A stretch of 64,000 nt of DNA from positions 16,794 through 80,793 of the forward strand of contig DBQI01000065.1 in assembly GCA_002305165.1 (NCBI GenBank). Direction: 5' to 3'. This document shows positions 1 through 64,000 of this stretch, one piece after another. Within the stretch, counting starts at the first letter, position 1. Each line of letters begins with the position of its first letter. The notes under the pieces were generated by a model. That model saw only the letters and a program-made list of their open reading frames with translations. It had not been told where the DNA came from and made no database searches. The translations under genes were made by a program, and so were the position numbers. The stretch is from Armatimonadetes bacterium UBA1398. GTDB lineage: Bacteria; Armatimonadota; Zipacnadia; UBA1398.

Positions 1-1693
1 GCACCACGCGACCAAGCCCCAGGGGCCGTTCCGCTATGGCCACCGCACCTGCCCTGCCCCGCAGCAGCGGGCGCCACGGCCGTCCGGGGAAACCGGACCA
101 GACGGGCGCCGGGCAGTTCGTCGGCACAGCCTGCGGGTGCTCAGTCAGGAGCCCTCGCATCGACCCGACGGGTGTCAGCGGCCCGCTGTCAAGCCGCGTG
201 TCGGGGAGCGCCGCCTCAGCCTCGCGGCGGACCCTGCTGGCGCCCCTTGGGGGCTCCAATGTCCAAGCCAGGGAGTCTCGACCGAAGGCCACGAGGGTAC
301 CTCCATCGGCAACCCACGCCAGCAACTCGTCGCGGGCTGCCGCAGTGAGGAGGGTCGGTCCTGTGCTCGGGAGGACAGCCAGACGACGTCCACGCAGCGC
401 CCCTGCCTCGACCAAGGCCTCGGAGAGAACATCAGGCAGCCCCAGGAATCGCGCCCAGTTGTACCCCCACGCATCCCTTGCGCCGCAGTTGGCTAAGGCC
501 GGGTCGTATACATGGGAGACATCGCGGTTGCGATAGCTCGGTGGACGGACCCAAGCCGTAGCCACGGAGTGGAGCATCACGACGGGGCTCGGGGGCGGTA
601 GCGCTGCCTCCTGAGCGTAACGCGCCACCTCCGCGAGCGCTCGGACTGTCTCAGTGGGCCGCGAACCAATGACCTCGGCGCTCGTCAGGTGTCCCAGATG
701 CGCGAAGTTCAGCTCTGGTGTCCCCGACAGCAGGAGATTCAGGCAGATGCGCGCCAGTTCATCGCGAGTGAACCGGTTGCCATCGTTCTCCGTGCAGACG
801 CCGGCGGCGCCGATCTGCCTTGCCGTGGCATGGGCGAGTCGCAGATCCGAGAGGCTGTGGGCGTTCGTTAGGTGCAGCACCACCCGATCAGGCTCGGTGA
901 TCGACAGGAAACACCGCGCCGAGTCCGTCCCTTGATAGGCACAACAGTCACCTACCGAGTACTTCACACCCACCTGAAACTGAGACGACGCCGTGATGCG
1001 ATCAACCTCGCCCGCCACCATCGCGGCAAGGTAGTCGGTCCTCCACTCCATGAGGTCCAGCCACGCCGTATCGACCCGAAGTGACACGAGGCCGTCCGCG
1101 GGCGTGGGGACGAAGTGGGCGCCCAAGCCCTGAACCTCGGCGTGGCTGACGCCATAGTGCGCGGACAGCCACTCGCCGAACCGCTCTCTGGCCAGAGGGT
1201 CATAGCAGAGCAGCTCTGGCGAGGACCAATCGGGGCCCATGTAGTACTCCACCTCGCCGAAGTACGAGGGCGGCGCGACATAGACGCGACCGATCCGCTC
1301 ATCTGACCCGTACCGCGCGCAGAACTCACTATGCAGCCGCGCCCACTCCGCCCTGAAGGCCGGATCGAAGGGGTTCTGGCGGTCCGCTCGGGAGGTCCCA
1401 TCGGGCCCCACAACGGGCTGCCACGGTATGGAGCGCATGTGCGGGGTGAGGGTCACCGCGACGCGGATTCCCCGCTCGGCGTACTCCACCAGGAGCGCCT
1501 CGAACGCCCCGAAGTCGAAGGGGTGAGCAGGCGACGAGGCTTCGGGGTACAGCAGGACCTCCGGCGTTGCAGCGAGATCACGCAGGATCGCCCACTGCGT
1601 CTCATCGAGGTCTTGGGGCGGTTCCACGACGATCACCCCGACCCCAGGCTCCGAGGTCCCGAAGAGCGTCAGTGCGATGAGCAGTTGAGCCAC
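1..1693 (-). CDS. GH42-like glycoside hydrolase (TIM barrel plus trimerisation/GATase1-like domain), partial: 3' end beyond window start
   Basis: Hand translation gives an open minus-strand frame from GTG at 1693 (GAGGGGA 7 nt upstream) to the window edge; absent from ORF track because there is no stop in window. Hydrophobic N-terminus AQLLIALTLFG; segment RRLAVLPSTGPTLLTAAARDELLAWVADGGTLVAF resembles the GH42 middle domain. Confidence 0.55.
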   Translation of the reverse strand, partial: MAQLLIALTLFGTSEPGVGVIVVEPPQDLDETQWAILRDLAATPEVLLYPEASSPAHPFDFGAFEALLVEYAERGIRVAVTLTPHMRSIPWQPVVGPDGTSRADRQNPFDPAFRAEWARLHSEFCARYGSDERIGRVYVAPPSYFGEVEYYMGPDWSSPELLCYDPLARERFGEWLSAHYGVSHAEVQGLGAHFVPTPADGLVSLRVDTAWLDLMEWRTDYLAAMVAGEVDRITASSQFQVGVKYSVGDCCAYQGTDSARCFLSITEPDRVVLHLTNAHSLSDLRLAHATARQIGAAGVCTENDGNRFTRDELARICLNLLLSGTPELNFAHLGHLTSAEVIGSRPTETVRALAEVARYAQEAALPPPSPVVMLHSVATAWVRPPSYRNRDVSHVYDPALANCGARDAWGYNWARFLGLPDVLSEALVEAGALRGRRLAVLPSTGPTLLTAAARDELLAWVADGGTLVAFGRDSLAWTLEPPRGASRVRREAEAALPDTRLDSGPLTPVGSMRGLLTEHPQAVPTNCPAPVWSGFPGRPWRPLLRGRAGAVAIAERPLGLGRVV

Positions 1694-1787
1694 GGCGAGA
1701 TCCCCTCAGGTGTTCCTCGCAGAGTAGTTCATGCAGGTGAAGCGCGTACACCTCCGGGAACTGTCCGTTCGCTGAGGAGGTCTCCCC

Positions 1788-2861
1788 GTGCGCAACGCCA
1801 TTCCCTGGCTGGCCGCTCTGGCCGCCATTGCTCTGCTGTTGATCGGCTGGCAACCCCGCCAGGGCCTGTCAGGCCTTCAGACGGTCCGCACGGCGTCGGA
1901 GCTCGTGGAGGCGGTGTCCGAGTGTTCTGGGCGGACCATCCTGCTGGAGCCGGGGGCGTACGTCTTGGAAGACACCCTCGATCTCAGCGGCATGAGTCAC
2001 GTGAACCTGGTGGGTTCCGGCTGGAACACCACGATCCACAAGACCGGTCCCGGTCCCGCGCTGCTGCTCGATAGCTGCCACTTCACCGTTATCAAGGACC
2101 TCATGGTCACGGGTTCCGACGGGGCGGAGGATGGCGTTGTCTATCGCGGCACGAGTAGCTCCAACATCCTCGAGCACTGCCGCCTATCCGGCTTCGCCCG
2201 CAGTGGGGTGCGCTATGAGGGCAAATCCGAGCAGCCCATGTCGTCGAACACACTCAAGGACTCCCACTTCATCGACAACCTGGGGGTTCAGCTACACTCC
2301 ATCTGGAACAACGACTTCCTCATCGTGGGCAACCAGTTCGGGCGCTGGGAGGAGGCGCCCCAGGTCGGATGCTGGCTCGAACACTCGTCGGCTGGGAGTT
2401 ACACGCTCAACTATCACTGGGACAACGACATCGCCTTCCGGCTCGGCCCCGGTTCAGACTACAACCGCATTGAGAACAACCGGTTCGAGGAGAGCCGTAC
2501 CCACGGCATCCTCATCGGCGACCCCGTCGAGCCGAACCAGTGGAACCGGTTCAACACCATCACGGGCAACACGATTCACACGAACTCCAAGACGAACTGG
2601 CGCGAGTATGCCGCCGTGATCGCCTATGACGCCCACGACACGATCTTCAACTCCAACCAGGTCTTCAGTTGGTACCCGCCGGATACCCAGCATAGCGAGG
2701 GGTTGGTTCTGGAGCGCGGCAGCTTCGACTGGCTCGTGACCGGAAACATCCTCCGGCACCAGAGCGGGCTGGCGATCCGCGCGCAGTCCGATCACGGCCA
2801 TCTGATCAAGGACAACCTCGTCGACACGGAGCCATGGGGTGAGGATGACGCCGATCGGTAA
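1788..2861 (+). CDS. secreted right-handed parallel beta-helix repeat protein (pectate-lyase-like fold)
   Basis: GTG start with GAGGAGG 6 nt upstream; signal-peptide-like N-terminus; recurring beta-helix motifs IVGNQFG, ITGNTIHTN, VTGNILRHQ. Confidence 0.6.
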   Translation: MRNAIPWLAALAAIALLLIGWQPRQGLSGLQTVRTASELVEAVSECSGRTILLEPGAYVLEDTLDLSGMSHVNLVGSGWNTTIHKTGPGPALLLDSCHFTVIKDLMVTGSDGAEDGVVYRGTSSSNILEHCRLSGFARSGVRYEGKSEQPMSSNTLKDSHFIDNLGVQLHSIWNNDFLIVGNQFGRWEEAPQVGCWLEHSSAGSYTLNYHWDNDIAFRLGPGSDYNRIENNRFEESRTHGILIGDPVEPNQWNRFNTITGNTIHTNSKTNWREYAAVIAYDAHDTIFNSNQVFSWYPPDTQHSEGLVLERGSFDWLVTGNILRHQSGLAIRAQSDHGHLIKDNLVDTEPWGEDDADR

Positions 2862-2864
2862 CCC

Positions 2865-3917
2865 TCAACCCCGCGCGGCCTCTTCGATCGCCTCAAAGAA
2901 GGCCACGATGTTGGGCCAGGGCACATCGGGCTCGACCACGTGTGTCGGCGCGAGGAATAACCCGCCCGAGGCGCCGACCTCGTCGATGAGCCGGTGAACG
3001 GCTCGCTTCACTTCGTTTGGGGAGCCGAAGGGGAGGGTGCTCTGGGTTCCTACGCAGCCCCAGAAGGCGAGGGAGTCGCCATACTCCGCCCGCAGTTCGA
3101 AGGGATCCATGCACTCCGGCTGCACCGGGTTGAGCACATCGATCCCCGCCTCCATCAAGCCTGGGATGATGGCTCTCACATCGCCATCGGTGTGGTACCA
3201 GATGTGGATATCCGGGTTCACCGCCCTCGCGGCATCAGCCGCGCGCTTGAGCCGCGGGAAGAGCCACTCACGCCACATCGAGGGGCTCATCATGAGGCGA
3301 TCCTGCATCCCCACATCGTCACCCAGCTGGAGCACATCGGCGCCCGCGCGGGCGATGCCCTCGGCACAGCGCACCACCTGCTCGGTGATACGGTCCAGCA
3401 GGAAGGCGGCCATCTCCTCGCGCTCGATGAAGTCCAGCATCAGCTCCTTCATCCCGCGGACCTGCCACGCAACCTCCCAGATGTGGCCGGCGAACCCGCC
3501 CACGGCGAAGCCCGCCTCATGGTGGGCGCGAGCGACCTCCCCGGCCGCGTCCGGCACGGTGTAGCTAGGCCACGGGTACTCCTCATACTGACCCAGCGAG
3601 TTGAATCGCTGAGCCGGAAAGCGGAGGCCCCAGAAGTGGTAGAAGTTCGCGGGTACGCGCGCCGTGCCATAGTCATCGATGGTGGTGCCCTCGGGGAGGT
3701 CCTGATCGGCATAGTAGCGGCTGAAGTCCGCTGTCTCGCTCGTTCGCTCGGGCCCGATGTGGCGCATCTCCATGCCGAAGTAGGTGGCGGGATCGCTGCT
3801 GCCGGTCTCCCGCCGGAACCGCTCGAACGCAGCCGGCGTGAAGCCCATCTCCTTCGGGAAGGCTCCTGGGTGCTGGTGGCGCAGGGTCATCAGTACGCGC
3901 TCGCGCGGCGTGGGCAT
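2865..3917 (-). CDS. uroporphyrinogen decarboxylase (URO-D) family protein, MtaA/CmuA-like rather than canonical HemE
   Basis: 354-aa track ORF; start moved to first ATG (M5). URO-D-like TIM-barrel length and composition; lacks the HemE N-terminal MRQAGR-type motif. Confidence 0.5.
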   Translation of the reverse strand: MPTPRERVLMTLRHQHPGAFPKEMGFTPAAFERFRRETGSSDPATYFGMEMRHIGPERTSETADFSRYYADQDLPEGTTIDDYGTARVPANFYHFWGLRFPAQRFNSLGQYEEYPWPSYTVPDAAGEVARAHHEAGFAVGGFAGHIWEVAWQVRGMKELMLDFIEREEMAAFLLDRITEQVVRCAEGIARAGADVLQLGDDVGMQDRLMMSPSMWREWLFPRLKRAADAARAVNPDIHIWYHTDGDVRAIIPGLMEAGIDVLNPVQPECMDPFELRAEYGDSLAFWGCVGTQSTLPFGSPNEVKRAVHRLIDEVGASGGLFLAPTHVVEPDVPWPNIVAFFEAIEEAARG

Positions 3918-3939
3918 GCTCGGCGGCACTCCTCGATAG

Positions 3940-4530
3940 CTAAGGGGCGACTTGCAGGGCGGCCAGCACCTGCTTGAACTCGGGCTGAAGGTGTTCCCAT
4001 TGGCTGATGAGCGACTGGAATGTGACGATGACGACTTGTCCGCTCGACCTCAGGAAGTAGAGTTGCATGACCTGCAGCTTCTGCTGGTCGCGTTCGTACT
4101 GGAAGACGATCTTCGCCACCGGCGGCGTCTGAGTGGTCATGATCTGCTCTGCTATGATCACCATGCTTGGGTTGGCCTGCACCAAGCTGTTGCGCTCGGC
4201 CGTGGCGTAGGCTTCGAGCGTAGGCTGCGAGGACTCGTGGAGGGTTACCGTGACGCTGGGCCGGAATGGCTCAGTGTGGTTGGTCCTCACATACTGGTAC
4301 GCCACCCCGGCCCTGGGGTTCGGGACGAGCTGCCAGCCGGCCACCTCGCGCACGCTCACCTGCGGCGCAGTCGGGTCCACTGCGGGTGCGGCAGGCTGTG
4401 GCGATACCACCTGTGGAGGCGTCGCGGGCACGGCCTCGGGCTCGGGCCGGTCCCTGCCACAGCCCGACATGAGGGCCGGGACGGAGAGCGCTAGCCAGAT
4501 TGTCAGCCTGCATCGCGTCATGCGAATCAT
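3940..4530 (-). CDS. hypothetical lipoprotein
   Basis: Track ORF 3940..4725 trimmed to internal ATG giving MIRMTRCRLTIWLALSVPALMSGC (signal peptide plus lipobox-like MSGC); Pro-rich linker then globular domain. Confidence 0.45.
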   Translation of the reverse strand: MIRMTRCRLTIWLALSVPALMSGCGRDRPEPEAVPATPPQVVSPQPAAPAVDPTAPQVSVREVAGWQLVPNPRAGVAYQYVRTNHTEPFRPSVTVTLHESSQPTLEAYATAERNSLVQANPSMVIIAEQIMTTQTPPVAKIVFQYERDQQKLQVMQLYFLRSSGQVVIVTFQSLISQWEHLQPEFKQVLAALQVAP

Positions 4531-4743
4531 CGAGTCGCCGCTTTCCCTCTTGTGTCGCCGTGGCACGCAACTGGATTCAATCTCGGGCGCTCGCTCCCTT
4601 CTGCGGGACCGGATTCGGCACGACGGCGATGGCGCCGCGGCAATCGCGCGAGTGGCCTTGGAAGGGAAAACGCATGGGTTAGGCATAGATGAAGGATGTT
4701 GGTCATTGCCAGGAGATGCGCTCACCGTCCCGGGGGCAACCCG

Positions 4744-4774
4744 TTGACAGGCGAGCCGAACGGCGTGTTATGTT
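4744..4774 (+). promoter_or_regulatory. candidate sigma70-like promoter (TTGACA, 18-19 nt spacer, TTATGT/TATGTT) upstream of FHA operon
   Basis: Perfect TTGACA at 4744..4749 and AT-rich hexamer about 18 nt downstream, in the 304-bp divergent intergenic region before the GTG at 4835. Confidence 0.3.
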
Positions 4775-4834
4775 AGGCATCTCCAAGAGGAGTGCGGGGG
4801 TCTCCCGCGGCGGTGTGATAGGGAGCTAGGGTTC

Positions 4835-6043
4835 GTGCGTCGTTCTCTTCCCAACCTGGTTCGTGTGTTCGGGATTGTCTGGTGCGGTCTCACTCTTCTC
4901 TGCCATTCCGCATCGGCTGCGCCCGAGCCCGAGAAGCAGGATGTCACCCTCAACGAGGTCATCGCCAGCCCCTCCCACTACCGGGACGCCGATATGTCGC
5001 TTGAGGGACTGGTGGGCGATGCACGGCTTGCCCGGGGTCCCGAAGGTCGCACGTGTTCCTTCGCCCTGGTCAGTCCTAACAGCAATATGGGCCTCGCCAT
5101 ACTAGGCGCTGACGCGCCGGAAACAGGCCTGTACGTGCGTGTGGAGGGTCCTCTGCGGCTCGATCCGCGGCTGAACACCCCGTACATCGAGTCACCCCGG
5201 GTAACTGTCCTCCACGAGCTGCCCCTGTGGCTGCGTCCCGCTGACCATCAGAGCCTTGCCGCCCTCGGCGCCATCCTGTGCGCCATGGCCGCATGCCTTC
5301 TCCTCGTCAGCATCCGCCGACCCTCCAGCGTGGCGCCGTCTCCAGAGCGCTTCAGTGCTCTGATCTCGACCGCCGTCTTGCCTCCGCGCGCTGAGACCCC
5401 GGCCCCGGCGACCGTCGCCGAGTACGTCGCGCCCGCCCCGGACACCTCGATCGGTGACGAGGGTTGCGAGCCGGGAGCATCTGACGACGATACGCCACTA
5501 ACGGGGGAGACCGTGTCCTTGGATCCGGAAGCTCTGGTGGCCGGGTCCGAGGGGCCGGCTCCATCCGGTCCTGCGGAGGGCGTGCCGGCCCGGGAAACCT
5601 CGACCGGTGACGAGAGTCCTGAGCCGACAGCATCGAGCGATGCGGCGCCCACGGCGGAGGCCGAGTCCGAAGAGCCCCCGACTGTGCCCGATGGGGACGC
5701 GTCCGTACCCATCGTCGGTATGGTACTGGAGGTCGTCGCGGGACCCGACCGGGGCAGGGTTTTCGAGGCGCGTGGCCCTAGAGTCACGATCGGCCGTTCG
5801 GAGGATCGCGACGTGCCCTTGACCGACGAGTTGGTCGCGCGCCATCAGGCGACCCTTACGCGCTCCAATGGGGTGGTGCTGCTCAGCTCTGAGGTTCCGG
5901 GCGCCGTAGTGTGTCTCAACTCCCGCCCGGTGCGCCAAGCGGAGATCGCGGCCCATGATGTCATTCGCATGGGATGCTCCGAGCTGCGCCTGATCGCCTC
6001 GCCATCAGCAGCGGAGCTAGGCCCTTCGGTACCCGCGCAATGA
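4835..6043 (+). CDS. membrane-anchored FHA domain protein (signal peptide, periplasmic domain, TM helix, acidic/Pro-rich linker, C-terminal FHA)
   Basis: C-terminal FHA signature RVTIGRSEDRDVPLTDELVARHQATL...NSRPV; internal hydrophobic helix LAALGAILCAMAACLLLVSI; stop overlaps next start (ATGA). Confidence 0.65.
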   Translation: MRRSLPNLVRVFGIVWCGLTLLCHSASAAPEPEKQDVTLNEVIASPSHYRDADMSLEGLVGDARLARGPEGRTCSFALVSPNSNMGLAILGADAPETGLYVRVEGPLRLDPRLNTPYIESPRVTVLHELPLWLRPADHQSLAALGAILCAMAACLLLVSIRRPSSVAPSPERFSALISTAVLPPRAETPAPATVAEYVAPAPDTSIGDEGCEPGASDDDTPLTGETVSLDPEALVAGSEGPAPSGPAEGVPARETSTGDESPEPTASSDAAPTAEAESEEPPTVPDGDASVPIVGMVLEVVAGPDRGRVFEARGPRVTIGRSEDRDVPLTDELVARHQATLTRSNGVVLLSSEVPGAVVCLNSRPVRQAEIAAHDVIRMGCSELRLIASPSAAELGPSVPAQ

Positions 6044-7275
6044 GCGATGACGTCCAGACCACTCCCGCCGAGGTCCCTGCCCTACCTGCCACACGCCCGG
6101 TGCGCGTTGGGTGCGCGGCGGCGCAGCCGGATGGGCTTGACCCCTGCCAAGCCGCCGTCGTCTGCGAGTGTCCCGCCGGAGGCGAGGTCCACTACGCCGC
6201 TGCGGCCTGCGTCATCGATGGCTCCCTCTCCCAGTCCAGAGGTGACATCGCGGCCTCCCTAGTTGCAGACCAGCTTGAGTCGGCACTCCAGTCTGGGCGA
6301 GCCCCCACCATTGGGGCGGGATTGGTGATGGCTCTGCACGATGCCGCAGAGGCCTTGAAGCGCCGCGCTAAGCTGCCTCACGACCCCGCGGACCTGAAGT
6401 GCAGTGCTGGTGTCGCGGTGCTGGATGACGGCAACTGGACCTTCGTTGAGGTCGGCGGCGCCCATGTGTTCCTGGAGCGAGGCCGGGCCGTCGGTCCGGT
6501 CTTCCGACAGGGACAGGCTGCCGATCCTCCTCTAGGCGATGAGGACTCCGCGCCCAGAGTCACGACGGCACGCGCTCTCCCGGGTGATCAGGCGCTGCTG
6601 CTGGGTGGCTACACCGCGGGCAGTCTCGACCTCGCCCGAGCTGCCCAGTCTCTCCGAGCTGCGCCCGATCTTGGGGAGGGCTGCAAGGCACTCGCCCGGG
6701 AGGCCCTCTCGACCCACCACACACCCCAGGCTCTGGCGTCCATCGTCCTGGATCGTCGGCCGCGTCGAGCACGATCTGTCGTGTTCCCCCTGCTATTCTC
6801 ACTCGCTTTCGTGGTGGCGGCCCTCGGGTTCGCCTTCCTTGCCTGGACGGGAGGACCGACGAGACCGATCATCCCGCCCGAGGCGCGAAGTGCGAACCTG
6901 CTGCCCATCGCTGAGGAACCCCAAGGCGCCGGCGTCGATGTCGGCGGGGCTCCCGGCCTGGTGGATATCGATCTCCCCGACGTCGAGGCCGTGCCGCGCG
7001 ATTCAGGCCGCGTCAAGGTGATCGGCGAGCCCGGACTCTGTTTCGAGGTCCTCGACCTGGCAACGGGCGAGTCCGTGTTGGAGGGCGAGATCCGCGAGGG
7101 ACAGGACTCCTACATCAGCCAGGGCATTCCCGCTCCAGGTCAATACTCTGTGACGGTATGGGAGTCGGCAGAGAAGAAGGAGGCCCGCATGGAGGGGCTC
7201 GAGTTCCATCTGGAACGGGACGCAATCAGGATTGTCGATTCCCGCAGAGGACACGAGCACGAGCCAGCGCGATAG
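6040..7275 (+). CDS. PP2C-like (possibly degenerate) membrane protein with extracytoplasmic C-terminal domain
   Basis: Start set at ATG 6040 overlapping the FHA stop. N-terminal region shows PP2C-like blocks (HYAAAACVIDGSLSQSRGD, AGVAVLDDGNWTFVEVGGAHVF, GDQALLLGGYTAG); TM helix VVFPLLFSLAFVVAALGFAFLAW. Confidence 0.5.
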   Translation: MSDDVQTTPAEVPALPATRPVRVGCAAAQPDGLDPCQAAVVCECPAGGEVHYAAAACVIDGSLSQSRGDIAASLVADQLESALQSGRAPTIGAGLVMALHDAAEALKRRAKLPHDPADLKCSAGVAVLDDGNWTFVEVGGAHVFLERGRAVGPVFRQGQAADPPLGDEDSAPRVTTARALPGDQALLLGGYTAGSLDLARAAQSLRAAPDLGEGCKALAREALSTHHTPQALASIVLDRRPRRARSVVFPLLFSLAFVVAALGFAFLAWTGGPTRPIIPPEARSANLLPIAEEPQGAGVDVGGAPGLVDIDLPDVEAVPRDSGRVKVIGEPGLCFEVLDLATGESVLEGEIREGQDSYISQGIPAPGQYSVTVWESAEKKEARMEGLEFHLERDAIRIVDSRRGHEHEPAR

Positions 7276-7355
7276 CAGGTCATCGCCTCGCCATAGGGAA
7301 CTGCGGGACGGCTCGGGCGCACCTTCACGCACCATGGAGAGGACTCCCGGAACCA

Positions 7356-7613
7356 ATGGAAGACACCCCTGAACTGAGGAGCCAGCTACGCGAGCTTGTC
7401 GTAGAGCGCCTCGCACTTGATGTTGACCCAACCGAACTCGACGACTCCGCCAACCTCATGGATGTCTACGGAGCCGACTCGGTAGGCCTCTTCTGGATCG
7501 TTGTGGGGCTGGATGAGGATCTCGGCGTGCAGGTCGGCGAGGACGAGTTCGATCTGGAGCGGTTCAGCAGCATCGAGAACCTAGCGAAGTTCCTCTCCGA
7601 GCGCGAGGCATAG
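7356..7613 (+). CDS. acyl carrier protein-like (phosphopantetheine-binding)
   Basis: 85-aa acidic protein from internal ATG of track ORF 7158..7613, GGAGAGG about 15 nt upstream; GADSVGL resembles the ACP DSL phosphopantetheine attachment motif. Confidence 0.6.
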   Translation: MEDTPELRSQLRELVVERLALDVDPTELDDSANLMDVYGADSVGLFWIVVGLDEDLGVQVGEDEFDLERFSSIENLAKFLSEREA

Positions 7614-7639
7614 CCCTCGCACCCACGGGGCGACCTGCC

Positions 7640-8452
7640 ATGGAGAGCTACCAGTTCATCCCTTCGGGCAGCGAGGAGATCCTCACGGCCTACCATGCCG
7701 CCGTCGACGGATCGCCGCCCGTCCGCTGCGCCGTTCTGGTGGCTCCTCTCCACGAGGAGAAGAAGGCCGCCCACCGTCCCCTGGTGGACCTGGCCCGCGC
7801 GCTCGCGAACAGAGGTTGCGCCTGCCTGCGGTTCGATCCACGGGGCACGGGCGACAGCCCCGGCGTGGCGGATGACCTCTGCTTCAGCACGCTCCGACAG
7901 GATCTGACGGTCGCCATCGACCAAGCCCGCACCCTCTCCGGTCTGGAGAAGGTCAGCCTTCTGGGGGTTAGGCTGGGCGCCGATCTCGTGGCACTCGAAG
8001 GGCTCGCGGGCACTGAGGTGGATCACACCCTACTGTGCGTGCCTCTCATCAGCGGCGAGCGCTACCTGCGGGAGGTACGGATACGCGGGAGGATTCGAGG
8101 CGCGATGACCACCGCGGAGGGCGGCGAGGAGGCCTCCGGCCGGTCGGCAGGGTTGGACTACGGTGGGCACTATGTCTCCCCCGAGCTGATCGCCGACCTG
8201 GAGGCCCACGATCTGATGGTTGACGAGTCCCCCCTAGCGGCGCGGGTCACCTGCATAGACATCCGAGGCAGGGATAGCATGACGGCCCCCCTGTCGGCCC
8301 TCGTTGCGAGGCTGCAGAGCCGAGGCGCCAGCGTCGATGCGCGGGTGGTGCTGGACGAGCCTTTCTGGAACGCACTGGGGCCCATCGTCCCTCGCGCGTT
8401 CATTCAGGCTGTGGTCGAGATCCTCACCGGTCGAGAGGACGAGGCCCGATGA
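7640..8452 (+). CDS. alpha/beta-fold hydrolase
   Basis: 270 aa; alpha/beta hydrolase-like layout; stop overlaps next start (ATGA at 8449..8452). Confidence 0.55.
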   Translation: MESYQFIPSGSEEILTAYHAAVDGSPPVRCAVLVAPLHEEKKAAHRPLVDLARALANRGCACLRFDPRGTGDSPGVADDLCFSTLRQDLTVAIDQARTLSGLEKVSLLGVRLGADLVALEGLAGTEVDHTLLCVPLISGERYLREVRIRGRIRGAMTTAEGGEEASGRSAGLDYGGHYVSPELIADLEAHDLMVDESPLAARVTCIDIRGRDSMTAPLSALVARLQSRGASVDARVVLDEPFWNALGPIVPRAFIQAVVEILTGREDEAR

Positions 8453-9297
8453 GCCTGTCGGAGCGCTTCATCGAGTTCGTCGGCGAGAGCGGCGGGGTGC
8501 TCCGCGGCATTCTGCACGAGCCTGTCGAGGCGAGGGACCTGCCACCTGTCATCATGTTCTCAGGCTGGGGCGGCACACGGTATGGGCCCAACCGAATACT
8601 GCTCGAGGCGGCGCGGGATCTGGCCACAGATGGTCGCGCGGTTCTCCGGGTCGACTTCCGAGGTCGGGGAGACTCCGACGGATTTGTGGACGAGCATGAC
8701 CTTCGGTCCCACATCATCGACGGCAGGACCATGGTCGCCTGGTCGCGACGGAACCTGGCGGATCGCCCGCCGGTGCTTCTGGGCATCTGCTCGGGGGGCG
8801 AGGTCGCGGTCGGCTGCATCTTCGACGGCTTGGATGTTGACTCAGTCTGCCTCTGGTCGGCGCCCGTCTTCGCGGCCCAGGCCACGACCGAGAGGGTCGC
8901 CACGAAGCGAGCCTCCTACCTCAGGGAGTACGGGCGGAAGCTCTTCCGAGGTGAGACCTGGCGGAAGCTCATCGCTGGCGAGGTGCGGTTCGATATCATC
9001 CGGCGGGTGCTCGGCAAGGCAGGTGTGCACGTGAAGTCCGAGGACGAGCCGGCGGAGTTGTCGGCGCAGTCGGACTTCCCCGCGCGATGCGAGGCCGCGC
9101 TGCTCATCTACGGCACAGCGGACCCGATCGCCGCAGAGGCGATCCAGGCGTACCAGGCTCTCTTCAGCCGCGCAGGATGTTCCACTGAACTCCGCCATAT
9201 CGAGGGTGCCAACCACGGGTTCTATGCCCTCGACTGGAAGCGTGAGGTGATCGAGAGCACCAGGGGCTGGCTGGCCGGTCGGGGTACCGCCTCATGA
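8449..9297 (+). CDS. alpha/beta-fold hydrolase
   Basis: 282 aa; nucleophile-elbow-like GICSGG and C-terminal GANHGF (catalytic His candidate); coupled to flanking genes by ATGA overlaps. Confidence 0.55.
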
Positions 9298-10397
9298 GGC
9301 GCATCCTCTTTGTCAGCCATGTGGGGGAGTTGGGGGGCGCGGAGCACTCCCTCGTTACGTTGGTCTCGTGCCTCGATCAGGGCCGCTACGACGCCCACGT
9401 TGCCCTGTCCACCATCGACTCCCCGTTGGGACGCGCGCTGTTAGAGCGGGGCGCTGAGACCCACGCCATCCCATCGCTGCGTCCGCTCCGCCGGCGCGAC
9501 CCGTTCATGCCGATCACCCTCATCCGAGGCCAGCGCGCGTTGTCCGCCCTGGCACGGAGGCTGAGGCCGGACGTCATTCACGCGAACAGCGACGTGTCGA
9601 TGGCGTACGCGGCCGGACTCTACACGGAATCAGGCTCGGGGCGAACCCCCTGGCGGATCGTCTGGCACCTTCGCGACATGCGAGGCGCGGGATACTGGGT
9701 CCGCCACCTTCGCGATCACTCTCACGCGCGCATCGCAGTGAGCCGAGCGGTGCTCGATCATCACGGCCTACACGCCTGCGAGCGGTCGCGAGTCATCTAT
9801 AACGGAGTCGACCTGTCACGCTTCCGACCGGGTCTATCGGGGGCGTCCATCCGACGCGAGCTGGCGATTGGCGCGGACCGTGTGCTGTGCCTCTGCGTGG
9901 CTCAGGCGGTCCCATGGAAGAACCTGGACACATTCGCCGGGCTCTCCGGTGAGGGGTACGAACGGCTGCTCATCGCCTATCCTCCCCCGGGAGGCAGGCC
10001 CATGGCCTGTCCCGCTTCTGGACCGGGGCTGCAAGTGGTCGGCTACCGCGACGATATGCCCGAGGTGTACGCGGCCGCGGACGTGCTCGTCCATCCGGCC
10101 ATCGGCGAGGCCTTCGGCCGCACGGTGGTCGAGGCCATGGCGTGCGGAGTGCCGGTGGTCGCCTACCGCCATGGAGGACCCGCGGAGACGATCGTGCATG
10201 GAGTGAGCGGCCTGCTCGTCGACCCGAAGGAACCGGAGGCCTTGGAGTGTGCCGTGGATCGTCTCGTGGCCGACGCTGACCTCCGGGGCCGCCTCGCTGT
10301 CGGTGCGGCCGAGCGGGCCCAGGCGTTTTCCTCCGAGAGTCACGCGGCCCAGGTGGAAGCGTTCTACGAGGATCTCATCGAGGGGGGAGCGGGGTGA
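9294..10397 (+). CDS. GT4 family glycosyltransferase (GT-B fold)
   Basis: C-terminal retaining-GT4 signature [25 protein letters not shown]; GTGA overlap with next gene. Confidence 0.8.
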
Positions 10398-11512
10398 GGG
10401 TCGGCATCGACTGCTCGGTCCTTCACGGACGCTTCTCCGGTGTGGAGAAGGCCGTCCGTGGGCTGATCGGAGGGCTGGCCGAGACCCAGGGCGAGCAGGA
10501 GCTGGTCCTCCTCTGTGGGCGCAAGCCGCCGCTCGATCTCCCGTTGCCATCGGGCATGGTGTGGCACTGCAGCGACTTCGACCCAGCCAACAGACTCCGC
10601 CGCATCGCCTTCCAACAGTGGGAGCTGCCCCGACTGGCCAAGCGCCTGGGCCTCGACGTGCTACACGGACCGGCCTATATAACGCCTGTTCACGCCCGCT
10701 TCCCGACTCTAGTGAGCGTGTACGACCTGATGGTCTTCCTCTATCCCGACCTCTGCGCACGAGCCAACCGTGTGCACTATCGCCTGGTCATGCCGCGCTG
10801 CGTGCCACGTTGCGAGCGGGTCCTCGTGCCTAGCGCCATCGTGGGGTCCTCGGTCGTGGAGACGCTCAGGGTGGATCCGGCTCGTGTCCGAGTGTCGCAC
10901 CTTGGCCTGGACCCCATCTTCGCGAGGTCCCCAGACGCGGAGGAGGTCGCCTCCCTCCGGGACCGACTGAACTTGCCCGAGCGGTTCCTCCTGTTCGTCG
11001 GCAATCTGGAGCCCAAGAAGGGCCTCGATGTCCTCGTCCGCGCGCTGGGTAGGCTCCGCGAGGGCCCGCCCCTCGTTATCGCGGGCAAGCGCGCTTGGGG
11101 CGTGGGCGGACTCGATGAGCTGATCGCCTCTGAGGGCATCCAAGACCGCGTTACGTTCACGGGGTACGTGCCCGATGAGGATCTCCCCGCCCTGTACGCG
11201 GCGGCCCGCTGGTTCGTGTTCCCCTCCATCTACGAAGGCTTCGGCCTGCCGCCCCTGGAGGCTATGGCATCTGGAACACCAGTGATCGCCTCCGATGGTG
11301 GCGCGCTCCCGGAGACCACCGGCGATGCCTGCGTCCGCGTCGAGGCGGGCAGCGTAGAGGAGCTCGCGGAGGCGATATCGGCTTCCTGGGGCGACGATGC
11401 CCTACGCGAGAGCCTGTCACGTGCCGGCGTCGTGCAGGCGAGCCGGTTCTCCTGGAGAAACCACGCTCTGGACGCGCGGCAGCTCTACGCGGAGGTGCGC
11501 CATGGACCCTAG
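10394..11512 (+). CDS. GT4 family glycosyltransferase
   Basis: GTG start overlapping previous stop; signature [22 protein letters not shown]. Confidence 0.8.
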
Positions 11513-12704
11513 CGCGCGGATCGCCTATGTGCTTGGCTCGTTCCCGAGCCCATCGGAGACGTTCATCCTGACAGAGATGTCTCTGCTGCGAGAGCGGGAC
11601 ATTGAGCCACTCGTCGTCGCACTCGAGCGTGGCCCCGATGTGGGCGACGACCGCGTCGCGGCTCTTGAGGCTGCGGCTCGCTACCGTCCCGCGCGATGGG
11701 TCTGCGTCCTGCAGAGCCTGCTCTACGGCATCGGCGGGGATGCCCGCGCCCGACTCCACGGCGCCGCAGCGGCGCGGTTCGCGGAGCAGCTGGCCCCTCT
11801 GACCCCGACGCATGTACACGCTCACTTCATGGGGGCGCCAACCCTCGTAGGCCACGCCATGGCCCGCATGATGGGGCTCAGCTTCACCTTCAGTTGCCAC
11901 GCCTCCGATGTCTTCACGGCCGGCGACCCCACTCCCGAGGAGCATGCGGCCGTCTATGACGCCCACGCAATCATCGCATGCTCCGAGTACCTCCGGAAGC
12001 ACCTCATCGAGCGCAGGGGGTACCCCCGCGAGAAGGTCATCACCATCCACCATGGCATCGATCTGAGTCGAGTGCCGGAGCGCGCGGCTCCGACCGATTC
12101 CACCGAGCCGGTCTTGGTGGCCGTAGGCCGACTGGTTCCCAAGAAGGGCTTCGATGTGCTGCTGCGCGCGGCCGCGCCGATGCTGAAACAGGATCGGATC
12201 GCCCTGCGGATCGCAGGGGAGGGCCCTGAAGGAACGCGGCTTAGAGCCCTTGCCGTCGATCTCGGCGTGTTGGACCGGGTGGAGTTCCTCGGCCGGCTCA
12301 CGTGGGAGGACACCCTGCGGACGATAGCCGAGTCCAGCGCACTCATCGCGCCCTCAGTGACGGCCGAGGACGGCGACATGGACGGGATCCCCAACGTCCT
12401 CCTGGAGGCTGGCGCGTTGGGAGTGCCGGTCATCGCGAGCCGGCTGTCCGGCATCCCCGAGCTCGTCGAGGACGGCAAGACCGGGCTGCTCACAGCCTCC
12501 GGGGATGAAGGGGCGCTTGGCAAGGCGCTCCGCCGCGTCGCGGACAGCGCGGACCTTCGGGCGCAGCTCGGAGGAGCCTCTCGCGAACGGATCCGCCGCG
12601 AGTGGAGCGCAGCCGACTCCGTAGGCCAGATCGCTGGCTTGTTCCGCGAGGCAGCGGCTCACACGACTGTGCCGGTCGAAGGCATCGAAGGGGCGCGTGC
12701 GTGA
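11502..12704 (+). CDS. GT4 family glycosyltransferase
   Basis: Start set at ATG 11502 (M36 of track ORF 11397..12704), 11-nt overlap with previous gene; signature GIPNVLLEAGALGVPVIASRLSGIPELV. Confidence 0.75.
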   Translation: MDPSARIAYVLGSFPSPSETFILTEMSLLRERDIEPLVVALERGPDVGDDRVAALEAAARYRPARWVCVLQSLLYGIGGDARARLHGAAAARFAEQLAPLTPTHVHAHFMGAPTLVGHAMARMMGLSFTFSCHASDVFTAGDPTPEEHAAVYDAHAIIACSEYLRKHLIERRGYPREKVITIHHGIDLSRVPERAAPTDSTEPVLVAVGRLVPKKGFDVLLRAAAPMLKQDRIALRIAGEGPEGTRLRALAVDLGVLDRVEFLGRLTWEDTLRTIAESSALIAPSVTAEDGDMDGIPNVLLEAGALGVPVIASRLSGIPELVEDGKTGLLTASGDEGALGKALRRVADSADLRAQLGGASRERIRREWSAADSVGQIAGLFREAAAHTTVPVEGIEGARA

Positions 12705-13642
12705 CCGCATCCCCGAGCGCCGCGAGGATACTCGTTGCCGATGACGACGCGCAGCTTTGCGACGCCCTCGTCCAGCTTCTCGGCGTTGCCGGCCACTCGG
12801 TTCAGACCGCTGGCGACGGGTATGCCTGCATCGAGGCCATCCGGGCTTTCGAGCCCGATGTGCTGATCCTCGATCTCTCCATGCCGAACCTGGATGGTTA
12901 CGGCGTCATCCGCGAGATGGAGGTTCTCGATCTCGCGAGCCAGCCGCCCGATGTCATCGTCCTGACTGGGCACGCCGGCGTCTCGGAGGGGGCACGGGCC
13001 ATTCGCTCGGGGGCCATCGGCTTCCTCACCAAGCCGGCGCGGAGCGTCGAGCTCCTCACCCTCATCGATCGCGCGGTGGCGGCCCGACGGGCCCTCGACC
13101 AGAAGCTCAGCGCCTTCAGCGAGTCTCGCAAGCACTGGGAGTGTTCGGTGGCTTGCCAAAGACGCAACATACGCCACGTTGTGAACCACATCGCGGCGGA
13201 GATCGAGGTCACGGGCCTGATCCCGCCCCGAGGCATACGGCGGATCCTCATGGCGGCCGACGAGGCGATCACCAACGCGGTCGTCCACGGAGGCCTGGAA
13301 GTCGGGTCGCTGATCAAAGAACGGGCCGATTCCCTCGGCTTCGAGCAGGCCTGCGCCATTCGGGAGGCCCAGGCTGGGCACGGTGACCGTCGGGTGACTG
13401 TCGCCCTGGACATCAACCCTGACGAGTTGGTCATCACTATCCAGGACCAGGGCCCCGGGTTCGATGTGTCGGACCTGCCCGATCCGAGCGATCCGGACGC
13501 GCTATTCAGGGCGAGCGGCCGTGGTATCATCATCATGCAGTCCCTGCTTGATGAGGTCCGGTTCGAGGACGCCGGCAGACGAACCATCATGGTTCAGCGA
13601 GCGCGTGGTACCATAGAGGCGTCAGCCAAGCAGGTGATGTGA
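12701..13642 (+). CDS. response regulator receiver (REC) domain fused to RsbW/SpoIIAB-like HATPase_c domain
   Basis: GTG 12701 overlaps previous stop (GTGA). REC motifs ILVADDD, LILDLSMPNLDG, LTKPA; C-terminal GHKL-type ATPase-like region; no HisKA or DNA-binding domain seen. Confidence 0.6.
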   Translation: MTASPSAARILVADDDAQLCDALVQLLGVAGHSVQTAGDGYACIEAIRAFEPDVLILDLSMPNLDGYGVIREMEVLDLASQPPDVIVLTGHAGVSEGARAIRSGAIGFLTKPARSVELLTLIDRAVAARRALDQKLSAFSESRKHWECSVACQRRNIRHVVNHIAAEIEVTGLIPPRGIRRILMAADEAITNAVVHGGLEVGSLIKERADSLGFEQACAIREAQAGHGDRRVTVALDINPDELVITIQDQGPGFDVSDLPDPSDPDALFRASGRGIIIMQSLLDEVRFEDAGRRTIMVQRARGTIEASAKQVM

Positions 13643-13748
13643 GTGCGAACGTCAAACATAGAGTGCGCTGAACGGTCGAGGCTCGGGATTCGTTTCCGAA
13701 TCGGCCGTGTGTTGTTTTGCGCCCGTGCTACGGGAAGGATTGGCCACT

Positions 13749-14534
13749 ATGCGTAGGCTAGCGGGACTTTGCGCTTCCATCATCGGCGTCGGAGCCCTCG
13801 TGGGCGTACTGCTCGCGCAGGGTCCGGCGGACGATGTCGCCCGGGCTCAAACGGGGATGCCCGCGGCCCCAAGTGCTCCGGGAGCGGCGGGGACCGGCGC
13901 GATGATGGGCGGCGGCATGATGGGTGGCGGGATGATGGGCATGGGTGGCGCGGCTGCCACCGATGCGGCGCCCGCCGCGCCTACCGTTACGGTCACCCGG
14001 CAGGTGAAGGACGATCTGGCCGAGGGCGACGACGTGGTTGTCGATGTCGTCAACGGCGCCACCCTGCAGCTTCAGAATGGCGTCGACGGCCAGGTCTTCG
14101 TGCGCCTCGATGGAGTCGTTCTGCCACGCGAGTCCGTTCGGCTGCGCTCGGACTGGACCAAGGTCGAGGGCACGGGGGATCCCTGGGACTGGCGCCGTTT
14201 TGATGGCGCGCTCTACAAGGACGCCACCATCCCCGACATTGAGACCTACCGCAAGGGGGAGGACGAGCTTCGGGCCTTCGTGATGGACACCGTCGTCAAC
14301 CGGACCGTCACGGTGGAGAAGGTCGGCGACTTCCTCCAAGCCAACGGCAAGACGATCCCTGCCGTGAAGATCACCTACACCCGCCCCGAGATCCTCATAG
14401 GGCAGGACACGGGCCCCTTCGACCTCAATGCCGAGGTCATCGCGAAGACCAAAGCCTTGGGCCTCTGGAACTGCATGTGGGACCGCGGGAAGCCGAAGGC
14501 ATTCGACTGCAGCACGCAGAGATGGGCCAACTAG
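13749..14534 (+). CDS. secreted protein with Met/Gly-rich repeat (MMGGGMMGGGMMGMGG)
   Basis: Start at internal ATG giving signal peptide MRRLAGLCASIIGVGALVGVLLAQG; Met/Gly repeat then globular C-terminal domain with two Cys. Confidence 0.5.
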   Translation: MRRLAGLCASIIGVGALVGVLLAQGPADDVARAQTGMPAAPSAPGAAGTGAMMGGGMMGGGMMGMGGAAATDAAPAAPTVTVTRQVKDDLAEGDDVVVDVVNGATLQLQNGVDGQVFVRLDGVVLPRESVRLRSDWTKVEGTGDPWDWRRFDGALYKDATIPDIETYRKGEDELRAFVMDTVVNRTVTVEKVGDFLQANGKTIPAVKITYTRPEILIGQDTGPFDLNAEVIAKTKALGLWNCMWDRGKPKAFDCSTQRWAN

Positions 14535-14560
14535 GCGGGTTAGCCAGACGGTCTAGTCCT

Positions 14561-14591
14561 AGAGGGGGCAGCTCCTAGAGCTGCCCCCTCT
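14561..14591. terminator. GC-rich hairpin between convergent genes (candidate bidirectional terminator)
   Basis: Perfect inverted repeat AGAGGGGGCAGCTC / GAGCTGCCCCCTCT with a 3-nt loop; no U-tract. Confidence 0.4.
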
Positions 14592-17166
14592 AACGTACCG
14601 GTCTCTGATCTGTGCGCTCAACCCTCACGGCCCCCGCCGCCTGGGCCTCGCGGTAGACATCCCTCGTTATGCGGTAGGGCAACGGGTCTGGAACCCCAGT
14701 GATCGAAAGGGGCCTGGGCGCGACCATAGCCGCCAGATGGGGCAGGTCCACGACAGACAGGATGTGGGGAGCCCGAGGCCCTGAGCGCCCCGCGGAGTAG
14801 GTCGGCCCGAGTTCGCGCACGTCCACGGCCTGGATGTTCGTGTCCATCGCCGCGGCGATCAGCGCCAGAACCCCGGCATCAGACCACGCGAGCAGCGAGA
14901 CTCGGGCCGGGTCGACCCCTGGCTGGGCGCGCAACCAGGCTACAGCGGCCAACATGTCGCGAGCGCCCTCCACGGCGGCGGGGCAGCCGAGGATCACCCC
15001 GTTCATGTTCAGCGTCTGCTTCGGGCCGGCCCCGGCGCACTCACCCATCCAGCGCGGATCCAACAGGAGCACGCGGCCTCCGCCCGCTACGACGCGGTGC
15101 AGCTCGCGGCGCGAACTCGACCAAGCCAAGCGCTTGCCCTCAGGATGCACGACAACCACCGCCGGTCCGGGGTCAGTGGATCCCTCGGGCTCGATCAGCA
15201 TCGCCGGAATGCTGAAGTCCGGATCGACGGCCAGGCTGAGCATCCTGGTTCGGAGCCCCACGACCTGGCCCTCGGTCACCTGGGTGGACCCGGGGACGGA
15301 CGGCGGGGCGAGCATGCCGCGTGACCACGCCAGCAGCTTGCCTCGCACCTGCTCGTTACACGCCTGGATCGTTCCGAGTGAGCGCAGTCGGGTGTACTGC
15401 TCGCCTCGACGCAGGTCGAACTCGCGCGCTATCGCCGCCAGCCCATCGGACTCAGGAGGGCTGTCCAGCGCGCTGAGCTCCTCGACCGTGGGGACTGGCA
15501 CGTCAAGCTCAGCCACTGGGCCGGCGTCGGGAAGCTCCCTGAGCCACCGATCCATGAACTGGTAGGTCTCCTCTCGCATGGCCTGGTTGTAGTCGTGGCC
15601 GGACTCGTGATGGGTGGCCCAGAGCTTCTCCTGAGCCCCGTAGAGCCCATAGACAGCCTGGACCTGGGGGAGATCCTCTGCGGGGAAGGTCGCCGTCCAG
15701 TCGCCCGTCACGGTGATGATGAGCGCCGGATCCGGCGCCATCCGGGCCGCCATCTCCGGAGCGTCGGTGTCCGCAGCCACCCCGGGCACATGATTGCAGT
15801 CGCAGTGGACCTCGTAGGGGTCCAGGATGGTGCGGAACTTGGACACCATGCAGACGGGAACTGCCGCCCTGAGCCGATCATCGACCGCCATGAGGTAGAA
15901 GGTCTGCTGGGCCCCTCCGGATACGCCGGCGCTGCCTATCCTATCGGGGTCAACGAAGGGGAGGGATTGCAGCAGGTCGATGGCGCGGATGTTGTTCCAC
16001 GTCATGACGGTCTGGGGCATGATCCCCCGCTCCCAGTCGTAGAGATGCACGCTGTCGGGAGCCAGGCAGACGTACCCCCGGAGCGCCAGGTTCACGAGGC
16101 GGGCCTGCACAATGGGGTGGCGGTTCCCGTTCTCCCAATGGCCGTGGGGGTTCAGCACGGCGCAAGCTCTGCCCTCGATATGGTCGGGCCGATAGAGGTA
16201 CCCTGCCGCCCAGTAGCCCGGCCAGGACTCCCAGTAGAGGCGCTGGACGGTGTAGCCCTCCCGCTCCATGCGGCGCCCCCAGTGGACATTCACCGGCCCA
16301 CGGCTGGGCAGCGGCCATAGGCCCAGGTCATCCAGCACTCTCTCGCGGATCTCATCGCGTCGCGCTTTCCACGCAGTCAGGTCTGCGGGCCTCCAGGGTC
16401 TAGGCTGGGCGATCCGCGTTAGGTAGGATGCGTACTGGTCTCGCATGGACTGGGGTGACAGAACCTCCATTGCCTGTGCCTCCCTAACTGCGGCCAACAC
16501 CTCGGGCGGTGTGCCGCGCCAGATGCTCAGGTTGTCGAGATCGCCCACATAGGGCTGGTGGGTGTCCAGGTTGTTGCCGGCACGGAGTTGTACTTCGGAG
16601 GGGCCCCCGGGGCCGGGCTGAGCGAGGGCTCGCAGTTCGCCGTCGATCTCCACCCACGCGAGCGCCAACTCGGCGTCGTGGCCCGCGCGGACACGGTGCC
16701 ATTCACCGTCGTTCACCGCGCCTGCGCTTCCCAGCTTCACCCGGCGCCACGACCACAGCTCGAAGGACAGGTGCCCGGGATCGCGGCCGATCACGACGCT
16801 CCAACTGACCTCACCCCCGGGTGCCGTCTTCGTCATCAGCAGTGTTGCGAAGCTCCGCTGCACGGTGCGCATGAGGAACTCGATCGTGAAGCTACTCTCG
16901 CTGTCGAATGCCCAGGCCGAGGATCCCGGCCACGTGATGGCTTCCGAGCCTTCGGAGAAGCTCAGCCAGCGGTTCTGCCCTTCACCGGCCCGGAGACCAT
17001 CGGCCACTGGGACTTCCACGGCCAGGGCCCCGTCACCAACGGCCGGGCCAGATTGCTCGTCGAAGCCCCAGGAAGCCACCAGATCCATCTGAGCCTGCCC
17101 CGACGACGCCAGCAGCGCCCCTACCATGGCAAGGCCGGCCCAGTGCGAACGATACACTCCCATCAC
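14590..17166 (-). CDS. secreted LamG/concanavalin-like lectin domain plus alpha/beta-hydrolase (esterase/peptidase-like) protein
   Basis: 858 aa; signal peptide; N-terminal LamG-like segment (FTIEFLMRT...GEWHRV); C-terminal hydrolase with nucleophile elbow GVSGGAQQT. Confidence 0.55.
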   Translation of the reverse strand: MMGVYRSHWAGLAMVGALLASSGQAQMDLVASWGFDEQSGPAVGDGALAVEVPVADGLRAGEGQNRWLSFSEGSEAITWPGSSAWAFDSESSFTIEFLMRTVQRSFATLLMTKTAPGGEVSWSVVIGRDPGHLSFELWSWRRVKLGSAGAVNDGEWHRVRAGHDAELALAWVEIDGELRALAQPGPGGPSEVQLRAGNNLDTHQPYVGDLDNLSIWRGTPPEVLAAVREAQAMEVLSPQSMRDQYASYLTRIAQPRPWRPADLTAWKARRDEIRERVLDDLGLWPLPSRGPVNVHWGRRMEREGYTVQRLYWESWPGYWAAGYLYRPDHIEGRACAVLNPHGHWENGNRHPIVQARLVNLALRGYVCLAPDSVHLYDWERGIMPQTVMTWNNIRAIDLLQSLPFVDPDRIGSAGVSGGAQQTFYLMAVDDRLRAAVPVCMVSKFRTILDPYEVHCDCNHVPGVAADTDAPEMAARMAPDPALIITVTGDWTATFPAEDLPQVQAVYGLYGAQEKLWATHHESGHDYNQAMREETYQFMDRWLRELPDAGPVAELDVPVPTVEELSALDSPPESDGLAAIAREFDLRRGEQYTRLRSLGTIQACNEQVRGKLLAWSRGMLAPPSVPGSTQVTEGQVVGLRTRMLSLAVDPDFSIPAMLIEPEGSTDPGPAVVVVHPEGKRLAWSSSRRELHRVVAGGGRVLLLDPRWMGECAGAGPKQTLNMNGVILGCPAAVEGARDMLAAVAWLRAQPGVDPARVSLLAWSDAGVLALIAAAMDTNIQAVDVRELGPTYSAGRSGPRAPHILSVVDLPHLAAMVAPRPLSITGVPDPLPYRITRDVYREAQAAGAVRVERTDQRPVR

Positions 17167-17177
17167 CCTCCTCGGGG

Positions 17178-19298
17178 CTATGGGAGGCCGAGGTCACGCA
17201 GAGGCTTCAGCGCCGCCTCGGCCCGCTCGTCTTGCCCCAGCGAGCGGTAACACTCCGCCAAACGCAGTCGTTCTTCCTTCTCCGCGGGAGGAACACGGAA
17301 GGCGAACGCCTGCTCGAAAGCCTCGATGGCGCCTCGGGCGTCGCCCGCCTCGTAGAGGGCGTTCCCGAGGGCTTTGTTCAGAGGTCCCAGCACCGTGATG
17401 TCCCAGACGCGCCGCCGGTGTCGTTCGAGGAGCCGCGCTGCCGACTCGGGCTGGCCCAGCGCGCGGCGGATTCGCGACTCCTGGATCACAAGCCTGTCGT
17501 GATGCGGCGCGATCTCCCGACCGAGAGTGATGAGCCCGAAGGCCCCCCACGGATCGCCATAGAGGAGCCGCTCGTCGCTCAGTTCCAGCAGTGGCGCCAT
17601 CGCCATCTCGCGGACGCCACGGTCCGTTGGGTGCTCCGCCATGCACCACCGCGCCCAAGCGAGACACTCCCGGACCAGCGCCTCATATGTGGCGGGGTCC
17701 TCCTCGGCCAGATTCACGGGATGGGCGGTGACTTGGCTGACCCAGCCTCGTGTCTCAAGGTGCGCCCCGGCCGCCTCGTACCAACGCGCCCCCGCGGAGA
17801 ACACCCCGCCAGCCCGCACTGCCAGGCTAGCCAGGTGGCGCTCGCGCTCCAGGAAGACCTGCTGGAAGGACCCCTCGACCTCTTCCTGGCTGGCGCCCAT
17901 CCACTCCTGCACGTAGCGGTACGAGTTGTCATCCAGTTCGGGGGCGAGCCAGACCCGTTGCTCGGTGCTCTGCTCCACATTGCGGCAGTAGTAGAGCGGG
18001 AAGATCCGATGGTCGCCGACGACATGCTCATCACCGCAGATGAGATCCGTTGCGGGATTGCCTAACGCGGCGATAGCCCGGTCGGCGTAGTAAGCGGCCA
18101 TCCACTCGGTGCTCCGATCCACCTCCCTGTAAGTGCGCGGCGTCTCGGCGAGCAGCCAGGCCAGAAGGACTGACAGGATGATCGCCACCGCCTTCCTCCC
18201 CCGCTCCTGGGCATCACCGAGGAGGAAGGCGATCCCGTGCAGGCCGGCCCCCGCCAGCCCAACTATCCCGAGGTAGGCGGGGATGAAGAACACCTCCTGG
18301 TCCATCGCCGTGTAGTTCCAGAAGAAGCCGAGGGAGGCCACCGCTAGCCACGCGAAAGGCGCCAGGCGCGTCCCCGCCGGACGCCACCCCACGACGTACC
18401 CGCCGAGGGCAAGCGCCCAGACGGGAAGCGACAGCTCCGCTGCTAGGCGGTGCCAGTCTCCCCTGAGCATCGTCCCCCAGAGAGGCGGCTGGGCGCCCCA
18501 CATGAACCGGCGGTAGGGGCCTGCTGAGATGGTGAACTTGAAGTCAGCCCAGGTCTTCGGCTTCGCCCAGCAGTACGCGGCTCCCTGATCCAGGTGGGGC
18601 CACGCCCCAGCCCGCAGCGGGAGATGCAGCCATACCAACTGAGACAGCAGGTACCCGCCCACGAAGGCTCCCAGCACGCTCCATCTCAGCCATAGGCGTC
18701 GAGGCTGTCCGATGAACAACGGCAGCAGCCCCAGTTGAAGGAGCGCGTTGAAGGGCCGGTGGGTGACGGCGAGCCCCAGGAGCAGTCCCAGCCCCAGCGC
18801 CCACCACCAGCGCACCGCTTGGCCCGCTTCCAGCCCTCTCCGCATCCGCAGCGCCCCCGCCAGCCCTGCCGTCAGGAGGGCTATGTCGAGGGTGTACACC
18901 TCGGTCAGGGTGGCCTGGTCCCAGACTACAGGGGTCAGGCAGAAGGCCCACGTGAGGAGCAGGGCGGTGACGTCGTGGCGGACCAGCTCGCGTAGTGAGA
19001 TGAACAGGAATAGGCCCGCGAAGCCCAGCCAGATGGCTGAGAGCAGGTTGGCGCTCGCCGCCAGGGAGGCGAGGGGCACGACCTGGCTCCAGCCCCAGGT
19101 CAGGAGCACCCACAATGGGTAGCCGGGCGCATGGGCGATGCCTCGCTGCCCCACGGCGGACAGCAGTTCGCCCGCGTCCCCGAAGGTGATCGATGGCGCC
19201 ACGGTCCAGACCACTACTGCCAGCACACCGAGGGACGAGAGAGCGCCACATACCGGGCAGCTTACGGCGGCGAGGTTAGTGGTCAGGGGACGCTGCAT
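17178..19298 (-). CDS. DUF2723-like multi-pass membrane protein (putative GT-C/PMT-like glycosyltransferase) with C-terminal TPR-like repeats
   Basis: 706 aa; N-terminal about 400 aa of hydrophobic helices with FGDAGELL motif; soluble C-terminal helical repeat region. Confidence 0.55.
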   Translation of the reverse strand: MQRPLTTNLAAVSCPVCGALSSLGVLAVVVWTVAPSITFGDAGELLSAVGQRGIAHAPGYPLWVLLTWGWSQVVPLASLAASANLLSAIWLGFAGLFLFISLRELVRHDVTALLLTWAFCLTPVVWDQATLTEVYTLDIALLTAGLAGALRMRRGLEAGQAVRWWWALGLGLLLGLAVTHRPFNALLQLGLLPLFIGQPRRLWLRWSVLGAFVGGYLLSQLVWLHLPLRAGAWPHLDQGAAYCWAKPKTWADFKFTISAGPYRRFMWGAQPPLWGTMLRGDWHRLAAELSLPVWALALGGYVVGWRPAGTRLAPFAWLAVASLGFFWNYTAMDQEVFFIPAYLGIVGLAGAGLHGIAFLLGDAQERGRKAVAIILSVLLAWLLAETPRTYREVDRSTEWMAAYYADRAIAALGNPATDLICGDEHVVGDHRIFPLYYCRNVEQSTEQRVWLAPELDDNSYRYVQEWMGASQEEVEGSFQQVFLERERHLASLAVRAGGVFSAGARWYEAAGAHLETRGWVSQVTAHPVNLAEEDPATYEALVRECLAWARWCMAEHPTDRGVREMAMAPLLELSDERLLYGDPWGAFGLITLGREIAPHHDRLVIQESRIRRALGQPESAARLLERHRRRVWDITVLGPLNKALGNALYEAGDARGAIEAFEQAFAFRVPPAEKEERLRLAECYRSLGQDERAEAALKPLRDLGLP

Positions 19299-19655
19299 AC
19301 CGGAGAGGGATCAGCCACCCAGCCCGCGACCCGCGGGCAGCTTAGTACTGCCGCTTCGCGCGCGTTGAGAGCAGGTTGCCGAGCCCAGGAAGTCGCCTCC
19401 TTGGCCATGGGTCGTGGTGTGCCACATCACGGTTCGGTGCCCGCACACTGTCGTCACGCAGGTCTGCGCACAAGGTTCCGCACTGTTGCGGAAGCTTTGT
19501 GTCGTCTTCCCCGCATGAGTGCGCTGACCTGCCGCGCAGCTCTGTCGGAGGACGGCGCGCAGGCTGCGGGAATACCGAAAGCAACGGTGCAGGCACGCTC
19601 GGAGGCCCGTCGGGTCCTAAAGAGACGTGTCATCCGCTGGTTCGGAGGAGTGTCG

Positions 19656-20321
19656 ATGAGTAAGTCCACCCGCCGGCAGGTTGTCGCCGCCCTCATCGCC
19701 GCAGCGGCATCCCTCGCAGGCTGCACCAAGGGCGACAAAGGTTCCGGCGCAGCGGCCCCAGTATCGGAGGCTTCCAAGGGCCAGGATCCCGTCCTTGCCA
19801 CCCTCGGGGCCGCGCAGAAGGCCGAGCACGCCCTGCTCCTCTCCTTCGAGACCTACGCCACCGCCACCCAGCGTGATGACCCGAGCTTCAGCGTGCTCTA
19901 TCGCGCTCTGGCCCGGAGTTGTGAGGTGCGCCTTGAGGCCCTCACCGAGGCCATCGTCGCAAAGGGAGGCGCGGTGCCCGAGTCCCCAGCGAGCGCGAGC
20001 GCAAGCACACTCGCCGGGGATCTCCAGAAGGCCATCGCGGACGTGGGGGATCTCTCCTCCAACCTCTACCCCGAACTGCGCTCGAACGCGGTCAAGGCCA
20101 AGGATACGGCGGCGGTCCAGGTCCTCGCCTATGGTGTGCAGGTCCTTCCCGAGATGGAGAGCCTCCTGCAGGCAGGGGCCGAGGGACTGGCCTCCGGCGC
20201 CCCGCCCTCGGTACAGACCTACTATGTCTGCCCCACCTGCGGCCACGTCACCACGACCCTCGACTTCGACGAATGTCCCTACTGCTACACCATGGCGAGG
20301 GACTTCGAAGCGATTAGCTAG
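19656..20321 (+). CDS. rubrerythrin-like lipoprotein (ferritin-like domain plus C-terminal rubredoxin-like Cys4 ribbon)
   Basis: ATG at 19656 with GGAGGAG 5 nt upstream; N-terminus MSKSTRRQVVAALIAAAASLAGC (twin-Arg-like plus lipobox); C-terminus YYVCPTCGH...ECPYCY. Confidence 0.5.
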   Translation: MSKSTRRQVVAALIAAAASLAGCTKGDKGSGAAAPVSEASKGQDPVLATLGAAQKAEHALLLSFETYATATQRDDPSFSVLYRALARSCEVRLEALTEAIVAKGGAVPESPASASASTLAGDLQKAIADVGDLSSNLYPELRSNAVKAKDTAAVQVLAYGVQVLPEMESLLQAGAEGLASGAPPSVQTYYVCPTCGHVTTTLDFDECPYCYTMARDFEAIS

Positions 20322-20440
20322 GCGCCAGCGTGATCGACCCTCCTAGATGATGCGCTTCGGGTGTCGCGGCAGCCTTGCCCGCAGGCCCTGGGCCGTGGCA
20401 TCCCGAACCTGCCTGGTCCTGACACGGAAGGAGTCCTCCC

Positions 20441-22420
20441 ATGATTCTCCCCATGCGACAGATCCACCTCGATTTCCACACCTCCGAGAAGATCGCGGGG
20501 ATCGGCGCCGATTTCGACGCTGACCGCTTCGCGGACACCCTCAAGCGCGCCCACGTGAACTCCGTCACCCTCTTCTCCCGCTGCCACCACGGCTGGATCT
20601 ACCATGACACCAAGTTCACCGAGGCTCGACATCCGCACCTTGAGTGCGACCTGCTTCCCCTACAGATGGAGGCCTGCCGCGCTCGGGGCATCCAGACGCC
20701 CGTCTACATCACCGTCGGACTGGATGAGCGCGTCGCGCGGGAGCATCCTGAGTGGCGAGAACTCCACGCGGGCGGACTCACAGGCGCGGGGCCCCTCGAT
20801 GCCGGCTGGCGTCCCCTCTGCTTCAGCACGCCCTACCTCGACTTCGTGCTCGAGCAGACGCGGGAGGCGCTGGAGCGGTACCACCCCGAGGGCCTCTTCT
20901 TCGACATCATGCACCAGGGGCCGTGCTGCTGCGCCTGGTGTCTGGCAGGCATGGAGGCCGATGGCCTCGACCCCACCGACCCAGCGACGAGGGCTACCTT
21001 CGCCGCCGGCGTCCTGAGACGGGCGAAGGAGCGGCTCCACGGCGTCGTGCGCGAGGCGGGGCCCGATGTCCGCTGCTTCTTCAACGCCGGCCACATCGAT
21101 CCGGCCATCCGCGACTCCCTGGACCTCTACTCGCACCTCGAGATCGAGTCCCTCCCCACGGGGGGATGGGGCTACATGCACTTCCCGGTGACGGTGCGCT
21201 ACGCGCGGGGACTCAACCGTGAGTGTCTCGCCATGACCGGCAAGTTCCACGCGACCTGGGGCCACTTCAGCTCCTTCAAGAACCCCATTGCCCTGGAGTA
21301 TGAGGCCCTCGTCGGGCCCGCCAATGGCGCCGCCGTATCGATCGGCGACCAGCTCCATCCGCGTGGGGCCCTCTGTGAGGAGACCTACGATCGCATCGGG
21401 CGCGTGTACGCGATGGTGGAGGAGCGCGAGCCCTGGTATCTCGACGCCGAGCCGGTCACGGAGATCGCCCTCTTCAACACCGAAGCATGTGAGCCGATCC
21501 CGGGCATCGGCCTCGAGAAGGCGGTCACGGGGGCGACTCGCATCCTCATGGAGGGCCACCACCAGTTCGACATCGTCGATGGCGACATGGACTGGACCCC
21601 CTACTCGGTCCTCGTCCTCCCCGACAAGGTGGCGCTCGATGGCCCCCTTGCCGCGAAGGTTCGGGCCTTTGTCGACGCCGGCGGGCGTGTGCTGGCCACC
21701 CACCGGTCGGGGGAGGCCGCCGGCGGCGAGGCTCGCTTCGCCCTACCGGAGTGGCCGGTCGATGCCATTGGCGCTCAGCCCCTACATCCCGACTTCATCC
21801 TAGCCTTAGAGCCTCTCGCCAGGGGGCTGCCGGGGGTGCCCTTCGTCGCTTATGAACCGGGCCTCGAGGTTGCCGCCCGGCCTGGCTCCGAGGTGCTAGC
21901 GGAGGCCTACTCGCCCTACTTCGAGCGGACCTATGCGCACTTCTGCTCCCACGCCCACTCGCCAGTGGCGGGCAAGGCAGCGTACCCGTCCGCCGTGCGC
22001 AAGGGCGGCATCATCTACCTCTCTCACCCCCACTGCTCGGCTTACGTGACGCACGGCCAGACAGAAGACGCCCAGATCGTCCGCAATGCCCTCGATCTGC
22101 TGCTCCCCTCGCCCCTGGTGCGGGCTGGAGCGCCCTCGACGTGCCACATCACCATTACGCGCCAGCTCGAGCGCGGGCGCTGGATCGTTCACCTGCTCCA
22201 CTACATCCCCGAGCGGAGAGCAGAGGGCCGGGACCTCATACAGGACGTCATTCCCCTTCACGCCGTACCGCTCAGCATCCGGACTCCGGTCCCGCCATCG
22301 GCCTGCACCCTCGTGCCCTCGGGAGAAGCGGTGGAGTTCACTTGGCACGGCGGAAGGGTGGAGCTCACCCTATCGAAGATCCGTGGCAATCAGATGGTCG
22401 CGCTGGAGGGCGTCTGCTAA
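20441..22420 (+). CDS. GH42-like glycoside hydrolase (TIM barrel plus trimerisation/GATase1-like domain)
   Basis: 659 aa; GGAAGGAG RBS upstream; middle domain motif YSVLVLPDKVALDGPLAAKVRAFVDAGGRVLATH; no signal peptide. Confidence 0.55.
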   Translation: MILPMRQIHLDFHTSEKIAGIGADFDADRFADTLKRAHVNSVTLFSRCHHGWIYHDTKFTEARHPHLECDLLPLQMEACRARGIQTPVYITVGLDERVAREHPEWRELHAGGLTGAGPLDAGWRPLCFSTPYLDFVLEQTREALERYHPEGLFFDIMHQGPCCCAWCLAGMEADGLDPTDPATRATFAAGVLRRAKERLHGVVREAGPDVRCFFNAGHIDPAIRDSLDLYSHLEIESLPTGGWGYMHFPVTVRYARGLNRECLAMTGKFHATWGHFSSFKNPIALEYEALVGPANGAAVSIGDQLHPRGALCEETYDRIGRVYAMVEEREPWYLDAEPVTEIALFNTEACEPIPGIGLEKAVTGATRILMEGHHQFDIVDGDMDWTPYSVLVLPDKVALDGPLAAKVRAFVDAGGRVLATHRSGEAAGGEARFALPEWPVDAIGAQPLHPDFILALEPLARGLPGVPFVAYEPGLEVAARPGSEVLAEAYSPYFERTYAHFCSHAHSPVAGKAAYPSAVRKGGIIYLSHPHCSAYVTHGQTEDAQIVRNALDLLLPSPLVRAGAPSTCHITITRQLERGRWIVHLLHYIPERRAEGRDLIQDVIPLHAVPLSIRTPVPPSACTLVPSGEAVEFTWHGGRVELTLSKIRGNQMVALEGVC

Positions 22421-22569
22421 CAGATGCCAAGAGCGCAGTCACATTTCAGTCCGGTCCGCGGCACGGCGGGCAAATACGACAAGGTAACGGAAGCGTGGCC
22501 CTCAGTCGTCATGCACGGGGCAGAGCCCACAGATGGCGACAGGGCGTGTTCCGCAAGGAGGAAACATTG

Positions 22570-22881
22570 ATGTCCAGGTACGCTCTTATTGCGCTCGTGC
22601 TCGCAGTGGTTGTTGCGTCTTGCCTCGTCGTGGCGAGCTGCTCCAAGCCCGCTGAGGATGTTCCGCCCATCGCCGTCTCCCCCCCCAAGCCCGCGCCGCC
22701 TCCGTCGCCGGCTGAGGAAGCCACGGAGTCGACCGACGCTGCCACCGAGTCTGCTGACGCCGTCACCGAGTCCGCCGCTGCCACGGAGTCCGCTGAGCCG
22801 GCTGACAACGCCGCGCCCGCGGATGACGCGGAGGCCGCCGCCCCGGCTGACGCCGCCGCCGAGGAGCCTGCCACCGAGTAG
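22570..22881 (+). CDS. small acidic repeat lipoprotein
   Basis: ATG 22570 with AGGAGGA RBS; signal peptide plus lipobox (LVVASCS); Pro-rich stretch then A-T-E-S acidic repeats. Confidence 0.5.
   Translation: MSRYALIALVLAVVVASCLVVASCSKPAEDVPPIAVSPPKPAPPPSPAEEATESTDAATESADAVTESAAATESAEPADNAAPADDAEAAAPADAAAEEPATE
22720..22800 (+). repeat. imperfect 18-21 nt tandem repeats encoding ATES(A/T)DA units
   Basis: Four consecutive units GCCAC(G/C)GAGTC...GC within the small lipoprotein gene. Confidence 0.45.
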
Positions 22882-22899
22882 GCAAGCGGTTCGGTACAT

Positions 22900-22938
22900 G
22901 ACAGAGAGCGGGCTGGCTGAGCCAGCCCGCTCTCTGTC
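22900..22938. terminator. 18-bp perfect-stem hairpin between convergent genes (candidate bidirectional terminator)
   Basis: GACAGAGAGCGGGCTGGC - TGA - GCCAGCCCGCTCTCTGTC, 19 nt after the stop at 22881 and 14 nt before the stop of the minus gene at 22952. Confidence 0.5.
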
Positions 22939-22951
22939 TACTGGAACAGAC

Positions 22952-23992
22952 CTACTCGCTCACGACGCAGCGAAAGCCCGTCAACGGCATATAGCGTGCG
23001 ACCAAGTCGGGCTCTACATACCCTCTGAAGGGGATCATGGCAAACTGGGGGTTATTCGACGCCTCGGTCGCTCCGTACGAGCCGCCCCGAAGGATCAGGC
23101 GCTCGGGGTGCCCGGTCCACATGCCGAGGACCCACTCCCGCACGTTGCCCGCCATGTCGAACACGCCGTAGGGCGACTCGTCGCGCTCATAACTCATCAC
23201 GGGCCGAGGCTCGCCAACGAGGGTACCCGTGTTCGCGTCTCCCTGCTCGAAGCGGTCCCCCCAGGGGAAGAGTCGGGCGTCCGCATCGCCACGCGCAGCC
23301 TTCTCCCACTGATCCTCCGTTGGCAGCCTCTTCCGCGCCCAGCGCGCGTAGGCGTCGGCATCGCTGAGGGTGACGTGGGTCACCGGGTCATCCTCACGGC
23401 CGGCCGGGGGCGCGTTTCCCCCCCAGTGCGACGGCGGCTCGTAGCCGGTCTCCTCAACGAACGCGGCGTACTGCCTGTTCGTCACCTCGTGAACGTCGAT
23501 CCAGAAGCCTGGTAGCTCCACCCGACGGGTGGGGTTCATGTCCTGAGCCCGGGGGTCTTGGTAGTCGGCGGGGTAGCCCGCCTCGAACGGCCCTGCGGGC
23601 ACCCAGACCATGACCGCGCCATCGGGCGTCGCCACCGCGAAGCCCGGGTCCATGATCTGCGCCTCTTGGTCGGGCAGGGGGATCGCGCCTACTGGGAGGG
23701 GGTGCGGTGTGATGAGCCGCACCGGCCGCACCACGGCCGTTTCGCCCTCCACCAGTTCAACCTCGCGGGTGGCCTCGTTGTACGCCTCCATGCTGAGTGT
23801 GAGGGTTACCGTTCGCCTCTCGGCGCCCTGGAGATCGATGTCCCTCTGGAGCGGCGTGTTGCCGATCTCCTCGCCATCCAGCGTCACGAGGGCGCCTGGC
23901 GGGATGGACTCGACCTCCAGACGCGCCGAAGCCACGGCGGGCGCCGATACCAGAACGACCGCCAGCCAGAGGAGGCCGTGATGGAGTCGCAT
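22952..23992 (-). CDS. secreted PEGA domain plus FGE-sulfatase-fold (SUMF1/EgtB/PvdO family) protein
   Basis: Start set at ATG 23992 (AGGAGG 8 nt upstream; track starts at GTG 24001). PEGA-like LEVESIPPGALVTLDGEEIGNTPL; FGE-like WVPAGPF..., RVELPGFWIDVHEVTNRQY, LRGGSYG, GFRCV. Confidence 0.65.
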   Translation of the reverse strand: MRLHHGLLWLAVVLVSAPAVASARLEVESIPPGALVTLDGEEIGNTPLQRDIDLQGAERRTVTLTLSMEAYNEATREVELVEGETAVVRPVRLITPHPLPVGAIPLPDQEAQIMDPGFAVATPDGAVMVWVPAGPFEAGYPADYQDPRAQDMNPTRRVELPGFWIDVHEVTNRQYAAFVEETGYEPPSHWGGNAPPAGREDDPVTHVTLSDADAYARWARKRLPTEDQWEKAARGDADARLFPWGDRFEQGDANTGTLVGEPRPVMSYERDESPYGVFDMAGNVREWVLGMWTGHPERLILRGGSYGATEASNNPQFAMIPFRGYVEPDLVARYMPLTGFRCVVSE

Positions 23993-24045
23993 TGCCTCCA
24001 CCTCCTATCTCTAGCCTCTCAGACGCGGCGACGACCCGGTTGGCT

Positions 24046-24588
24046 TCATTCCTTGTCCGTGGGGCCGCTCGGGACGCCTGGAACGCTCCTCGGGGAGCGG
24101 AACTCCTGGCTGAACTGGGACTCCAGCGCGGCCTTGCTCTGGGCAACGGTGGAGGCCGCGCGGTTCACCTCTTGCTCGATGCGCGCGAAGAGAGCCGCGC
24201 TCCAAGCCTGAATGTCCGCCCGACGGGACGCAGCCTCGTGTTCAGCGCTCCGAACGATCTCGTCCGCGCGCTGCTTGGCCGCGTGAACGACCGCCTCTTG
24301 CGAGAGCATCTCCTCGACCTGCTCACGGGCCTCACGGAGCTCCTGACCGGCCGCCGCGTGGGCCTGATCGATGATATCGCGCGCCTGCTCCTGGGCTTGC
24401 CGCAGGATGCGGTCTCTCTCCGACGTGATCTCCGCGGCCTCCGCGATGGATCGGGGCAGGTCATGCCGGATGGCGTTGATGAGGCGGTGGAAGTCCTCCT
24501 CGCTCACATACCGTCGCCCGAACCACGGCACGGAGGAGCCACCCTCGATCAGGTCCTCAAGCTCATTCAGAAGTCGATCAATGTCCAT
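24046..24588 (-). CDS. hypothetical coiled-coil protein
   Basis: 180-aa Glu/Arg/Ala-rich helical protein, 12 nt downstream of coaD on the same strand; no catalytic motif recognised. Confidence 0.4.
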   Translation of the reverse strand: MDIDRLLNELEDLIEGGSSVPWFGRRYVSEEDFHRLINAIRHDLPRSIAEAAEITSERDRILRQAQEQARDIIDQAHAAAGQELREAREQVEEMLSQEAVVHAAKQRADEIVRSAEHEAASRRADIQAWSAALFARIEQEVNRAASTVAQSKAALESQFSQEFRSPRSVPGVPSGPTDKE

Positions 24589-24600
24589 GGAGATATCTCC

Positions 24601-25083
24601 TCACTCGCCGAGCAGTCGCGCTCGAAGCCGCTCTTCCACTCCCGGCGGAACGAGCCCCGTCACGCTTCCCCCCAACTGGACGACCTCGCGAATGGCGCTC
24701 GAACTCAAGAAGGCGTACGCGACATCGGTGGGGATGAACAGCGTGTCGATCCCGCTATCCAGGAACCGGTTCGTGTGCGCCTGCAGGAACTCGTTCTCGA
24801 AATCCGAGACCGCTCGAAGGCCTTTGATGATCACCTGGGCGCCCATGCGGCGCGCGTGCTCCACCAGCAAGCCCGAGAAGGACTCGACACGAACATTGGG
24901 GAGATCGGCGCAAGCACTGGCCAGCATCTCCGCCCGCTCCTCGATTGAGAACAACGGCTCCTTCTGCGGATTGCGCACGACGGAGGCGACGACCTCGTCG
25001 AAGATGCGGGCCCCTCGACCGATGATATCGAGGTGCCCGTTCGTCACGGGATCGAAGCTGCCGGGGTAGAGAGCCCGGGCCAC
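24601..25083 (-). CDS. coaD: phosphopantetheine adenylyltransferase
   Basis: N-terminal YPGSFDPVTNGHLDII nucleotidyltransferase motif; 160 aa; follows rsmD. Confidence 0.85.
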   Translation of the reverse strand: MARALYPGSFDPVTNGHLDIIGRGARIFDEVVASVVRNPQKEPLFSIEERAEMLASACADLPNVRVESFSGLLVEHARRMGAQVIIKGLRAVSDFENEFLQAHTNRFLDSGIDTLFIPTDVAYAFLSSSAIREVVQLGGSVTGLVPPGVEERLRARLLGE

Positions 25084-25099
25084 GATGGATCACTCCCGC

Positions 25100-25693
25100 C
25101 TAAGCCGTGCCTCGGGTATCCGCCTGCGGCTCCGAAGCGACGCGCTCGAATATGGCCACGTGAGCGCGCCCATACCGCCTGGCACGCAGACAATGGTAAA
25201 TGTTCAGAGGGGGAACGGGCATGTCCTCTCCATCCGCCTCGAACACGACCCGCCCGCCGGGGGCGATCCGGTCCGCCCGAACGCCCAGCGCTTCCGCGAT
25301 CGCGGCCAACACATCGGAGCCATAGGGCGGATCGGCGAATACCAGGTCGTAAGGAGCTATGGGCGCGCTCGCCAGCAGCCATGCCGCCGCATCGGCGCGG
25401 TGCACCGCCGACCGGTCCGTGAGGCCCAGAGCCTCTAGGTTCCCGCGGATGGCCGCGCAGGCCGGTGCCGCGCGGTCGACCAGATCAACCCACCCAGCCC
25501 CGCGGCTAAGTGCCTCTATACCCATCGCTCCGCTACCGGCGCAGAGGTCCAGCGCCCGGCAATGAGGCGGCAGCGGGCCAAGCATGTTGAAGATCGCCTC
25601 GCGCGTCCGATCGGAGGTCGGACGCGTGTCCTCGCCCCGAGGCGCACGGAGTGTACGACCTCGGTGGAATCCACCCACCACGCGTATCGGCAT
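25100..25693 (-). CDS. rsmD: 16S rRNA (guanine966-N2)-methyltransferase
   Basis: Start at internal ATG (M46 of track ORF 25100..25828); MLGP...LDLCAGSGAMGIEALSRGA SAM-binding and DLVFADPPYG motifs. Confidence 0.75.
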   Translation of the reverse strand: MPIRVVGGFHRGRTLRAPRGEDTRPTSDRTREAIFNMLGPLPPHCRALDLCAGSGAMGIEALSRGAGWVDLVDRAAPACAAIRGNLEALGLTDRSAVHRADAAAWLLASAPIAPYDLVFADPPYGSDVLAAIAEALGVRADRIAPGGRVVFEADGEDMPVPPLNIYHCLRARRYGRAHVAIFERVASEPQADTRGTA

Positions 25694-25830
25694 GAACGAC
25701 CCCCTGACGCGCCCGAGTGTAATCCAACCGCGGCCGCGGCGCCAACGACGGGCACGCTCGACTGAACCGCAGCCGGTGGGCTCTTGTTGACATTGGTAGG
25801 TCATTGCGGTTGGATTGCGAATGGACACGA

Positions 25831-25842
25831 GTGCTATAGCAC
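25831..25842. promoter_or_regulatory. 12-bp perfect palindrome GTGCTATAGCAC in divergent intergenic region
   Basis: Self-complementary 12-mer between the rsmD start (25693, minus) and the secreted protein start (25894, plus). Confidence 0.25.
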
Positions 25843-25893
25843 CGGACTAGCGCTTCCGGTGCCTTCTGTTGTGACAGTGGGGAGGGCCTCCTG

Positions 25894-27252
25894 ATGATGC
25901 GCAACCGATGGGCAGCGACGGCTGTGGCGTTGCTGCTGCTGAGCACTGCGGCTCTGGCCGCGGCGACGCCGGATCTGGAGGGCTGGGTCGAGACCGATCG
26001 CGCCAGCTATCGAGTGGGCGAGCCGGTCCGCGTCGCTTTCTGCATCCGAAACAACGGCCCCGAGGATGTCGACCTTGTGGTCGCCGGTCCCGAGGCACAG
26101 CTCCGCGTAGGAGCTCTGGGCGTTCTGGAGACCCCGAGCCGCTCTGCGGACCGGCCGGAGGAGATCCTTATTCGCCGTGGCGAGACGACCGTCTACCGGT
26201 TCGACATCGACCCTTCGGACCTGGACATTCCCGCTGGTACTCATCAGATCGTCGGCGCCCTGCAGCCTCTGGTGGGCGCGCCTATCCAGGCTGTCGGCCA
26301 GTTCGTAGTCTGCCAGCTGCCTGACTACCTCAAGGTCGCCGACGTGCTCGCGGCTCCCCATGTGTGGGCCGACGGCGATGTCGTCGAGCTCCGCGGCGAG
26401 TACCGCGGCAACCGCGCCCGCCCCTTCCGCCCCCTCGACGGTGTCGAGGCGCCCTGGGCCACGGACTGGATCCTGGGCGACGAGACGGGCGAGATCTACA
26501 TCCACAACGCCCCCTCCAAGGAGCACTACAACGACTGGACCTGGCACATCGACGACCCGTATGTTGCCCCGAAGACCGACGTGGGGACCATTTCCTCGCC
26601 CGTGCTCCTCTACAACCCGCCCGAGGTGGGCGATAAGGCCGAGTTCCTCCACCCCGAATGGACCTACGGCAAGCGCGTCATCGTTCGCGGCCACGTCATC
26701 ACCCATGACAGCGGCCTCGTCACCGTCGCTCCGGTGGAGATCTTCAAGTGGCAGACAGACCGAGGCGCCTTCTGCGTGCTCGAGACCGAAGGACCGCCGC
26801 AGACCGAGGCGGGCCCCAGCCAGATGCTCCTGCGGATGATCGTCAAGAACGACACCGCGTTCCCACTCATCCTCGCCCACGCGAGCGGCTTCAGATACGA
26901 CTTCGTTGTCGAGCGCGACGGCGAGGAGGTGTGGCGCTGGTCCCGGCATCAGGGCATGTCCGAGGGGCTCTCCTGGATGACCGTGAGCGACGACTCGTGG
27001 AAGCCTGGCCCGAACTCACCACTCGTCGACCGCTCGGTGACCACTGTGACGCCCCATGAGGGGAACCGCGCCTCGGGCCGGAGCACCGTGCCACCCGACA
27101 ACGCCCTGGTCTACACCGCGTACTGGCCCCTGGTGGACAATGATGGCCGGCCCGTTGAGCCGGGCGTCTACCAGATCTCCGGCTTCATCAGCCACCGCGT
27201 GTTCACCTATCCCGTTCCTGTCGTCGTTGGGCATGCGGCTGCCCTGCCCTAG
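25894..27252 (+). CDS. secreted protein with BsuPI-like (intracellular proteinase inhibitor-like) beta-sandwich domain
   Basis: ATG with GGGGAGGG 7 nt upstream; signal peptide; C-terminal segment ASGFRYDFVVERDGEEVWRWSRHQG resembles BsuPI. Confidence 0.45.
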   Translation: MMRNRWAATAVALLLLSTAALAAATPDLEGWVETDRASYRVGEPVRVAFCIRNNGPEDVDLVVAGPEAQLRVGALGVLETPSRSADRPEEILIRRGETTVYRFDIDPSDLDIPAGTHQIVGALQPLVGAPIQAVGQFVVCQLPDYLKVADVLAAPHVWADGDVVELRGEYRGNRARPFRPLDGVEAPWATDWILGDETGEIYIHNAPSKEHYNDWTWHIDDPYVAPKTDVGTISSPVLLYNPPEVGDKAEFLHPEWTYGKRVIVRGHVITHDSGLVTVAPVEIFKWQTDRGAFCVLETEGPPQTEAGPSQMLLRMIVKNDTAFPLILAHASGFRYDFVVERDGEEVWRWSRHQGMSEGLSWMTVSDDSWKPGPNSPLVDRSVTTVTPHEGNRASGRSTVPPDNALVYTAYWPLVDNDGRPVEPGVYQISGFISHRVFTYPVPVVVGHAAALP

Positions 27253-27381
27253 CTGGTCGCGGCTCGAGGGGAGGATTCCCCACGGACCGATACAAGATGC
27301 CGATAGCGGGTGGACCCGTCCTCTGGCGCGGGTGCCGTCCTGGTTCGCTTCGTCTGGCGAAGACTTGGGGCGTCTGATCCA

Positions 27382-29253
27382 ATGAGTGAAGAGCGCGAAG
27401 TGCTCAAACGGGTAGCGGATGGGCGCAGCGACCCGGGCATCCTGGCCCGAGAGGCTGGCCGTGCGGACGAGGACTCCCTGTGCATCCGGGAGTTCGACGG
27501 AGACCGAGGCGCCCTCTATGCGGTCGCCGACGGGCTGAGCGGCAGGAACGCCGGCAGCGTCGCTAGCGCCCAGGCGGTTGGCCTGCTCGAGGAGGCTTTG
27601 GAGGCGTACGCCCGCCACGGCGAGGCGCTCCTCCAGCAGCTCGGTCCGGCCCTCCCCGACCTCAGGGCCTACATCGACTACGTCGCCGTGCGGATCGACG
27701 CCCAGTTGCGCGCCAACGCCGAGGCGAATCCCAGCCTGGCGGGGATGGCGACGAGCCTTACGGCGGCCTACGTGGATGGCCGGGACCTCCTCATCGCCCA
27801 TGTCGGCGACTCCCGCGCCTACCGCGCCCGCGCCACGGAGTCTGGGCTGCAGCAGCTCACCATCGACGATGCCCCCGTGGATGACGAGGAGTTCGATCCC
27901 CCTCCCTCCAAGGCCCTGGGCGACGCCGACGAGCAGCCACTGCGCATCGATCAGTACCGCGCGGAGGATGGAGACATCCTCCTGCTTTGCACTGACGGGC
28001 TGTGGCGCGAGGTCGACTGTGCGCTCATGGAACGCATCCTGAAGGGGTCCCCGCGCCCCTCGATGGCCGTCGAGAGGCTCATCCGCGCGGGGAACCAGGC
28101 TGGCGGACGTGGCAACATGGCCGCCGTCGTCGTTCACATCGGCGAGGTTGACCTGACCGACGACGAGGCCCTGGATTCGGCCTTCCCCGTCGGCGGCGCC
28201 GCCCCCAAGCAGGCTCCCGTGGAGCCCCCCGCAGAGACGCAACCAGAGCCCGAGCCCGAACCGCCGGTGGAGGAGCCTGCCGCCGAGGCCCCCGAGAACA
28301 CGCCCCCCCCGGAGGAGCCGGCCATTGAGGAGCCGGCCCCCGAGGCTACCGAGGAGGCCCCGAGGGAGGAGCCGGGACCGGTCATACCGGGTCCGCCAGC
28401 AGGTGGCTATGCGGCCGTCCCCGAGGTCGTGGGCCGGGCAACCTACCCGCGCCCCGCGGAGATACCCGACGACGCCCTGCGTCCCCGGCGCGAGACGGCG
28501 GCGGGCGAGGCTAGGTCCAGCGACTCGGCCCTGTTCCTCCTGGGGCTTGTGTCGGGCATCGCCTTCATGCTCGTCATCGGCGGCATTTTCTGGGGCCTTA
28601 AGGCGTGGGCCGGGAAGCCCACCGAAGCGCCGCGAGCCACTGCCACGAGCACCGATCACGTCGACTATGAGGAGATTGTGACCCATCCCGTCAGCTTCTG
28701 GGCCAAGCCTCTGGGGCCGGGGGGGCGGCCGTGCATGATCCTCACCAAGAGTCTCCACGAGGAGACGGGCGAGGAGTCGTGGGAGGAACTGCCTCGCCTT
28801 CAGGGCAATGAGAGCGGCCCATCGGGCTCTGTCAGCCTCTTCCGCCAGGGCGACGCGCTTCACATGTTCCTGGATGTGCAGTTCATCGCGTCCGAGGCCG
28901 GCCTGCCACGCGACTGCCTGCTCTCCCTCAAGGTCATGCCCGACGAGGGCAACCGGACCCAGACCGTCATCACCGCGGGCCCTGACGCCGGCGAGCAGCG
29001 GGACGGGCACATCGAGGTCATCAGCATCCGCCCCGGGAGCGTGAGCCTGGTACCACAGGATCCCGACGAGCGGCTGATCGCGGGCGGCAAGGCCGAGGCG
29101 ACGATGGGCGGCCAAGTCAACGCGTCGGGCTATTACGTGCAGCACTTCGACAAGGTGCCCTTGGGCACGTACCTCGCCAAGAAGGGCAGCAGCGAGCGGA
29201 TCGTCGAGATCACGGCCGCCAAGCGACGGGTGACAGTCACCTTCACCGAGTGA
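27382..29253 (+). CDS. membrane-anchored PP2C-family Ser/Thr protein phosphatase with extracytoplasmic C-terminal domain
   Basis: Start at ATG 27382 (internal to track ORF 27310..29253). PP2C motifs LYAVADGLSG, GMATSLTAAYV, AHVGDSRAY, LLLCTDGLW; Pro/Glu-rich linker; TM helix LFLLGLVSGIAFMLVIGGIFWGL. Confidence 0.75.
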   Translation: MSEEREVLKRVADGRSDPGILAREAGRADEDSLCIREFDGDRGALYAVADGLSGRNAGSVASAQAVGLLEEALEAYARHGEALLQQLGPALPDLRAYIDYVAVRIDAQLRANAEANPSLAGMATSLTAAYVDGRDLLIAHVGDSRAYRARATESGLQQLTIDDAPVDDEEFDPPPSKALGDADEQPLRIDQYRAEDGDILLLCTDGLWREVDCALMERILKGSPRPSMAVERLIRAGNQAGGRGNMAAVVVHIGEVDLTDDEALDSAFPVGGAAPKQAPVEPPAETQPEPEPEPPVEEPAAEAPENTPPPEEPAIEEPAPEATEEAPREEPGPVIPGPPAGGYAAVPEVVGRATYPRPAEIPDDALRPRRETAAGEARSSDSALFLLGLVSGIAFMLVIGGIFWGLKAWAGKPTEAPRATATSTDHVDYEEIVTHPVSFWAKPLGPGGRPCMILTKSLHEETGEESWEELPRLQGNESGPSGSVSLFRQGDALHMFLDVQFIASEAGLPRDCLLSLKVMPDEGNRTQTVITAGPDAGEQRDGHIEVISIRPGSVSLVPQDPDERLIAGGKAEATMGGQVNASGYYVQHFDKVPLGTYLAKKGSSERIVEITAAKRRVTVTFTE

Positions 29254-30556
29254 CGAGCCAGCCGTCGCCGGATTCCGGCGCCGCCAGTCGCCCCAAGCGC
29301 TCCAGGGGCGGCATGGCGGCGAGGGCCGACAGGGCCCCATCGATGCCAACCCGAGGCGCCAGCGCGTCGGTGGCCTGCCGGCTCATCCAGACACGGTGGA
29401 ACAGCGTGTAGCAGCCCTCGGCGTGGAACTCGCCGAGCGGCCAGACGCCACGGGCCGCGATGACCCTGCCGCCGCCCACGTCCAGGGCGTAGAAGATGAG
29501 CTCATCGTCGCTGAAACCGGCGCTGAAAGCGCTTCCATAGGGGTTGGAGGCGGCGAGAACCACCTCCGCCCCGGAGTCCTCGATCCGGCTCCGCACCTCG
29601 TCCTCCAGGGCCCCGGCGCCCGGGGCAGCCCGCTCAGGCGGTGGGCCGACGAAGACGCGGATCGCCTCACTGAGCGCCCCATCCGCGCCGCTACCGCCAG
29701 GCCCGCGCAGGATCAGATACCCATCCTGGCGCTGACCGGCGGCGTCCCGCACCACCTCAGCCGTCCAGTCGGCGGGCATCCACAGCGTCACCTGCGCCCC
29801 CGGCACCCCAGCCGGTCGCCAAGCGGCCGAGGACCCGGTAGGCTCTCGGCCCCCCAGGGCGACCTGGAGCGGCAGTTCGAGGTCGAGGAGGCCGGCGGCC
29901 TGGCGTGCCGCAGCGGCCCACGGCGGGTCCGCCGGGCCATTCGGCGAGTCGAACTGGCCTGCCACGGTGGCAGCGAGTCGGGCGCTACGGGCGAGCAGAC
30001 GCTCGCCGTCCGGCATCTCGAGGATGCGCCGCCCAGCCACCATAAGGCGCTCGGGGCTCACGGGCTCCTCCAGAGCGATGGACACCCCGAAACCGGCCGC
30101 CTGGAGCCGCGCCGCCGCCCAGAGCAGATCGAGCACTCGGCGGCCGGTGATGGGCTCATCGCCGGGGAGGTCCAGAGGTTCCAGGCAGGCGCGGAAGCTC
30201 CGCAGCCACGCCCCCAGCGGTCCTGGGTCGCGTTCGCCGGAGGTCTCCAGGGCCTGCCGCACGGTGTCCTGGGCGCCGGCCGAGTCGGCGGAGCCGCTGC
30301 CGGCGAGGCGCTGCACCGAGTCCACAAGCGCCGCAAGGTCATTCCGGGACTCCGGCCGCCGGTTCCACTCGTCGTCGACGGCGAGCCGCAGGCTCTGCAT
30401 CTCACGCGGCCCAAGGCGCTCGCCGTAGGCGAACTGCACCAGGGAGGCCACCGCCGGCGCGATGCCCTCGGGCGGCCCCTGCGCCTCGACGGTCTGGATA
30501 AGGGCCATCAGCAGGGCCCCGAGGGTGGCCGAGCGGCGGATGGCACGCGCCGTCAC
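29243..30556 (-). CDS. hypothetical secreted protein
   Basis: 437 aa with signal peptide MTARAIRRSATLGALLMALIQTVEAQG; preferred over antisense ORF 29396..30739 on composition; 3' end overlaps the PP2C 3' end by 11 nt. Confidence 0.4.
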   Translation of the reverse strand: MTARAIRRSATLGALLMALIQTVEAQGPPEGIAPAVASLVQFAYGERLGPREMQSLRLAVDDEWNRRPESRNDLAALVDSVQRLAGSGSADSAGAQDTVRQALETSGERDPGPLGAWLRSFRACLEPLDLPGDEPITGRRVLDLLWAAARLQAAGFGVSIALEEPVSPERLMVAGRRILEMPDGERLLARSARLAATVAGQFDSPNGPADPPWAAAARQAAGLLDLELPLQVALGGREPTGSSAAWRPAGVPGAQVTLWMPADWTAEVVRDAAGQRQDGYLILRGPGGSGADGALSEAIRVFVGPPPERAAPGAGALEDEVRSRIEDSGAEVVLAASNPYGSAFSAGFSDDELIFYALDVGGGRVIAARGVWPLGEFHAEGCYTLFHRVWMSRQATDALAPRVGIDGALSALAAMPPLERLGRLAAPESGDGWLVTR

Positions 30557-30999
30557 GGCCTGGGCAACCTTCCGAAGGCCCGCAGGATGGTCGCATGGAG
30601 CCGGTGGACCCCCAGGGCGCCAGGCATCGTGAGCAGGGGGCAGCGTTCCTCGATGACCTCCAGGCCGCGCTCCCGGGCCAGCCGCGCCGCCGCGCCGCTG
30701 TCGCCCCGCGTGTCGATCCAGACGCGCTTCACGCCATGATCGGCGAGGTCGGCGATCGCCGCCTCCGCCGACGCCGGCTCGATGACGAGCAGCGCGGCTT
30801 CGGGCGTGGAGTCCAGGGCGTCGAGGGACACAGCCACCGGCTCTCCCTTGAGCGTGCCGCCGCGCGTGTCGACGACGTGGACGGTCTTGCCCTGACTGCG
30901 CAGGGTCCGCACAAACTCGGGGATCAACCAGCGTCCCTTGGCCAGCGCGCCGTACACGACGAACTCGCGAACATCCCAGAAGCTGTACTCCAGGGGCAT
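30553..30999 (-). CDS. CoA-binding domain protein (YccU-like)
   Basis: 148 aa; layout FVVYGAL...KGRW...GKTVHVVDTRG...VKRVWIDTRGDSGAAARLARERGLEVIEERCPL matches small CoA-binding Rossmann proteins. Confidence 0.55.
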   Translation of the reverse strand: MPLEYSFWDVREFVVYGALAKGRWLIPEFVRTLRSQGKTVHVVDTRGGTLKGEPVAVSLDALDSTPEAALLVIEPASAEAAIADLADHGVKRVWIDTRGDSGAAARLARERGLEVIEERCPLLTMPGALGVHRLHATILRAFGRLPRP

Positions 31000-31020
31000 C
31001 GGCGGCCTCCCCGGTCGACG

Positions 31021-31644
31021 TTAGCTGGCCGGAGTGCCCGCCCAGAGCGCGCCACGCTGGAGCATGGACGCGAAGACCTCGTGCCGGCAGGCCTTGGCGT
31101 CGTGGCCCAGGGCGAGGTAGAAGACGCGGCCCTGGCCCCAGCTCTTCGTCCAGGCGACGGGCATGGCCCCGCCCTTCCAGAGGGCGGAGGCGACGACGTG
31201 GACGCGCGGGTCGTAGTCGGTGATGTACTGCTCATCCTCGACCACGAACTCCTCGAGGCCCTTGGTGATGGGGTGCTCGGGGTCGGTCACGCTGACCTGG
31301 TACTGGCGGTAGGCCGGGTGGGTGATGAAGTAGCCGCCGACCATGGCTTGGTACTCCGGGCAGCCACGGAAGGAGTCGGCGGCCGAGTGGATGCCCACAT
31401 AGCCCTTGCCCCGGGCGAGCCACTCCAGGAGGCCGTTCTTCTGGGCCGTGGAGATCTCGCCGACGGTGTAGTAGAAGACGATCAGCTCGTAGGGGTCCAA
31501 GCCCGATTCGAGGACAGTGAGGTCTTCGTTGACCCGGGTGATGTCGAAGGCGCTGTCGGCACGGAGGATCTTCTCGATCTCGGCGCCACAGCCTTTCCAG
31601 TCGTGTATCTCTCCGCCGGTGAATAGAAGGGTCTTGATGGCCAC
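31021..31644 (-). CDS. ThuA-like (trehalose-utilisation, class I glutamine amidotransferase-like) protein
   Basis: Start at GTG 31644 (CTGGAGG RBS) inside track ORF 31021..31851, giving VAIKTLLFTGGEIHDWKGCG; upstream 69 codons are Arg-rich and unlikely coding. Confidence 0.55.
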   Translation of the reverse strand: MAIKTLLFTGGEIHDWKGCGAEIEKILRADSAFDITRVNEDLTVLESGLDPYELIVFYYTVGEISTAQKNGLLEWLARGKGYVGIHSAADSFRGCPEYQAMVGGYFITHPAYRQYQVSVTDPEHPITKGLEEFVVEDEQYITDYDPRVHVVASALWKGGAMPVAWTKSWGQGRVFYLALGHDAKACRHEVFASMLQRGALWAGTPAS

Positions 31645-31831
31645 GGTGGGCGCCTCCAGGGGGTGAGTTGGGAGTGACGCCGACGGCCGCGCACCCCGTC
31701 GACACAGGAGCCTTCGTCGGGGAGCGCCCCGCCACCTGCCGCGGATTGGCCGCCCACGGCCTCTCCTCGTACACAGAGAAGGCGCGCTCATGGGAGCGCG
31801 CCCCACGGCCCTGGGCGGTTGCCCTGCGAGG

Positions 31832-31993
31832 TTACGGAGCGGCGACAACACCGGTCGTGTTGTCGTATATCCAGTCCTCGTTCGTCACCCGCACTCCGCA
31901 CCCGAACCCAGCGGGGGGGGGGGCGAGCATGGCAATGACGACGATCATGATCTCGATGAGCGTGACCCCCTGGTGCCTCGGCGCTGCTCTCAC
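31832..31993 (-). CDS. short prepilin-like peptide (N-terminal methylation-motif helix only)
   Basis: Hand translation: GTG 31993 with GGAGGG RBS, 53 codons, QGVTLIEIMIVVIAMLAPPPAGFGCG...; below the ORF-track length cutoff; contains a C11 tract. Confidence 0.35.
   Translation of the reverse strand: MRAAPRHQGVTLIEIMIVVIAMLAPPPAGFGCGVRVTNEDWIYDNTTGVVAAP
31913..31923. repeat. G11 homopolymer (C11 on coding strand) inside the short pilin-like ORF
   Basis: Eleven consecutive G read directly in the plus strand; encodes PPP in the minus-strand ORF. Confidence 0.8.
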
Positions 31994-32031
31994 TGCTGTC
32001 CCTCCCTCACCAGAGGGCAGCGTATCCCGGG

Positions 32032-32451
32032 CTACGGCGCTGTGTGCTTCGACCAGAGAGCATCAGTGCGGTCAGCGTCTACAACGTGGTTCTCGCAGTA
32101 GGCTTCTCCCGCATGATCGCTCGTATCATCGTCCTCGATCACGTAGGTGGCTTGGCACCAGGGACACAGCGGCGTCTTGGTGCGGCCGAGGGAGGGCTTC
32201 TTGTGGTTGTCAGCAGTGTCAGTATCGGCAGCTATCACATCGTCGACGGACGTCGGCCACTTCCCCGTGTCGTTGTGGTACTTGACCGCGGCATACGTGA
32301 TCGCGGACGTATCAGTGACGTAGCGCGTGTGCTTCGCCCGGTCGCTCGCGTTACGGACGGCGAGGCCGACGATCAGGGCCAGAATCGCGACGATCAGGAC
32401 TATGATCATCATCTCAATGAGCGTGAAGCCTCTGCGATTGCTCTTCCTCAC
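32032..32451 (-). CDS. type IV pilin-like / pseudopilin (prepilin-type N-terminal cleavage/methylation domain)
   Basis: GTG start with GAGGAGG RBS; N-terminus RKSNRRGFTLIEMMIIVLIVAILALI; C-terminal domain with Cys pair. Confidence 0.7.
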   Translation of the reverse strand: MRKSNRRGFTLIEMMIIVLIVAILALIVGLAVRNASDRAKHTRYVTDTSAITYAAVKYHNDTGKWPTSVDDVIAADTDTADNHKKPSLGRTKTPLCPWCQATYVIEDDDTSDHAGEAYCENHVVDADRTDALWSKHTAP

Positions 32452-32621
32452 TTCCGGTACCTCCTCTTTCCCTCCCTACTCCCCATACGGCGTGTCAACT
32501 CTGTTCCCTACTCTCTATCGGTCCCCGGCTTCGAGGGTCCTATGCCACACCCCGGCATCGATCTCTCACGGCAAACGTATGAGTACGGTTCCTACGCGAT
32601 TTCTGTTTCGGGCGCTCGGCG

Positions 32622-33485
32622 CTAGGGCATACGGTCGCGCGCCTTGTCGATCTCGCCTTCCTGGTAGTCGCCGGCCTGCCGGTCCGTCTCCGGCCAGGCC
32701 GTCACGAAGAAGGCAATGCCGGGATAGAGGGCGTCGTAGTCACCCTTGAGGATCTTCGCGCGGGCTCCCAGAGTCGATGCCTCGGTGACCTCCAAGTCCG
32801 CGACCCACTCGCTGTTGTCCCACACCGCGAGGCGCGTGCCCACGCGCAGGCCCTCATCCGACCCCACGTTGAGCCGGATGCGGTCCTTGTCGAAGGGGAT
32901 GGAGATAGTGCCGCGCACCGTGAGGGCCGTCGTGAGGCGCTGTACGGCGGCGTAGGCCGCTTCGTGGATCGCCTTCTCCACCAAGCCCCGCTCCCCGAGG
33001 GCCTCGCCGTTCTGGTCCGCCCGACCGCGGACCTGGAAGGTCGTCACATCCATGCGCGCTCGGCGGTCCAGCATCCGCATCCTGAGCGCGCAGACGCCCT
33101 GGTCCGTGTGGTCGATGTAGAGCAGCCCGGCGATGCGCACGGACACGGCGAGGTCCGCGCCCACGGCCTCAGCGATGGCGTGCAGCTGCTCCGCCTCGAA
33201 GGGCGGCATCAGGCCGAGGGCATCCACCGCCTCCACGACAGCCTCGGGGCTGACGATCTGAATGGACCCCACATCGGCCATGGCGTCGAGCAGCCCCACG
33301 GCCGCGGCGGTCGCCATCCCGCCCTGGGAGTAGTGGGAGCCATCCGTCACGTCCACCAGGGCGACCCGGGTGGTGGGGATCGGGGCCGCCACGCGCTCGA
33401 TCTCGTCCGCCAAGGCGGGGTAGCTCAGGACCGCGGCCAGCAGAGCGAGGCCCAACAGCGGCAGCCAGGCGTGGCGCCTGGGCAT
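32622..33485 (-). CDS. hypothetical secreted protein
   Basis: Start at internal ATG giving signal peptide MPRRHAWLPLLGLALLAAVLSYPALA; no recognisable catalytic motif. Confidence 0.4.
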   Translation of the reverse strand: MPRRHAWLPLLGLALLAAVLSYPALADEIERVAAPIPTTRVALVDVTDGSHYSQGGMATAAAVGLLDAMADVGSIQIVSPEAVVEAVDALGLMPPFEAEQLHAIAEAVGADLAVSVRIAGLLYIDHTDQGVCALRMRMLDRRARMDVTTFQVRGRADQNGEALGERGLVEKAIHEAAYAAVQRLTTALTVRGTISIPFDKDRIRLNVGSDEGLRVGTRLAVWDNSEWVADLEVTEASTLGARAKILKGDYDALYPGIAFFVTAWPETDRQAGDYQEGEIDKARDRMP

Positions 33486-33727
33486 GGAAGTCGTCGGTTC
33501 AAGCGCTTTCATCGCTAGATCTCCTCCATCACACTTGCGTCATGTGTCGACGCCCGAGGGCGCGAGAGAGAGTCGTACAGACGGATGGAGTGGCTCTCTG
33601 ACCGAGCCACCGATTCACCAACGCTCCCCATATAGCTAGAGTTTACTCTGCGAGGGCCCGAAATGGGTTTGTTTCGAAGGATTTGCCATCTGAAGGCCTC
33701 GCCCGCCGCCGGGAGAACACCCAGCAC

Positions 33728-34210
33728 GTGGACAGAGAGCCCCCCTCGGATCTTACCCTCCGCTGCGCGAGCCCGGAGGACACGCGTCGCTTGGCCGCTC
33801 GCCTCGCACCCGCCCTGGCGGGGGGCGAGTGGCTGCTCCTGCGGGGCCCCCTCGGGGCGGGCAAGACGACCTTCGTGCGCGGCCTCGCCGCCGCCCTAGG
33901 TTGGGAGGGCACGGTGCGCAGCCCCACTTTCAACCTCGTGGCCGCCTACCCCACCCGCCCGCGCCTCATCCATGTGGACCTCTACCGCCTGGAGCAGCCC
34001 GCGGCCGTAGAGGACCTGGGCATCGACGACCTTGCCGGAGAGGAACCCGCCGTCGTGGCCGTGGAGTGGCCGGATCTGCTCACCGACCGCCCCTCGCGAG
34101 AGCCGGTATTGCGGATTGACATCGAGCCTTCTGGCGATCTGCGGCTCATCACCCTTCACCCACTCACCCCGCCCGCCGCCCGGCTCCTCGAGGCGGTGAG
34201 AGAGGGGTGA
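33728..34210 (+). CDS. tsaE: tRNA threonylcarbamoyladenosine biosynthesis ATPase TsaE
   Basis: P-loop LLRGPLGAGKTTFVRGLA followed by SPTFNLV and HVDLYRL; start tentatively at GTG 33728; stop overlaps tsaB start (GTGA). Confidence 0.7.
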   Translation: MDREPPSDLTLRCASPEDTRRLAARLAPALAGGEWLLLRGPLGAGKTTFVRGLAAALGWEGTVRSPTFNLVAAYPTRPRLIHVDLYRLEQPAAVEDLGIDDLAGEEPAVVAVEWPDLLTDRPSREPVLRIDIEPSGDLRLITLHPLTPPAARLLEAVREG

Positions 34211-35402
34211 TCCTGGCCCTGAGCACCACGACGGAGGTCGCGTCCATCGCCCTGGCAACGGGCGACCGGATCGTGCAGACGCGGTTCGAGAGCCGCCGGG
34301 AGCTGGCTCGGACCCTCATGTCACGGATCGACCGCCTCTGCCTCGACGCCGGCGTTGGCCCGGGCAGCCTTACGGCCATCGCCGTGGACCGCGGCCCGGG
34401 GTCCTTCACGGGGGCGCGGATCGGTGTCGCCACCGCGCGCGCCCTCGCCTCGGCCCTCGGCCTGGCCATCCGGACCGAGACCTCGCTGGCGCTCCTGTGC
34501 CGGGCCGCGCGCCACACCGCGCCCAGTTGCGGCCCCCACCGGCTGGTGCTCGCGGCCGTGGAATCCAAGGCGGACGAGATGTTCGTCATGCCCTTCAGCT
34601 GGCTGGGGGCCGAGGCGTCCGCGCCCATCCCCCTCGCCTTCGAGGACGCGCCCGAGTTCGCGCGGCGACACGCGGGCGCCCTGCTCGTCGGCGCGCCGTG
34701 GCGCAACCCGGCCGTTCCCCGGTCGCTCACCAACTGGAGCGAGCCCGCGGGCCGGGACTGGGACTACCCCGATGCCGCCACCCTTGCCACCAGCGCGACG
34801 GGGGAGCTGCCGCCGGAGCGCGTGGAGCCCCTCTACGTTCGGGTCTCCCAGCCCCAGGCCGCCGAGGGCCAGGGGCCCCGCCGCTGGCGTCCGGGCGACG
34901 TGTTCGTCCGGCCCCTGCGCGGGGACGACGTGGAGGATATCGTCGCCATGGAGCGGCAGTGCTTCATCACCCCGTGGCCCCGGGGCGACCTGGTGGCCGA
35001 TATCCGCCGGCGCAGCGGGTCGTACTACATCATCGCCGAGGACTCGGACGGCTCGCCGGTGGGCTATGCCGTGGTCTGGTTCGTGTTCGACCGGGGGCAT
35101 GTCGCCTCCGTCGCAGTGCTCCCCGAGTGGCGGCGGAAGGGCGTGGCGAAGCGGCTCATGCTCGAGCTCTTCGCCGCCTGCGTCGCACGGGGGATGCGAA
35201 CGGTCAGCCTCGAGTACCGCGCCTCGAACCGCGCTGCCGCGCAGCTCTATGAGGAGCTGGGGTTCCAGGTGGACGGATACCGGCACAACTACTATACGGA
35301 CACGGGCGAGGACGCCGTGTCGATGATCCTGCCCGACCTCCTCGCGGCCGACGTGCGGCAGCGCCTCCGGAGGATCCGCATCACCCTGGAGGCGGGCCAC
35401 TG

Positions 35403-35403
<1 letters not shown>
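34207..35403 (+). CDS. tsaB: TsaB (YeaZ)-like domain fused to RimI-type GNAT N-acetyltransferase
   Basis: N-terminal MILALSTTTEVASIALA...GPGSFTGARIGVA (TsaB); C-terminal GNAT core with acetyl-CoA loop RRKGVAKRLM and YRASNRAAAQLYEELGF (RimI-like). Confidence 0.75.
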
Positions 35404-36419
<1,016 letters not shown>

Positions 36420-36495
36420 CCGGAGCGGCCCTCCTGACGGAGAGAGTATACTGGCCTCTTATCCCCGGGATGGGCGGCCGGAGAGGATACCCACT

Positions 36496-37275
36496 GTGGC
36501 GAAGCTCAAGATCGGTGTCATGCTCGAGTCCTTCCGCAAGCCTCTGAGGGAGGCCCTCGACCTCGCCGTGGCCGTTGGCGCGTCGGGGTGCCAGATCTAC
36601 GTAACCTCGGGCAAGATGCACCCCGATGCTATGGGCCCCCGGCAGCGCGAGGAGTTTCGCGAGCTCGTGGTCTCGAAGGGGCTGGAGATCAGCGCCCTGT
36701 GTGGGGAGATGGGCGGGTACACCGACCCACGCCGCACCGAGGAGTTCGTGACCGCCACCAAGGCGTTCATGGATCTCGCCGTGGATCTCGGCCCCCGCAT
36801 CCTGACAGCGCACATCGGCGCGGTCGGCGACTCGCCCGCGAACCCGGCTTGGCGCGCCGTCGCCTCGGTCCTGGAGCAAGTCGGCCAGCATGGCGACGAG
36901 ATCGGATGCGTCTTCGCGTGTGAGACGGGCATGGAGGAGCCGGAGCTGCTTCGGGGCTTCATCGAGTCCCTGGACACCCATTCGATCCGTATCAACTACG
37001 ACCCCGCGAACCTGGTCATGGCGGGTTACGACCCCATCGGCGGCCTGAAGCACCTGGGCGACCTGGTGGTGCATACCCACGCCAAGGACGGCGTACGCGG
37101 CCCCGACGGCCGGGTCGAGGAGGTCGCTCTGGGCAAGGGGCAGGTGCCCTTCGCCGAGTACGTTGCCGGGCTGCGGGCCGTGGGCTATGACGGGTACTAC
37201 ACCATCGAGCGCGAGGTTGGCGATGACCCCATGGCGGACATCGAGATGGCCGCATCCTATCTGGCGAGCTTGTAG
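36496..37275 (+). CDS. sugar phosphate isomerase/epimerase (xylose isomerase-like TIM barrel)
   Basis: Start at GTG 36496 (GGAGAGG upstream) inside track ORF 36370..37275; TIM-barrel pattern with conserved His/Asp/Glu positions (HIGA, HTHAKDG, YTIERE). Confidence 0.6.
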   Translation: MAKLKIGVMLESFRKPLREALDLAVAVGASGCQIYVTSGKMHPDAMGPRQREEFRELVVSKGLEISALCGEMGGYTDPRRTEEFVTATKAFMDLAVDLGPRILTAHIGAVGDSPANPAWRAVASVLEQVGQHGDEIGCVFACETGMEEPELLRGFIESLDTHSIRINYDPANLVMAGYDPIGGLKHLGDLVVHTHAKDGVRGPDGRVEEVALGKGQVPFAEYVAGLRAVGYDGYYTIEREVGDDPMADIEMAASYLASL

Positions 37276-37293
37276 CCGCCGAGCCCCAGGGAA

Positions 37294-38331
37294 GTGGCTG
37301 TCCTGCGACCCATCGAACTCGGCCTGACCATCGGGCGCCTGGAGCCCGGCCCTCGCGACGCGATCACCGATGTCCGGGGAGTCCGGGTCGGGCACTGCAC
37401 CCTGATCGACCCCGATCGGCGGCTCCGGACCGGCGTCACCATCATCCAACCATGCGATGACCCGTGGACCGAGCGGCCCATCGCGGCCTGCGACGTGCTC
37501 AACGGCTTCGGCAAGTCCGTCGGGTTGCCTCAGCTCGCGGAGCTCGGCGAGTTGGAGACGCCCATCGGTCTCACGAACACCCTCGCCGTCTGGACCGTGG
37601 CGCGACGGCTCGCGGAGCTCACGGCACGGAGGGATCCTCGGATCTGGTCCGTAAACCCCGTTGTTGGCGAGTGCAATGACGGGGCGCTGAGCGACATCGC
37701 CGCCTTCCCCATCACGGATAGCCACGTGGACGCGGCCTTGGATGCCGCCAGCGACGAGGTGGCGGAGGGCGACGTCGGCGCCGGCGCGGGAACCCGGGCG
37801 TGGGGCTACAAGGCGGGCATCGGAACTGCCTCGCGCGTGGCGGCCAGCGGAGCCGGCCGTTACGTGGTCGGGGTTCTGACGCTGCCGAACACGGGCCGCC
37901 GAGAGGACTTGCGGATCGGCGGCTTCCCCGTCGGAGCCCTGATGCTGGGCCCTCCGACTGCCCCCGAGGGGAAGTCCGGCTCCATCATGATGGTGCTCGC
38001 CACCGATGCGCCGGTGGATGCCCGTCAGCTCCGACGGCTCGCCAAGCGCTGCGCCCTCGGCCTGGCGCGGGTCGGCGGAACCGCGAGTCACGGGAGCGGC
38101 GACTTCACGATCACTTTCGCGCCTCGGCGGGAGGAGCGGCTGCGTGACGGCGAGCTGACGCCGTTGTTCGAGGCCGCCGTGGAGGCGACGGAGGCGGCGA
38201 TCATTCACGGCCTGTTCGCATCGAGGGACGCTGTAGACCGAGAGGGGGCGCCCGTGCCGGCGCTCCCCGCCAGGGAGGTTGTCGCACGGGTGCATGCGGC
38301 TCGCGCGGCGCTGATGGGAGATAGGATATGA
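37294..38331 (+). CDS. DmpA/S58-family aminopeptidase-like protein
   Basis: 345 aa; Gly-rich motifs (GYKAGIGTAS, GTASHGSGDF) resembling DmpA/OAT-type hydrolases; ATGA overlap with next gene. Confidence 0.55.
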   Translation: MAVLRPIELGLTIGRLEPGPRDAITDVRGVRVGHCTLIDPDRRLRTGVTIIQPCDDPWTERPIAACDVLNGFGKSVGLPQLAELGELETPIGLTNTLAVWTVARRLAELTARRDPRIWSVNPVVGECNDGALSDIAAFPITDSHVDAALDAASDEVAEGDVGAGAGTRAWGYKAGIGTASRVAASGAGRYVVGVLTLPNTGRREDLRIGGFPVGALMLGPPTAPEGKSGSIMMVLATDAPVDARQLRRLAKRCALGLARVGGTASHGSGDFTITFAPRREERLRDGELTPLFEAAVEATEAAIIHGLFASRDAVDREGAPVPALPAREVVARVHAARAALMGDRI

Positions 38332-39071
38332 GCCAGTCCGAGACATGGAAGACCGTGGGCATCCTGGGGGGCATGGGCGCCGAGGCGGGCGTCGAGCTCG
38401 CCCACCGGCTGATCACCCTCAGCGGCGCCCGCACGGACGCGGAGCAGATCCCGTGCCTGCTCTACACGAACCCGTGCATCCCCGACCGCACGGCGAACCT
38501 CCTCTATGGCGGGCCATCGCCGACCGAGGAACTCGTCCGCTCCCTCCAGGTGCTCATCGACTCGGGCGCGGAACTGCTCTGCATCCCGTGCAACACGGCC
38601 CACATCTGGCACGAGACCCTCAGTGAGCGGGTGGATGTGCCCATCGTGCACATGATCCGGACGATGGCCGCGAACCATGACCGCAGCCTCGGCGAACGCG
38701 TCGGCGTGCTCTGCACCACCGGCCTCGTCCGGTTCGGGCTCTACCAGTCGGCCTGCGCGGAGCACGGTCTCGAGGCGCTCATGCCCACGGAGGATGAACT
38801 GGAACAGTACGTCATGCGGGCCATCTACGGCAGCCTGGACGAGGGGCTCGTCGGCCTCAAGGGCAGCAACAAGGGTGAGACCATCGTGGGGCTGATGTGG
38901 GAGGCGGCCCAGCGGCTGATCGCCCGGGGGGCGAGCGCCCTGTGGCTCGCGTGCACGGAGATCAGCCTCATCAAGGAGGAGCTCACCGCCCTGAGCCCCG
39001 TGCCCGTTGTCGATGCCATGGACTCCCTGGCCGAGGAACTCGTGCGGCAGGCGCGAAGGGCACGTGCATAG
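38328..39071 (+). CDS. Asp/Glu/hydantoin racemase family protein
   Basis: Two racemase Cys motifs: LLCIPCNTAH and ALWLACTEIS. Confidence 0.65.
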   Translation: MSQSETWKTVGILGGMGAEAGVELAHRLITLSGARTDAEQIPCLLYTNPCIPDRTANLLYGGPSPTEELVRSLQVLIDSGAELLCIPCNTAHIWHETLSERVDVPIVHMIRTMAANHDRSLGERVGVLCTTGLVRFGLYQSACAEHGLEALMPTEDELEQYVMRAIYGSLDEGLVGLKGSNKGETIVGLMWEAAQRLIARGASALWLACTEISLIKEELTALSPVPVVDAMDSLAEELVRQARRARA

Positions 39072-39084
39072 ACGGGAGGCCGCC

Positions 39085-40011
39085 ATGATGACCACTGCTT
39101 TGGCGCTGTTGGCCGCCACACTCGCGGCGCAGCCGGACGAGGCTCCGACGATGGTGCGCACCGAGGACATCCACATGCGCGACCCCTGGATCATGCCTCA
39201 CGAGGATCGGTACGTGCTGATCGGCACGACGGGCGACGCGTGGGGAGTCGAGGGCGGTGGGTTCGCCGTCTTCACGTCGACGGACCTGCGCGAGTGGACG
39301 CCCCATGGTCAAGCGCTGGAGCTGGACGATCCGCCGACATGGGCGGCCTACCAGTTCTGGGCGCCGGAGATGGTGGAGCGAAACGGCCGCTTCTATCTCT
39401 TCTACTCCGGGAACTCGGACCACACCCGCCGCGGCACGGGCGTCGCCACGGCCGACGGCCCGCTCGGGCCCTTCCGCAACCTCTCGAACCGCCCCATCAC
39501 GCCTCTGGAGTGGGAGTGCCTCGATGGCCACCTCTTCCGGGACCTGGATGGCGCCGAGTACCTGATCTACGTCCACGAATGGGTGCAGTGCACCATCGGC
39601 GAGATGTGGATCCAGCCCATCGCGGAGGACTACACCGCCCTCGTAGGCGAGTCCACCCTGCTGTTCAAGGGAGGCGATGCCGCCTGGTCCAACGAGGTGA
39701 TCGACGGCCCCATGATGGTGGTGCGCGACGGGAGGTACCATCTCTTCTGGTCGAGCTTCAATCCGCACACCACGGAGGGCGGGGCCTATTGCGTGGGCGT
39801 CGCGACCTCGGACTCGCTCCTCGGACCGTACGTGCAGTCCGAAACGCCCCTCGTCGTGGGCGACGGCGGCCACAACTGCGTCTTCGAGGGGCCAGAGGGC
39901 AGGCTGTACACGTGTTTCCATGCGCCGAACCGCTCGCCCGATGAGCGCGTCCGCATCCACGAACTGCTATACGAGCATGGCGCGTGGCGCCTGGGACCCG
40001 CGGTCGAGTAG
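39085..40011 (+). CDS. glycoside hydrolase family 43 protein, secreted
   Basis: Start at ATG 39085 (GGGAGG RBS) inside track ORF 39007..40011; signal peptide MMTTALALLAATLAAQ; GH43-like blocks DPWIMPHEDRYVLIGT, FWAPEMVERNGRFYLFYS. Confidence 0.7.
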   Translation: MMTTALALLAATLAAQPDEAPTMVRTEDIHMRDPWIMPHEDRYVLIGTTGDAWGVEGGGFAVFTSTDLREWTPHGQALELDDPPTWAAYQFWAPEMVERNGRFYLFYSGNSDHTRRGTGVATADGPLGPFRNLSNRPITPLEWECLDGHLFRDLDGAEYLIYVHEWVQCTIGEMWIQPIAEDYTALVGESTLLFKGGDAAWSNEVIDGPMMVVRDGRYHLFWSSFNPHTTEGGAYCVGVATSDSLLGPYVQSETPLVVGDGGHNCVFEGPEGRLYTCFHAPNRSPDERVRIHELLYEHGAWRLGPAVE

Positions 40012-40031
40012 GGCCCCAGGGCCGAGACGCG

Positions 40032-41606
<1,575 letters not shown>

Positions 41607-41721
41607 GCGCAACCCTCCAAATCCGATCGTCGATCGCTCTTACGTCCTAAAACGCAGTACCTATAAGAACGCAATCTGGACCTCAGCGCAAGTCCCTGCC
41701 GGCATCCTGTGCGCCCCCAAG

Positions 41722-41737
41722 GCGCTATGCTACAATC
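41722..41737 (+). promoter_or_regulatory. 16-nt motif GCTATGCTACAATCGC containing an extended -10-like TGcTACAAT
   Basis: AT-rich element in GC-rich intergenic DNA, 18 nt upstream of the first ATG of the MFS gene; near-identical copy at 53784..53799. Confidence 0.3.
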
Positions 41738-41754
41738 GCCCGACGCCCGATCTC

Positions 41755-43050
41755 ATGGGGGAGCGAAGCGCTGTGCCAACCGAGCCAGGTATGCCGGAAC
41801 CGCACCCACGGCGCGTGCATAGCGCGCGCCGGACGCGCCGCAACTTCCCCCTTATGTTTATCGATGCCCTGGGCTGGCCCCTCGGGTGGACGTTCATGTC
41901 ACCTGAGACGATACTCCCTGCCTTCGTCCTCCGCCTGACCGACTCGCCGATGGCCGTCTCCATGATACGCGTTGTCTACGCCGTCGGCATGTGGTTGCCG
42001 ATTCTCTACGCGCCGAACCTGATCCGGCGGGTGAAATGGCGTGGCAAGTATGTCGCCATCGTGGGGATGGTCGAGCGGGCGCCCATGCTGGTCATCGGCC
42101 TCACCGCGCCGCTTCTGGCCGCTTCGAACCCGTCGGCAATGCTCGTGGTCTTCTTCGCATGCTGGCTGGTGCGGTCCGTATCGGAGGGGTTGAACCTCTC
42201 CGCTTACGCATCCCTCCTGGATGAGAGCATCCCGGAGACCTACCGCGGCCGGCTCTGGGGCGTCTCCACAGGCATCAGCGCCGTTCTGGCGTTGCCCATC
42301 GGCTTCTGGACGGCGCACTACCTGGCGACGCGCGGCTTCCCCCAGGGCTACGCGGACCTGTTCATCATCGGCTTCGTCATCCTGGCCGTGACCATCATCC
42401 CGCTCTGGTGGGTGCGCGAGGTTCGCGGAGGGAGACATGTGCCGGACGGCGGACGGGTGGGACTCGGCTCTCTGCGCCTGCTCCGGACTGATGAGACCTT
42501 CCGGCGCTTCACCGCTATGTCCCTCGCCATCGCCTTCATCGACATGGCGGTGCCCTTCTACGCCGTCCACGCCCTCCGGACGTTCTCCCTGCCCGAATCC
42601 AGCATGGGACTGCTCGCGGGAGCGCAGGCGGCCGCCGCCTCGGTCGGATCCATCGCCCTCGGCATCGTCAGCGACCGGATCGGCTTCCGTGGGCCTCTGC
42701 GTGGGGCGCTCATCCTGGGGTTCATGGCTCCCCTGGCCGCCTTCCTTGCCCCCGCGCCCTGGGCCATGTACCCGACCTTCGCCCTCCTCGGAGCGGCGCT
42801 GACAACCATCGTGATGTGCCGCTACAACATGCTGCTGGAGATCTGTCCCCGCGGCCGAGTGCCCGAGTATTCCGGAGTCTTCTACACCGTTCTGCAGCCC
42901 GCGTTCGCCCTGGCGCCCTTTTTGGGTAGTCTGGTCGCGCAGTACGTGGGTCTGAGGGCCGTGTTCATCCCCTCCATGGCCGCGGCCCTCGTGGCCCTTG
43001 CCCTACTCCGCCATGTGCCCGAGCCTCGGAGGACAGCGCCGGCGCCCTGA
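41755..43050 (+). CDS. MFS-type transporter
   Basis: About 12 hydrophobic helices; start uncertain (ATG 41755, GTG 41773 with GGGGGAG upstream, or ATG 41791); track start 41563 rejected because it would overlap the divergent pckA start. Confidence 0.65.
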   Translation: MGERSAVPTEPGMPEPHPRRVHSARRTRRNFPLMFIDALGWPLGWTFMSPETILPAFVLRLTDSPMAVSMIRVVYAVGMWLPILYAPNLIRRVKWRGKYVAIVGMVERAPMLVIGLTAPLLAASNPSAMLVVFFACWLVRSVSEGLNLSAYASLLDESIPETYRGRLWGVSTGISAVLALPIGFWTAHYLATRGFPQGYADLFIIGFVILAVTIIPLWWVREVRGGRHVPDGGRVGLGSLRLLRTDETFRRFTAMSLAIAFIDMAVPFYAVHALRTFSLPESSMGLLAGAQAAAASVGSIALGIVSDRIGFRGPLRGALILGFMAPLAAFLAPAPWAMYPTFALLGAALTTIVMCRYNMLLEICPRGRVPEYSGVFYTVLQPAFALAPFLGSLVAQYVGLRAVFIPSMAAALVALALLRHVPEPRRTAPAP

Positions 43051-43078
43051 GGGCGACGAGAGGATCAAGGAGCGCAAC

Positions 43079-43879
43079 ATGCCCAAGTACGACGTTCTCG
43101 CCATAGACATCGACGGCACCCTGCTCAACACGAACCACGAGATCCCGCCGGCTCATCTCGAGGCCGTCCGCGAGGCAGACGCCGCAGGGGTGCGCATCGT
43201 CCTCGCCTCGGGACGCATGCTACCCTCGGTGACCGTTGTCGGGGAGCAGATGGGGATCCGGCCCGGGCCCTGCGTGGGCTACAACGGGGGCCGGGTCTGC
43301 TCCGCTGAGACGGGGGAGGTCCTGTTCCACGAGCCCGTCCCCGCCGACCTGGCCCAGGAGCTGGTGCGTCGCTTCACCGATCTGGGGATGCACATCAACT
43401 ACTACCTCGATGATGTGCTCTACGTGGATCACATCGAGCAGTGGGGCAATCTCTACTCATACCGGACCGGCTCGCAGCAGGTGCCCGTTGGGCCGCTCCG
43501 GCAGTTCGACGGGCGAACGCCCACCAAGATCCTCATCATCGACGACCCCGAGCGCATCAAGGGGATCTGCCCCGAGTTCCAGAGGGAGTTCGGGGATCGG
43601 CTCTATGTCACCATCACCACGCCCGAGTACCTCGAGTTCATGAACAAGGCCGTGGATAAGGCCACGGGCGTGGCGGAGGCGGTGGCCTCGCTAGGAGTGC
43701 CTCGGGAGTGGACCGCCGCCGTGGGCGACGCCCTGAACGACCAGCCCATGATCGAATGGGCGGGCCTGGGCTGCGCCATGGGCAACGCCGACCCGCCCGT
43801 GCTCGCCGCCGCCGACGTCGTCGCCCCCAGCAACGACGAGGACGGCCTCGCGTGGTTCATCAGGGAGTATGTGCTATAG
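43079..43879 (+). CDS. Cof-type HAD-IIB family hydrolase (sugar phosphatase-like)
   Basis: Start at ATG 43079 (AAGGAG 7 nt upstream); HAD motif I LAIDIDGTLL and motif IV AVGDALND. Confidence 0.75.
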   Translation: MPKYDVLAIDIDGTLLNTNHEIPPAHLEAVREADAAGVRIVLASGRMLPSVTVVGEQMGIRPGPCVGYNGGRVCSAETGEVLFHEPVPADLAQELVRRFTDLGMHINYYLDDVLYVDHIEQWGNLYSYRTGSQQVPVGPLRQFDGRTPTKILIIDDPERIKGICPEFQREFGDRLYVTITTPEYLEFMNKAVDKATGVAEAVASLGVPREWTAAVGDALNDQPMIEWAGLGCAMGNADPPVLAAADVVAPSNDEDGLAWFIREYVL

Positions 43880-43912
43880 GGTTGCCCCTTGGAACCCCAT
43901 ATGCGCCTCGCG

Positions 43913-46900
43913 TCAGTGCTCCACCGCGGGCCAGTAGCGCGCCTCGTCGAAGTGCGGGCTCTTCCCCTCGGTGTGGCAGGTGAGGCATGTCTCCACCGTG
44001 AGCGGTTCGAGGATCTCGTGCCCCGTCTCCGTGGGCGGCCCGACCCGGTGGCAGGCGACACAGGTCACGTCCGGCAGCCGAGCCGCCTCGGGAACCAGGG
44101 GCGCAGCGGAGTGGCAGCTCCAGCAGTCGGGGTCGAACTCGCGGTCGAGGTCTCGCAGGGTCTGGGCCGCCCGGGCATGGGAAGTCGCCTGCCACTGTTC
44201 GAGCTGCTCGGCATGGCATGCCCCGCAGGTCTCTGGCTGGGCGGACTCGTCCGTCGCGGCCGCGAGGATGAGGTCTCGCTGCCCGGCTTGAACTCGCTCC
44301 TGGTACTCGGCGATGAGGCCGGCAACCTCGGGGCTATCGAGGATCTGCTCGTCCATGGGGATGAGATGGGGCTCGGCCGCGATGGGTCGCCCCTCGCCAT
44401 CGAGCCGCAGGGTGATCCGCCCCACCCACTCGCCGTTACGCCCCGGGGCCACGATGTGGGTGTCCCCCACCCTGTCAGGCACCTGTAGCGACATCCCCTC
44501 ATGGCCGCACACGATCACATCGATGCCCGGCACATCCTCCGCGAGGCGTCGCGCGTCCTCCAGCATCCCGTGGAAGAGCACCACGATGACCGAAGCCGAT
44601 GGCTTCAGGGACGCGATCTCTCGGCGGGCCGCCTCGGTGGCATCGGTGATCTCGGCCCCCTTAGGCGCCGCCGTATCCCCGAAGGCGAAGACGCGGGGCG
44701 ACGTAACGGCGACGACACCGACGCGAACGCCGCGCCGCTCAATGAGCTTCGAGCGCGGCTCAGCGGAGCCCACGGCCACGTTGGCGGCCACATAGGGCAA
44801 AGGCGAGCCCTGGATCAAGGCCGCTAGCACGTCGACGCTGTAGGTGAAATCCTGGTCGCCGATGGCGATCGCGTCATACTCCATCGCCGCGTAAGCCCTC
44901 TGCAGGTACTCGAACTTGGTCCACTCAGGAGTCTCGGAGAACACGTCGCCGCTATCCACAAGGATGGAGGCGGGATACATGTCGCGCAGCTCGGCGAGGG
45001 CGCCCGCTTGCCGGCTCAACCCACCGTAAGGGTTGCCTGGGCAGCGGCAGGCCTCGAGCTGGCCGTTCGTGCTGCCGGTATAGAGGATCGTCAGCGAGGT
45101 GGGGGCCAAGCCGATGCGGTCGGCGACGGCGAGGGCCGCCTCCTGGCCGGCGATATCCGCGACTTCCCGGTTCTCGTAGAGGAGCAGACACTCGCCGTAC
45201 ACCCCAAGCTCAGCCTGAACCTGGGCGTCGGCGTAGAGGGCGTCCATCAGCGCCCTATCGCTCGTGGCCCTCTCGCGGATCTCATCGGGCTCCAGGCCCG
45301 CGCGGCGGAGGGGCACATCCCAGTAGCTGCTGTTCGCAGCCTCGATGCGGCTCCTGAGGTAGGTCGCCATGGCCTGACGGTGATCGCGCCAGATCACGGC
45401 TTGGCGGGCCGCCTCCTCAATCTCGGCAACCCCGCCCTGGGCCGCCAGGTTCCCCTCGGCCGTGATCGCCAGGGCCGGGTGAAGCTCCAGGGAGTAAGCG
45501 GCCCCCCCACCCGCGCGCTCGAGCAGCTCGAGCACCGTCGCGACCGACTCCTGAGCGGCTGCGTCGGAGCAGCGGTAGTAGATGTCCAGGCGGTCGGGTT
45601 GCCGCTCGCGACCGACCATGAGGCCGGACACGGTGTTCTCGGGCCGGACCATGTAGTGGGTCCCGGTCTTCACGAGGCCACTGACGATCTGGTCCAGGTT
45701 GGGTCTCTGCTCGAGCTGCTCCGCAGGCAGGAAGAAGGCCGGCAGCCACTGGACGCCGCCCAGCTCGGCGAGGGCCTGGCCCTCCTCGCTCGCATACGTG
45801 ACCTCCCGCGGCTGGAGGCCGGGGAGCAGGCCTCCAAGGTCGCTGACCAAGGCGCGGTGGCTGGTGAGCGAGGCGTCCTCGGAGCCCACGACGATCAGCT
45901 CCAGCGGCGTCGGGTCGGTGAACTCGCAGCGCGCGTCACCCGTGCCGGCGTCGCGGCAGTAGCCGAGCTGCCCTGGCCGGCGGCAGTCGCTGTGGGAGGC
46001 GCACTCGGGCACCCCCGCGCAGGCCTCGCCGCGGAGGGCCTCGGGTAGGGTCCAACAGAGCGTTCGCAGGAGCGCGGGAGTTGCGTTGGCGCTCTCGTAC
46101 TCGACGTTGTTGAGGTAGAGGGTCGGCGTTCCGGGGATCATGAACCGCCGCGCGCGATCCGCATGGGCCAGGAGCATGGTGGCCACCTCGTCGGAGCCCG
46201 CGAGTTCCATGACCGCTCCGGGATCGAGCCCCTGGGCCTGCAGCACGGTGTCCGCCTCGACGGACGGCTGGAGGGCACGGAGGGAGGCGTAGCGCGCGAC
46301 AGCATCCCGGCCGTAGAGGACCTGAATGGCGAGTTCGCGCCTCGCCTCGACGATCGCCGGGGGACCGAAGGTGGAGTAGAATTGACCCGCTTCGGCGTCG
46401 AAGTGAACCACATGCCAGCGCCGGAGCTCCACGCGCCCCTCGCCGAAGAGCCGCAGCGCCTCGCGCAGTTGGGGCTCCATCTCGACGCAGTAGCCGCAGC
46501 CCCACGCCGTGTAGTAGTCGAGCACGAGGCGCGGCGCGTCGATGGTGTCCTTGCGCTGCAGCCACTCCTCGACCCGCTGGGCCTGAGCGGGGTCATCGGG
46601 CACGCTCGGGTCGAGGGGAATCTCGCGGAGGCGGTACTCGGCCATCGCTCTGCCGTCGACCTTCAGATCGAGCTGCGATAGCGCTCGCGCCTCGAGGTTG
46701 AACTCCCCGATGAGAGCGTCGCCCACCCTATCGATCAGTCCCCCTGGGCGGCGGTAGTGAGCGTTGATGAAGATGTCCACGCCCGGCACGGACTCTGCGA
46801 GGAGTCGGGTCCGGTCACTGCCCAGATGGGAGAGCACGACGACGAGGTCGACCTGGTCTCTCATCTCCTGCACAACCCGTGACACGCCCTCTATCGGGTC

Positions 46901-47482
46901 ACCCACCTGGGCCCACAGGCCCTGGCGCGGATCGCCGAGGGCGTAGAGGTCCTGGGGCGTGGCCGCAGTGACGCCGATGCTGACGCCACCGACCTCGGTG
47001 ATGAGGTACCGCTCCACCCCGGAGGCGGCCGCCGGTTCCTCTCCCATGTTGGCGGAAAGGAAGGGCGCAGCGCCGATCTCAGCGGCCCGGCGCAGGAACT
47101 CGGGCCCCCACTGAAGCTCCTCATCGCCCACGGCGTAGGCTGCGTACCCCATGTCGGCGCAGGCCGCCAGATGGACCTCGGTCCGCTCTCGGTCGACGAC
47201 GGGCCCCTCCGTGTACTCGTCGTAGGCGGTTCCGCCGAACTGGCCTCCCGCGTCCAACACGAGGGTGGGAGTGAACCCGTCGCGCCTCACCCGGTCCAGC
47301 GCATGCGCGCGGCGGGCGATGCCTCCGTCCTTGCTCACCACACACTCGCACGGCGTGACCAGGGAGTGCGTCTCGCCCGTGTACACGATGGTGATGTCCT
47401 TGACCTCAGCAGTGGAGCGCACCGAGAGGGTTAGCAGGAGCAAGCAGAGCGCAGGTGGCAGCGCCGCGCGGGTACGACTCAT
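43913..47482 (-). CDS. secreted multidomain redox protein: two metallophosphatase-like domains, DsbA-like thioredoxin domain (CGYC), Cys-rich segment, C-terminal tetrahaem c-type cytochrome domain
   Basis: 1189 aa; signal peptide; calcineurin-like blocks (ITIVYTGETH...DVDLVVVLSHLG...VDIFINAH and LTILYTGSTNG...VIVVLFHG...IDVIVCGHEG); thioredoxin CxxC plus GTPTLYLNN; four CxxCH (CGACH, CWSCH, CVACH, CLTCH). Confidence 0.6.
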   Translation of the reverse strand: MSRTRAALPPALCLLLLTLSVRSTAEVKDITIVYTGETHSLVTPCECVVSKDGGIARRAHALDRVRRDGFTPTLVLDAGGQFGGTAYDEYTEGPVVDRERTEVHLAACADMGYAAYAVGDEELQWGPEFLRRAAEIGAAPFLSANMGEEPAAASGVERYLITEVGGVSIGVTAATPQDLYALGDPRQGLWAQVGDPIEGVSRVVQEMRDQVDLVVVLSHLGSDRTRLLAESVPGVDIFINAHYRRPGGLIDRVGDALIGEFNLEARALSQLDLKVDGRAMAEYRLREIPLDPSVPDDPAQAQRVEEWLQRKDTIDAPRLVLDYYTAWGCGYCVEMEPQLREALRLFGEGRVELRRWHVVHFDAEAGQFYSTFGPPAIVEARRELAIQVLYGRDAVARYASLRALQPSVEADTVLQAQGLDPGAVMELAGSDEVATMLLAHADRARRFMIPGTPTLYLNNVEYESANATPALLRTLCWTLPEALRGEACAGVPECASHSDCRRPGQLGYCRDAGTGDARCEFTDPTPLELIVVGSEDASLTSHRALVSDLGGLLPGLQPREVTYASEEGQALAELGGVQWLPAFFLPAEQLEQRPNLDQIVSGLVKTGTHYMVRPENTVSGLMVGRERQPDRLDIYYRCSDAAAQESVATVLELLERAGGGAAYSLELHPALAITAEGNLAAQGGVAEIEEAARQAVIWRDHRQAMATYLRSRIEAANSSYWDVPLRRAGLEPDEIRERATSDRALMDALYADAQVQAELGVYGECLLLYENREVADIAGQEAALAVADRIGLAPTSLTILYTGSTNGQLEACRCPGNPYGGLSRQAGALAELRDMYPASILVDSGDVFSETPEWTKFEYLQRAYAAMEYDAIAIGDQDFTYSVDVLAALIQGSPLPYVAANVAVGSAEPRSKLIERRGVRVGVVAVTSPRVFAFGDTAAPKGAEITDATEAARREIASLKPSASVIVVLFHGMLEDARRLAEDVPGIDVIVCGHEGMSLQVPDRVGDTHIVAPGRNGEWVGRITLRLDGEGRPIAAEPHLIPMDEQILDSPEVAGLIAEYQERVQAGQRDLILAAATDESAQPETCGACHAEQLEQWQATSHARAAQTLRDLDREFDPDCWSCHSAAPLVPEAARLPDVTCVACHRVGPPTETGHEILEPLTVETCLTCHTEGKSPHFDEARYWPAVEH

Positions 47483-47515
47483 GCGGGTGGTCCTTTGGCC
47501 CCGACGGCGTCGGGT

Positions 47516-48853
47516 TTATCGGGGATCCGCGCAGCAGCGGAACCCAACATGATCAGCGTTCAGGACCGGGTGCTTCGGTCCTCCTGTGGTGCAGTCGAAG
47601 CGGTCGAGCCTTTGGTCGCGGAAGGAGGCGCCCCGGTGATCGACGGTCGTCTCCTCCGACCCCCAGTTGCTGCCGATCCACTCGGCCACATTGCCGATCA
47701 TGTCGTAGAGCCCATAGCCGCTCACGCAGTAGGGGCGGGAACCCAGGCGCTCGGCATGGGCGTCCTCGCCCATCATGACGCCGATGTTGCAGGCGCCCAG
47801 CACCGGCCTGTTGCCGTAGGAGAACTGCAGGCCATCGGGCCCGCGGCACCCAGCCTCCCACTCGTCGGGCTCACAAAGCCGCTTGTCTTTCTGGCGGCAC
47901 CAGCCGGAGGCGCCGAACTGATTGATGTCAGCCATGGGCTTGGCCCCGGGAAGGTTCGGGGCCTCGAAGACGTCGATGCAGACACGGCCCTCGACCAGCC
48001 GCATCCCCGCTGGGCACCGAGGTTCGGGCGGCATGCTCTTCATGACCATCGCGTCACTGGGTTCGCCGCCGAGGAGCGTTGGGGTCTGCGCCTCGCCCCC
48101 GCCCCCTTGGTAGACCCGCTCGGCCGTCGATTTGGTGAAGCCAACCAGCTCCTTGACCGTCACGGTCGCATCGGGCGGATCCGTATCCGCGAAGCCCGTG
48201 ACGCAGTTCGTGAGGCAGAACCCGAGAAGGGGCCGAGCGAGGCCAGCCTCATTGAGCTTCTGCCCCGGCGAGACGGCGGATAGAACGAGGCTGCTCGCCG
48301 CCAGGGGTTCGAGCACATCGCCCGGCACGGCCAGGTCCTCGGGCGTCCCCTCGGCCCTGAAGGCATCCCACGGCGAGGCGTCGAGCATGACCAGCTTCTT
48401 GGTGGCGGGTATCGCGGCCACGTAGTCGGCAAGCTGCCGGACGGTGATGGCCGTGTTCGGCAGGTCCGCGAGGTCCGCGTTGTACGGGCAGAGGTACAGC
48501 TCAAGCTGCCCATCCTCCCCCACGGAGGCCACCAGGGTGAGGCAAAGGTAGATGAAAACCTCATCCTCAGCGGCCGCCGACTGGCAGAACTCCAGGGCGC
48601 CAACGAGGTTCGACAGGCTGGCCTGTCCGCCGGCGAGGGCCCCGACGCGATCCATGGGGACCGCGCCGATCTCGGGGTTCGCGAACCGTTCCGCGACGAG
48701 GAAGGCGTAGGTCTCGCCCTCGGTCCGGCCCGGGATGTTGAAGTCGCGGTACTCGTTCACCCCCGCACACACCGCAAACCGCTGGGCCTCCTGCCCGGTT
48801 GCCCCGGCGACGAGCGTTCCGAGTATGATGGGGAACAGCCATGCGCGACTCAT
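47516..48853 (-). CDS. secreted caspase-like (peptidase C14 fold) domain fused to FGE-sulfatase-fold domain
   Basis: Start at ATG 48853 (AGGAAGG RBS) giving signal peptide MSRAWLFPIILGTLVAGATG; caspase-like FAVCAGVNEY...KKLVMLDASPW; C-terminal FGE-like YDMIGNVAEW, HRGASF, VGFRCC. Confidence 0.55.
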   Translation of the reverse strand: MSRAWLFPIILGTLVAGATGQEAQRFAVCAGVNEYRDFNIPGRTEGETYAFLVAERFANPEIGAVPMDRVGALAGGQASLSNLVGALEFCQSAAAEDEVFIYLCLTLVASVGEDGQLELYLCPYNADLADLPNTAITVRQLADYVAAIPATKKLVMLDASPWDAFRAEGTPEDLAVPGDVLEPLAASSLVLSAVSPGQKLNEAGLARPLLGFCLTNCVTGFADTDPPDATVTVKELVGFTKSTAERVYQGGGGEAQTPTLLGGEPSDAMVMKSMPPEPRCPAGMRLVEGRVCIDVFEAPNLPGAKPMADINQFGASGWCRQKDKRLCEPDEWEAGCRGPDGLQFSYGNRPVLGACNIGVMMGEDAHAERLGSRPYCVSGYGLYDMIGNVAEWIGSNWGSEETTVDHRGASFRDQRLDRFDCTTGGPKHPVLNADHVGFRCCADPR

Positions 48854-48907
48854 CGGCCACTCACCTTCCTCGGACGGCGCACTGAAGGGCAACCGCCGCC
48901 CGAACGT

Positions 48908-49939
48908 ATGGATGCTTGGGAAGCAGGGGCGATTCGTTTGGCGATAGGCAGCCGCTCCAGGTCGTGGTTACGCGTTGGCTCACTGGTTGGGCTTGTCATC
49001 ACCGCACCGCTCCTGATCCTTGCGGCCATCCGACTCTACGGCTCCTACGCTGGTCAGAAGACCGTCGCACACCGCGAGGTATGCCTCGACAATCTGCGGG
49101 TCATCGGGGGAGCGCTTCGCGCTTACTCCCTGGATCACGATGACCGCCTTCCTCCCGCGGCGACCTGGGAGGATCTCCTCCTAGAGGACACGGGAGACCC
49201 CCGGGTGTTCCTCTGTCCCGCCGCGCCCGAGGGCGCGGAAACGGGGTACGCCTACTACGCCGCCCTCTCCCAAGGCTCCCTCGCCTCCCTGGCGACCCCG
49301 GCCGACGTCCCCATGGCGTACGACTCGCCGAAGGGGACGTGGAACGCCCGCGATAGCCGGCCGGAGTTCCCCTCGCCTCCCCGCCACGGGGACCGAAACC
49401 ATGCCGTAATGGCCGACGGGTCCGCACGGAGCCTCGCCCCCTTCGACGTCTGGGTGGAGGCGCGGTTCCAGGAGGACGGGCCGGGCGGGCCAGGCGACAC
49501 GAAGGCCCTGCCGGGGTTCTCCGGACCCAGCATCCTCTTCCAGACGGACGAGCCTGTCGCCTTCCGCACCGAGCATGGTATCGAGTGGTCCGCCGAGCGC
49601 CTGCCCACGGGGTACGCTTTCCGCGGTCCCGAGGGCTCTCGCGCGTCGACCACCCTGGTGATGGCTGACGCGGAGGCCGGGCTGCCCGCTCTCGCGCCCG
49701 CGGCGACGATCGTGCGCCAGTTCGAGGTGAACCTCGCGCCCGAACCCGGCGCTTTCCCTGCTACAGCCGAGGTCACCGAAGTGACGGAGTCGGGCCTGCG
49801 GAGCCTACGGGTGACGGTCCAGTCCGAGCCCCCGCTCAAGGCGCTCATCACCGTCCCCGAGGATGCGGGTGATGAGGCGCTGGCCGAGGCGTGCCTCCCG
49901 CTGACGGCCCTGCGCTGGATCGAGAAGATACCTCAGTAG
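48908..49939 (+). CDS. H-X9-DG domain (DUF1559-type) pseudopilin-like protein
   Basis: N-terminal hydrophobic helix then CLDNLRVIGGALRAYSLDHDDRLPP and the H-X9-DG motif HGDRNHAVMADGSARSL. Confidence 0.5.
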   Translation: MDAWEAGAIRLAIGSRSRSWLRVGSLVGLVITAPLLILAAIRLYGSYAGQKTVAHREVCLDNLRVIGGALRAYSLDHDDRLPPAATWEDLLLEDTGDPRVFLCPAAPEGAETGYAYYAALSQGSLASLATPADVPMAYDSPKGTWNARDSRPEFPSPPRHGDRNHAVMADGSARSLAPFDVWVEARFQEDGPGGPGDTKALPGFSGPSILFQTDEPVAFRTEHGIEWSAERLPTGYAFRGPEGSRASTTLVMADAEAGLPALAPAATIVRQFEVNLAPEPGAFPATAEVTEVTESGLRSLRVTVQSEPPLKALITVPEDAGDEALAEACLPLTALRWIEKIPQ

Positions 49940-49993
49940 CCAGTATAATGGCCGTGGCGCCGTGCTCGGCTGCCACCCAAGGAGGGCGCGCCC

Positions 49994-50665
49994 ATGAACC
50001 GCTGGCTGATCGGATCCTTCGCCATCGTGGCACTGGCGCCCTCGGCGCTCGCCCAGGCCGAGCCCTTGCCCGATGTGCCCAGGGAGCACCCGGCGTCCTG
50101 GGCCGTCGCCACCCTCTGGCGCGCCGACGTGATCAGGGGCTCCAATGACGGGCTCTTCCACGGCGACGAGCGCATCAGCGAACTTGAGGCCATCGCCCTC
50201 GCCGCCCGGCTTAGCGCGGCGCTGAACAACGTGGCCGTCATCCGAGCCGACTGGTCGATGGACCGGTATCTGGCGCGGTTCTGGCATGAGGAGTACCCCG
50301 CTCGCGGCGGTGTGCCCTTGCCCGCGGGCCACTGGGCGGCCCTGGAGTGGAGCTACCTGGCGCGCATCACGCCGGCTGAGGTGGAGCTGCTCGACGCCTG
50401 GCCCGAACCGCTGCCGACCCGCTACGAAGCCGCCATCGCGGCGGCCACGGTGCTGCGCGAGGCGCGCAAGGCCATCCGCGGTCGGCTTGTGAGCGACTAC
50501 GCCGGGGGTATGCTGCCCGACTCCGCCGTCAATGACACCATGCCCATGGACTACGTGCCCTGGTCGGACCATGGCAGCGGCCACGGGCCAGATCACGGAC
50601 CGGCGGCGCCCATGCAGGGCGTCATACCGTTCGGTCCGCCCCCCTCTATGGCGGCCCCTGAGTAG
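49994..50665 (+). CDS. SLH (S-layer homology) domain protein
   Basis: Signal peptide MNRWLIGSFAIVALAPSALAQA; SLH-like DVPREHPASWAVATLWRADVIRGSNDGLFHGDERISELEAIALAARL. Confidence 0.55.
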   Translation: MNRWLIGSFAIVALAPSALAQAEPLPDVPREHPASWAVATLWRADVIRGSNDGLFHGDERISELEAIALAARLSAALNNVAVIRADWSMDRYLARFWHEEYPARGGVPLPAGHWAALEWSYLARITPAEVELLDAWPEPLPTRYEAAIAAATVLREARKAIRGRLVSDYAGGMLPDSAVNDTMPMDYVPWSDHGSGHGPDHGPAAPMQGVIPFGPPPSMAAPE

Positions 50666-51536
50666 CGTCCAGCAGGGCGATCAGCGCCTCCACAGGCACG
50701 CACTCCTTGACCACCATCTGCAGCCGACGCTCCTCCTCATCGGCGTAGAGCGCCTGTGTAACGGCCGCGACGCCCACCACCGCCCCGGTCTCATCGAGCA
50801 CGGGCGCGCCGCTGGAGCCTACGGCGTACTCGGCGGTGATGGACAGGGCGGGCCGTCCATCCCGGGCCCGTGCGTAGCGGCGGGAGAGGATGCCCTCGGT
50901 GAGCGTGTACGCCCGCTGCCTGGGGTGGCTGATGACCGCGACCGGGGCGCCCACGGGCGAGCCGGACTTGAGGGGGAGGGGCTCTGTGGCTGCCTCGATA
51001 CGAACCACCGCCAGGTCCGCCTCGGGGTCGCCGCCCTCGGCCCCAACCACGGAATACACCCGGCCATCCAGCGATGACGCGCCCAGGAGCTCATAGTCCG
51101 TCTCGAGGACGTGGTGGTTCGTCACGAGCAGGCCGTCGTCGGTGACGGCGAAGGCAGTCGCGATGCGCACATGCCACCGCTCGCAGTTGGGGCAGAGGTA
51201 CCGTCCGCCCAAGAGGTAGACGCTCGGAGCGCATCGGGCGTAGAGCTCCGGCAGGTCCAGGGACTCGTCCGTCGGCGCTGGAAGGCGCTCGACCGTCACG
51301 TGGCCCGACGCGCCAGCGAGGAGCTCCTCGCGACTCGCCCCGATCCCGCGCTCGGCCAAGGAGGCGAGCTCCCGACTCAGCCGCTCCTGGACCGCCACGT
51401 CCTCCACGTCCACCGGGTGCTGCAGGCAGAGGGTGTCCGCTGACAGCGGATCGGGGCACGGATGGCGAGGCAGAAGCGGCAGCGTGGCGAGGGCGCCGAG
51501 GACGAGGCCGAGCAGCGCCCCTAGCAGGAACCGCAC
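50646..51536 (-). CDS. trypsin-like serine protease (S1 family)
   Basis: Catalytic triad contexts TNHHV (His), DLAVVRI (Asp), GSSGAPV (Ser); start tentatively at GTG 51536 (AAGGGGG upstream) rather than track TTG 51575; 3' end overlaps SLH gene by 20 nt. Confidence 0.65.
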   Translation of the reverse strand: MRFLLGALLGLVLGALATLPLLPRHPCPDPLSADTLCLQHPVDVEDVAVQERLSRELASLAERGIGASREELLAGASGHVTVERLPAPTDESLDLPELYARCAPSVYLLGGRYLCPNCERWHVRIATAFAVTDDGLLVTNHHVLETDYELLGASSLDGRVYSVVGAEGGDPEADLAVVRIEAATEPLPLKSGSPVGAPVAVISHPRQRAYTLTEGILSRRYARARDGRPALSITAEYAVGSSGAPVLDETGAVVGVAAVTQALYADEEERRLQMVVKECVPVEALIALLDATQGPP

Positions 51537-51550
51537 TGGGTGCACCCCCT

Positions 51551-52705
51551 TCACGCGAGCTGCTGCTTCACCCAAGCCTCCAGGCCATTGGTGGACTCAG
51601 CGAAGCTCTCCGCCGTGGCGACGACCGCCGGGTGATCTCGGAAGGTCTCGGGGTCCTCCCCCTCCTCATAGCCCGCGCGGAAGTAGGGGACTCGGAGCAG
51701 GGTATCCAGGACCTCCTTCGGCACGGCTGCAGGCTGCGTGGGCAACTCCTCCCCGTCGTACTCCTCCAGCCAGGATTCGATGATGTTCGGGAAGATGGTC
51801 AGCACCACGGGCTGGGCGCAGATCTTCTCCAGGTGCCAGATCCTGACCCGACCGTCTACCACGGGTCCCACGCGCATCGAGGCGGCGAGCATCTTGCTCT
51901 CGTAACCCCGCTCGGCGTAGAGGGCGACGGCCTTGTTGAAGATCGCGGGGCCGGACCAGCGGCGGAGCTCATCGGTCAGCTCGACCCCGACGGACCGCGC
52001 GGACTCATCGAAGGCCGGATGGTCCTCGAACCGCCCCAGCATCATCGTGCAGACGGAGCGCCATCCCGAGAGGTCCACCCCCGCCTGTCGCGCGAGGGCC
52101 AAGCCCGTCTTGACCGCCTCCGCCACGGCGACGATCTGGCTGATGGTGAAGACGAGGGTCGCGTTGGTGGGGATGCCGAGAGCCGTGAGGAGGGTGATGC
52201 CATGGATGCCCTCCTTGACGCCAGGCATCTTGATCATCACGTTCGGGCTCATGGCATGGAGGCCGATGCCCATGGAGACCATCGCCGCCGTGCTCTTGAG
52301 CTCACGCGGATCGACTTGGCCGGACAGGTAGCCCAGGGCCTTCCCCGAGTTCTCGTAGATCCCTCTGAAGCGCTCGGCGCCCTCCCTCACCACGCTCTCG
52401 TAGAGCTTCCACATGGCCTCGGCTGGATCGGAGGCCTGGCCGCCCGTCATCTCCCGCAACCTGGCCGCCCATCGGCTCGGGTCGTACTCCACCGCCTGGG
52501 CGGTCAAGGGCGGGTTGGTCGTGCAGCCCACCAGTACCTCCTCCACCCCCTCGAGCCGCTCGCTGCAGCGGTCAGCGTCGGTCCGCCCCTCGTGGGCGGC
52601 GATGACCTCGGACTTCCACGCGTCAAGGATCAGCGGCGAGGAGTCGAACCAGACCTCGAGCTCGGGATGGGTGGCGGCTAGCGCGGCCAGCGGGTTGGTT
52701 GCCAT
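51551..52705 (-). CDS. tal: transaldolase
   Basis: 384 aa; VGCTTNPPL (transaldolase TTNP motif) and Schiff-base Lys region MIKMPGV. Confidence 0.7.
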   Translation of the reverse strand: MATNPLAALAATHPELEVWFDSSPLILDAWKSEVIAAHEGRTDADRCSERLEGVEEVLVGCTTNPPLTAQAVEYDPSRWAARLREMTGGQASDPAEAMWKLYESVVREGAERFRGIYENSGKALGYLSGQVDPRELKSTAAMVSMGIGLHAMSPNVMIKMPGVKEGIHGITLLTALGIPTNATLVFTISQIVAVAEAVKTGLALARQAGVDLSGWRSVCTMMLGRFEDHPAFDESARSVGVELTDELRRWSGPAIFNKAVALYAERGYESKMLAASMRVGPVVDGRVRIWHLEKICAQPVVLTIFPNIIESWLEEYDGEELPTQPAAVPKEVLDTLLRVPYFRAGYEEGEDPETFRDHPAVVATAESFAESTNGLEAWVKQQLA

Positions 52706-52746
52706 GGCATGGGTCCTCTCGTGGATCGGCCCGACCGAATGGGGCC

Positions 52747-53766
52747 CTAGGGGTCAGTATTGCCCGCCGAGGGCCGCCAGGCCTCCTCGGGAACGGGTCC
52801 GCGCGCCAGTGGCCCGTACTGGTAGGCCAGCATGAGGATCCCGGAGATGATCCCGACCCAGACCTTAGGCCATGCCGGGAGTGGCGCGGGGGTCACAAAG
52901 CCCTCGATGAGCGCCGCTACCACGAAGAGGAGCACGGTGCCGAGCATCACCGTCGCGGCCTCGGGCGCCGCCCGCTTGAGAGCTTCCCAGCGCGTGAACC
53001 GCCCAGGGGCGATGATCGCCCAGCCCAGCCGCAGGCCCGAGGCTCCCGCGAGAACGATCGCCCACAGCTCCACGACGCCGTGGGGCACGATGAGCGAATA
53101 GTACGGTAGGACATTCCCGTAGTGGTGCATCCCTCCGCTCAGTCCGCCCACCATCAGGCCGTTCTGGAGCAGGGCGTAGAGGGTATAGACCCCCGCCAGG
53201 ACGCCCCCCGCGAAGGCGGTGAAGCCCACCTTGATGTTGTTCTGCATGATGAATGCCGATAGCGGAGCCATGATCCCCGTCGGCAGTTGGTTGCCCTGAT
53301 AGTCGGGCATACCGCCCGGGCCGATGGCGCCGGCGAACTGCGCCGGAACGAATAGACGCGCCAGCGTAGGGTCGCTGTAGCTCAGGATGAACGCGAACAG
53401 CCCGCTGCCGAAGAAGACGAGGGAGGCGACGAGGACGTACGGCCAGAGCTTGCGCACCGTGCGCGGATACGTGTCAGTGAGGAAGGCGCCCACTCGACGC
53501 CACTGCACGCCGGTGGGGACGCGGTAGACCGCGTTGTGAGAGCGGACCACGAGGCCATTCAGGTAGGCGACGATATCCGGGTCGGACGCGCCGCCCTGAG
53601 CCTGGGCGAGGTGGCTGGACACCCGTCGGTGCAGCCGGCTGAGTTCCGCTAACTCCGCGCCCGACAGGGCTTTCAGGCCGCCCTGGTCAACCTTATCCAG
53701 GAGCGCGGCCAAGCGGTGCCAGTCTCGCTGTCGTCGATCAACCCTGGAATTGAAGGGGGTCGCCAC
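52747..53766 (-). CDS. SpoIIM/DUF95-family integral membrane protein
   Basis: 339 aa; cytoplasmic N-terminal segment then multiple hydrophobic helices. Confidence 0.5.
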   Translation of the reverse strand: MATPFNSRVDRRQRDWHRLAALLDKVDQGGLKALSGAELAELSRLHRRVSSHLAQAQGGASDPDIVAYLNGLVVRSHNAVYRVPTGVQWRRVGAFLTDTYPRTVRKLWPYVLVASLVFFGSGLFAFILSYSDPTLARLFVPAQFAGAIGPGGMPDYQGNQLPTGIMAPLSAFIMQNNIKVGFTAFAGGVLAGVYTLYALLQNGLMVGGLSGGMHHYGNVLPYYSLIVPHGVVELWAIVLAGASGLRLGWAIIAPGRFTRWEALKRAAPEAATVMLGTVLLFVVAALIEGFVTPAPLPAWPKVWVGIISGILMLAYQYGPLARGPVPEEAWRPSAGNTDP

Positions 53767-53783
53767 TCGACACCACCTACGCG

Positions 53784-53799
53784 GCTATGCTACATTCGC
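53784..53799 (+). promoter_or_regulatory. second copy of the 16-nt motif (GCTATGCTACATTCGC)
   Basis: 15/16 identical to 41722..41737; in a 65-bp divergent intergenic region, 32 nt upstream of ATG 53832 (RBS AGAGGTGA). Confidence 0.3.
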
Positions 53800-53831
53800 A
53801 ATGCACGGTTCGACCCTGCAAGAGGTGACCC

Positions 53832-54074
53832 ATGCCCGATCAGACCAGCCTAACCCTGCCCGAGCCATCGGGTTTCCACGAGGTGGCTAAGACGGTCCTC
53901 AAGGCCGTTGGTGACATCTCCTCCGGTGTGAGCCGCGTCGCCTCCGATACCATCGTCGCCGCGGTCAAGGAAGCCTACATGACCGGCTACCGCGATGGCT
54001 ACCGGGACGCTCTGCGGCGAGCCGGCTCCGCCCTGGATGGCGTCCCCGCGCAGGAGACGCCCTCCGAGTCCTAG
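53832..54074 (+). CDS. small hypothetical protein (80 aa)
   Basis: Clean composition, AGAGGTGA RBS, preceded by the conserved 16-nt motif. Confidence 0.4.
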   Translation: MPDQTSLTLPEPSGFHEVAKTVLKAVGDISSGVSRVASDTIVAAVKEAYMTGYRDGYRDALRRAGSALDGVPAQETPSES

Positions 54075-55451
54075 TCACCGCCCCGGGCGGTACGTGTCCG
54101 CGCCCTTGCCCGTATCTGGCCGCTCGTCGGCGGCCCTTGGACCGAGCCGCTCCTGCACCTTGCGGTCGAAGTACTCGATCAGCAGGTGCTTGGCGTGGGT
54201 CACGAACTCATCGTCCGGGTACTCCGCCACCAAGGTCACCAGCAGATCCGCCGCGCGCTGGTAGCCCGCCTGCTCGGTGACCTCGTAGCCTCCCGCCGGC
54301 TTACGCACGATGGACGTGCCCAAGTAGAGCGAGCCCGCGTAGAAGAGCACTTCGGGACGGTGCCGCCCGTCCAGATCCTCCTCCAGGTATCGCTCGAAGG
54401 CCCGACGCGCCGTCTCCGCCTCTCCTGCGAAGAGGGCCGCGATGCCAGCCCGAGCGACCGCTTCCTCGCGATCGCGGCCACGGAGCGGCCCCTCGCTCGC
54501 GCGCGCGTAGAGGGCGGCGGCGCGCGGCCAGTTCTCTCCCTGGTAGAAGGCCTTGGCGGCCGCCAGAGCCTCCGCCGTGTCGGCCGGTTCCGCCGCCACA
54601 GCGCCCCGCAGCGCGTCCAGCGTGGGGATGAGCAGCGGCGACGTGCCCAGGTTGTAGAGGATGGCCAGGAACTCGCCGTCGCGCTCGAGGACCACCGGGT
54701 CATACTCCGTGGCAGGTCCGAACCGGATCGCCTCGGCCTCCGCGCGAGTCGGGTTCCGTGCCGTGCAGCCATCGAAGACCTGAGCCAGTACTGCGGCTGA
54801 GTCGTTCAGTTCGCCCGTCGCTCGCAGGGCGAAGGCGTAGAGATACCACACGTGGGGCGCCTCGATGCCTTGGCGGACCAGCGGCGCGAGGGCCTCCGCC
54901 GCTCGGTCGTAACGGCCCACGTCGTAGAACAGGGTGCCGAGACGCTCGCGCTGGGCGTCGTTGAGATCGGTGCGGGCACGGAGGCTCTTGATCTCGTGGG
55001 CCTGGGCCGTTACCAGCGCGTACACCGCCGGCTCGAAGCACGCGCCCAAGGTAGCCAGGACCGTTTCGTCCGTGTCCACCCACGCGAAGGTGGGGTAGAC
55101 CGCCTTGAGCCCGAGCCGGTTGAACACGGAGAGGTCGTCCCGGACGCTCACTCCGACGCACACCATCTGCTCGAAGGTCTCCAGAACCACGGGGTTCGTG
55201 AACATCGTCGCCTCGAGGCGGTCGCTCAGGGGGGAGCGCTCGGTCCGGTACTGGACATCCTCCACGCGCTGGGCGCCCGAGACCTGGGACTCGTATTCCT
55301 TGAAGAGGTAGACGAGGGTGATCTTGCCCTGCTCCTTGGCGAGGCCGAGCGCCGAGTCCAGGTCACCAGCCACGAAGACGGGCGGCAAGGCCGAAGCGCC
55401 GCTCACCCCCAGCGCCAGAATCAGGCAAGCAAGTGCCAAGCTGCGAGCCAT
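54075..55451 (-). CDS. secreted helical-repeat (TPR-like) protein
   Basis: Start at internal ATG giving signal peptide MARSLALACLILALGVSGASA; Ala/Leu/Arg-rich helical repeats. Confidence 0.45.
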   Translation of the reverse strand: MARSLALACLILALGVSGASALPPVFVAGDLDSALGLAKEQGKITLVYLFKEYESQVSGAQRVEDVQYRTERSPLSDRLEATMFTNPVVLETFEQMVCVGVSVRDDLSVFNRLGLKAVYPTFAWVDTDETVLATLGACFEPAVYALVTAQAHEIKSLRARTDLNDAQRERLGTLFYDVGRYDRAAEALAPLVRQGIEAPHVWYLYAFALRATGELNDSAAVLAQVFDGCTARNPTRAEAEAIRFGPATEYDPVVLERDGEFLAILYNLGTSPLLIPTLDALRGAVAAEPADTAEALAAAKAFYQGENWPRAAALYARASEGPLRGRDREEAVARAGIAALFAGEAETARRAFERYLEEDLDGRHRPEVLFYAGSLYLGTSIVRKPAGGYEVTEQAGYQRAADLLVTLVAEYPDDEFVTHAKHLLIEYFDRKVQERLGPRAADERPDTGKGADTYRPGR

Positions 55452-55633
55452 GCTGGGCCGCTCCCTTCCATGCGGGGTGTCTCGAGCGCTACTCGGAAGC
55501 TCCTTCGCGCGAGTCGCGGGGCGCGCCGCTCCCTGGAGGGCTGGCGGAACGACCCGGCGCCTGTCACGAAGGGGGTATCGAGCGCCACTCTCGAGCACCA
55601 CCCATTGGGCGTTCCGGGGACACGTACGTTTCG

Positions 55634-56602
55634 TCAGTAGGTGGTGCCGCTGAAGGCGAGACTGGCGCCCCCCAGCATCCCCGCCTCGTCTCCGAGTTGG
55701 CCGAGGACCACCGGTGGCGGGGGCTCCGAGCCGACTGTTGCCGCGACGCGGAGCTCCTCCTCGATACGCGCACGCAAGGGCTCGCCCGCCTGTGCCACCC
55801 CGCCCGCGATGACGAACAACGCGGGATCGACGAGATTGGCGAGATCCGCCAGGGCCGCCGCCAGCATGCGACCGACCTCGCCCACGATCACCGTGCCCAA
55901 CGAGTCGCCCTTTTCCGCGGCCTCGAAGACGTGCCTCGACTCGATCCGCTCCAGGTCCCCCTCGGCCAGTTCCGAAATGAGGGACTCGAAGCCCGCCGCG
56001 ATGCGCATCCGCGCGCGTTCGGCGATAGCCCAGGCGGACACGTACATCTCCAAGCAGCCCACACGGCCGCAGTTGCAGAGCCGCCCGTTCACGTCAACCG
56101 TCAGATGGCCCAGCTCGCCCGCTGCGCCCCTAGAGCCGCGCCGGATCGCCCCATCCAGGAACACACATCCGCCGACGCCGGAGCCCAGCGCCATGCAGAC
56201 GAAGTCGTTATAGCCCCGAGCGGCGCCGAAGGCGTGCTCCCCCATGGAGATGACGTTCACGTCGTTATCCACGAAAGTGGCAAGGCCAAGCGCGGCTTCG
56301 AGGTTCTCCTTGATGCGCGTGCCCCACCAGCCCACGATGTTGGAGCTCGCCGAGAGAACCACGCCGTTCTTCGCGTCTATGATGCCCGGACTGCCGATCC
56401 CCACCCCGGCCACTTCGCTCGCCTGCACGGGCCCGTGCTCGATACAGTGTTGGATGAGCGCGACGATGTTGGCGACGACGTGCTCGCTGCCGCGCTTGCC
56501 CTCGGTGGGCCGCTTCTCACTGTAGACGATGCGGCCATCCTCGGTCACGATGCCGGCTCGGAGGTTCGTTGCTCCGAGATCAATACCCACCGCGTAGCTC
56601 AA
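55634..56602 (-). CDS. ROK-family sugar kinase (glucokinase-like)
   Basis: GIDLGATNLR ATP-binding start and ROK zinc motif CNCGRVGCLE; start set at TTG 56602 (GAAGGGAGG 8 nt upstream) rather than track GTG 56653. Confidence 0.75.
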   Translation of the reverse strand: MSYAVGIDLGATNLRAGIVTEDGRIVYSEKRPTEGKRGSEHVVANIVALIQHCIEHGPVQASEVAGVGIGSPGIIDAKNGVVLSASSNIVGWWGTRIKENLEAALGLATFVDNDVNVISMGEHAFGAARGYNDFVCMALGSGVGGCVFLDGAIRRGSRGAAGELGHLTVDVNGRLCNCGRVGCLEMYVSAWAIAERARMRIAAGFESLISELAEGDLERIESRHVFEAAEKGDSLGTVIVGEVGRMLAAALADLANLVDPALFVIAGGVAQAGEPLRARIEEELRVAATVGSEPPPPVVLGQLGDEAGMLGGASLAFSGTTY

Positions 56603-56653
56603 ACCAGCGGCCTCCCTTCGGGCTGCCCGCGCGGGGCTGCAGTGTGCTCTCAC

Positions 56654-56659
56654 ATTATA
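56654..56659 (-). promoter_or_regulatory. TATAAT -10 hexamer (minus-strand orientation) upstream of ROK kinase gene
   Basis: Perfect TATAAT on the minus strand, about 50 nt upstream of the proposed TTG start. Confidence 0.3.
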
Positions 56660-56734
56660 CCGAAGGTGCCCAGTTCCTGCGGATCTGGCCCGATGCCTCG
56701 CTTGCGGGTTATCATAGATCCCGTGGAGGCGAGC

Positions 56735-57043
56735 ATGGAGCGCGTGGAGCTGGTCGAGCAGGCCATCGTCATCGGGTCCGTCGCGACCCTCTGGCCGTGG
56801 ATCTTCGGCTATCGGGAGCCCTGGTACCAGTGGGGCGCTCTGAGCCTCGTCGCCCTCACTCTGGTCGTCATCACCGTGCGTAAGTGGCGCCGCATGAACC
56901 AGGCCTTCGATGACGCGAAGGATGCCTGGGGCGACCAGGGGGCGCCATCGCTGGGCGGGATGCCTCTCGCGCCGCCCATGACGAAGCCGCCCCGGGGTGG
57001 GACCGGGGAGAAGAGCGGCAGCAGCAAGCCGGGCCGCAGGTAG
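56735..57043 (+). CDS. small membrane protein (102 aa)
   Basis: Only the 3' 309 nt of track ORF 55433..57043 retained; ATG with GGAGG 5 nt upstream; two hydrophobic helices then Pro/Gly/Lys-rich tail. Confidence 0.4.
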   Translation: MERVELVEQAIVIGSVATLWPWIFGYREPWYQWGALSLVALTLVVITVRKWRRMNQAFDDAKDAWGDQGAPSLGGMPLAPPMTKPPRGGTGEKSGSSKPGRR

Positions 57044-57192
57044 CCGAGGGTCGCGCGCCGGCTGCGCGCTGGCCGGGCAGGCTCATCGTCACGACCTCGC
57101 CCGTCCGACTCCCCACGCCCCGAAGCGCTCACCCTAGAACACCGCTCCATCCTCTCCATCCTCCGGCGCCAATCACCCCTTCAATGAGCGCC

Positions 57193-58296
57193 TCACGATG
57201 GACCGTCGTGGATCAACACGGCCTTGCTGACTTCGCGCGCCGCGACGGCCTCCAAGGCCTCGTTCGCCTCCTCGAACCGGAAGCGGCCGTCCACCAAGCG
57301 CTCGAACGTCTCGGGCTGGCCCTCCACGAGCCGCACGGCTTCCAGGAGATGGCGCATATCGCTCACCCAGATGCCCTGCAGCCGAACGTTTCGCCGCGCG
57401 ATGTCGTGGAAGAAGTCGATCTCCAGCCCCCCTCGCGGTTCCGCCACGCCGCAGGACACGTAGGCGCCCCCGGTCCGAAGCCACTTCAAGCCCTCGGCGA
57501 TGGCGGCCTGGTCGCCGGCGGCCTCGTAGACCGCGTCGGCGCCCTCGCCCCCGGTAAGCTCTAGGATCTCTTCCAGCCGCTCCGCCACCGTAGTCTCGCG
57601 GCGATTGATGGTGTGGGTCGCTCCCAGCTCCTCACACAGCCGCAGCCGGCTCGCCGTGCCGCCCACCACGATGATCGTCTCAGCGCCCGAGGCCTTCGCG
57701 AAAGCGGCGCAGTAGGCCCCGATCGGCCCCGGGCCCTGGATGACCACCCGCGAGCCGAAGCCCGGCCGCACCTCCTCGAAGCAATGGGCGGCCGTCGCAC
57801 CCGAGCACCCGGCAGTGACGGCGACCACGGGTGAGAGGTCATCATCCAGGCAGAGGGTCTGTACGTTGCGGGCGAGGAGCACATGGCTGGAGTAGCATCC
57901 CACCAGGTGCGGTGGGTCCTGGCACGAGCGGGTGATCCCATAGACCCAGCGGTGAGGGCAGAGGGCGGGCTGACGGAGCACGACGCACGTGCGGCACGCC
58001 ATGCAACTCACCCCTCGGTTGAAGGCGATGCGGTCGCCCTCGGCGAGCTTGGCGCCCTGGACGTCACGCGCCTCTCCACCCGTCGCGACCACCCGGCCGA
58101 CGCCCTCATGGCCGGGGATGAGCGGCAGCGGCACCCGCGGGTCCAACCCTTGCCACTGATGCACATCGGAGCCGCACACGCCGGAAACCTCGAGGCGCAG
58201 GAGCACCTCCCCGGGGCCGGGATCCGGCAGTGGGTAGCGCCGATCGTGCAGGGCCTCGCCGAACTTGGTCAACACATGGGCATAGGCTTCGCTCAA
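57193..58296 (-). CDS. zinc-dependent alcohol dehydrogenase (MDR superfamily)
   Basis: Catalytic Zn motif GVCGSDVH, structural-Zn Cys cluster (CMACRTCV...C), Rossmann VIQGPGPIG; TTG start overlapping upstream stop (TTGA). Confidence 0.8.
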   Translation of the reverse strand: MSEAYAHVLTKFGEALHDRRYPLPDPGPGEVLLRLEVSGVCGSDVHQWQGLDPRVPLPLIPGHEGVGRVVATGGEARDVQGAKLAEGDRIAFNRGVSCMACRTCVVLRQPALCPHRWVYGITRSCQDPPHLVGCYSSHVLLARNVQTLCLDDDLSPVVAVTAGCSGATAAHCFEEVRPGFGSRVVIQGPGPIGAYCAAFAKASGAETIIVVGGTASRLRLCEELGATHTINRRETTVAERLEEILELTGGEGADAVYEAAGDQAAIAEGLKWLRTGGAYVSCGVAEPRGGLEIDFFHDIARRNVRLQGIWVSDMRHLLEAVRLVEGQPETFERLVDGRFRFEEANEALEAVAAREVSKAVLIHDGPS

Positions 58297-59546
58297 GACC
58301 GATCACCCGTTCCCTCCAGCGGCGCGAGCCGTCCGAGGCTGTCCCTCCTCCAGGCTCTTCGCCCCAGTACTGTCATCCACGGCTTGAGCAGCACCGGCAC
58401 GCCCAGGTAGGGGCAGTTGGAGGAGCGCGAGTGGATCCACTCAGGCCGAACCGTGGTCTCGCCGAACTCGAAGAGCGCCAACCGCGCCTCCGCCCCCACC
58501 TCGATCTTCGGCCCCTCCGCGCCCAGGACGGACCACGGGCCATCGGTCCACAGTTCCACCGCCCGCAGCCACGCGTCGGGGTCCGCGGCCTTGTCCCAGA
58601 GGGCCTTGTGGGAGACGCTCATCATGCAGCCCATCCCGAGCATCCCGGGCGGGGCTTGGTCGAAGGGCCTCGACTTCTCGGAGTCGGTGTGGGGCGCGTG
58701 GTCGCTCACCAGAGCATCGACCTCGCCGTCGATGGCGTGTTGGAGCAGAGCCTCCGTGTCCCGGCGCGTCTTCAGCCTGGGCGCGACCTTGCCTTGGGCG
58801 CCCAGCCGCTCGATGTCGTCTTCGGTCAGCAGCAGGTGATGGGGGCAGATCTCCCAGGTGATGGGCGCCCCGTCCTCCCGCGCATCGAGGATGATCCCCG
58901 CGCCCTCCGCCGTGCTCACATGGGAGATGTGGACGCGAGCGCCCGTCGCCGCCGCCAAGCGGCAGGCCCGCTCCACGGCGATGGGCTCATTGGGCAGCCC
59001 GTCGGGACCCGGCAGCTCGAAGTGGCCCGCGAAGGTGATCCCGACCTCGGCGCACTGAGCGAGGCACTCCCGCAGGAGCCCCTCGTCGCTGATGGTGAAG
59101 CCGTCGTCGGAGATCATCGCCGCGCCGGCGTCGCGTAGGGCCCGGTAGTCGGAGAGCTGGCTGCTCCCCCTGCCCTTCACCGCCGCCGCCACGGGCATGA
59201 CCTTCACGCCCCGGCCCACCTCCGTGGCGCGGCGGATGATGTGATCGATGGTGGCGGGCTCGAAGGCCAGGGGCTCCGTGTTCGGCATGCAGCAGAGGGC
59301 GCCGACGCCGCCCGCGATAGCGTCCCGGCAGCCTGTCTCGATGTCCTCCTTGTGCTCCTGCCCCGGCTCGCGGAGATGGACGTGGAGATCCAGCAGGGCG
59401 GGGGTGATCCACTTACCGGTGCAGTCCACCACGCGGTCGCCCGGCTGGGGCGCGTGGCGGCCGATGCTCGCGATGACCCCATCCTCGATGACGATGGTCC
59501 GATCCATGCCCGCGGACAGAGGCTCGTGCAGAACCAGTCGGCTCAC
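58293..59546 (-). CDS. pyrC: dihydroorotase-like cyclic amidohydrolase
   Basis: Metal-binding DLHVHLREPG plus downstream His/Asp positions (HISHVS, DHAPH); GTG start with GGGGGGA RBS. Confidence 0.7.
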   Translation of the reverse strand: MSRLVLHEPLSAGMDRTIVIEDGVIASIGRHAPQPGDRVVDCTGKWITPALLDLHVHLREPGQEHKEDIETGCRDAIAGGVGALCCMPNTEPLAFEPATIDHIIRRATEVGRGVKVMPVAAAVKGRGSSQLSDYRALRDAGAAMISDDGFTISDEGLLRECLAQCAEVGITFAGHFELPGPDGLPNEPIAVERACRLAAATGARVHISHVSTAEGAGIILDAREDGAPITWEICPHHLLLTEDDIERLGAQGKVAPRLKTRRDTEALLQHAIDGEVDALVSDHAPHTDSEKSRPFDQAPPGMLGMGCMMSVSHKALWDKAADPDAWLRAVELWTDGPWSVLGAEGPKIEVGAEARLALFEFGETTVRPEWIHSRSSNCPYLGVPVLLKPWMTVLGRRAWRRDSLGRLAPLEGTGDRS

Positions 59547-59817
59547 CGATCATCCCCCCGATACAGCGGCGCGCGGGAGGTCACTGCGAGCCCCCCTGAA
59601 AAGACGAAGCGCCTGACTCGTCGGCCGAGCGGGCGCGTGGTGGCGTGTTGGGGCACAACCTGCCGAGCATCATTTCAACCCTTCGCGACGCTCCTCCCGA
59701 ACCCTTCCCATTCCGCACTGTATCCGGTACCCTCTCATGGGCTTGGGGCCACGCGCTGTGGGCCGCGAGAGCCCGATTCCCGGCGCCCCCAGGGGGGCGT
59801 TCCGAGAGGAGCGCGCC

Positions 59818-60810
59818 ATGCGTCCGGAGCGGATTGAGCAGCTCATCCACTTCTACAGGGACATGTTGCGTATCCGGTACTTCGAGGAGAAGATCCTCAA
59901 CCACATGCTCCCGAACCGGCTCTTCCGTGGCTCATCGCACCTGTGCATCGGCCAGGAGGCCGTGTCGGTGGGCGCGGTTCACGCGATGGAGGAGGAGGAC
60001 TACCTCTTCACCACCCATCGCAACCACGGCCACACTCTTGCCCGGGGCATGGACCTGGAGGGGGCCTTCGCGGAGATCATGGGCCGGACCACGGGCGTGT
60101 GCCGCGGCAGGGGCGGCAGCATGCACCTCGCCGACGCCAGCCTTGGGATACTGGGCGCCAACCCGGTCGTCGGCTCCAACATCCCCATGGCCACGGGGGC
60201 CGCGCTGGCCCTCAAGATGCAGGGCCGCAAGGGCATCGTCGTCTGCTTCTTCGGCGAGGGCGCCATGAACACCGGGGCATGCCACGAGGCCTTCAACATG
60301 GCCGCCCTCTGGGATCTGCCCGTCGTCTTCGTCTGCGAGAACAACAAGTACGCCATCTCCGTGGCCGAGGACATCTCCATGTCCGACCACGAGCTCCAGG
60401 ACCGCGCCGTGGGATACGGCATGGAGAGCTACCGCCTGGATGGCATGAACGTCCTGGAGGTCTACGACTTCTGCTCGGCGACCTTCGGCAGGACCCGGCG
60501 CACGAGCCGGCCCGCCCTCCTCGTCTTCGACACCTACCGCTTCGTGGGCCACCACACCTCGGACAGCGAGCGGTACCGGCCCAAGGACGAAGCCATCGAG
60601 GTCTTCCGCGAGAAGGACCCCATCCACTTCGTGGAGCGCGAGTTCCTCGAGGACTGCCACGTCGACCCCGAGCAGGCAGTGGACATCCGAATCGACATCA
60701 AGCAGGAAGTGGAGTCGGCCTTCGAGCGCGCCTTGGAGGCGCCCTGGCCCGACCCCGCGACCTTGACCCAGGGCCTGTGGGCCGAGTCGGAGGTGACCTG
60801 CGGTGACTGA
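59818..60810 (+). CDS. TPP-dependent 2-oxoacid dehydrogenase E1 component, alpha subunit
   Basis: Start at ATG 59818 (M28 of track ORF 59737..60810); TPP-binding motif GEGAMNTGACHEAFN and HNHGH-type region. Confidence 0.75.
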   Translation: MRPERIEQLIHFYRDMLRIRYFEEKILNHMLPNRLFRGSSHLCIGQEAVSVGAVHAMEEEDYLFTTHRNHGHTLARGMDLEGAFAEIMGRTTGVCRGRGGSMHLADASLGILGANPVVGSNIPMATGAALALKMQGRKGIVVCFFGEGAMNTGACHEAFNMAALWDLPVVFVCENNKYAISVAEDISMSDHELQDRAVGYGMESYRLDGMNVLEVYDFCSATFGRTRRTSRPALLVFDTYRFVGHHTSDSERYRPKDEAIEVFREKDPIHFVEREFLEDCHVDPEQAVDIRIDIKQEVESAFERALEAPWPDPATLTQGLWAESEVTCGD

Positions 60811-61789
60811 TCGCGGGCGAGAGGTGGTCTTCGCGCAAGCCATTCGCACGGCCCTCCGGGAGGAGATGCAGCGCGACGAGTCCGTCATCCTATGGGGCCA
60901 GGACATCGGCGTCTACGGTGGCGTCTACGGCGCTACAACGGGCCTCCAGCGGGAGTTCGGCGAGGACCGCGTGCGGGACGCCCCCATCTCGGAGATGGCC
61001 ATCGCCGGCGTCGCCGTCGGGGCGGCGCTCCTCGGGATGAGGCCGGTCGTCGAGATCATGTACGCCGACTTCCTCATGCACGCCGCCGACGCCATCGCGA
61101 ACCAGGCGGCGAAGTGGCGCTTCATGAGCGGCGGGCAGTTCAAGGTGCCCGCGGTCTTCCGCTCGCCCGCTGGCGGCGGCTCCGGCTACGCGGCCCAGCA
61201 CTCCCAGAATATCGAGTCGTGGTTCTGCCACATCCCGGGGCTGAAGGTCGTCTGCCCCTGCATGCCCCGCGACGCTCGAGGCCTGCTCAAGAGCGCCATC
61301 CGCGACGACAACCCCGTCGTCTTCCTCGAGCACAAGAGCCACTACACCTACCGCGGGCCCATGCCCAAAGAGGAGGAGCTCCTGCCCCTCGGCAAGGCCG
61401 ACGTGAAGCGCGAGGGCACGGACGTCACCTTGGTCTCCTGGTCCCGCAACCTCCTCTGGGCACTGGAGGCGGCTGACAAGCTCCGGGAGGAGGGGGTCAG
61501 CATCGAGGTCATCGACCCCATGACGCTCTTCCCCCTGGACCTAGACACGATCCTCGAGTCCCTCGCCAAGACCGGCCGGCTGGTCGTCTCGCACGAGGCC
61601 CACGCCTTCTGCGGCGTCGGGGCCGAGATCATCGCCCAGGTGGTCGAGGGCCACATGGACCTCCTGAAGGCGGCGCCCAAGCGGGTGTCCGCTGTGGCAT
61701 GTCCCCTGCCCTACTCCGAGCCCCTGGAGAAGGCCGCCCTGCCCGACGCCGATGACATCGCCGCGGCGGTCCGGCAGGTGGTTCGGTAG
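60803..61789 (+). CDS. 2-oxoacid dehydrogenase E1 component, beta subunit
   Basis: GTG overlapping alpha-subunit stop by 8 nt; transketolase-like pyrimidine-binding and C-terminal domains (ISEMAIAGVAVGAALLGMRPVVE). Confidence 0.75.
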   Translation: MTDRGREVVFAQAIRTALREEMQRDESVILWGQDIGVYGGVYGATTGLQREFGEDRVRDAPISEMAIAGVAVGAALLGMRPVVEIMYADFLMHAADAIANQAAKWRFMSGGQFKVPAVFRSPAGGGSGYAAQHSQNIESWFCHIPGLKVVCPCMPRDARGLLKSAIRDDNPVVFLEHKSHYTYRGPMPKEEELLPLGKADVKREGTDVTLVSWSRNLLWALEAADKLREEGVSIEVIDPMTLFPLDLDTILESLAKTGRLVVSHEAHAFCGVGAEIIAQVVEGHMDLLKAAPKRVSAVACPLPYSEPLEKAALPDADDIAAAVRQVVR

Positions 61790-61794
61790 CGAGC

Positions 61795-61825
61795 GCCGGC
61801 CCCCGAGCCCTCCTCGGGGGCCGGC
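61795..61825. terminator. 13-bp GC stem hairpin between convergent genes (candidate bidirectional terminator)
   Basis: GCCGGCCCCCGAG - CCCTC - CTCGGGGGCCGGC, 5 nt after the E1 beta stop and 10 nt before the stop of the minus gene at 61835. Confidence 0.45.
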
Positions 61826-61834
61826 ATTGCCGCC

Positions 61835-62749
61835 TTACTCGGAGCGGCCGTTGCGGCGCAGGTGGCGCAGCCACACCAGGCCCGCGACCAGTAGCAGCCC
61901 CACCGCGGGGATGCCAAGCGTCGATGCCCACCGTGCCCAGCCGCCACCCGCCGCGCCGGCCGGCCGCAGGGAGGTTGTGATGCCCTCGCTGACAACCTCG
62001 CCCGAGACGGCGTCCACGCACACCACTGCCGTCCCCGGCGCTATCACGCCCTCCTGGCTTGCGGATGGCGAGGCCAGGCGCAGCACGTAATCGAACCGGT
62101 CGTACCACTGCACGAGGGGGCAGTCATCGGGCGAGGCGAGGACCAGCGTCTCGTCCTCTAGATGCTCGCGCGCCGTGGCAAGGGCTTGCTCCAGCGTCAC
62201 CACGGGCTGCCGGGGCGAGGCCCCCTCCGGCGGACACGTGGTCCCCCATGTTGTGATCGCCCCGTCTTGACGCACGGTGGCCAGCACATCGGGCGTCAGG
62301 CCCTTGCGCGGCGGGTCGCCGACCAGCCGACCGGTGCCCGCAACCTGACCGTGCCCGGACTCGAAGGGTCTCCGCCACTCCCAGGTGTCGATGCCTGCGG
62401 CCATGTCACCCAGCACTCGTTGGGTGAGCTCCTTCACGGATTCCAGCGCCTGCTCCTCGGTGACCCTGGTCTGCCGCTCTGGAGCATACAGGTCGACCGC
62501 ACTCACGAGGATCCACCGATCCGCGTTCACGCTGTAGGATCGTTGGGGCTCATCGAGGCTGAACCGAACGGCGGTGAACACTCCCGAGGCATCCCACTTC
62601 ACCTTGGCGTCGCTCACATCCACGCCTGTAGCCTCAAACACAACGTCGATCGCTCGAGCTAGATCGGTATCCCTGGCGTCACCGGGGTCGGCGACGGCGG
62701 CGCCGTAGGCGACCCCCACGAGAACGGCGATCATCACCCGCAGTAGCAT
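61835..62749 (-). CDS. PepSY-like secreted protein with C-terminal TM anchor and basic tail (paralogue 1)
   Basis: Signal peptide MLLRVMIAVLVGVAYGAAVA; PepSY-like VTLEQALATAREHL...VVCVDAVSGEVVSEG; C-terminus GIPAVGLLLVAGLVWLRHLRRNGRSE; GAGGAAAGGGG RBS. Confidence 0.5.
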   Translation of the reverse strand: MLLRVMIAVLVGVAYGAAVADPGDARDTDLARAIDVVFEATGVDVSDAKVKWDASGVFTAVRFSLDEPQRSYSVNADRWILVSAVDLYAPERQTRVTEEQALESVKELTQRVLGDMAAGIDTWEWRRPFESGHGQVAGTGRLVGDPPRKGLTPDVLATVRQDGAITTWGTTCPPEGASPRQPVVTLEQALATAREHLEDETLVLASPDDCPLVQWYDRFDYVLRLASPSASQEGVIAPGTAVVCVDAVSGEVVSEGITTSLRPAGAAGGGWARWASTLGIPAVGLLLVAGLVWLRHLRRNGRSE

Positions 62750-62854
62750 GGTGGCACAACCCCTTTCCTCATCTTACGACACGCGGCGAGACGGGATGCC
62801 GCGGCCCGGCAACGCTTGCGCAGCTTTCGGGCCGGGCGCCTCTCCTTAGGCCGC

Positions 62855-63715
62855 TCAGTTCAGCCTCCGCCTCAGCAGGAAGAGGCCGAAGGCGATGGCG
62901 CACAACAGGACGATCCCGCCGTAGAGCGCCCACGGCGGGGAGGTGGTGGCGGGCTCAGCGGCCGCGACGGGCGGCGACGGGGGGGAAGCGGAGCCGGTGG
63001 GCTCCTGCGGGAGTGAGGCCTTCGATACACTCATCACCTCACCCGTGGAGGCGTTGATGCGGACCAAGTAGCGGTCTCCCACCTTGTCACGCAGTTCGAT
63101 GGACCATCTCGCAGCATCGCGGACCTGGCTGAGCGATGGCTCACCCACTACCGCAGCGGCTTCGTCTCCCACGGCGTTCTGAGCAGCGGCAATGGCTTCC
63201 TCGCGACTCACCTCGACCGGCATGGGCGGTGACGGCGCTGGCTCGTCTATGGTGAACGACGTCACCCTGCCTTCGGTACTGCTCACCCGGGCCAGAACGG
63301 AGTGTGACAGCCCCGATCGAGGGGGGGTGCCACGCTTCGGGCCCTCGCCACGGATGACTATGGCGTCACCCGCTCGACCAACCACCGTCCAAGCTAGGTC
63401 GTCCGCCGCAACGGGAACATGGCGACGAGCCTCCTCGCTAACCAGCGCGATGGCCTCGTCCTCATTGCAGGGGCGAGGATCGCCGCTGACGGGCGGGATC
63501 TCGCTCCACCCTAGAAAGGCGCCGGTGGCTAGGTCAACCCGGTACTGGCGTGTGCCGCCGGTGTAGATCCCGATGCGCCGGCCGCCGTCCAGCTCCACCT
63601 CAGGGAGCGGCGCCAGAGAGCCGCCAGCGTGTTCCTCAGCGATCAGCCGGGCCTCTTCGATGGTGACCGGCCCAGCCGGCAGAGCAAGGCTCAAAGCGAG
63701 CAGCAGTGCGAGCAT
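62855..63715 (-). CDS. PepSY-like secreted protein with C-terminal TM anchor and basic tail (paralogue 2)
   Basis: Start at internal ATG (GGAGAGGAG RBS) giving signal peptide MLALLLALSLALPAGP; two PepSY-like units (VTIEEARLIAEEH..., VSREEAIAAAQNA...LVRINASTGEVMSV); C-terminus PPWALYGGIVLLCAIAFGLFLLRRRLN. Confidence 0.55.
   Translation of the reverse strand: MLALLLALSLALPAGPVTIEEARLIAEEHAGGSLAPLPEVELDGGRRIGIYTGGTRQYRVDLATGAFLGWSEIPPVSGDPRPCNEDEAIALVSEEARRHVPVAADDLAWTVVGRAGDAIVIRGEGPKRGTPPRSGLSHSVLARVSSTEGRVTSFTIDEPAPSPPMPVEVSREEAIAAAQNAVGDEAAAVVGEPSLSQVRDAARWSIELRDKVGDRYLVRINASTGEVMSVSKASLPQEPTGSASPPSPPVAAAEPATTSPPWALYGGIVLLCAIAFGLFLLRRRLN
62861..62961. repeat. 101-nt segment about 95% identical to 63748..63848 (3' ends of PepSY paralogues 2 and 3)
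   Basis: Direct comparison shows about 5 mismatches in 101 nt; encodes the shared C-terminal anchor. Confidence 0.75.
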
Positions 63716-63741
63716 CCCGGGTTCTCCTCTCCGGCTCGGAG

Positions 63742-64000
63742 CTACGTCAGCCTCCGCCTCAGCAGGAAGAGGCCGAGGGCGATGGCGCACAGCAAGACGA
63801 TCCCGCCGTAGAGCGCCCACGGCGCGGAGGTGGAGGCGGGCTCGGCGGTTGGACTGGCGGACGGGGCCAGAGGAGGCGCGAGACTGGCCGGAGAGACGCA
63901 CACGAGGGCCCCCGTCACGGCATCGATGTCGTACTCGGAGTACCGACAGGCCGCCTCAGAGAACAGGGCGAGCGTCCATATCGGCCGCCCTCGGTGGCGC
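63742..64000 (-). CDS. PepSY-like paralogue 3, partial (5' end beyond window end)
   Basis: Hand translation of open minus-strand frame to stop TAG (63742..63744): ...TAEPASTSAPWALYGGIVLLCAIALGLFLLRRRLT; absent from ORF track because the start lies outside the window. Confidence 0.45.
   Translation of the reverse strand, partial: RHRGRPIWTLALFSEAACRYSEYDIDAVTGALVCVSPASLAPPLAPSASPTAEPASTSAPWALYGGIVLLCAIALGLFLLRRRLT
63748..63848. repeat. second copy of the 101-nt PepSY C-terminal repeat
   Basis: See 62861..62961. Confidence 0.75.

Follow-up and report, generated by a model that had tools for sequence, protein, structure and literature searches.

A conserved operon of uncultured Armatimonadia joining an ACP-hydrolase pair and three GT4 glycosyltransferases to FHA, PP2C-fold and REC-Bergerat proteins

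It was beside exosortase A (XrtA) that a cassette was first noted in which an acyl carrier protein (ACP) gene is followed by the genes of two alpha/beta-fold proteins, hydrolase 2 (hyd2) and hydrolase 1 (hyd1), among GT4 genes of the glycan loci of PEP-CTERM systems; we found no biochemical function for any hydr1 or hydr2 member, and the literature gave just a gene-table entry. In Mycobacterium tuberculosis, the fhaA-fhaB-pstP genes, in which a TM-bearing FHA protein (FhaB/FipA) is followed by a PP2C-TM-extracytoplasmic protein (PstP), adjoin envelope biosynthesis genes. In parallel, REC, RsbW-type and PP2C-type modules are tied to a GT-rich polysaccharide pathway in Vibrio fischeri (SypE/SypA) and Anabaena (HenR/All4160/Alr3423), and the SypE/SypA and HenR/All4160 systems need a STAS-domain target together with an active PP2C. 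LvrC of Leptospira is a Rec + Bergerat-fold putative anti-sigma factor (PMC13269768).

Modules resembling all of these meet in the window analysed here, that is, the whole 64-kb stretch of Armatimonadota DNA, where nine co-directional open reading frames (g1 to g9, Table 1) occupy positions 4835-13642. The first-pass annotation had described an operon with this span and these junctions, and both our own reading and independent public gene calls agree with it: ATGA overlaps lie at 6040, 8449 and 9294, GTGA overlaps at 10394 and 12701 and an 11-nt overlap at 11502, the gaps between operon genes being of 80 and 26 nt. The same nine genes were called independently on the public contig JAXGNZ010000002.1 (GCA_040767745.1), which is 99.77% identical to the window over the operon region. 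Profile searches also bore out the domain content first proposed: Yop-YscD_cpl/FHA in g1, PP-binding in g3, alpha/beta hydrolase domains in g4 and g5, Glyco_transf_4 plus Glycos_transf_1 in each of the three GT4s, and Response_reg plus HATPase_c_2 in g9. The operon is real and is conserved in uncultured Armatimonadia, with the conserved unit slightly exceeding nine genes, since it adds a DcrB-like lipoprotein gene upstream and g10 downstream.

A possible promoter was picked by eye (Table 1) and had been missed by the consensus scan because its spacer falls outside the 16-18 nt rule of that scan. Inside the cluster, the same scan gave no promoter-like site (not above shuffles), and the 4 terminator-like sites are no excess over the 2.9 expected from shuffles, so that no internal signal of the kind that the first-pass annotation had named as speaking against it, splitting the cluster into separate units, stood out. 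The Rfam search of the cluster gave no match and no conserved intergenic element was found in the operon. The GC content is uniform, and there is therefore no sign of recent transfer.

Table 1. Position, strand and supporting evidence of the features of the locus, numbered from the first letter of the window.
Feature	Position	Strand	Evidence
DcrB-like lipoprotein gene, 196 aa, lipobox ...SGC	3940..4530	-	gene calls, alignment, tblastn
Possible operon promoter (candidate, by eye)	4744..4774	+	TTGACA 4744-4749, 19-nt spacer, TGtTATGTT 4766-4774 (extended -10-like)
g1, bitopic membrane FHA protein	4835..6043	+	Yop-YscD_cpl 49.1 bits, FHA 30.4 bits (Pfam); hydropathy; alignments
g2, PP2C-fold membrane protein	6040..7275	+	AlphaFold2 (AF2) model, Foldseek, profile and family alignments
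g3, dedicated acyl carrier protein, 85 aa	7356..7613	+	PF00550 33.1 bits
g4, hydrolase-2-type alpha/beta-fold protein	7640..8452	+	TIGR03101 80.8 bits (cut-off 202.75); alignments
g5, hydrolase-1-type alpha/beta hydrolase	8449..9297	+	TIGR03100 64.8 bits (cut-off 168.45); alignments
g6, GT4 glycosyltransferase a	9294..10397	+	Glycos_transf_1 94.8 bits, Glyco_transf_4 55.5 bits
g7, GT4 glycosyltransferase b	10394..11512	+	Glycos_transf_1 121.5 bits
g8, GT4 glycosyltransferase c	11502..12704	+	Glycos_transf_1 113.9 bits
g9, receiver + RsbW/SpoIIAB-type Bergerat protein	12701..13642	+	Response_reg 80.3 bits, HATPase_c_2 68.3 bits
g10, envelope protein, 261 aa	13749..14534	+	gene calls, hydropathy, alignment with L007 and L009 orthologues

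The likeness of g3-g5 to the exosortase-A cassette, already suggested from the sequence, stands as regards the best NCBIfam matches (hydr2_PEP for g4, hydr1_PEP for g5), the ACP-hyd2-hyd1 order, set in a glycan locus together with GT4 genes, and the signature residues, but not as regards the hydrolase scores, which reach 40% or less of the curated family cut-offs and thus make g4 and g5 distant relatives rather than members. A bona fide XrtA-type pair passes these cut-offs (203.9 and 301 bits), with Arg in its hyd2 and Cys and His in its hyd1. The locus also differs from the XrtA cassette in its Armatimonadia host, in the FHA, PP2C-fold and REC-GHKL genes that bracket it, and in that exosortase, PEP-CTERM protein, acyl-CoA ligase and PLP decarboxylase are absent from the 64-kb window, as had been noticed at the outset for ligase, decarboxylase and exosortase.

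The ACP has no equivalog-level NCBIfam match, and its D-S phosphopantetheine attachment motif is conserved in an alignment of nine orthologues that includes an XrtA-type ACP; neither an ACP-loading enzyme (ligase, acyl-ACP synthetase or KS) nor a PPTase was found in the 64-kb window. In g4, the nucleophile elbow carries Arg111 (G-V-R-L-G) and E-P-F-W takes the place of the catalytic His motif, just as XrtA-type hyd2 has Arg at the elbow and an F-W motif replacing the catalytic His, and 147 of 149 related hyd2 domains likewise have Arg there; g4 is, judging by these residues, probably non-catalytic. The g5 triad is Cys114-Asp225-His256 (G-I-C-S-G-G), with Cys in place of the Ser of solved esterases and Asp and His kept, and XrtA-type hyd1 shares its Cys, Asp and His; g5 is probably the acyl-transferring or thioester-cleaving subunit. 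An exhaustive profile search gave 815 representatives at E<=1e-30, and among the best 150 of them 65 were hyd2(N)-hyd1(C) fusions, whose hyd1 domains keep Cys in 62/62, His in 59/62 and Asp in 50/62. Hydrolases 1 and 2 therefore most likely act as a single working unit. With this, two lineages (L011 and L013) are hard to square if hyd2 is a mere partner of hyd1, given that they have the FHA, PP2C-like, ACP and hyd2 genes with neither hyd1 nor GT4 genes nearby.

The same block is found outside the setting of the window. Armatimonadota loci of a Wzx/Wzy type (L014, L025-27, L028, L029), which come from unannotated MAG sequence and have not been described as a system, follow the order GT2-ACP-(hyd2-hyd1 or fusion)-GT4x3-MurJ-like flippase-GT4-Wzy_C; L014 and L025 share with the window the orthologous ACP-hyd2-hyd1-GT4a-b-c block, collinear at 34-52% identity, while L028 and L029 share the gene-family order. 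Collinear orthologues of g6 occur in L007, L009, L012, L014 and L025, and g7 and g8 also have orthologues in relatives. These loci differ from the window in the MurJ/Polysacc_synt_3 flippase added in L025, L028 and L029, in the fourth GT4 of L025 and L028 and in the Wzy_C-like gene of L025 (none of these is within reach in L014), and in several of them the hydrolases are fused; in another lineage (L015), the additional genes encode a PPTase and a type II thioesterase as well as a flippase. The block in L014, L025, L028 and L029 is free of FHA, PP2C and REC-GHKL genes, and the earlier view that it is wired to signalling does not hold for the block as such. The flippase, GT4 and Wzy_C-like neighbours in sister lineages point to an exported surface product, with no priming phosphoglycosyl transferase, flippase, polymerase or exporter found in the 64-kb window itself.

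The ACP, the hydrolase pair and the three GT4s probably build an acylated surface sugar compound, and the acylated glycoconjugate proposed by the first-pass annotation is still the most reasonable predicted product. We suggest, with middling confidence, that g3-g8 are a block of genes for the synthesis of an acyl-modified glycoconjugate, such as a lipid-linked oligosaccharide or a cell-envelope glycolipid, with g1/g2 in a scaffold role and g9 in that of a switch. In such a pathway, a carboxylic acid would be bound to the phosphopantetheine arm of g3 through a thioester link, the Cys of g5 would accept the acyl group from g3 and would either release it or transfer it to the sugar chain, at a hydroxyl or an amine, and the three cytoplasmic GT4 enzymes would assemble that chain. 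For g4, we envisage an obligate non-catalytic partner, whose probable ligand would be either the ACP or some anionic portion of the acceptor.

Among the enzymes that work on acyl carriers or glycolipids are several with an alpha/beta fold (RhlA, LuxD, Antigen 85 and Chp1 are examples), and the product could be, in place of a modified polymer, a free glycolipid or biosurfactant. The two hydrolases would then act in a RhlA/LuxD-like manner on acyl-ACP supplied by fatty-acid synthesis, from which they would release or condense (hydroxy)acyl chains, and the three GT4s would go on to glycosylate the lipid, as in rhamnolipid or phosphatidylinositol-mannoside-type pathways. Besides that background, the lack of priming transferase, polymerase and flippase in the window would fit this pathway, as would weak matches to the acyl-ACP thioesterase LuxD (1tht), a faint Acyl_transf_2 match in P0028, and the weak similarity of g6 and g7 to GT4 enzymes acting on lipids (GlcN-PG synthase, MGlcDAG synthase and IagA/BgsA in NCBIfam). 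These GT4 similarities are, however, all generic and far below their cut-offs, the MurJ/Wzx-type flippases and Wzy_C-like gene of the sister loci are typical of lipid-linked glycans, and a dedicated ACP rather than AcpP speaks for an acyl unit of a special kind, so we consider a free glycolipid unlikely.

Turning to the membrane proteins, g1 begins with a signal peptide and a conserved extracytoplasmic domain (~30-140), crosses the membrane once (TM helix, 142-160) and ends, after a disordered linker, in a cytoplasmic FHA domain (~299-387) of the YscD/GarA-like type. Alignment to the GarA/OdhI structures and within the family shows three of the five signature residues missing: the conserved Ser is Ala in 3/5 lineages, the His is replaced in 4/5 and the NG Asn is absent in 5/5, the Gly-Arg pair and the second invariant Arg (R336) being retained. 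The assignment of g2 as PP2C-like stood as regards its fold, which the AlphaFold2 model (pLDDT 76) confirms, although its Pfam PP2C score stays below the cut-off (20.8 vs 24 bits); the best structural match is PstP 1txo (Foldseek E 5.5e-12, TM 0.75 on target), with PstP, PppA, tPphA and SpoIIE matching at E about 1e-11. Its topology is also PstP-like, with a cytoplasmic PP2C fold (~20-240), a single hydropathy-predicted TM helix (~244-270) and an extracytoplasmic beta-sandwich (~320-400). Profile alignment to PstP leaves D60-G61 as its sole metal motif, with no equivalents of PstP D118 and D191 and no motifs I and XI, and most metal ligands are missing across the whole g2 family, while a second PP2C in the same window retains DED, DG, GDSR and TDG; g2 is therefore probably a pseudophosphatase. 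We suggest keeping in mind that missing canonical residues in g1 and g2 are no proof of inactivity.

The pair recalls the M. tuberculosis operon, as g1 has FhaB_Rv0019c for its top NCBIfam match, albeit a weak one, and g2 has PstP for its best structural match, but it differs in that the window has no PknA/PknB-type kinase, the g2 metal site and the g1 pThr residues are not conserved, and the N-terminal domain of g1 lies outside the cell, so that the membrane orientation is another one. The last operon gene, g9, has a receiver with a complete phospho-acceptor set (DD, D58, T, K) and matches both domains of PDB 9qih (304-aa chain) over residues 8-296 at E 4.4e-21, an entry that we infer from the deposition list of PMC13269768 to be LvrC. 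LvrC and g9 share the two-domain architecture, the canonical receiver and an RsbW/SpoIIAB-like C-terminal domain; their similarity is modest, and g9 differs in closing a biosynthetic operon. The N-box, G1 (D-x-G-x-G) and G2 are intact in the g9 of the window, which could therefore be a working Ser/Thr kinase, and no cognate histidine kinase or sigma factor was found near it.

A true phospho-relay might accordingly be imagined from these parts, in which g9 would be a receiver-switched RsbW-type Ser/Thr kinase, g2 the phosphatase, and the FHA domain of g1 the reader of the mark, borne either by a biosynthetic protein or by the linker of g1 itself, so that a glycan enzyme would be regulated directly in a partner-switching-like way, as with SypE/SypA of Vibrio or HenR/All4160 of Anabaena. 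All three folds are indeed present in one translationally coupled operon, with intact g9 boxes and receiver and with the two Arg features of g1, and partner-switching control of polysaccharide synthesis has precedent (PMC3610818, PMC4517449; bioRxiv 10.64898/2026.04.08.717354). Against it, neither a STAS protein nor a Hanks kinase was found in the 64-kb window, most metal ligands of g2 are missing family-wide, the FHA signature of g1 is depleted in most of the five lineages aligned, the G1-box Asp is Gly in both g9 orthologues examined (L007 and L009), and g9 is absent from L011, L013 and L030 despite their FHA, PP2C-like and ACP genes. Compared with the described partner-switching systems, the PP2C-fold protein of the window is separate, membrane-anchored and degenerate, and the FHA protein is extra. 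The phospho-dependent control proposed by the first-pass annotation is hence doubtful, and a relay of this kind is improbable. Because of the eroded phospho-recognition and catalytic residues, our preferred reading does not take g1 and g2 as a working kinase/phosphatase circuit; they would rather form a transmembrane scaffold or sensor holding or gating the ACP-hydrolase unit at the membrane, and g9, by analogy with LvrC, may be a receiver-controlled anti-sigma-factor-like switch driven by a histidine kinase.

The flanking genes belong to the same picture. In five lineages, the FHA gene is directly preceded by the divergently transcribed DcrB-like gene, which has a weak PF08786 match in relatives and a conserved lipobox Cys. 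In g10, an N-terminal signal anchor and a stretch rich in Gly, Ala and Met are combined with a C-terminal domain that bears two conserved Cys, and neither Pfam nor NCBIfam gives a match. Gene-order conservation, which had been proposed as a check, was found: all the genes occur again, in unchanged order, in relatives whose proteins are just 33-68% identical and whose more distant flanks differ, and the arrangement is therefore more than chance. The ten-gene order is kept in L007 and L009, which differ in their downstream flank and, upstream, share a URO-D gene with a different flank beyond it. It is very unlikely, in our view, that DcrB-like/FHA/PP2C-like, ACP-hydrolase-GT4 and REC-GHKL/g10 are merely abutting units whose overlaps reflect genome compaction only, even though the biosynthetic block occurs without signalling genes in L014, L025, L028 and L029 and g9 and g10 are both missing from L011, L013 and L030. 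Six lineages whose g2 proteins are only 31-35% identical (the window clade, L007/8, L009/10, L011, L013 and L030/31) have FHA and PP2C-like genes, and in each of them the ACP gene comes directly after these two; this, the ten-gene order and the lack of an internal terminator or conserved intergenic element speak against such units.

In summary, by its sequence relationships the block is an Armatimonadota branch of the uncharacterised ACP/hydrolase-2/hydrolase-1 cassette. In the Armatimonadia subclade of the window, this block has lost its flippase/Wzy_C-type neighbours and gained g1, g2 and the divergent lipoprotein gene upstream and g9 and g10 downstream, with a signalling shell that is specific to one lineage and, from its residues, looks eroded.

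The layout of nine co-directional ORFs described by the first-pass annotation proved exact on re-reading. Five junctions are four-base overlaps, of the form ATGA (6040, 8449, 9294) or GTGA (10394, 12701); one overlap, at 11502, is 11 nt long, and the other two junctions are gaps of 80 and 26 nt. Independent gene calls on the nearest public record of the operon region, contig JAXGNZ010000002.1 of the MAG GCA_040767745.1, gave these same nine genes, at 99.77% identity over the region. Recent horizontal transfer of the operon was rejected, the GC content being uniform across the region (0.66–0.68). Internal promoters or terminators that would split the cluster into independent units gained no support either, since a consensus scan found no promoter-like sites in the cluster and four terminator-like sites against 2.9 expected from shuffles, neither being in excess, and no Rfam family matched anywhere in the 64-kb window. 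For the 80-nt gap between g2 and g3, a regulatory RNA and an internal promoter were both rejected on the same evidence and because the gap sequence is conserved at the ribosome-binding site only; in two loci of relatives the gap is shorter, L011 having 39 nt and L013 5 nt. At the strain level, the metagenome contig L005, otherwise near-identical to the window, carries a 75-nt in-frame deletion within the first GT4 gene, and in L003 the g1-g2 region is 90–93% identical, with indels and broken gene calls, the remainder being ~99% identical; recombination, relaxed selection or assembly chimerism could account for these differences.

Features of the window and of the homologous loci discussed in the text
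Feature	Sequence	Positions	Strand	Remark
URO-D-fold gene	window	2865-3929	-	best match MtaA/CmuA-type corrinoid methyltransferases, not HemE
Lipoprotein gene	window	3940-4530	-	DcrB-like, divergent from the operon
Candidate promoter	window	4744-4774		TTGACA / extended -10-like pair upstream of g1, read by eye
g1	window	4835-6043		FHA protein
g2	window	6040-7275		PP2C-like protein
g3	window	7356-7613		PP-binding carrier protein (ACP), 85 aa
g4	window	7640-8452		hydrolase 2
g5	window	8449-9297		hydrolase 1
g6-g8	window	9294-12704		three GT4 enzymes
g9	window	12701-13642		REC-GHKL protein
g10	window	13749-14534		envelope protein
Laminin_G_3 gene	window	14590-17166	-	858 aa, between operon and GT-C gene
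GT-C gene	window	17178-19298	-	TMEM260-like (DUF2723), C-terminal TPR repeats, 3.5 kb downstream of operon
Second membrane PP2C	window	27382-29253	+	623 aa
Large ORF	window	43913-47482	-	1189 aa, weak Cytochrome_C554 match only; identical protein in several metagenomes
E1 alpha/beta pair	window	59737-61789	+	46 kb from cluster, no adjacent E2
g1-g2 region	L003	7014-9194		window 4835-6988
GT4 deletion	L005	~12097-12121		window ~9736-9835
g9 orthologue	L007	15149-16057		
g9 orthologue	L009	15237-16145		
GT-C orthologue	L011	10805-13087	-	37% identical, directly convergent with hydrolase 2
E1 orthologue	L014	201-1181		E1 beta only on contig
True hydrolase 2 member	L016	9171-10004		
E1 orthologues	L025	6766-8702		
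Hydrolase 2-hydrolase 1 fusion	L025	10001-11767		
E1 orthologues	L029	5752-7816		

The earlier domain calls were mostly borne out by Pfam and NCBIfam: g1 ends in an FHA-type domain (Yop-YscD_cpl 49.1 bits, cut-off 33.2; FHA 30.4 bits, cut-off 20.7), g4 and g5 are alpha/beta hydrolases, g6 to g8 are GT4 enzymes, and g9 joins Response_reg to HATPase_c_2 (68.3 bits, cut-off 27.4). An anti-phage or conflict system, suggested by Pfam GT4-conflict matches, was discarded, since the PADLOC defence models gave nothing relevant against the cluster proteins, the lone match being that of the g9 receiver domain to SduA at 28.6 bits; the GT4-conflict matches themselves are outranked by general GT4 families.

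In a set of 5.8 billion proteins, the close relatives of the hydrolase 2 protein g4 make up only about a dozen clusters, and a genome scan placed its family in the class Armatimonadia. Indexing of the collection puts g4 in 209 blocks, the organism turns up repeatedly among metagenome and sequencing-run assemblies, and one of the g4-bearing contigs is labelled a bioreactor metagenome; hydrolase 2 profile scans of metagenome contigs and of genome contigs returned five and three loci, mostly overlapping those of other searches. Three neighbourhood patterns were found. In the first, the loci L007/L008 and L009/L010 keep the full gene set in window order, with proteins 33–68% identical to those of the window, the set being preceded by the divergent DcrB-like gene and followed by g10; a URO-D gene upstream is common to them and the window, while the flanks beyond it and on the downstream side differ (MutS/PFK upstream, POR downstream). 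This URO-D-fold gene adjoins the lipoprotein gene in L007 and L009 (66–68% identity), and not in L011 or L030. In the second pattern, the five-gene unit formed by the lipoprotein gene and the divergent FHA, PP2C-like, ACP and hydrolase 2 genes persists in L011 and L013, where unrelated genes follow with no hydrolase 1 or GT4 nearby, and it is seen as far as the ACP in L030/L031, whose contigs stop just past that gene. In all lineages seen, the FHA and PP2C-like genes have the ACP gene directly downstream. In the third pattern, the biosynthetic block stands without signalling genes, as in L014, where the order is GT2, ACP, hydrolase 2, hydrolase 1 and three GT4 genes. These patterns therefore establish that the cluster is genuine and conserved, yet modular, and mere juxtaposition of its genes seems to us very improbable beside the full order kept in diverged relatives.

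The block without the shell, as we call the lineage-specific g1, g2 and g9, extends to other Armatimonadota. The protein P0030 (HOJ20025.1 and others), from Armatimonadota MAGs, is a fused hydrolase 2-hydrolase 1, and its locus L025 reads E1 alpha, E1 beta, GT2, ACP, fusion, three GT4 genes, a MurJ/Polysacc_synt_3 flippase, a further GT4 and a Wzy_C-like gene, the ACP-to-third-GT4 segment being collinear with g3-g8 of the window at 34–42% identity. L028 and L029 show a similar theme, with a flippase next to a related block, orthology being demonstrated for L025, which is also the only one of the three with a Wzy_C-like gene; in the more distant pair L015, a flippase, a PPTase and a type II thioesterase come after. 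No FHA, PP2C-like or REC-GHKL gene occurs at L014, L015, L025, L028 or L029. These loci are most simply explained by an ACP/hydrolase/GT4 block that was at first part of flippase-dependent glycan loci and that, in one Armatimonadia subclade, gained the shell and lost the adjacent flippase. In L025 and L029, the E1 alpha/beta genes lie immediately upstream of the GT2-ACP(-hydrolase 2-hydrolase 1) genes, E1 beta of the window being 51–53% identical to those in L014 and L025, and this adjacency could reflect old synteny or a functional tie to ACP loading. We did not adopt these PDH-type E1 proteins as the ACP loader because their scores are those of an ordinary pyruvate dehydrogenase E1 and their genes lie beside FabG/FabF-like housekeeping genes in L029.

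The first-pass annotation had likened the ACP and paired hydrolases to the hydrolase-1/hydrolase-2/ACP cassette of exosortase-A-type polysaccharide loci, and this likeness holds in gene order, signature residues and distant homology but not in family score or context. Membership of TIGR03101 and TIGR03100, the models of hydrolases 2 and 1 of exosortase A systems, requires a score at or above the curated cut-off; g4 has TIGR03101 hydr2_PEP as its best NCBIfam match at 80.8 bits (cut-off 202.75), its relatives P0008 and P0012 scoring 80–116 bits, and g5 has TIGR03100 hydr1_PEP at 64.8 bits (cut-off 168.45), against 290.6 and 301.1 bits for the true members P0016 and P0017. At the exosortase-type locus L016, an 82-aa ACP is followed by a true hydrolase 2 just over the cut-off (203.9 bits) and a hydrolase 1 (301 bits), the same order as g3-g4-g5. 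The residues also agree: in alignments to solved esterases and to its family, g4 has Arg at the nucleophile elbow (G-V-R-L-G) and E-P-F-W at the catalytic His motif, where the L016 member has G-L-R-V-G and A-F-W, and g5 has a Cys nucleophile in G-I-C-S-G-G with D225 and H256, where P0016 and P0017 have G-L-C-[ND]-G-A and D-H-T-F. As to context, no exosortase A, PEP-CTERM protein, associated acyl-CoA ligase or PLP-dependent decarboxylase is present among the genes of the 64-kb window, as had been noted for the ligase, decarboxylase and exosortase. At the level of distant homology, the sequences support the view that the cluster descends from, and may work like, the exosortase-A-type cassette.

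An exhaustive hydrolase 2 profile search over 1.84 billion representatives gave 17,173 relatives, of which 815 reach E<=1e-30, and 65 of the best 150 representatives (among P0027-P0173) are fusions of 560–640 aa with hydrolase 2 at the N-terminus and hydrolase 1 at the C-terminus. Among these best 150, Arg occupies the elbow in 147/149 hydrolase 2-type domains, and the fused hydrolase 1-type domains keep Cys in 62/62, His in 59/62 and Asp in 50/62; the attachment Ser of the ACP is kept in every orthologue aligned. The natural fusions argue strongly that the two proteins would act as a single unit, and the Arg elbow and missing His of g4, set against the Cys-Asp-His of g5, argue that hydrolase 1 is probably its sole catalytic member. 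The 1184-aa P0088, with four matched stretches, is a doubled hydrolase 2-hydrolase 1 fusion. Our literature search on these two families returned one gene-table mention, with no function described.

Regarding the shell, g1 by hydropathy starts with a signal peptide and a domain outside the cell, from which a TM helix leads to the FHA domain on the inside. Hydropathy and the AlphaFold2 model place the PP2C fold of g2 inside and, beyond a TM helix, a beta-sandwich outside, as in PstP. The earlier PP2C call for g2 stands as to fold, though its Pfam match is below threshold (PP2C_2, 20.8 bits against a cut-off of 24). The model (pLDDT 76, and ~88 over residues 20–240) matches PstP 1txo in Foldseek with E 5.5e-12 and a target TM of 0.75, with PppA, tPphA and SpoIIE also at ~1e-11, so the predicted fold is the one called. 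The PP2C metal site consists of the motif I Asp, the motif II Asp-Gly, and the motif VIII and XI Asp (D38/G39, D118, D191 and D229 of PstP); g2 retains only the motif II Asp-Gly (D60-G61), with no DN/DD motif and with motifs I and XI absent, and where PstP has D118 and D191, none of the eight family members aligned has an acidic residue. A second membrane PP2C of the window served as an internal control and keeps DED, DG, GDSR and TDG. It shares the topology of g2, with its PP2C in the cytoplasm joined by a long acidic/Pro-rich linker to a TM helix and a domain outside the cytoplasm, and it may be an active paralogue and the ancestor of the g2-type pseudophosphatases.

The FHA domain of g1, with GarA and OdhI as its best solved relatives, looks eroded in the five-residue signature (Gly-Arg, Ser, His and the Asn of the NG loop) that forms the pThr pocket. 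Gly320-Arg321 and R336 do not vary among the five lineages. Ala replaces the conserved Ser in three, the window among them, the window alone has the His, with Tyr or Phe in its place in the remaining four, and the NG-loop Asn is absent from all five (Pro or Ser/Gly/His, varying with the alignment). As for g9, it has a canonical receiver and an RsbW-type Bergerat domain that weakly matches RsbW 6m36 and SpoIIAB, and its N-box, G1 and G2 are intact in the window copy. The L007 and L009 orthologues, with receiver residues intact, read G-P-G-P-G against D-Q-G-P-G in the window, so that part of the family has lost the adenine-contacting Asp of the G1 box. The best solved match of g9, over both domains, is the 304-aa chain 9qih (E 4.4e-21), deposited with the Leptospira LvrB paper on LvrB/LvrC (PMC13269768), and we infer that 9QIH is LvrC; the name "SenB" attached to this entry was set aside, as the literature gave only an unrelated selenoneine enzyme under it and the PDB code leads to the LvrB/LvrC paper. 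A STAS-domain antagonist was matched neither by any gene of the window nor within 10-kb flanks in relatives. The shell thus looks more like a set of binding or scaffolding modules with one receiver-controlled switch than a working kinase/phosphatase/reader circuit, and the phospho-dependent control proposed at first is weakened by the metal residues mostly lost from g2, the FHA signature residues missing from g1 and the lack of STAS in the window. A true phospho-relay, for which the intact receiver of g9 might speak, is accordingly an unlikely reading.

The architecture as first read is correct, and no single described system unites these parts. The polysaccharide controls SypE/SypA and HenR/All4160 (PMC3610818, PMC4517449, bioRxiv 10.64898/2026.04.08.717354) are similar, but the STAS partner that defines them is missing from the window and so is an intact PP2C; mycobacterial FhaB-PstP resembles the g1-g2 pair, but there is no kinase here; and g9 has the domain architecture of LvrC. 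Unlike Wzx/Wzy-dependent loci, the window has no flippase, no polymerase/ligase-like Wzy_C and no priming transferase, and no ligase, decarboxylase, exosortase, PPTase or STAS gene was found in its 64 kb either.

With anatomy, residues, fusions and neighbourhoods as the observed basis, and chemistry, product and regulatory roles inferred, we propose that the ACP would carry an acyl unit, that hydrolase 1, through its Cys and with hydrolase 2 as a non-catalytic partner, would move this unit onto a glycan made by the three GT4 enzymes, and that the product would be a surface glycoconjugate. In turn, g1, g2, the lipoprotein and g10 would form an envelope-spanning scaffold or sensor linked to the ACP-hydrolase unit, and g9 would provide receiver-controlled regulation. 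We give this whole reading about an even chance. A free glycolipid pathway is doubtful in our judgement. More speculatively, and with only slim prospects of being right, the lipoprotein and the divergent FHA, pseudo-PP2C, ACP and Arg-elbow pseudo-hydrolase may be a new kind of transmembrane device, in which repurposed phospho-recognition folds would hold the ACP and its non-catalytic partner and couple envelope status to acyl delivery. Envelope status would be sensed by the three extracytoplasmic domains, the acyl unit then being delivered to glycan synthesis, and the folds could, as one possibility, recognise the pantetheine arm with its phosphoserine link, or else how the ACP is acylated.

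Two genes beyond the operon may touch on its product. The GT-C glycosyltransferase may be a periplasmic glycosylation step tied to the system, and the protein with a Laminin_G_3/concanavalin-like domain, which also has weak esterase-family matches (AXE1, Peptidase_S9, BAAT_C), could remove acyl groups from the product or remodel it.

Two results are the most useful: the hydrolase pair has an Arg/Cys anatomy and is frequently fused, and FHA, pseudo-PP2C and ACP are strictly linked, an arrangement with no obvious precedent. With an uncultured host and no known chemistry, practical impact is limited at present. To our knowledge, protein-family models of the hydrolase-1/hydrolase-2/ACP cassette have been available for years with no known function, and the cassette now has three biochemical handles, an Arg-for-Ser pseudo-enzyme in hydrolase 2, a Cys-His-Asp hydrolase 1 and their frequent fusion, besides occurring well beyond exosortase systems, the hydrolase 2 profile finding 815 representative clusters at E<=1e-30. 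The envelopes of Armatimonadota are, as far as we know, almost unstudied, and the same biosynthetic block with and without its FHA, PP2C-fold and REC-Bergerat shell is a natural experiment, which could reveal how degenerate signalling folds are re-used as scaffolds of envelope biosynthesis.

Follow-up and report, generated by a model that had tools for sequence, protein, structure and literature searches.

Genes and features of the locus

The window (64,000 nucleotides of contig DBQI01000065.1, Armatimonadetes bacterium UBA1398) carries a gene pair that encodes an FHA-type membrane protein (the partner) and a 411-aa single-pass membrane protein (the target). The genes and features of the locus, in window positions, are collated below.

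3940..4530, - strand: probable lipoprotein, divergently transcribed (LMSGC lipobox; weak DcrB-like domain, DcrB E 0.04)
4835..6043, + strand: partner gene; product of 402 aa with a signal peptide, a domain predicted to be extracytoplasmic, a juxtamembrane motif, a TM helix, a linker and a C-terminal FHA-like domain
5216..5257, + strand: partner juxtamembrane motif ELPxWxRPxDxQxL, predicted on the outer face, strongly conserved
5255..5314, + strand: partner TM helix
5720..5995, + strand: partner C-terminal FHA-like domain, after the linker
6040..7275, + strand: target gene (PP2C-like candidate pseudophosphatase domain, TM helix, extracytoplasmic beta-sandwich), translated part 6040..7272
6097..6759, + strand: predicted cytoplasmic PP2C-fold domain (aa ~20-240)
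6778..6846, + strand: target TM helix (aa 247-269, VVFPLLFSLAFVVAALGFAFLAW; AF2 helix 249-269)
6838..6888, + strand: conserved juxtamembrane motif, predicted extracytoplasmic (LAWTGGPTRPIIPPEAR; from family alignments)
7006..7248, + strand: Ig-like beta-sandwich of seven strands, predicted extracytoplasmic (aa 323-403)
7356..7613, + strand: acyl carrier protein (ACP), with the phosphopantetheine Ser present (GADSVG; NCBIfam ACP matches, PF00550)
7640..8452 and 8449..9297, + strand: two alpha/beta-hydrolases with weak likeness to exosortase-A-associated hydrolases 2 and 1
9294..12704, + strand: three GT4 glycosyltransferases, one overlapping operon
12701..13642, + strand: REC + HATPase_c_2 (RsbW-like) fusion at the operon end (Pfam REC E 2e-22, HATPase_c_2 E 1e-18)

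The hydrolase matches (TIGR03101, E 1e-22; TIGR03100, E 8e-18) were both under the curated cutoffs. No RNA families were found in the window with Rfam.

Reading frame, selection and family size

The target gene starts with an ATG at 6040 and shares 4 bp (ATGA) with the end of the FHA gene, whose TGA occupies 6041..6043. A longer ORF from 5974 was rejected, because the N-termini of the family and the NCBI annotation both place the start at 6040. The same 411-aa product is entered at NCBI as MBP7560298.1 and annotated as a "hypothetical protein". Purifying selection acts on the gene, with a dN/dS of 0.24 in the PP2C-like domain and of 0.18 in the C-terminal one, and the architecture of the protein is kept down to ~30 % identity in family alignments. 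A decaying pseudogene was rejected on the basis of the dN/dS value of 0.24, the conserved architecture, and a frame that is intact in many assemblies.

An exhaustive HMM search gave a family of 8 cluster representatives among 1.84 billion, to which word-indexed searches added none. Two marginal matches were also obtained, one a genuine PP2C (P0011) and the other a partly degenerate transmembrane PP2C (P0012); the gene neighbourhoods of these two were uninformative. Two scans of the GTDB representative genomes returned no relatives of the target. A corresponding search with the partner protein gave an equally small family. The target family is confined to uncultivated organisms.

Relationship of the N-terminal domain to PP2C

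The link to PP2C was visible only by profile-profile and structure comparison. The Pfam PP2C_2 match was sub-threshold, reaching 20.8 bits where 24 are required (E 3e-4), the target stayed below the curated thresholds for Pfam PP2C, PP2C_2 and SpoIIE, and a search of NCBIfam gave no match. A direct sequence search of the PDB returned nothing significant, whether the query was the single protein or a 4-sequence profile. When the family profile was aligned with a profile of PstP, P0011 and the PP2C of the window, hhalign gave a probability of 98.1 % (E 4.9e-13), or 97.5 % in local mode. The PP2C-like N-terminal domain that had been proposed from the letters of the sequence was confirmed in this way, and the resemblance is not due to chance. 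The domain has the alpha-beta-beta-alpha sandwich of PP2C, with a shortened and remodelled flap (RGRxxGPVF...LGxExxAPRxTT); the AF2 model of the target has a moderate pLDDT of 61.6, with values below 50 in the flap and in some of the loops. The PP2C at 27382 of the window, used in the original prediction as a bona fide reference, proved to be an imperfect one, because its last motif has Gly and not Asp.

Metal-ligand positions

Residues were mapped by alignment of the family profile to the PP2C profile with PstP numbering as the reference, and the ligand positions were tabulated for nine family members. PstP D38/G39, the Asp-Gly of motif II that bridges M1 and M2, corresponds to D60/G61 of the target (6217..6222) and is kept, the Asp being present in 8/9 members. 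PstP D118 (GDSR, third metal) is replaced by G140 (6457), and none of the nine has Asp here (G/S/A/P instead). PstP D191 (SDG, M1/M3 ligand) is replaced by G190 (6607), at a position that varies between G/A/Q/P/D/Y and carries Asp in a single member (P0009). PstP D229 (DN, last motif, M1 ligand) aligns with Q230 (6727), or with P229 in local mode; none of the nine has an acidic residue here (Q/H/L/A/M), and P0006 has Asp/Glu near this position. The counterpart of PstP D25 (NED) changes with the alignment used, being either A38 or G47. Motif I (RxxxED, which provides the phosphate-binding Arg and the acidic residues holding the metal waters) aligns as PCQAAVV or at G47, without a conserved acidic residue, in a region where the alignment is less certain. 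The losses run through the whole family, and the former ligand positions vary while GNW, RGR, GP, APR, PGD and LRxAP are invariant.

Only one of the 4-5 metal-ligand Asp positions is thus retained in the target. Its PP2C fold remains and its binuclear metal site has been taken apart, which supports its assignment as a probably inactive, candidate pseudophosphatase. The original prediction had arrived at the same assignment from two substituted blocks, and the strings quoted for them are indeed present in the translation (FVEVGGAHVFL, aa 135-145; ALLLGGYTAGS, aa 185-195). The losses were real, but the naming of the blocks as second and last was not correct: the motifs cited are GDSR, the third-metal motif, and SDG, and the true last motif, DN, has been lost as well. 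The profile alignment, named beforehand as the refuting test, places no Asp/Glu at the metal positions apart from the one Asp already described.

By the precedent of PPM1A, the M2 site of a PP2C takes its protein ligands from the retained D60-G61, so the target may still bind one metal, as TAB1 and PHLPP2 do. The conservation of this dipeptide hints at some residual binding of a metal or ligand. Catalysis by PPM enzymes requires a binuclear, Asp-coordinated site, and TAB1, PHLPP2 and E. coli RssB, each without some of the ligands, are inactive (PMC12002173, PMC6546054). The pseudophosphatase class is defined by a PP2C fold, the loss of catalytic Asp ligands and maintenance under selection (PMC6546054, PMC12002173), and the target displays these features.

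Predicted membrane topology of the target

The sequence RRPRRAR stands before the TM helix; by the positive-inside rule, the N-terminus of the target would therefore be cytoplasmic. The juxtamembrane stretch on the putative outer side (consensus LAWTGGPxxPxIPPEAR) is among the best-conserved in the family, with P273, P276, P279 and A282 invariant in nine sequences. The well-modelled C-terminal domain gave matches to generic Ig-like sandwiches only and to no specific family.

The FHA-type partner

The best Pfam match of the partner was Yop-YscD_cpl, the cytoplasmic FHA-like domain of SctD/YscD (E 7e-13), and FHA itself was matched with E 5e-7; the PF16697 score was 49.1 bits against a cutoff of 33.2. 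A component of a type III secretion system (T3SS) was rejected, because T3SS genes are missing: the window ORFs that were scanned gave no match to a T3SS family, and only the PF16697 domain of the partner matches SctD/YscD. The SctD/YscD/MxiG-type proteins are likewise single-pass membrane proteins having a cytoplasmic FHA fold without the full set of GR, SxxH and NG motifs. Their domain order is reversed relative to that of the partner, in which the signal peptide is followed by the extracytoplasmic domain on the N-terminal side and the FHA-like domain lies on the C-terminal side. The linker of the partner is long and rich in Ser, Thr, Pro and Glu.

The three motifs named define pThr-binding FHA domains. 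A crucial role in this binding is ascribed to SxxH and NG, and none was seen with the FHA-like domain of MxiG, which is without part of them (PMC3162421). The motifs of the partner were scored by alignment to FhaA and GarA for eight orthologues. The GR dipeptide is present (TIGRS), with Arg in 7/8 orthologues and His in that of locus L001. SxxH is absent: FhaA has VSRRH where the partner has VARHQ, most orthologues carry Ala instead of the Ser, and the canonical His is missing from all eight. The NG motif before strand 7 is also missing in 8/8, PG-AVV aligning to STNGT. The retained Arg makes a weak or atypical phospho-binding by the partner possible, as judged from these alignments.

Conserved gene order

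The FHA gene lies directly upstream of the target gene in all seven loci that have upstream sequence, with the 4-bp overlap or a gap of <=25 nt, so that the coupling to a TM-anchored FHA protein claimed in the original prediction is both real and conserved. The ACP gene follows immediately 3' of the target, with a hydrolase gene behind the pair, in 6/7 family loci and across members that are only ~30 % identical; in the remaining one (L013), a gene for a CreD-like membrane protein follows instead of ACP. At several family loci, the probable lipoprotein gene adjoins the pair. Some loci lack GT4 and REC-HATPase genes, the REC-HATPase_c_2 gene being conserved in the window and in loci L009 and L010. 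From gene order alone, we infer a link between the pair and the ACP/GT4 pathway. Phospho-signalling may still be involved, because the operon includes a gene with an RsbW-like kinase fold (REC-HATPase_c_2). A Hanks-type kinase was looked for in the window ORFs scanned and not found.

Proposed function and alternatives

The reading that we favour, at slightly better than even chances, is that of an inactive, membrane-anchored PP2C-fold protein which, together with its degenerate FHA partner, spans the membrane as a scaffold or sensor without catalytic function and regulates the adjacent envelope-glycoconjugate pathway. The target would expose its PP2C-like domain to the cytoplasm and its small Ig-like sandwich to the outside; it would be made together with the single-pass partner encoded upstream and would most likely be complexed with it in a heteromeric assembly. 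The old phospho-signalling folds would then offer surfaces on which proteins dock to one another, perhaps without any need for phosphorylation, and the pair may organise or regulate the ACP, alpha/beta-hydrolase and GT4 pathway next to it. A more far-reaching version, which we put forward only tentatively and consider rather doubtful, holds that the co-degenerated pseudo-PP2C and pseudo-FHA proteins constitute a dedicated, phosphorylation-independent transmembrane device coupling an extracytoplasmic cue or the state of envelope assembly to an ACP-dependent pathway for acylated glycoconjugates. The device would be a fossil Ser/Thr module, its kinase lost and its phosphatase and reader dead, reused as a structural switch.

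The original prediction had seen in the locus a phospho-Thr-binding or sequestering pair. Such a pair, in which the dead PP2C pocket would trap pSer/pThr unhydrolysed while the FHA domain would bind a phosphorylated partner through its kept Arg, and in which the signal would come from the REC-HATPase_c_2 kinase of the operon or a kinase elsewhere, appears unlikely. The conservation of D60-G61 and of the FHA GR dipeptide is in its favour, as are the retention of the HATPase_c_2 gene (RsbW-type Ser kinase fold) in the operon in two clades and the linker of the FHA protein, which could be phosphorylated. However, PP2Cs bind phosphate through the metals and a motif-I Arg, and the target lacks the M1 and M3 ligands and has no recognisable motif I. 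The partner has one of the three FHA motifs, GR, and has lost SxxH and NG, and the MxiG domain cited above did not bind pThr; no STAS substrate lies nearby among the window ORFs scanned, nor does a Hanks-type kinase.

That the target is still an enzyme, namely a divergent PP2C-fold hydrolase working with one metal (D60/G61 and, for example, E137 or H142) or by other chemistry, and perhaps on a non-protein substrate of the ACP/glycoconjugate pathway, is improbable. The near invariance of D60-G61 and the tight position of the gene beside ACP and the hydrolases would agree with it, but E137 and H142 are not invariant, and the former ligand positions listed above are unconserved within the family, which argues for relaxed constraint and against a re-tooled active site. 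In SidD and Lem3, by contrast, the Asp metal cluster is kept. We give still less credence to a remnant pair, that is, lineage-specific membrane proteins of unrelated function that came to stand beside a glycoconjugate operon by chance. The CreD-like gene of L013 and the patchy occurrence of GT4 and REC-HATPase genes would fit; the evident purifying selection, and the ACP and hydrolase genes following directly in 6/7 loci of such divergent members, speak against it.

Significance and relation to known systems

Eukaryotic signalling has well-documented pseudoenzymes, whereas bacterial ones have barely been catalogued. The literature searched contained a single PP2C pseudophosphatase from bacteria, RssB of E. 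coli, and no description of the present pseudo-PP2C/FHA-like pair. If the scaffold or sensor reading is true, both halves of a phospho-signalling module have been repurposed jointly as non-catalytic parts, probably controlling the synthesis of envelope glycoconjugates. A "hypothetical" protein has now been given a fold, a predicted topology and a testable partner, and fold alone appears a poor ground for annotating such genes as phosphatases or pThr readers. The immediate impact is limited, because the family is very small and occurs in uncultivated organisms only.

Among membrane-anchored bacterial PPM/PP2C proteins, PstP of M. tuberculosis is a Mn-dependent enzyme with a full set of metal-binding Asp residues, whereas the target keeps the equivalents of D38/G39 only; it further differs from the PstP type in its shortened flap, its sub-cutoff Pfam score and the lack of a Hanks-type kinase nearby among the window ORFs scanned. 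TAB1 and PHLPP1/2 are eukaryotic and soluble and occur in other domain contexts, unlike the target, and their losses are independent. Specific homology of the target to RssB (REC-PP2C) or TAB1 was looked for and not found. The C-terminal domain of RssB resembles the target in having a PP2C fold without some of the catalytic aspartates, and acts as a non-catalytic interaction module (PMC6546054).

Gene, family and selection

The ORF on the + strand extends from 5974 to 7275, and translation from the ATG at 6040 gives the 411-aa product. This start codon and the stop codon of the upstream gene (4835..6043) share the sequence ATGA, and the position agrees with the N-termini of all homologues and with the NCBI annotation. 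The identical protein is deposited as MBP7560298.1 ("hypothetical protein"), its source MAGs being labelled Armatimonadota, WS1 or Acidobacteriota, and contigs carrying the exact protein were found in 127 assembly-collection blocks, one of these contigs being 4.17 Mb long. The family is captured by no curated model and has very few members: when 1.84 billion cluster representatives were searched exhaustively with an HMM, eight members were returned at E below 1e-30, besides two marginal PP2C-like hits. Word-indexed searches for further members added nothing, and no relatives were found when GTDB representative genomes were scanned.

The gene is under selection. In comparison with a 91%-identical orthologue (locus L014), the PP2C-like domain has a dN/dS of 0.24 and the C-terminal domain one of 0.18, and the whole architecture is kept among relatives as low as ~30% identity; a pseudogene was rejected on these grounds.

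Fold and domain organisation

Sequence tools by themselves left membership of the PP2C family equivocal. The match to Pfam PP2C_2 fell short of its 24-bit cutoff, with 20.8 bits and E 3e-4, and searches of NCBIfam and of PDB sequences gave no match. A profile of nine family members was then aligned by hhalign with a profile of genuine PP2Cs (PstP, the database protein P0011 and the window's own PP2C), with a probability of 98.1% and E 4.9e-13 in global mode and a probability of 97.5% in local mode. The AlphaFold2 model, of moderate mean pLDDT (61.6), has the strand and helix order correct for PP2C, and Foldseek matched it exclusively to PP2C structures (SpoIIE, PPM1K, PstP, tPphA and PppA; E 4e-10 to 1e-7). 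The fold is settled by these three analyses as that of PP2C.

Residues 247-269 form a hydrophobic helix preceded by RRPRRAR, which would place the N-terminus on the cytoplasmic side. The helix is followed by LAWTGGPxxPxIPPEAR, which ranks among the best conserved segments in the family, then by a variable linker and a C-terminal seven-strand beta-sandwich (pLDDT 85.5), whose matches are confined to generic domains of the Ig-like, CBM, transthyretin or CnaB type.

Metal-ligand residues

Residues were mapped with the guidance of PstP and of P0011, a genuine PP2C with every motif intact (E 4e-30 in alignment to PstP).

PstP ligand residues and their counterparts in the 411-aa protein and its family
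D25 (motif I, NED): A38 or G47 by alignment; conserved acidic residue absent
D38-G39 (DG motif): D60-G61, kept; Asp in 8/9 members
D118 (GDSR motif): G140; Asp in 0/9 members (G/S/A/P)
D191 (SDG motif): G190; Asp in 1/9 members (P0009)
D229 (DN motif): Q230 (P229 in local mode); Asp in 0/9 members (Q/H/L/A/M)

The original prediction, that metal-binding aspartates are substituted, was thus borne out by profile alignment (G140, G190 and Q230 or P229, with D60-G61 alone kept), and both strings that it quoted, VEVGGAHV and LLLGGYTAG, were found in the translation. The former ligand positions vary freely within the family, and GNW, FLxRGRxxGP, LGxExxAPRxTT, PGD and LRxAP are invariant instead. Judged from the alignment, this is the signature of a site freed from catalytic constraint with new conserved surfaces gained, chiefly in the shortened flap region.

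For catalysis, PPM enzymes need two metals held in a binuclear centre by Asp residues, and TAB1, PHLPP2 and E. coli RssB, in which such ligands are missing, are inactive (PMC12002173; PMC6546054). The present protein is presumably inactive as well. The Asp-Gly retained here corresponds to what we take to be the sole protein ligands of the M2 site in PPM1A, so that a single residual metal could be held, as by TAB1 or PHLPP2.

The PP2C at 27382..29253 (+), proposed as the bona fide reference, retains the Asp of NED, DG, GDSR and (T)DG; at the last motif it reads GGRGN versus GGPDN in PstP. With Gly in place of this Asp it is an imperfect standard and may itself be impaired or atypical. The architecture (PP2C, Pro/Glu-rich linker, TM, extracytoplasmic domain) is shared.

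The FHA-type partner

The 402-aa upstream protein consists of a signal peptide, a conserved extracytoplasmic domain, the invariant motif ELPxWxRPxDxQxL, a TM helix, a linker rich in Pro/Glu/Ser/Thr and a C-terminal FHA-type domain. In Pfam it matches the SctD/YscD cytoplasmic FHA-like family best (E 7e-13) and FHA itself less well (E 5e-7). On alignment with the FHA domains of FhaA and GarA, the GR dipeptide is present (Arg in 7/8 orthologues). VARHQ stands at SxxH: Ala has taken the place of Ser, and Q, E or D is found at the canonical His position in 8/8; PG-AVV stands where the STNGT loop is expected, NG being missing in 8/8. GR, SxxH and NG have been called crucial for pThr binding, and MxiG-N, an FHA fold without part of these motifs, does not bind pThr (PMC3162421). 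Because SxxH and NG are lost, the partner is probably not a canonical phosphothreonine reader, and the proposed pThr-binding or -sequestering pair is undercut.

Gene neighbourhood

The FHA-like gene lies immediately upstream in every locus with upstream sequence (the window, L001, L002, L007, L009, L011 and L013; also L014), with a 4-bp overlap or a gap of 6-25 nt. Directly downstream, 6/7 loci encode an acyl carrier protein and one or two alpha/beta-hydrolases; L013 is the exception, with a CreD-like membrane protein there.

3940..4530, -: probable lipoprotein (LMSGC lipobox; very weak DcrB-like match, E 0.04)
7356..9297, +: ACP (GADSVG), then two alpha/beta-hydrolases
12701..13642, +: last gene of the GT4 operon, response-regulator receiver fused to HATPase_c_2 (Ser kinase fold like that of RsbW/SpoIIAB)

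The hydrolases bear a weak resemblance to TIGR03101 and TIGR03100 (exosortase-A-system-associated hydrolases 2 and 1), scoring well below curated cutoffs; together with the ACP they hint that a polysaccharide or glycolipid is acyl-modified. In the window and the L009/L010 clade, three GT4 glycosyltransferases and the REC-HATPase_c_2 fusion come next in the operon, the fusion thus being kept in the distantly related loci L009 and L010. No STAS partner of the fusion was seen; its 261-aa neighbour (13749..14534) has no Pfam match. The lipoprotein gene is transcribed divergently upstream of the pair; in L007, L009 and L011 this place is held by a gene of equal size. TMEM260-like GT-C, Wzy_C and sugar-modifying genes lie near the cassette in various loci.

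Interpretation

In the best-supported reading, a PP2C-fold membrane protein without catalysis would act together with a degenerate-FHA membrane protein, the two forming a scaffold or sensor across the membrane that serves a pathway for envelope glycoconjugates. The fold, the lost residues, the gene pairing and the selection are observations; inactivity, physical interaction of the two proteins, their topology and the tie to the pathway are inferences. A pair without functional tie to the neighbouring genes is the rival on the last point; L013 has the pair without ACP and hydrolases, which the other six loci have. Residual phospho-binding is another rival, with phosphorylation perhaps supplied by the operon's RsbW-like kinase domain; the partner keeps GR and has lost SxxH and NG, and no Hanks-type kinase was found among the window ORFs scanned. 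A third rival, a re-tooled hydrolase with a single metal, would make use of the retained Asp-Gly; the remaining ligand positions are those that drift within the family.

PP2C pseudophosphatases (E. coli RssB, TAB1, PHLPP) and FHA folds without pThr binding (MxiG and other SctD-family domains) are already known. What appears to be new about the pair is the combination, in a family of its own, of a PstP-like membrane architecture, but with the active site dismantled, and an obligate partner, a membrane FHA protein degenerate to the same degree; literature searches returned no description of this combination.

Other observations in the window

The gene at 17178..19298 (-) encodes a TMEM260-like protein (GT-C, protein O-mannosyltransferase-like) whose C-terminal part carries TPR repeats, and such a gene adjoins the cassette in L011 too. 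Beside it in the window lies 14590..17166 (-), whose 858-aa product contains Laminin_G_3 as well as hydrolase segments of acetyl-xylan-esterase-like or S9-like type. Paralogues of the uroporphyrinogen decarboxylase family (URO-D-like) occur repeatedly around the cassette: at 2865..3929 (-) in the window, as two upstream copies in L003, as one copy in L009 and as one downstream copy in L007. The window has ~67-70% GC and many long opposite-strand overlapping ORFs (e.g., 27016..29349 (-) versus 27310..29253 (+)); these are compositional artefacts, so ORF length by itself is no evidence of a gene here. The sole Pfam match of the 1189-aa protein at 43913..47482 (-) is a C-terminal cytochrome c554/c-prime motif, which leaves the greater part of its length without a domain assignment. 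At 34207..36419 (+), TsaD comes directly after a protein that joins a TsaB-like N-terminal domain to a GNAT (RimI-like) acetyltransferase, the two genes forming a compact tRNA t6A/RimI pair.

Follow-up and report, generated by a model that had tools for sequence, protein, structure and literature searches.

The gene at positions 12701-13642 of the 64-kb window (the whole stretch of DNA analysed here) was confirmed to encode a two-component receiver (REC) fused to an RsbW/SpoIIAB-type ATPase. By sequence, the regulator is a member of the already known but barely characterised LvrC/TciR architecture, an assignment that follows from its full-length homology to LvrC and the same domain order in TciR. 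The novelty lies solely in where the gene sits: in an uncultured, Armatimonadota-like lineage it holds a constant place as the final gene of a glycosyltransferase operon. We assign a probability of roughly 0.5 to the reading that the receiver gates the Bergerat-fold ATPase, which would act on a partner and thereby tune the glycoconjugate pathway of the operon.

The regulator gene and its two domains

Translation of the open reading frame yields a 313-aa protein with the following features.

12701..13642, plus strand: REC-HATPase_c_2 response regulator gene, LvrC/TciR-type (ORF, translation, Pfam, LvrC homology, AF2)
12728..13066, plus strand: receiver domain, residues 10-122 (Pfam Response_reg, E = 1.5e-22; columns conserved in alignments A1/A2)
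13043..13117, plus strand: long helix, residues 115-139, joining the receiver and the Bergerat domain (AF2 secondary structure)
13181..13594, plus strand: HATPase_c_2/Bergerat-fold (GHKL) domain, residues 161-298 (Pfam, E = 8.4e-19; RsbW/SpoIIAB matches)
13262-13291, plus strand: N box of the Bergerat domain, EAITNAVVHG
13445-13462, plus strand: G1 box of the Bergerat domain, DQGPGF
13517-13525, plus strand: G2 box of the Bergerat domain, GRG

Translation starts at a GTG codon (12701) that shares bases with the TGA stop codon of the preceding glycosyltransferase gene (GTGA) and lies 7-8 nt downstream of a Shine-Dalgarno-like AAGGGG motif; the stop codon occupies 13640-13642. The coding bias (GC1/2/3 = 0.70/0.46/0.81) is consistent with a real gene. 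Within the receiver, an acid pocket (D14/D15), the acceptor D58 (codon 12872-12874), T89, the switch residue F108 and K111 could be assigned, the acceptor and F108 aligning with D53 and F100 of LvrC (PMC13269768). In a 29-sequence family alignment, D14, D15, D58, T89 and K111 are invariant or nearly so, and the same holds for E188/N192/H196/G197 of the N box (with E188 and N192 invariant) and G273/R274/G275 of the G2 box (with G273 and G275 invariant). Of the G1 residues D249/G251/G253/F254, both G251 and G253 are invariant and D249 nearly so. All three ATP-binding boxes of the regulator are intact. The N box is followed by a family-specific helical insert of ~35 aa (residues ~198-230), visible as a gap in the alignment with RsbW/SpoIIAB and modelled as helices spanning 203-228 by AF2.

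Neither a HisKA/DHp nor a DNA-binding domain was found in the protein by Pfam, nor was there a PP2C domain on the same polypeptide: according to Pfam and the AF2 model, receiver, linker helix and HATPase_c_2 domain fill the 313 residues. The preliminary description, which had placed the gene at exactly these coordinates and proposed a canonical receiver, an RsbW-like GHKL C-terminus and no HisKA or DNA-binding output, is borne out by the translation, the Pfam matches, the aligned acceptor D58 and the structural relatives. Indeed, the AF2 model of the regulator (pLDDT 90.1) retrieved full-length LvrC (PDB 9QIH) as its best PDB match (Foldseek E = 1.8e-22), and the Bergerat domain searched alone returned LvrC first, followed by RsbW (6m36) and SpoIIAB (1til/1th8/1l0o). 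We identified 9QIH as LvrC from the Foldseek description and PMC13269768; the molecule is named 'SenB' in the PDB sequence file, and a literature search for this name yielded nothing relevant.

A conserved glycosyltransferase operon

The regulator gene is preceded by a series of genes on the same strand and followed by a possible terminator.

4835..6043, plus strand: first gene of the cluster; protein with signal peptide, transmembrane segment, S/T/P/E-rich linker and C-terminal FHA/Yop-YscD_cpl domain (Pfam, NCBIfam)
6040..7275, plus strand: membrane protein with N-terminal PPM/PP2C-fold domain (Pfam PP2C_2, E = 3e-4, below cutoff)
7353..7613, plus strand: acyl carrier protein, ACP (Pfam PP-binding, E = 7e-8; NCBIfam ACP models)
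7640..9297, plus strand: two alpha/beta hydrolases, 7640-8452 and 8449-9297 (Pfam, NCBIfam)
9294..10397, plus strand: GT4 glycosyltransferase, first of a trio (Pfam, NCBIfam; synteny with L001, L003, L006, L088 and L089)
10394..11512, plus strand: GT4 glycosyltransferase, second of the trio (Pfam, NCBIfam; synteny)
11502..12704, plus strand: GT4 glycosyltransferase, third of the trio (Pfam; ATG at 11502)
13672..13708, plus strand: hairpin with trailing U-rich tract (GUGUUGUUUUG) downstream of the regulator gene, possible terminator (RNA fold centroid)
13749..14534, plus strand: downstream gene for a secreted protein with signal peptide, Met/Gly-rich stretch and uncharacterised domain (translation)

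The three GT4 enzymes (367, 372 and 400 aa) are covered by their GT4 domains over the whole length (Pfam), and the start codon of the third is preceded by GGAGG at a distance of 6 nt. The two hydrolases distantly resemble exosortase-A-associated hydrolases 2 (TIGR03101) and 1 (TIGR03100), scoring below cutoff in each case. Two further products carry signalling folds in eroded form. Alignment of the first cluster protein with canonical FHA domains indicated its phosphothreonine pocket to be degenerate, the S-x-x-H motif being altered and the N-G motif lost. The protein encoded at 6040..7275, which combines the PP2C-fold domain with a single transmembrane segment and a beta-rich extracytoplasmic C-domain, matched the real PP2C of the window in hhalign (E = 8.5e-4), gave weak collinear PstP matches, and its AF2 model resembles PstP, SpoIIE, PppA and RsbX (Foldseek, E about 1e-10). 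It lacks three of the four catalytic aspartates (alignment A4) and is probably a pseudophosphatase.

Related loci were retrieved with the clade alignment A2; in GTDB, the nearest representative was CAZCER01, an uncultured Armatimonadia MAG, at 50% identity. The 4-nt overlap between the regulator gene and the third glycosyltransferase gene recurs in seven of seven clade loci (the window, L001, L002, L003, L006, L088 and L089), together with the GT4 trio and at 43-68% protein identity. The closer loci also contain the ACP, both hydrolases, the degenerate FHA protein and the PP2C-fold pseudophosphatase, the latter two sharing an operon in four loci (the window, L001, L003 and L089). Both genes are missing from the orthologous locus L088, which argues that their products are not obligatory partners of the regulator. 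The neighbourhood of the regulator gene, taken as up to two genes away, includes a sugar-nucleotide epimerase/dehydratase gene in 8 of 21 distant relatives; in L011, the sole case directly checked, that gene is immediately downstream. In the unrelated locus L007, a second REC-HATPase_c_2 gene adjoins a double-FHA gene.

That the regulator is the last gene of its operon, as had been proposed, is plausible in view of the hairpin with its U-tract and the 106-nt gap to the next gene on the same strand. The terminator call is tentative, being returned by the RNA fold centroid but not by the consensus terminator scan; neither promoter nor terminator consensus scans gave anything above shuffled expectation. 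The next gene, moreover, is syntenic in all orthologous loci, with orthologues in L001, L002, L003 and L006 and a gene in the corresponding place in L088 and L089, though its product has no Pfam or NCBIfam match, and its operon membership is uncertain. Regulatory RNAs and tRNAs were absent from the window, and a search for defence-system membership gave a PADLOC match at the level of the receiver only.

STAS domains occur in distant relatives

In agreement with the preliminary description, no STAS gene was detected in the 64-kb window, either by Pfam on all predicted genes or by a six-frame STAS HMM/jackhmmer scan, and the orthologous loci L001, L003, L006, L088 and L089 were likewise devoid of STAS. 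We rejected the possibility of a STAS domain hidden in a GT4 enzyme, as in Anabaena All4160, for these enzymes are of standard length and fully occupied by their GT4 domains; the downstream gene at 13749..14534 was dismissed as a hidden STAS since its product carries a signal peptide and is secreted. Pfam found no sigma-70-family domain among the predicted genes of the window; the window and the 20-kb orthologous loci alike lack sigma-factor and histidine-kinase genes.

Distant relatives present a different picture. All 18 STAS ORFs in ~1.3 Mb of related loci sit immediately upstream of a HATPase_c_2 gene, including the full-length REC-HATPase_c_2 genes of L009 and L014, and in three fusion proteins (P0044, P0243 and P0198) a STAS domain resides on the same polypeptide. 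These cis-encoded and fused STAS domains all retain a Ser/Thr aligned with Ser58 of SpoIIAA, which points to serine-kinase, partner-switch chemistry.

A proposed model for the regulator and its alternatives

In the reading we favour, an unlinked histidine kinase would phosphorylate Asp58, and the Thr89/Phe108 switch may then, by analogy with LvrC, alter the packing of the receiver on the dimeric Bergerat domain. This change could free or block the ATP-bound Bergerat domain for Ser/Thr phosphorylation and/or sequestration of a protein partner. The likeliest partner would be a STAS-type protein whose gene lies in another part of the genome. While operon position alone is no proof, the translational coupling of the regulator to three GT4 genes in every clade locus suggests the operon's own glycolipid/glycoconjugate pathway to be the most likely regulated process, probably under post-translational control. 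We know of no REC-Bergerat protein for which kinase activity has been demonstrated.

A partner-switch or Ser/Thr-kinase output, as put forward in the preliminary description, appears reasonable and draws comparative support from the relatives' cis-encoded and fused STAS domains with their phosphorylatable Ser/Thr; its further claim that this output operates rather than a transcriptional one is not established, since the authors of the LvrC study propose an anti-sigma role, that is, an indirect transcriptional output (PMC13269768). Applied to the regulator, such a role would have the Bergerat dimer sequester an alternative sigma factor encoded elsewhere until phosphorylation of Asp58 releases it, the resulting transcriptional output possibly reaching the regulator's own operon. 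LvrC, its closest solved and biochemically studied homologue, was interpreted in this manner from its similarity to RsbW and SpoIIAB (PMC13269768), the two proteins that also rank directly behind LvrC when the PDB is searched with the C-terminal domain. We nevertheless consider an anti-sigma function unlikely: sigma-factor genes are absent from the window and the orthologous loci, not even LvrC has been assigned a sigma factor to bind, it is STAS that recurs in cis or as a fusion across the family, and the strict conservation of the ATP-binding and catalytic boxes would be superfluous in a protein that only binds. Far less probable still is that the protein represents a catalytic (CA) domain split off from a histidine kinase, with the receiver controlling its phosphorylation of a histidine on a separate DHp/HPt protein. 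Its GHKL fold with N, G1 and G2 boxes, a weak HATPase_c match (25.8 bits) and the fusion of the relative P0127 to a complete hybrid histidine kinase would accord with this idea, yet that match is below cutoff and far exceeded by HATPase_c_2 (68.3 bits), the nearest structures are of the RsbW/SpoIIAB type rather than kinase CA domains, and the window contains no HisKA or HPt gene.

The lack of STAS in cis also admits an output independent of such proteins, in which the Bergerat domain would phosphorylate or bind a product of its own operon: a GT4 enzyme, the FHA-like protein at its S/T-rich linker, or the PP2C-fold pseudophosphatase. The kinase RsbT, which docks on the PP2C phosphatase RsbU, offers an analogue for the last of these. 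Coupling to the GT4 trio in all seven clade loci, the shared operon with the FHA-like and PP2C-fold genes in four of them and the FHA adjacency in L007 speak for this scenario. On the other hand, the FHA pocket is degenerate, the PP2C-fold protein lacks catalytic aspartates, L088 dispenses with both proteins, and only one locus beyond the clade shows the FHA adjacency, so that we regard a STAS-independent output as doubtful. The same observations on the FHA pocket, L088 and L007 weakened the related idea of a kinase that supplies the operon's FHA protein with phosphothreonine. Equally tentative is the specific proposal that, in this Armatimonadota-like clade, a receiver-gated RsbW-like domain without a STAS partner acts directly on the co-encoded, membrane-associated glycoconjugate machinery, whose three GT4 enzymes would in some lineages have dead PP2C-fold and degenerate FHA proteins as a scaffold; if true, a partner-switch-like module would have been rebuilt from 'pseudo' signalling domains.

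Comparison with known systems

The novelty implied by the preliminary description was overstated. The combination of a receiver with an RsbW-like domain already features in Galperin's 2006 census, as cited in PMC12826045, and it has since been described for TciR (PMC12826045) and crystallised in LvrC. REC-Bergerat response regulators are widespread: clustering at 50% identity gives ~109 groups (E <= 1e-30), mostly of two-domain proteins; LvrC is still without an identified sigma factor and TciR without an identified target. The clade studied here provides an unusually constrained context, namely a fixed, translationally coupled place behind three glycosyltransferase genes, which together with the relatives' STAS fusions and cis-STAS genes yields concrete, testable candidates for the target of the output domain. 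Beyond this operon context and these candidates the regulator adds little, its architecture not being new and its mechanism proposed only.

The crystal structure of LvrC (LIC11110 of Leptospira interrogans; Nat Commun 2026;17:5298) contains ADP:Mg2+, and the kinase LvrB phosphorylates the protein (PMC13269768). LvrC matches the regulator in its two-domain architecture and similar length (304 versus 313 aa). Its receiver has the same acceptor Asp and T/F switch, and its Bergerat domain has the same ATP-binding boxes and, behind the N box, the ~35-aa insert. The two proteins are collinear over their full length (residues 8-296 of the regulator versus 4-289 of LvrC; phmmer E = 4.4e-21, profile E = 1.6e-46). 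Identity is only about 23-24%, however, and the domains are predicted to be oriented differently (whole-chain rmsd about 14 A). While LvrC belongs to the Lvr virulence phosphorelay with LvrB as its kinase, the regulator has no kinase gene in cis and ends a glycosyltransferase operon. TciR of Vogesella indigofera (J Bacteriol 2025), likened to the regulator by description rather than sequence, has the same REC plus RsbW-like architecture, comes from an organism reported to be without an RsbV/STAS homologue (PMC12826045), and controls the pigment indigoidine; its gene adjoins the kinase gene tciK.

The Bacillus proteins RsbW and SpoIIAB have the HATPase_c_2 domain in common with the regulator and, like its distant relatives, are partnered with phospho-Ser STAS proteins. 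They lack a receiver and are encoded with a STAS antagonist and a sigma factor, whereas the regulator features a fused receiver and an extra helical insert but neither a STAS nor a sigma gene in cis. A receiver controlling an RsbW-like kinase is also found in SypE of Vibrio fischeri, HsbR of Pseudomonas and CrsR of Shewanella. According to PMC12826045 and PMC10120452, SypE is encoded in the glycosyltransferase-rich polysaccharide (syp) locus and acts post-transcriptionally via the STAS protein SypA. Unlike the regulator, all three also include an active PP2C domain in their own chain, and their loci encode a STAS partner; the only PP2C-fold protein of the operon studied here is separate, membrane-bound and catalytically degenerate. 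In the Anabaena module Alr3423/All4160/HenR, an enzyme of polysaccharide synthesis is under the direct control of an RsbW-type kinase, and a receiver feeds into the switch (Mol Microbiol 2026, PMC13555669). There, it is the phosphatase HenR that contains the receiver, and the kinase acts on a STAS domain attached to a sugar transferase; the GT4 enzymes of the window leave no room for such a STAS domain. Post-translational control of the operon's pathway, as proposed above for the regulator, would resemble SypE/SypA and the Anabaena module in its logic.

Identity and domain structure of the regulator

The open reading frame at 12701-13642 (+) of the preliminary description is genuine and its coordinates are exact, with a GTG start at 12701, a TGA stop at 13640-13642 and a product of 313 aa. 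The start codon overlaps the TGA of the preceding gene (GTGA), an AAGGGG motif lies 7-8 nt 5′ of it, and GC content by codon position (0.70/0.46/0.81) is in line with that of neighbouring genes in a window of 67% GC. A long antisense ORF (12898-13590) shows the GC1 < GC2 pattern typical of a shadow frame in high-GC DNA.

Pfam assigned a Response_reg domain to residues 10-122 (E 1.5e-22) and a HATPase_c_2 domain to residues 161-298 (E 8.4e-19), and detected neither HisKA nor a DNA-binding domain; HATPase_c fell under its cutoff. Alignment of 29 homologues (24-67% identity) showed the receiver's acid pocket (D14, D15), acceptor D58, T89 and K111 to be invariant or nearly so, with F108 occupying the aromatic switch position. 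The same holds for the GHKL N box (E188, N192, H196, G197), G1 box (D249, G251, G253, F254) and G2 box (G273, R274, G275). The description of a receiver joined to an RsbW-like GHKL domain, lacking HisKA or DNA-binding output, was thus right, and since the C-terminal fold is of the kinase type and the acceptor Asp is present, that observation stands.

An AF2 model built from this alignment (pLDDT 90.1, pTM 0.78) is confident and places a single long helix (115-139) between the receiver and an alpha/beta Bergerat domain that has additional helices at 203-228. Compared with the PDB, the C-terminal domain alone retrieved 9QIH first, followed by RsbW (6m36) and SpoIIAB (1til, 1th8, 1l0o). An insert of ~35 residues follows the N-box helix, exactly where the SpoIIAB alignment breaks.

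The regulator closes a conserved glycosyltransferase cluster

The regulator gene is the last in a tightly packed, same-strand cluster:

Genes and features of the cluster and its 3′ flank
4835-6043, +, FHA-type membrane protein (first gene)
6040-7275, +, PP2C-fold membrane protein
7353-7613, +, acyl carrier protein (ACP)
7640-9297, +, pair of alpha/beta hydrolases with distant similarity to exosortase-A-associated hydrolases 2 and 1 (below NCBIfam cutoffs)
9294-10397, +, GT4 glycosyltransferase 1 (GT4-1)
10394-11512, +, GT4 glycosyltransferase 2 (GT4-2)
11502-12704, +, GT4 glycosyltransferase 3 (GT4-3)
12701-13642, +, regulator
13672-13708, +, hairpin then GUGUUGUUUUG (U-rich tract), possible intrinsic terminator just 3′ of the regulator stop
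13749-14534, +, secreted protein without a Pfam/NCBIfam match, containing a low-complexity stretch rich in Met and Gly and an uncharacterised domain at the C-terminus

Overlaps of 4 nt join the FHA and PP2C-fold genes, hydrolases 2 and 1, hydrolase 1 and GT4-1, GT4-1 and GT4-2, and GT4-3 and the regulator gene; GT4-2 and GT4-3 overlap by 11 nt, and the ACP gene is flanked on both sides by short gaps. Taken together, an ACP, two hydrolases and three GT4 enzymes suggest that the product is a glycolipid or an acylated glycan. The window contains no exosortase or PEP-CTERM gene.

Calling the regulator gene the last of the operon is plausible, though not certain: the hairpin and U-rich tract (not called by a consensus terminator scan, owing to an internal loop) and a 106-nt gap favour it, but the secreted-protein gene that comes next is kept directly downstream in every orthologous locus. 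Further downstream, on the opposite strand, lie genes for an 858-aa Laminin_G/esterase-like protein (14590-17166, −; syntenic in L006) and a TMEM260-like protein O-mannosyltransferase with TPR repeats (17178-19298, −; syntenic in L001).

Conservation of the cluster in orthologous loci (regulator identity; genes kept)
L001: 67-68%; entire cluster, FHA gene through regulator
L003: 60%; entire cluster
L089: 55-56%; entire cluster
L088: 47-50%; three GT4 genes, regulator and downstream gene only, preceded by unrelated genes
L006: 43-44%; at least one hydrolase, three GT4 genes and regulator (contig ends upstream)

The 4-nt overlap of the GT4-3 stop with the regulator start recurs in all these loci, and also in L002, so that the GT4 trio together with the REC-Bergerat gene forms the invariant unit. 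The closest match among GTDB species representatives, an uncultured Armatimonadia MAG (50% identity to the regulator), and a partial match at 66% identity, likewise labelled Armatimonadia, suggest the phylum of the window without proving it.

Degenerate FHA-like and PP2C-fold proteins

For the 6040-7275 product, a search of 5.8 billion proteins yielded just four homologue clusters. Its N-terminal domain gave weak, concordant PPM signals (Pfam PP2C_2, E 3e-4; hhalign comparison with the genuine PP2C of the window, E 8.5e-4), collinear, non-significant matches to PstP and, as an AF2 model (pLDDT 70-90), Foldseek hits to PstP, SpoIIE, PppA, tPphA and RsbX (E ~1e-10; TM up to 0.78 relative to target). 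As only the first of four metal-binding Asp residues survives (D61, equivalent to PstP D38), and the GDSR, SDG and PDN motifs are replaced by G-(G/S)-(A/T)-H, G-G-Y and P-Q-A, the protein is probably a pseudophosphatase. The 4835-6043 product is membrane-anchored, with a long S/T/P/E-rich cytoplasmic linker before a domain that Pfam matches better to Yop-YscD_cpl than to FHA; it keeps the G-R motif, but within the clade S-x-x-H has changed and the S-x-N-G-T loop is gone, with these phosphothreonine-binding motifs degenerate in all three orthologues examined. A kinase/FHA/phosphatase triad of the PpkA-Fha1-PppA or PknB-FhaA-PstP type was an appealing idea, but it is weakened by the degenerate reader and eraser sites and by the dispensability of both genes in L088.

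Signalling partners and output clues

The absence of a STAS gene from the window, claimed earlier, was borne out by Pfam on every predicted gene and by a scan of all six-frame ORFs (≥ 60 aa) with STAS HMMs whose seeds were SpoIIAA, RsbV and a STAS domain from a fusion. A genuine PP2C-type phosphatase lies 14 kb from the regulator gene, with no cognate kinase in the window:

27310-29253, +, membrane phosphatase of the PP2C type (PP2C_2, E 4.5e-12); its linker is rich in proline and glutamate, and its C-terminal domain is extracytoplasmic

Annotation also revealed a 1189-aa secreted protein of unusual architecture (43913-47482, −), in which a DsbA-like segment is combined with multihaem cytochrome motifs at the C-terminus (Cytochrome_C554, paired CXXCH).

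Only 18 STAS ORFs occur in ~1.3 Mb of related loci, every one immediately upstream of a HATPase_c_2 gene; two, in Pirellulaceae (L009, L014; Pfam-confirmed), adjoin full-length REC-HATPase_c_2 genes. In three family members STAS is fused to the protein itself, at the C-terminus (P0044, P0243) or N-terminus (P0198), and the position of SpoIIAA Ser58 is Ser or Thr in all these relatives' STAS domains. This pairing and fusion is the strongest pointer to the family's Bergerat domain being a serine kinase or partner-switch module directed at STAS. Other relatives add a second REC domain (P0014, P0128, P0133), are embedded in a hybrid kinase (P0127) or carry PilZ in place of REC (P0063, P0065, P0066, P0072, P0086, P0097; 35-47% Bergerat-domain identity); from the PilZ variants, the module may also come under c-di-GMP control. 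L007 (1953-3859, −), an unrelated contig from a metagenome, carries a second REC-HATPase_c_2 gene whose immediate neighbour encodes two canonical FHA domains; genes for a CHASE-PAS histidine kinase and a REC-HATPase_c_2-REC protein lie near them.

In 8 of 21 distant loci the regulator gene has, no more than two genes away, one for a sugar-nucleotide epimerase/dehydratase; direct inspection of L011 placed this gene immediately downstream, ahead of a HAD sugar-phosphatase gene. These neighbours are a second, independent tie of the family to carbohydrate metabolism.

Proposed mechanism and relation to known systems

In the most likely mechanism, to which we assign a probability of about 0.5, the receiver would gate ATP-dependent action of the Bergerat domain on a protein partner, probably a STAS-type phospho-acceptor encoded elsewhere in the genome, and the process controlled would probably be the glycoconjugate pathway of the regulator's own operon. 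STAS-independent action on proteins of that operon appears unlikely; for the FHA-like and PP2C-fold proteins as targets, their degenerate sites and dispensability in L088 leave direct action a minority hypothesis. An anti-sigma role, as proposed for LvrC, is similarly doubtful. Among the predicted genes of the window Pfam found no sigma factor, HisKA kinase or Hanks-type kinase. That the Bergerat domain is the catalytic domain of a split histidine kinase seems very improbable.

For post-translational control of polysaccharide production by RsbW-type kinases there are published precedents: SypE/SypA (PMC12826045), and Anabaena, where Alr3423 is such a kinase and phosphorylates All4160, a sugar transferase, on its STAS domain (PMC13555669).

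The top PDB match of the regulator is 9QIH, both by sequence (E 4.4e-21 across residues 8-296; profile E 1.6e-46) and by fold (Foldseek E 1.8e-22). Named 'SenB' in the sequence file, the entry is titled 'response regulator LvrC from Leptospira'. In LvrC (LIC11110) a Bergerat fold comes after the Rec domain; the protein forms a homodimer with ADP:Mg2+ in the crystal and is specifically phosphorylated by the kinase LvrB (PMC13269768). TciR of Vogesella indigofera shares this architecture and conserves the kinase residues; according to its authors, V. indigofera has no RsbV homologue, and the architecture, present in Galperin's 2006 census, had never been characterised functionally (PMC12826045). 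When 1.84 billion cluster representatives were searched exhaustively, 109 clusters matched at E ≤ 1e-30; among the matches listed, about two-thirds are 290-330-aa proteins aligning full length, and the window's own clade accounts for only two clusters. The architecture is thus widespread, but not abundant. The regulator's value lies in its well-constrained genomic context, which could help to identify the target of the Bergerat output domain; nothing here is categorically new, and the protein is a new representative of the already known LvrC/TciR class of REC-Bergerat response regulators.
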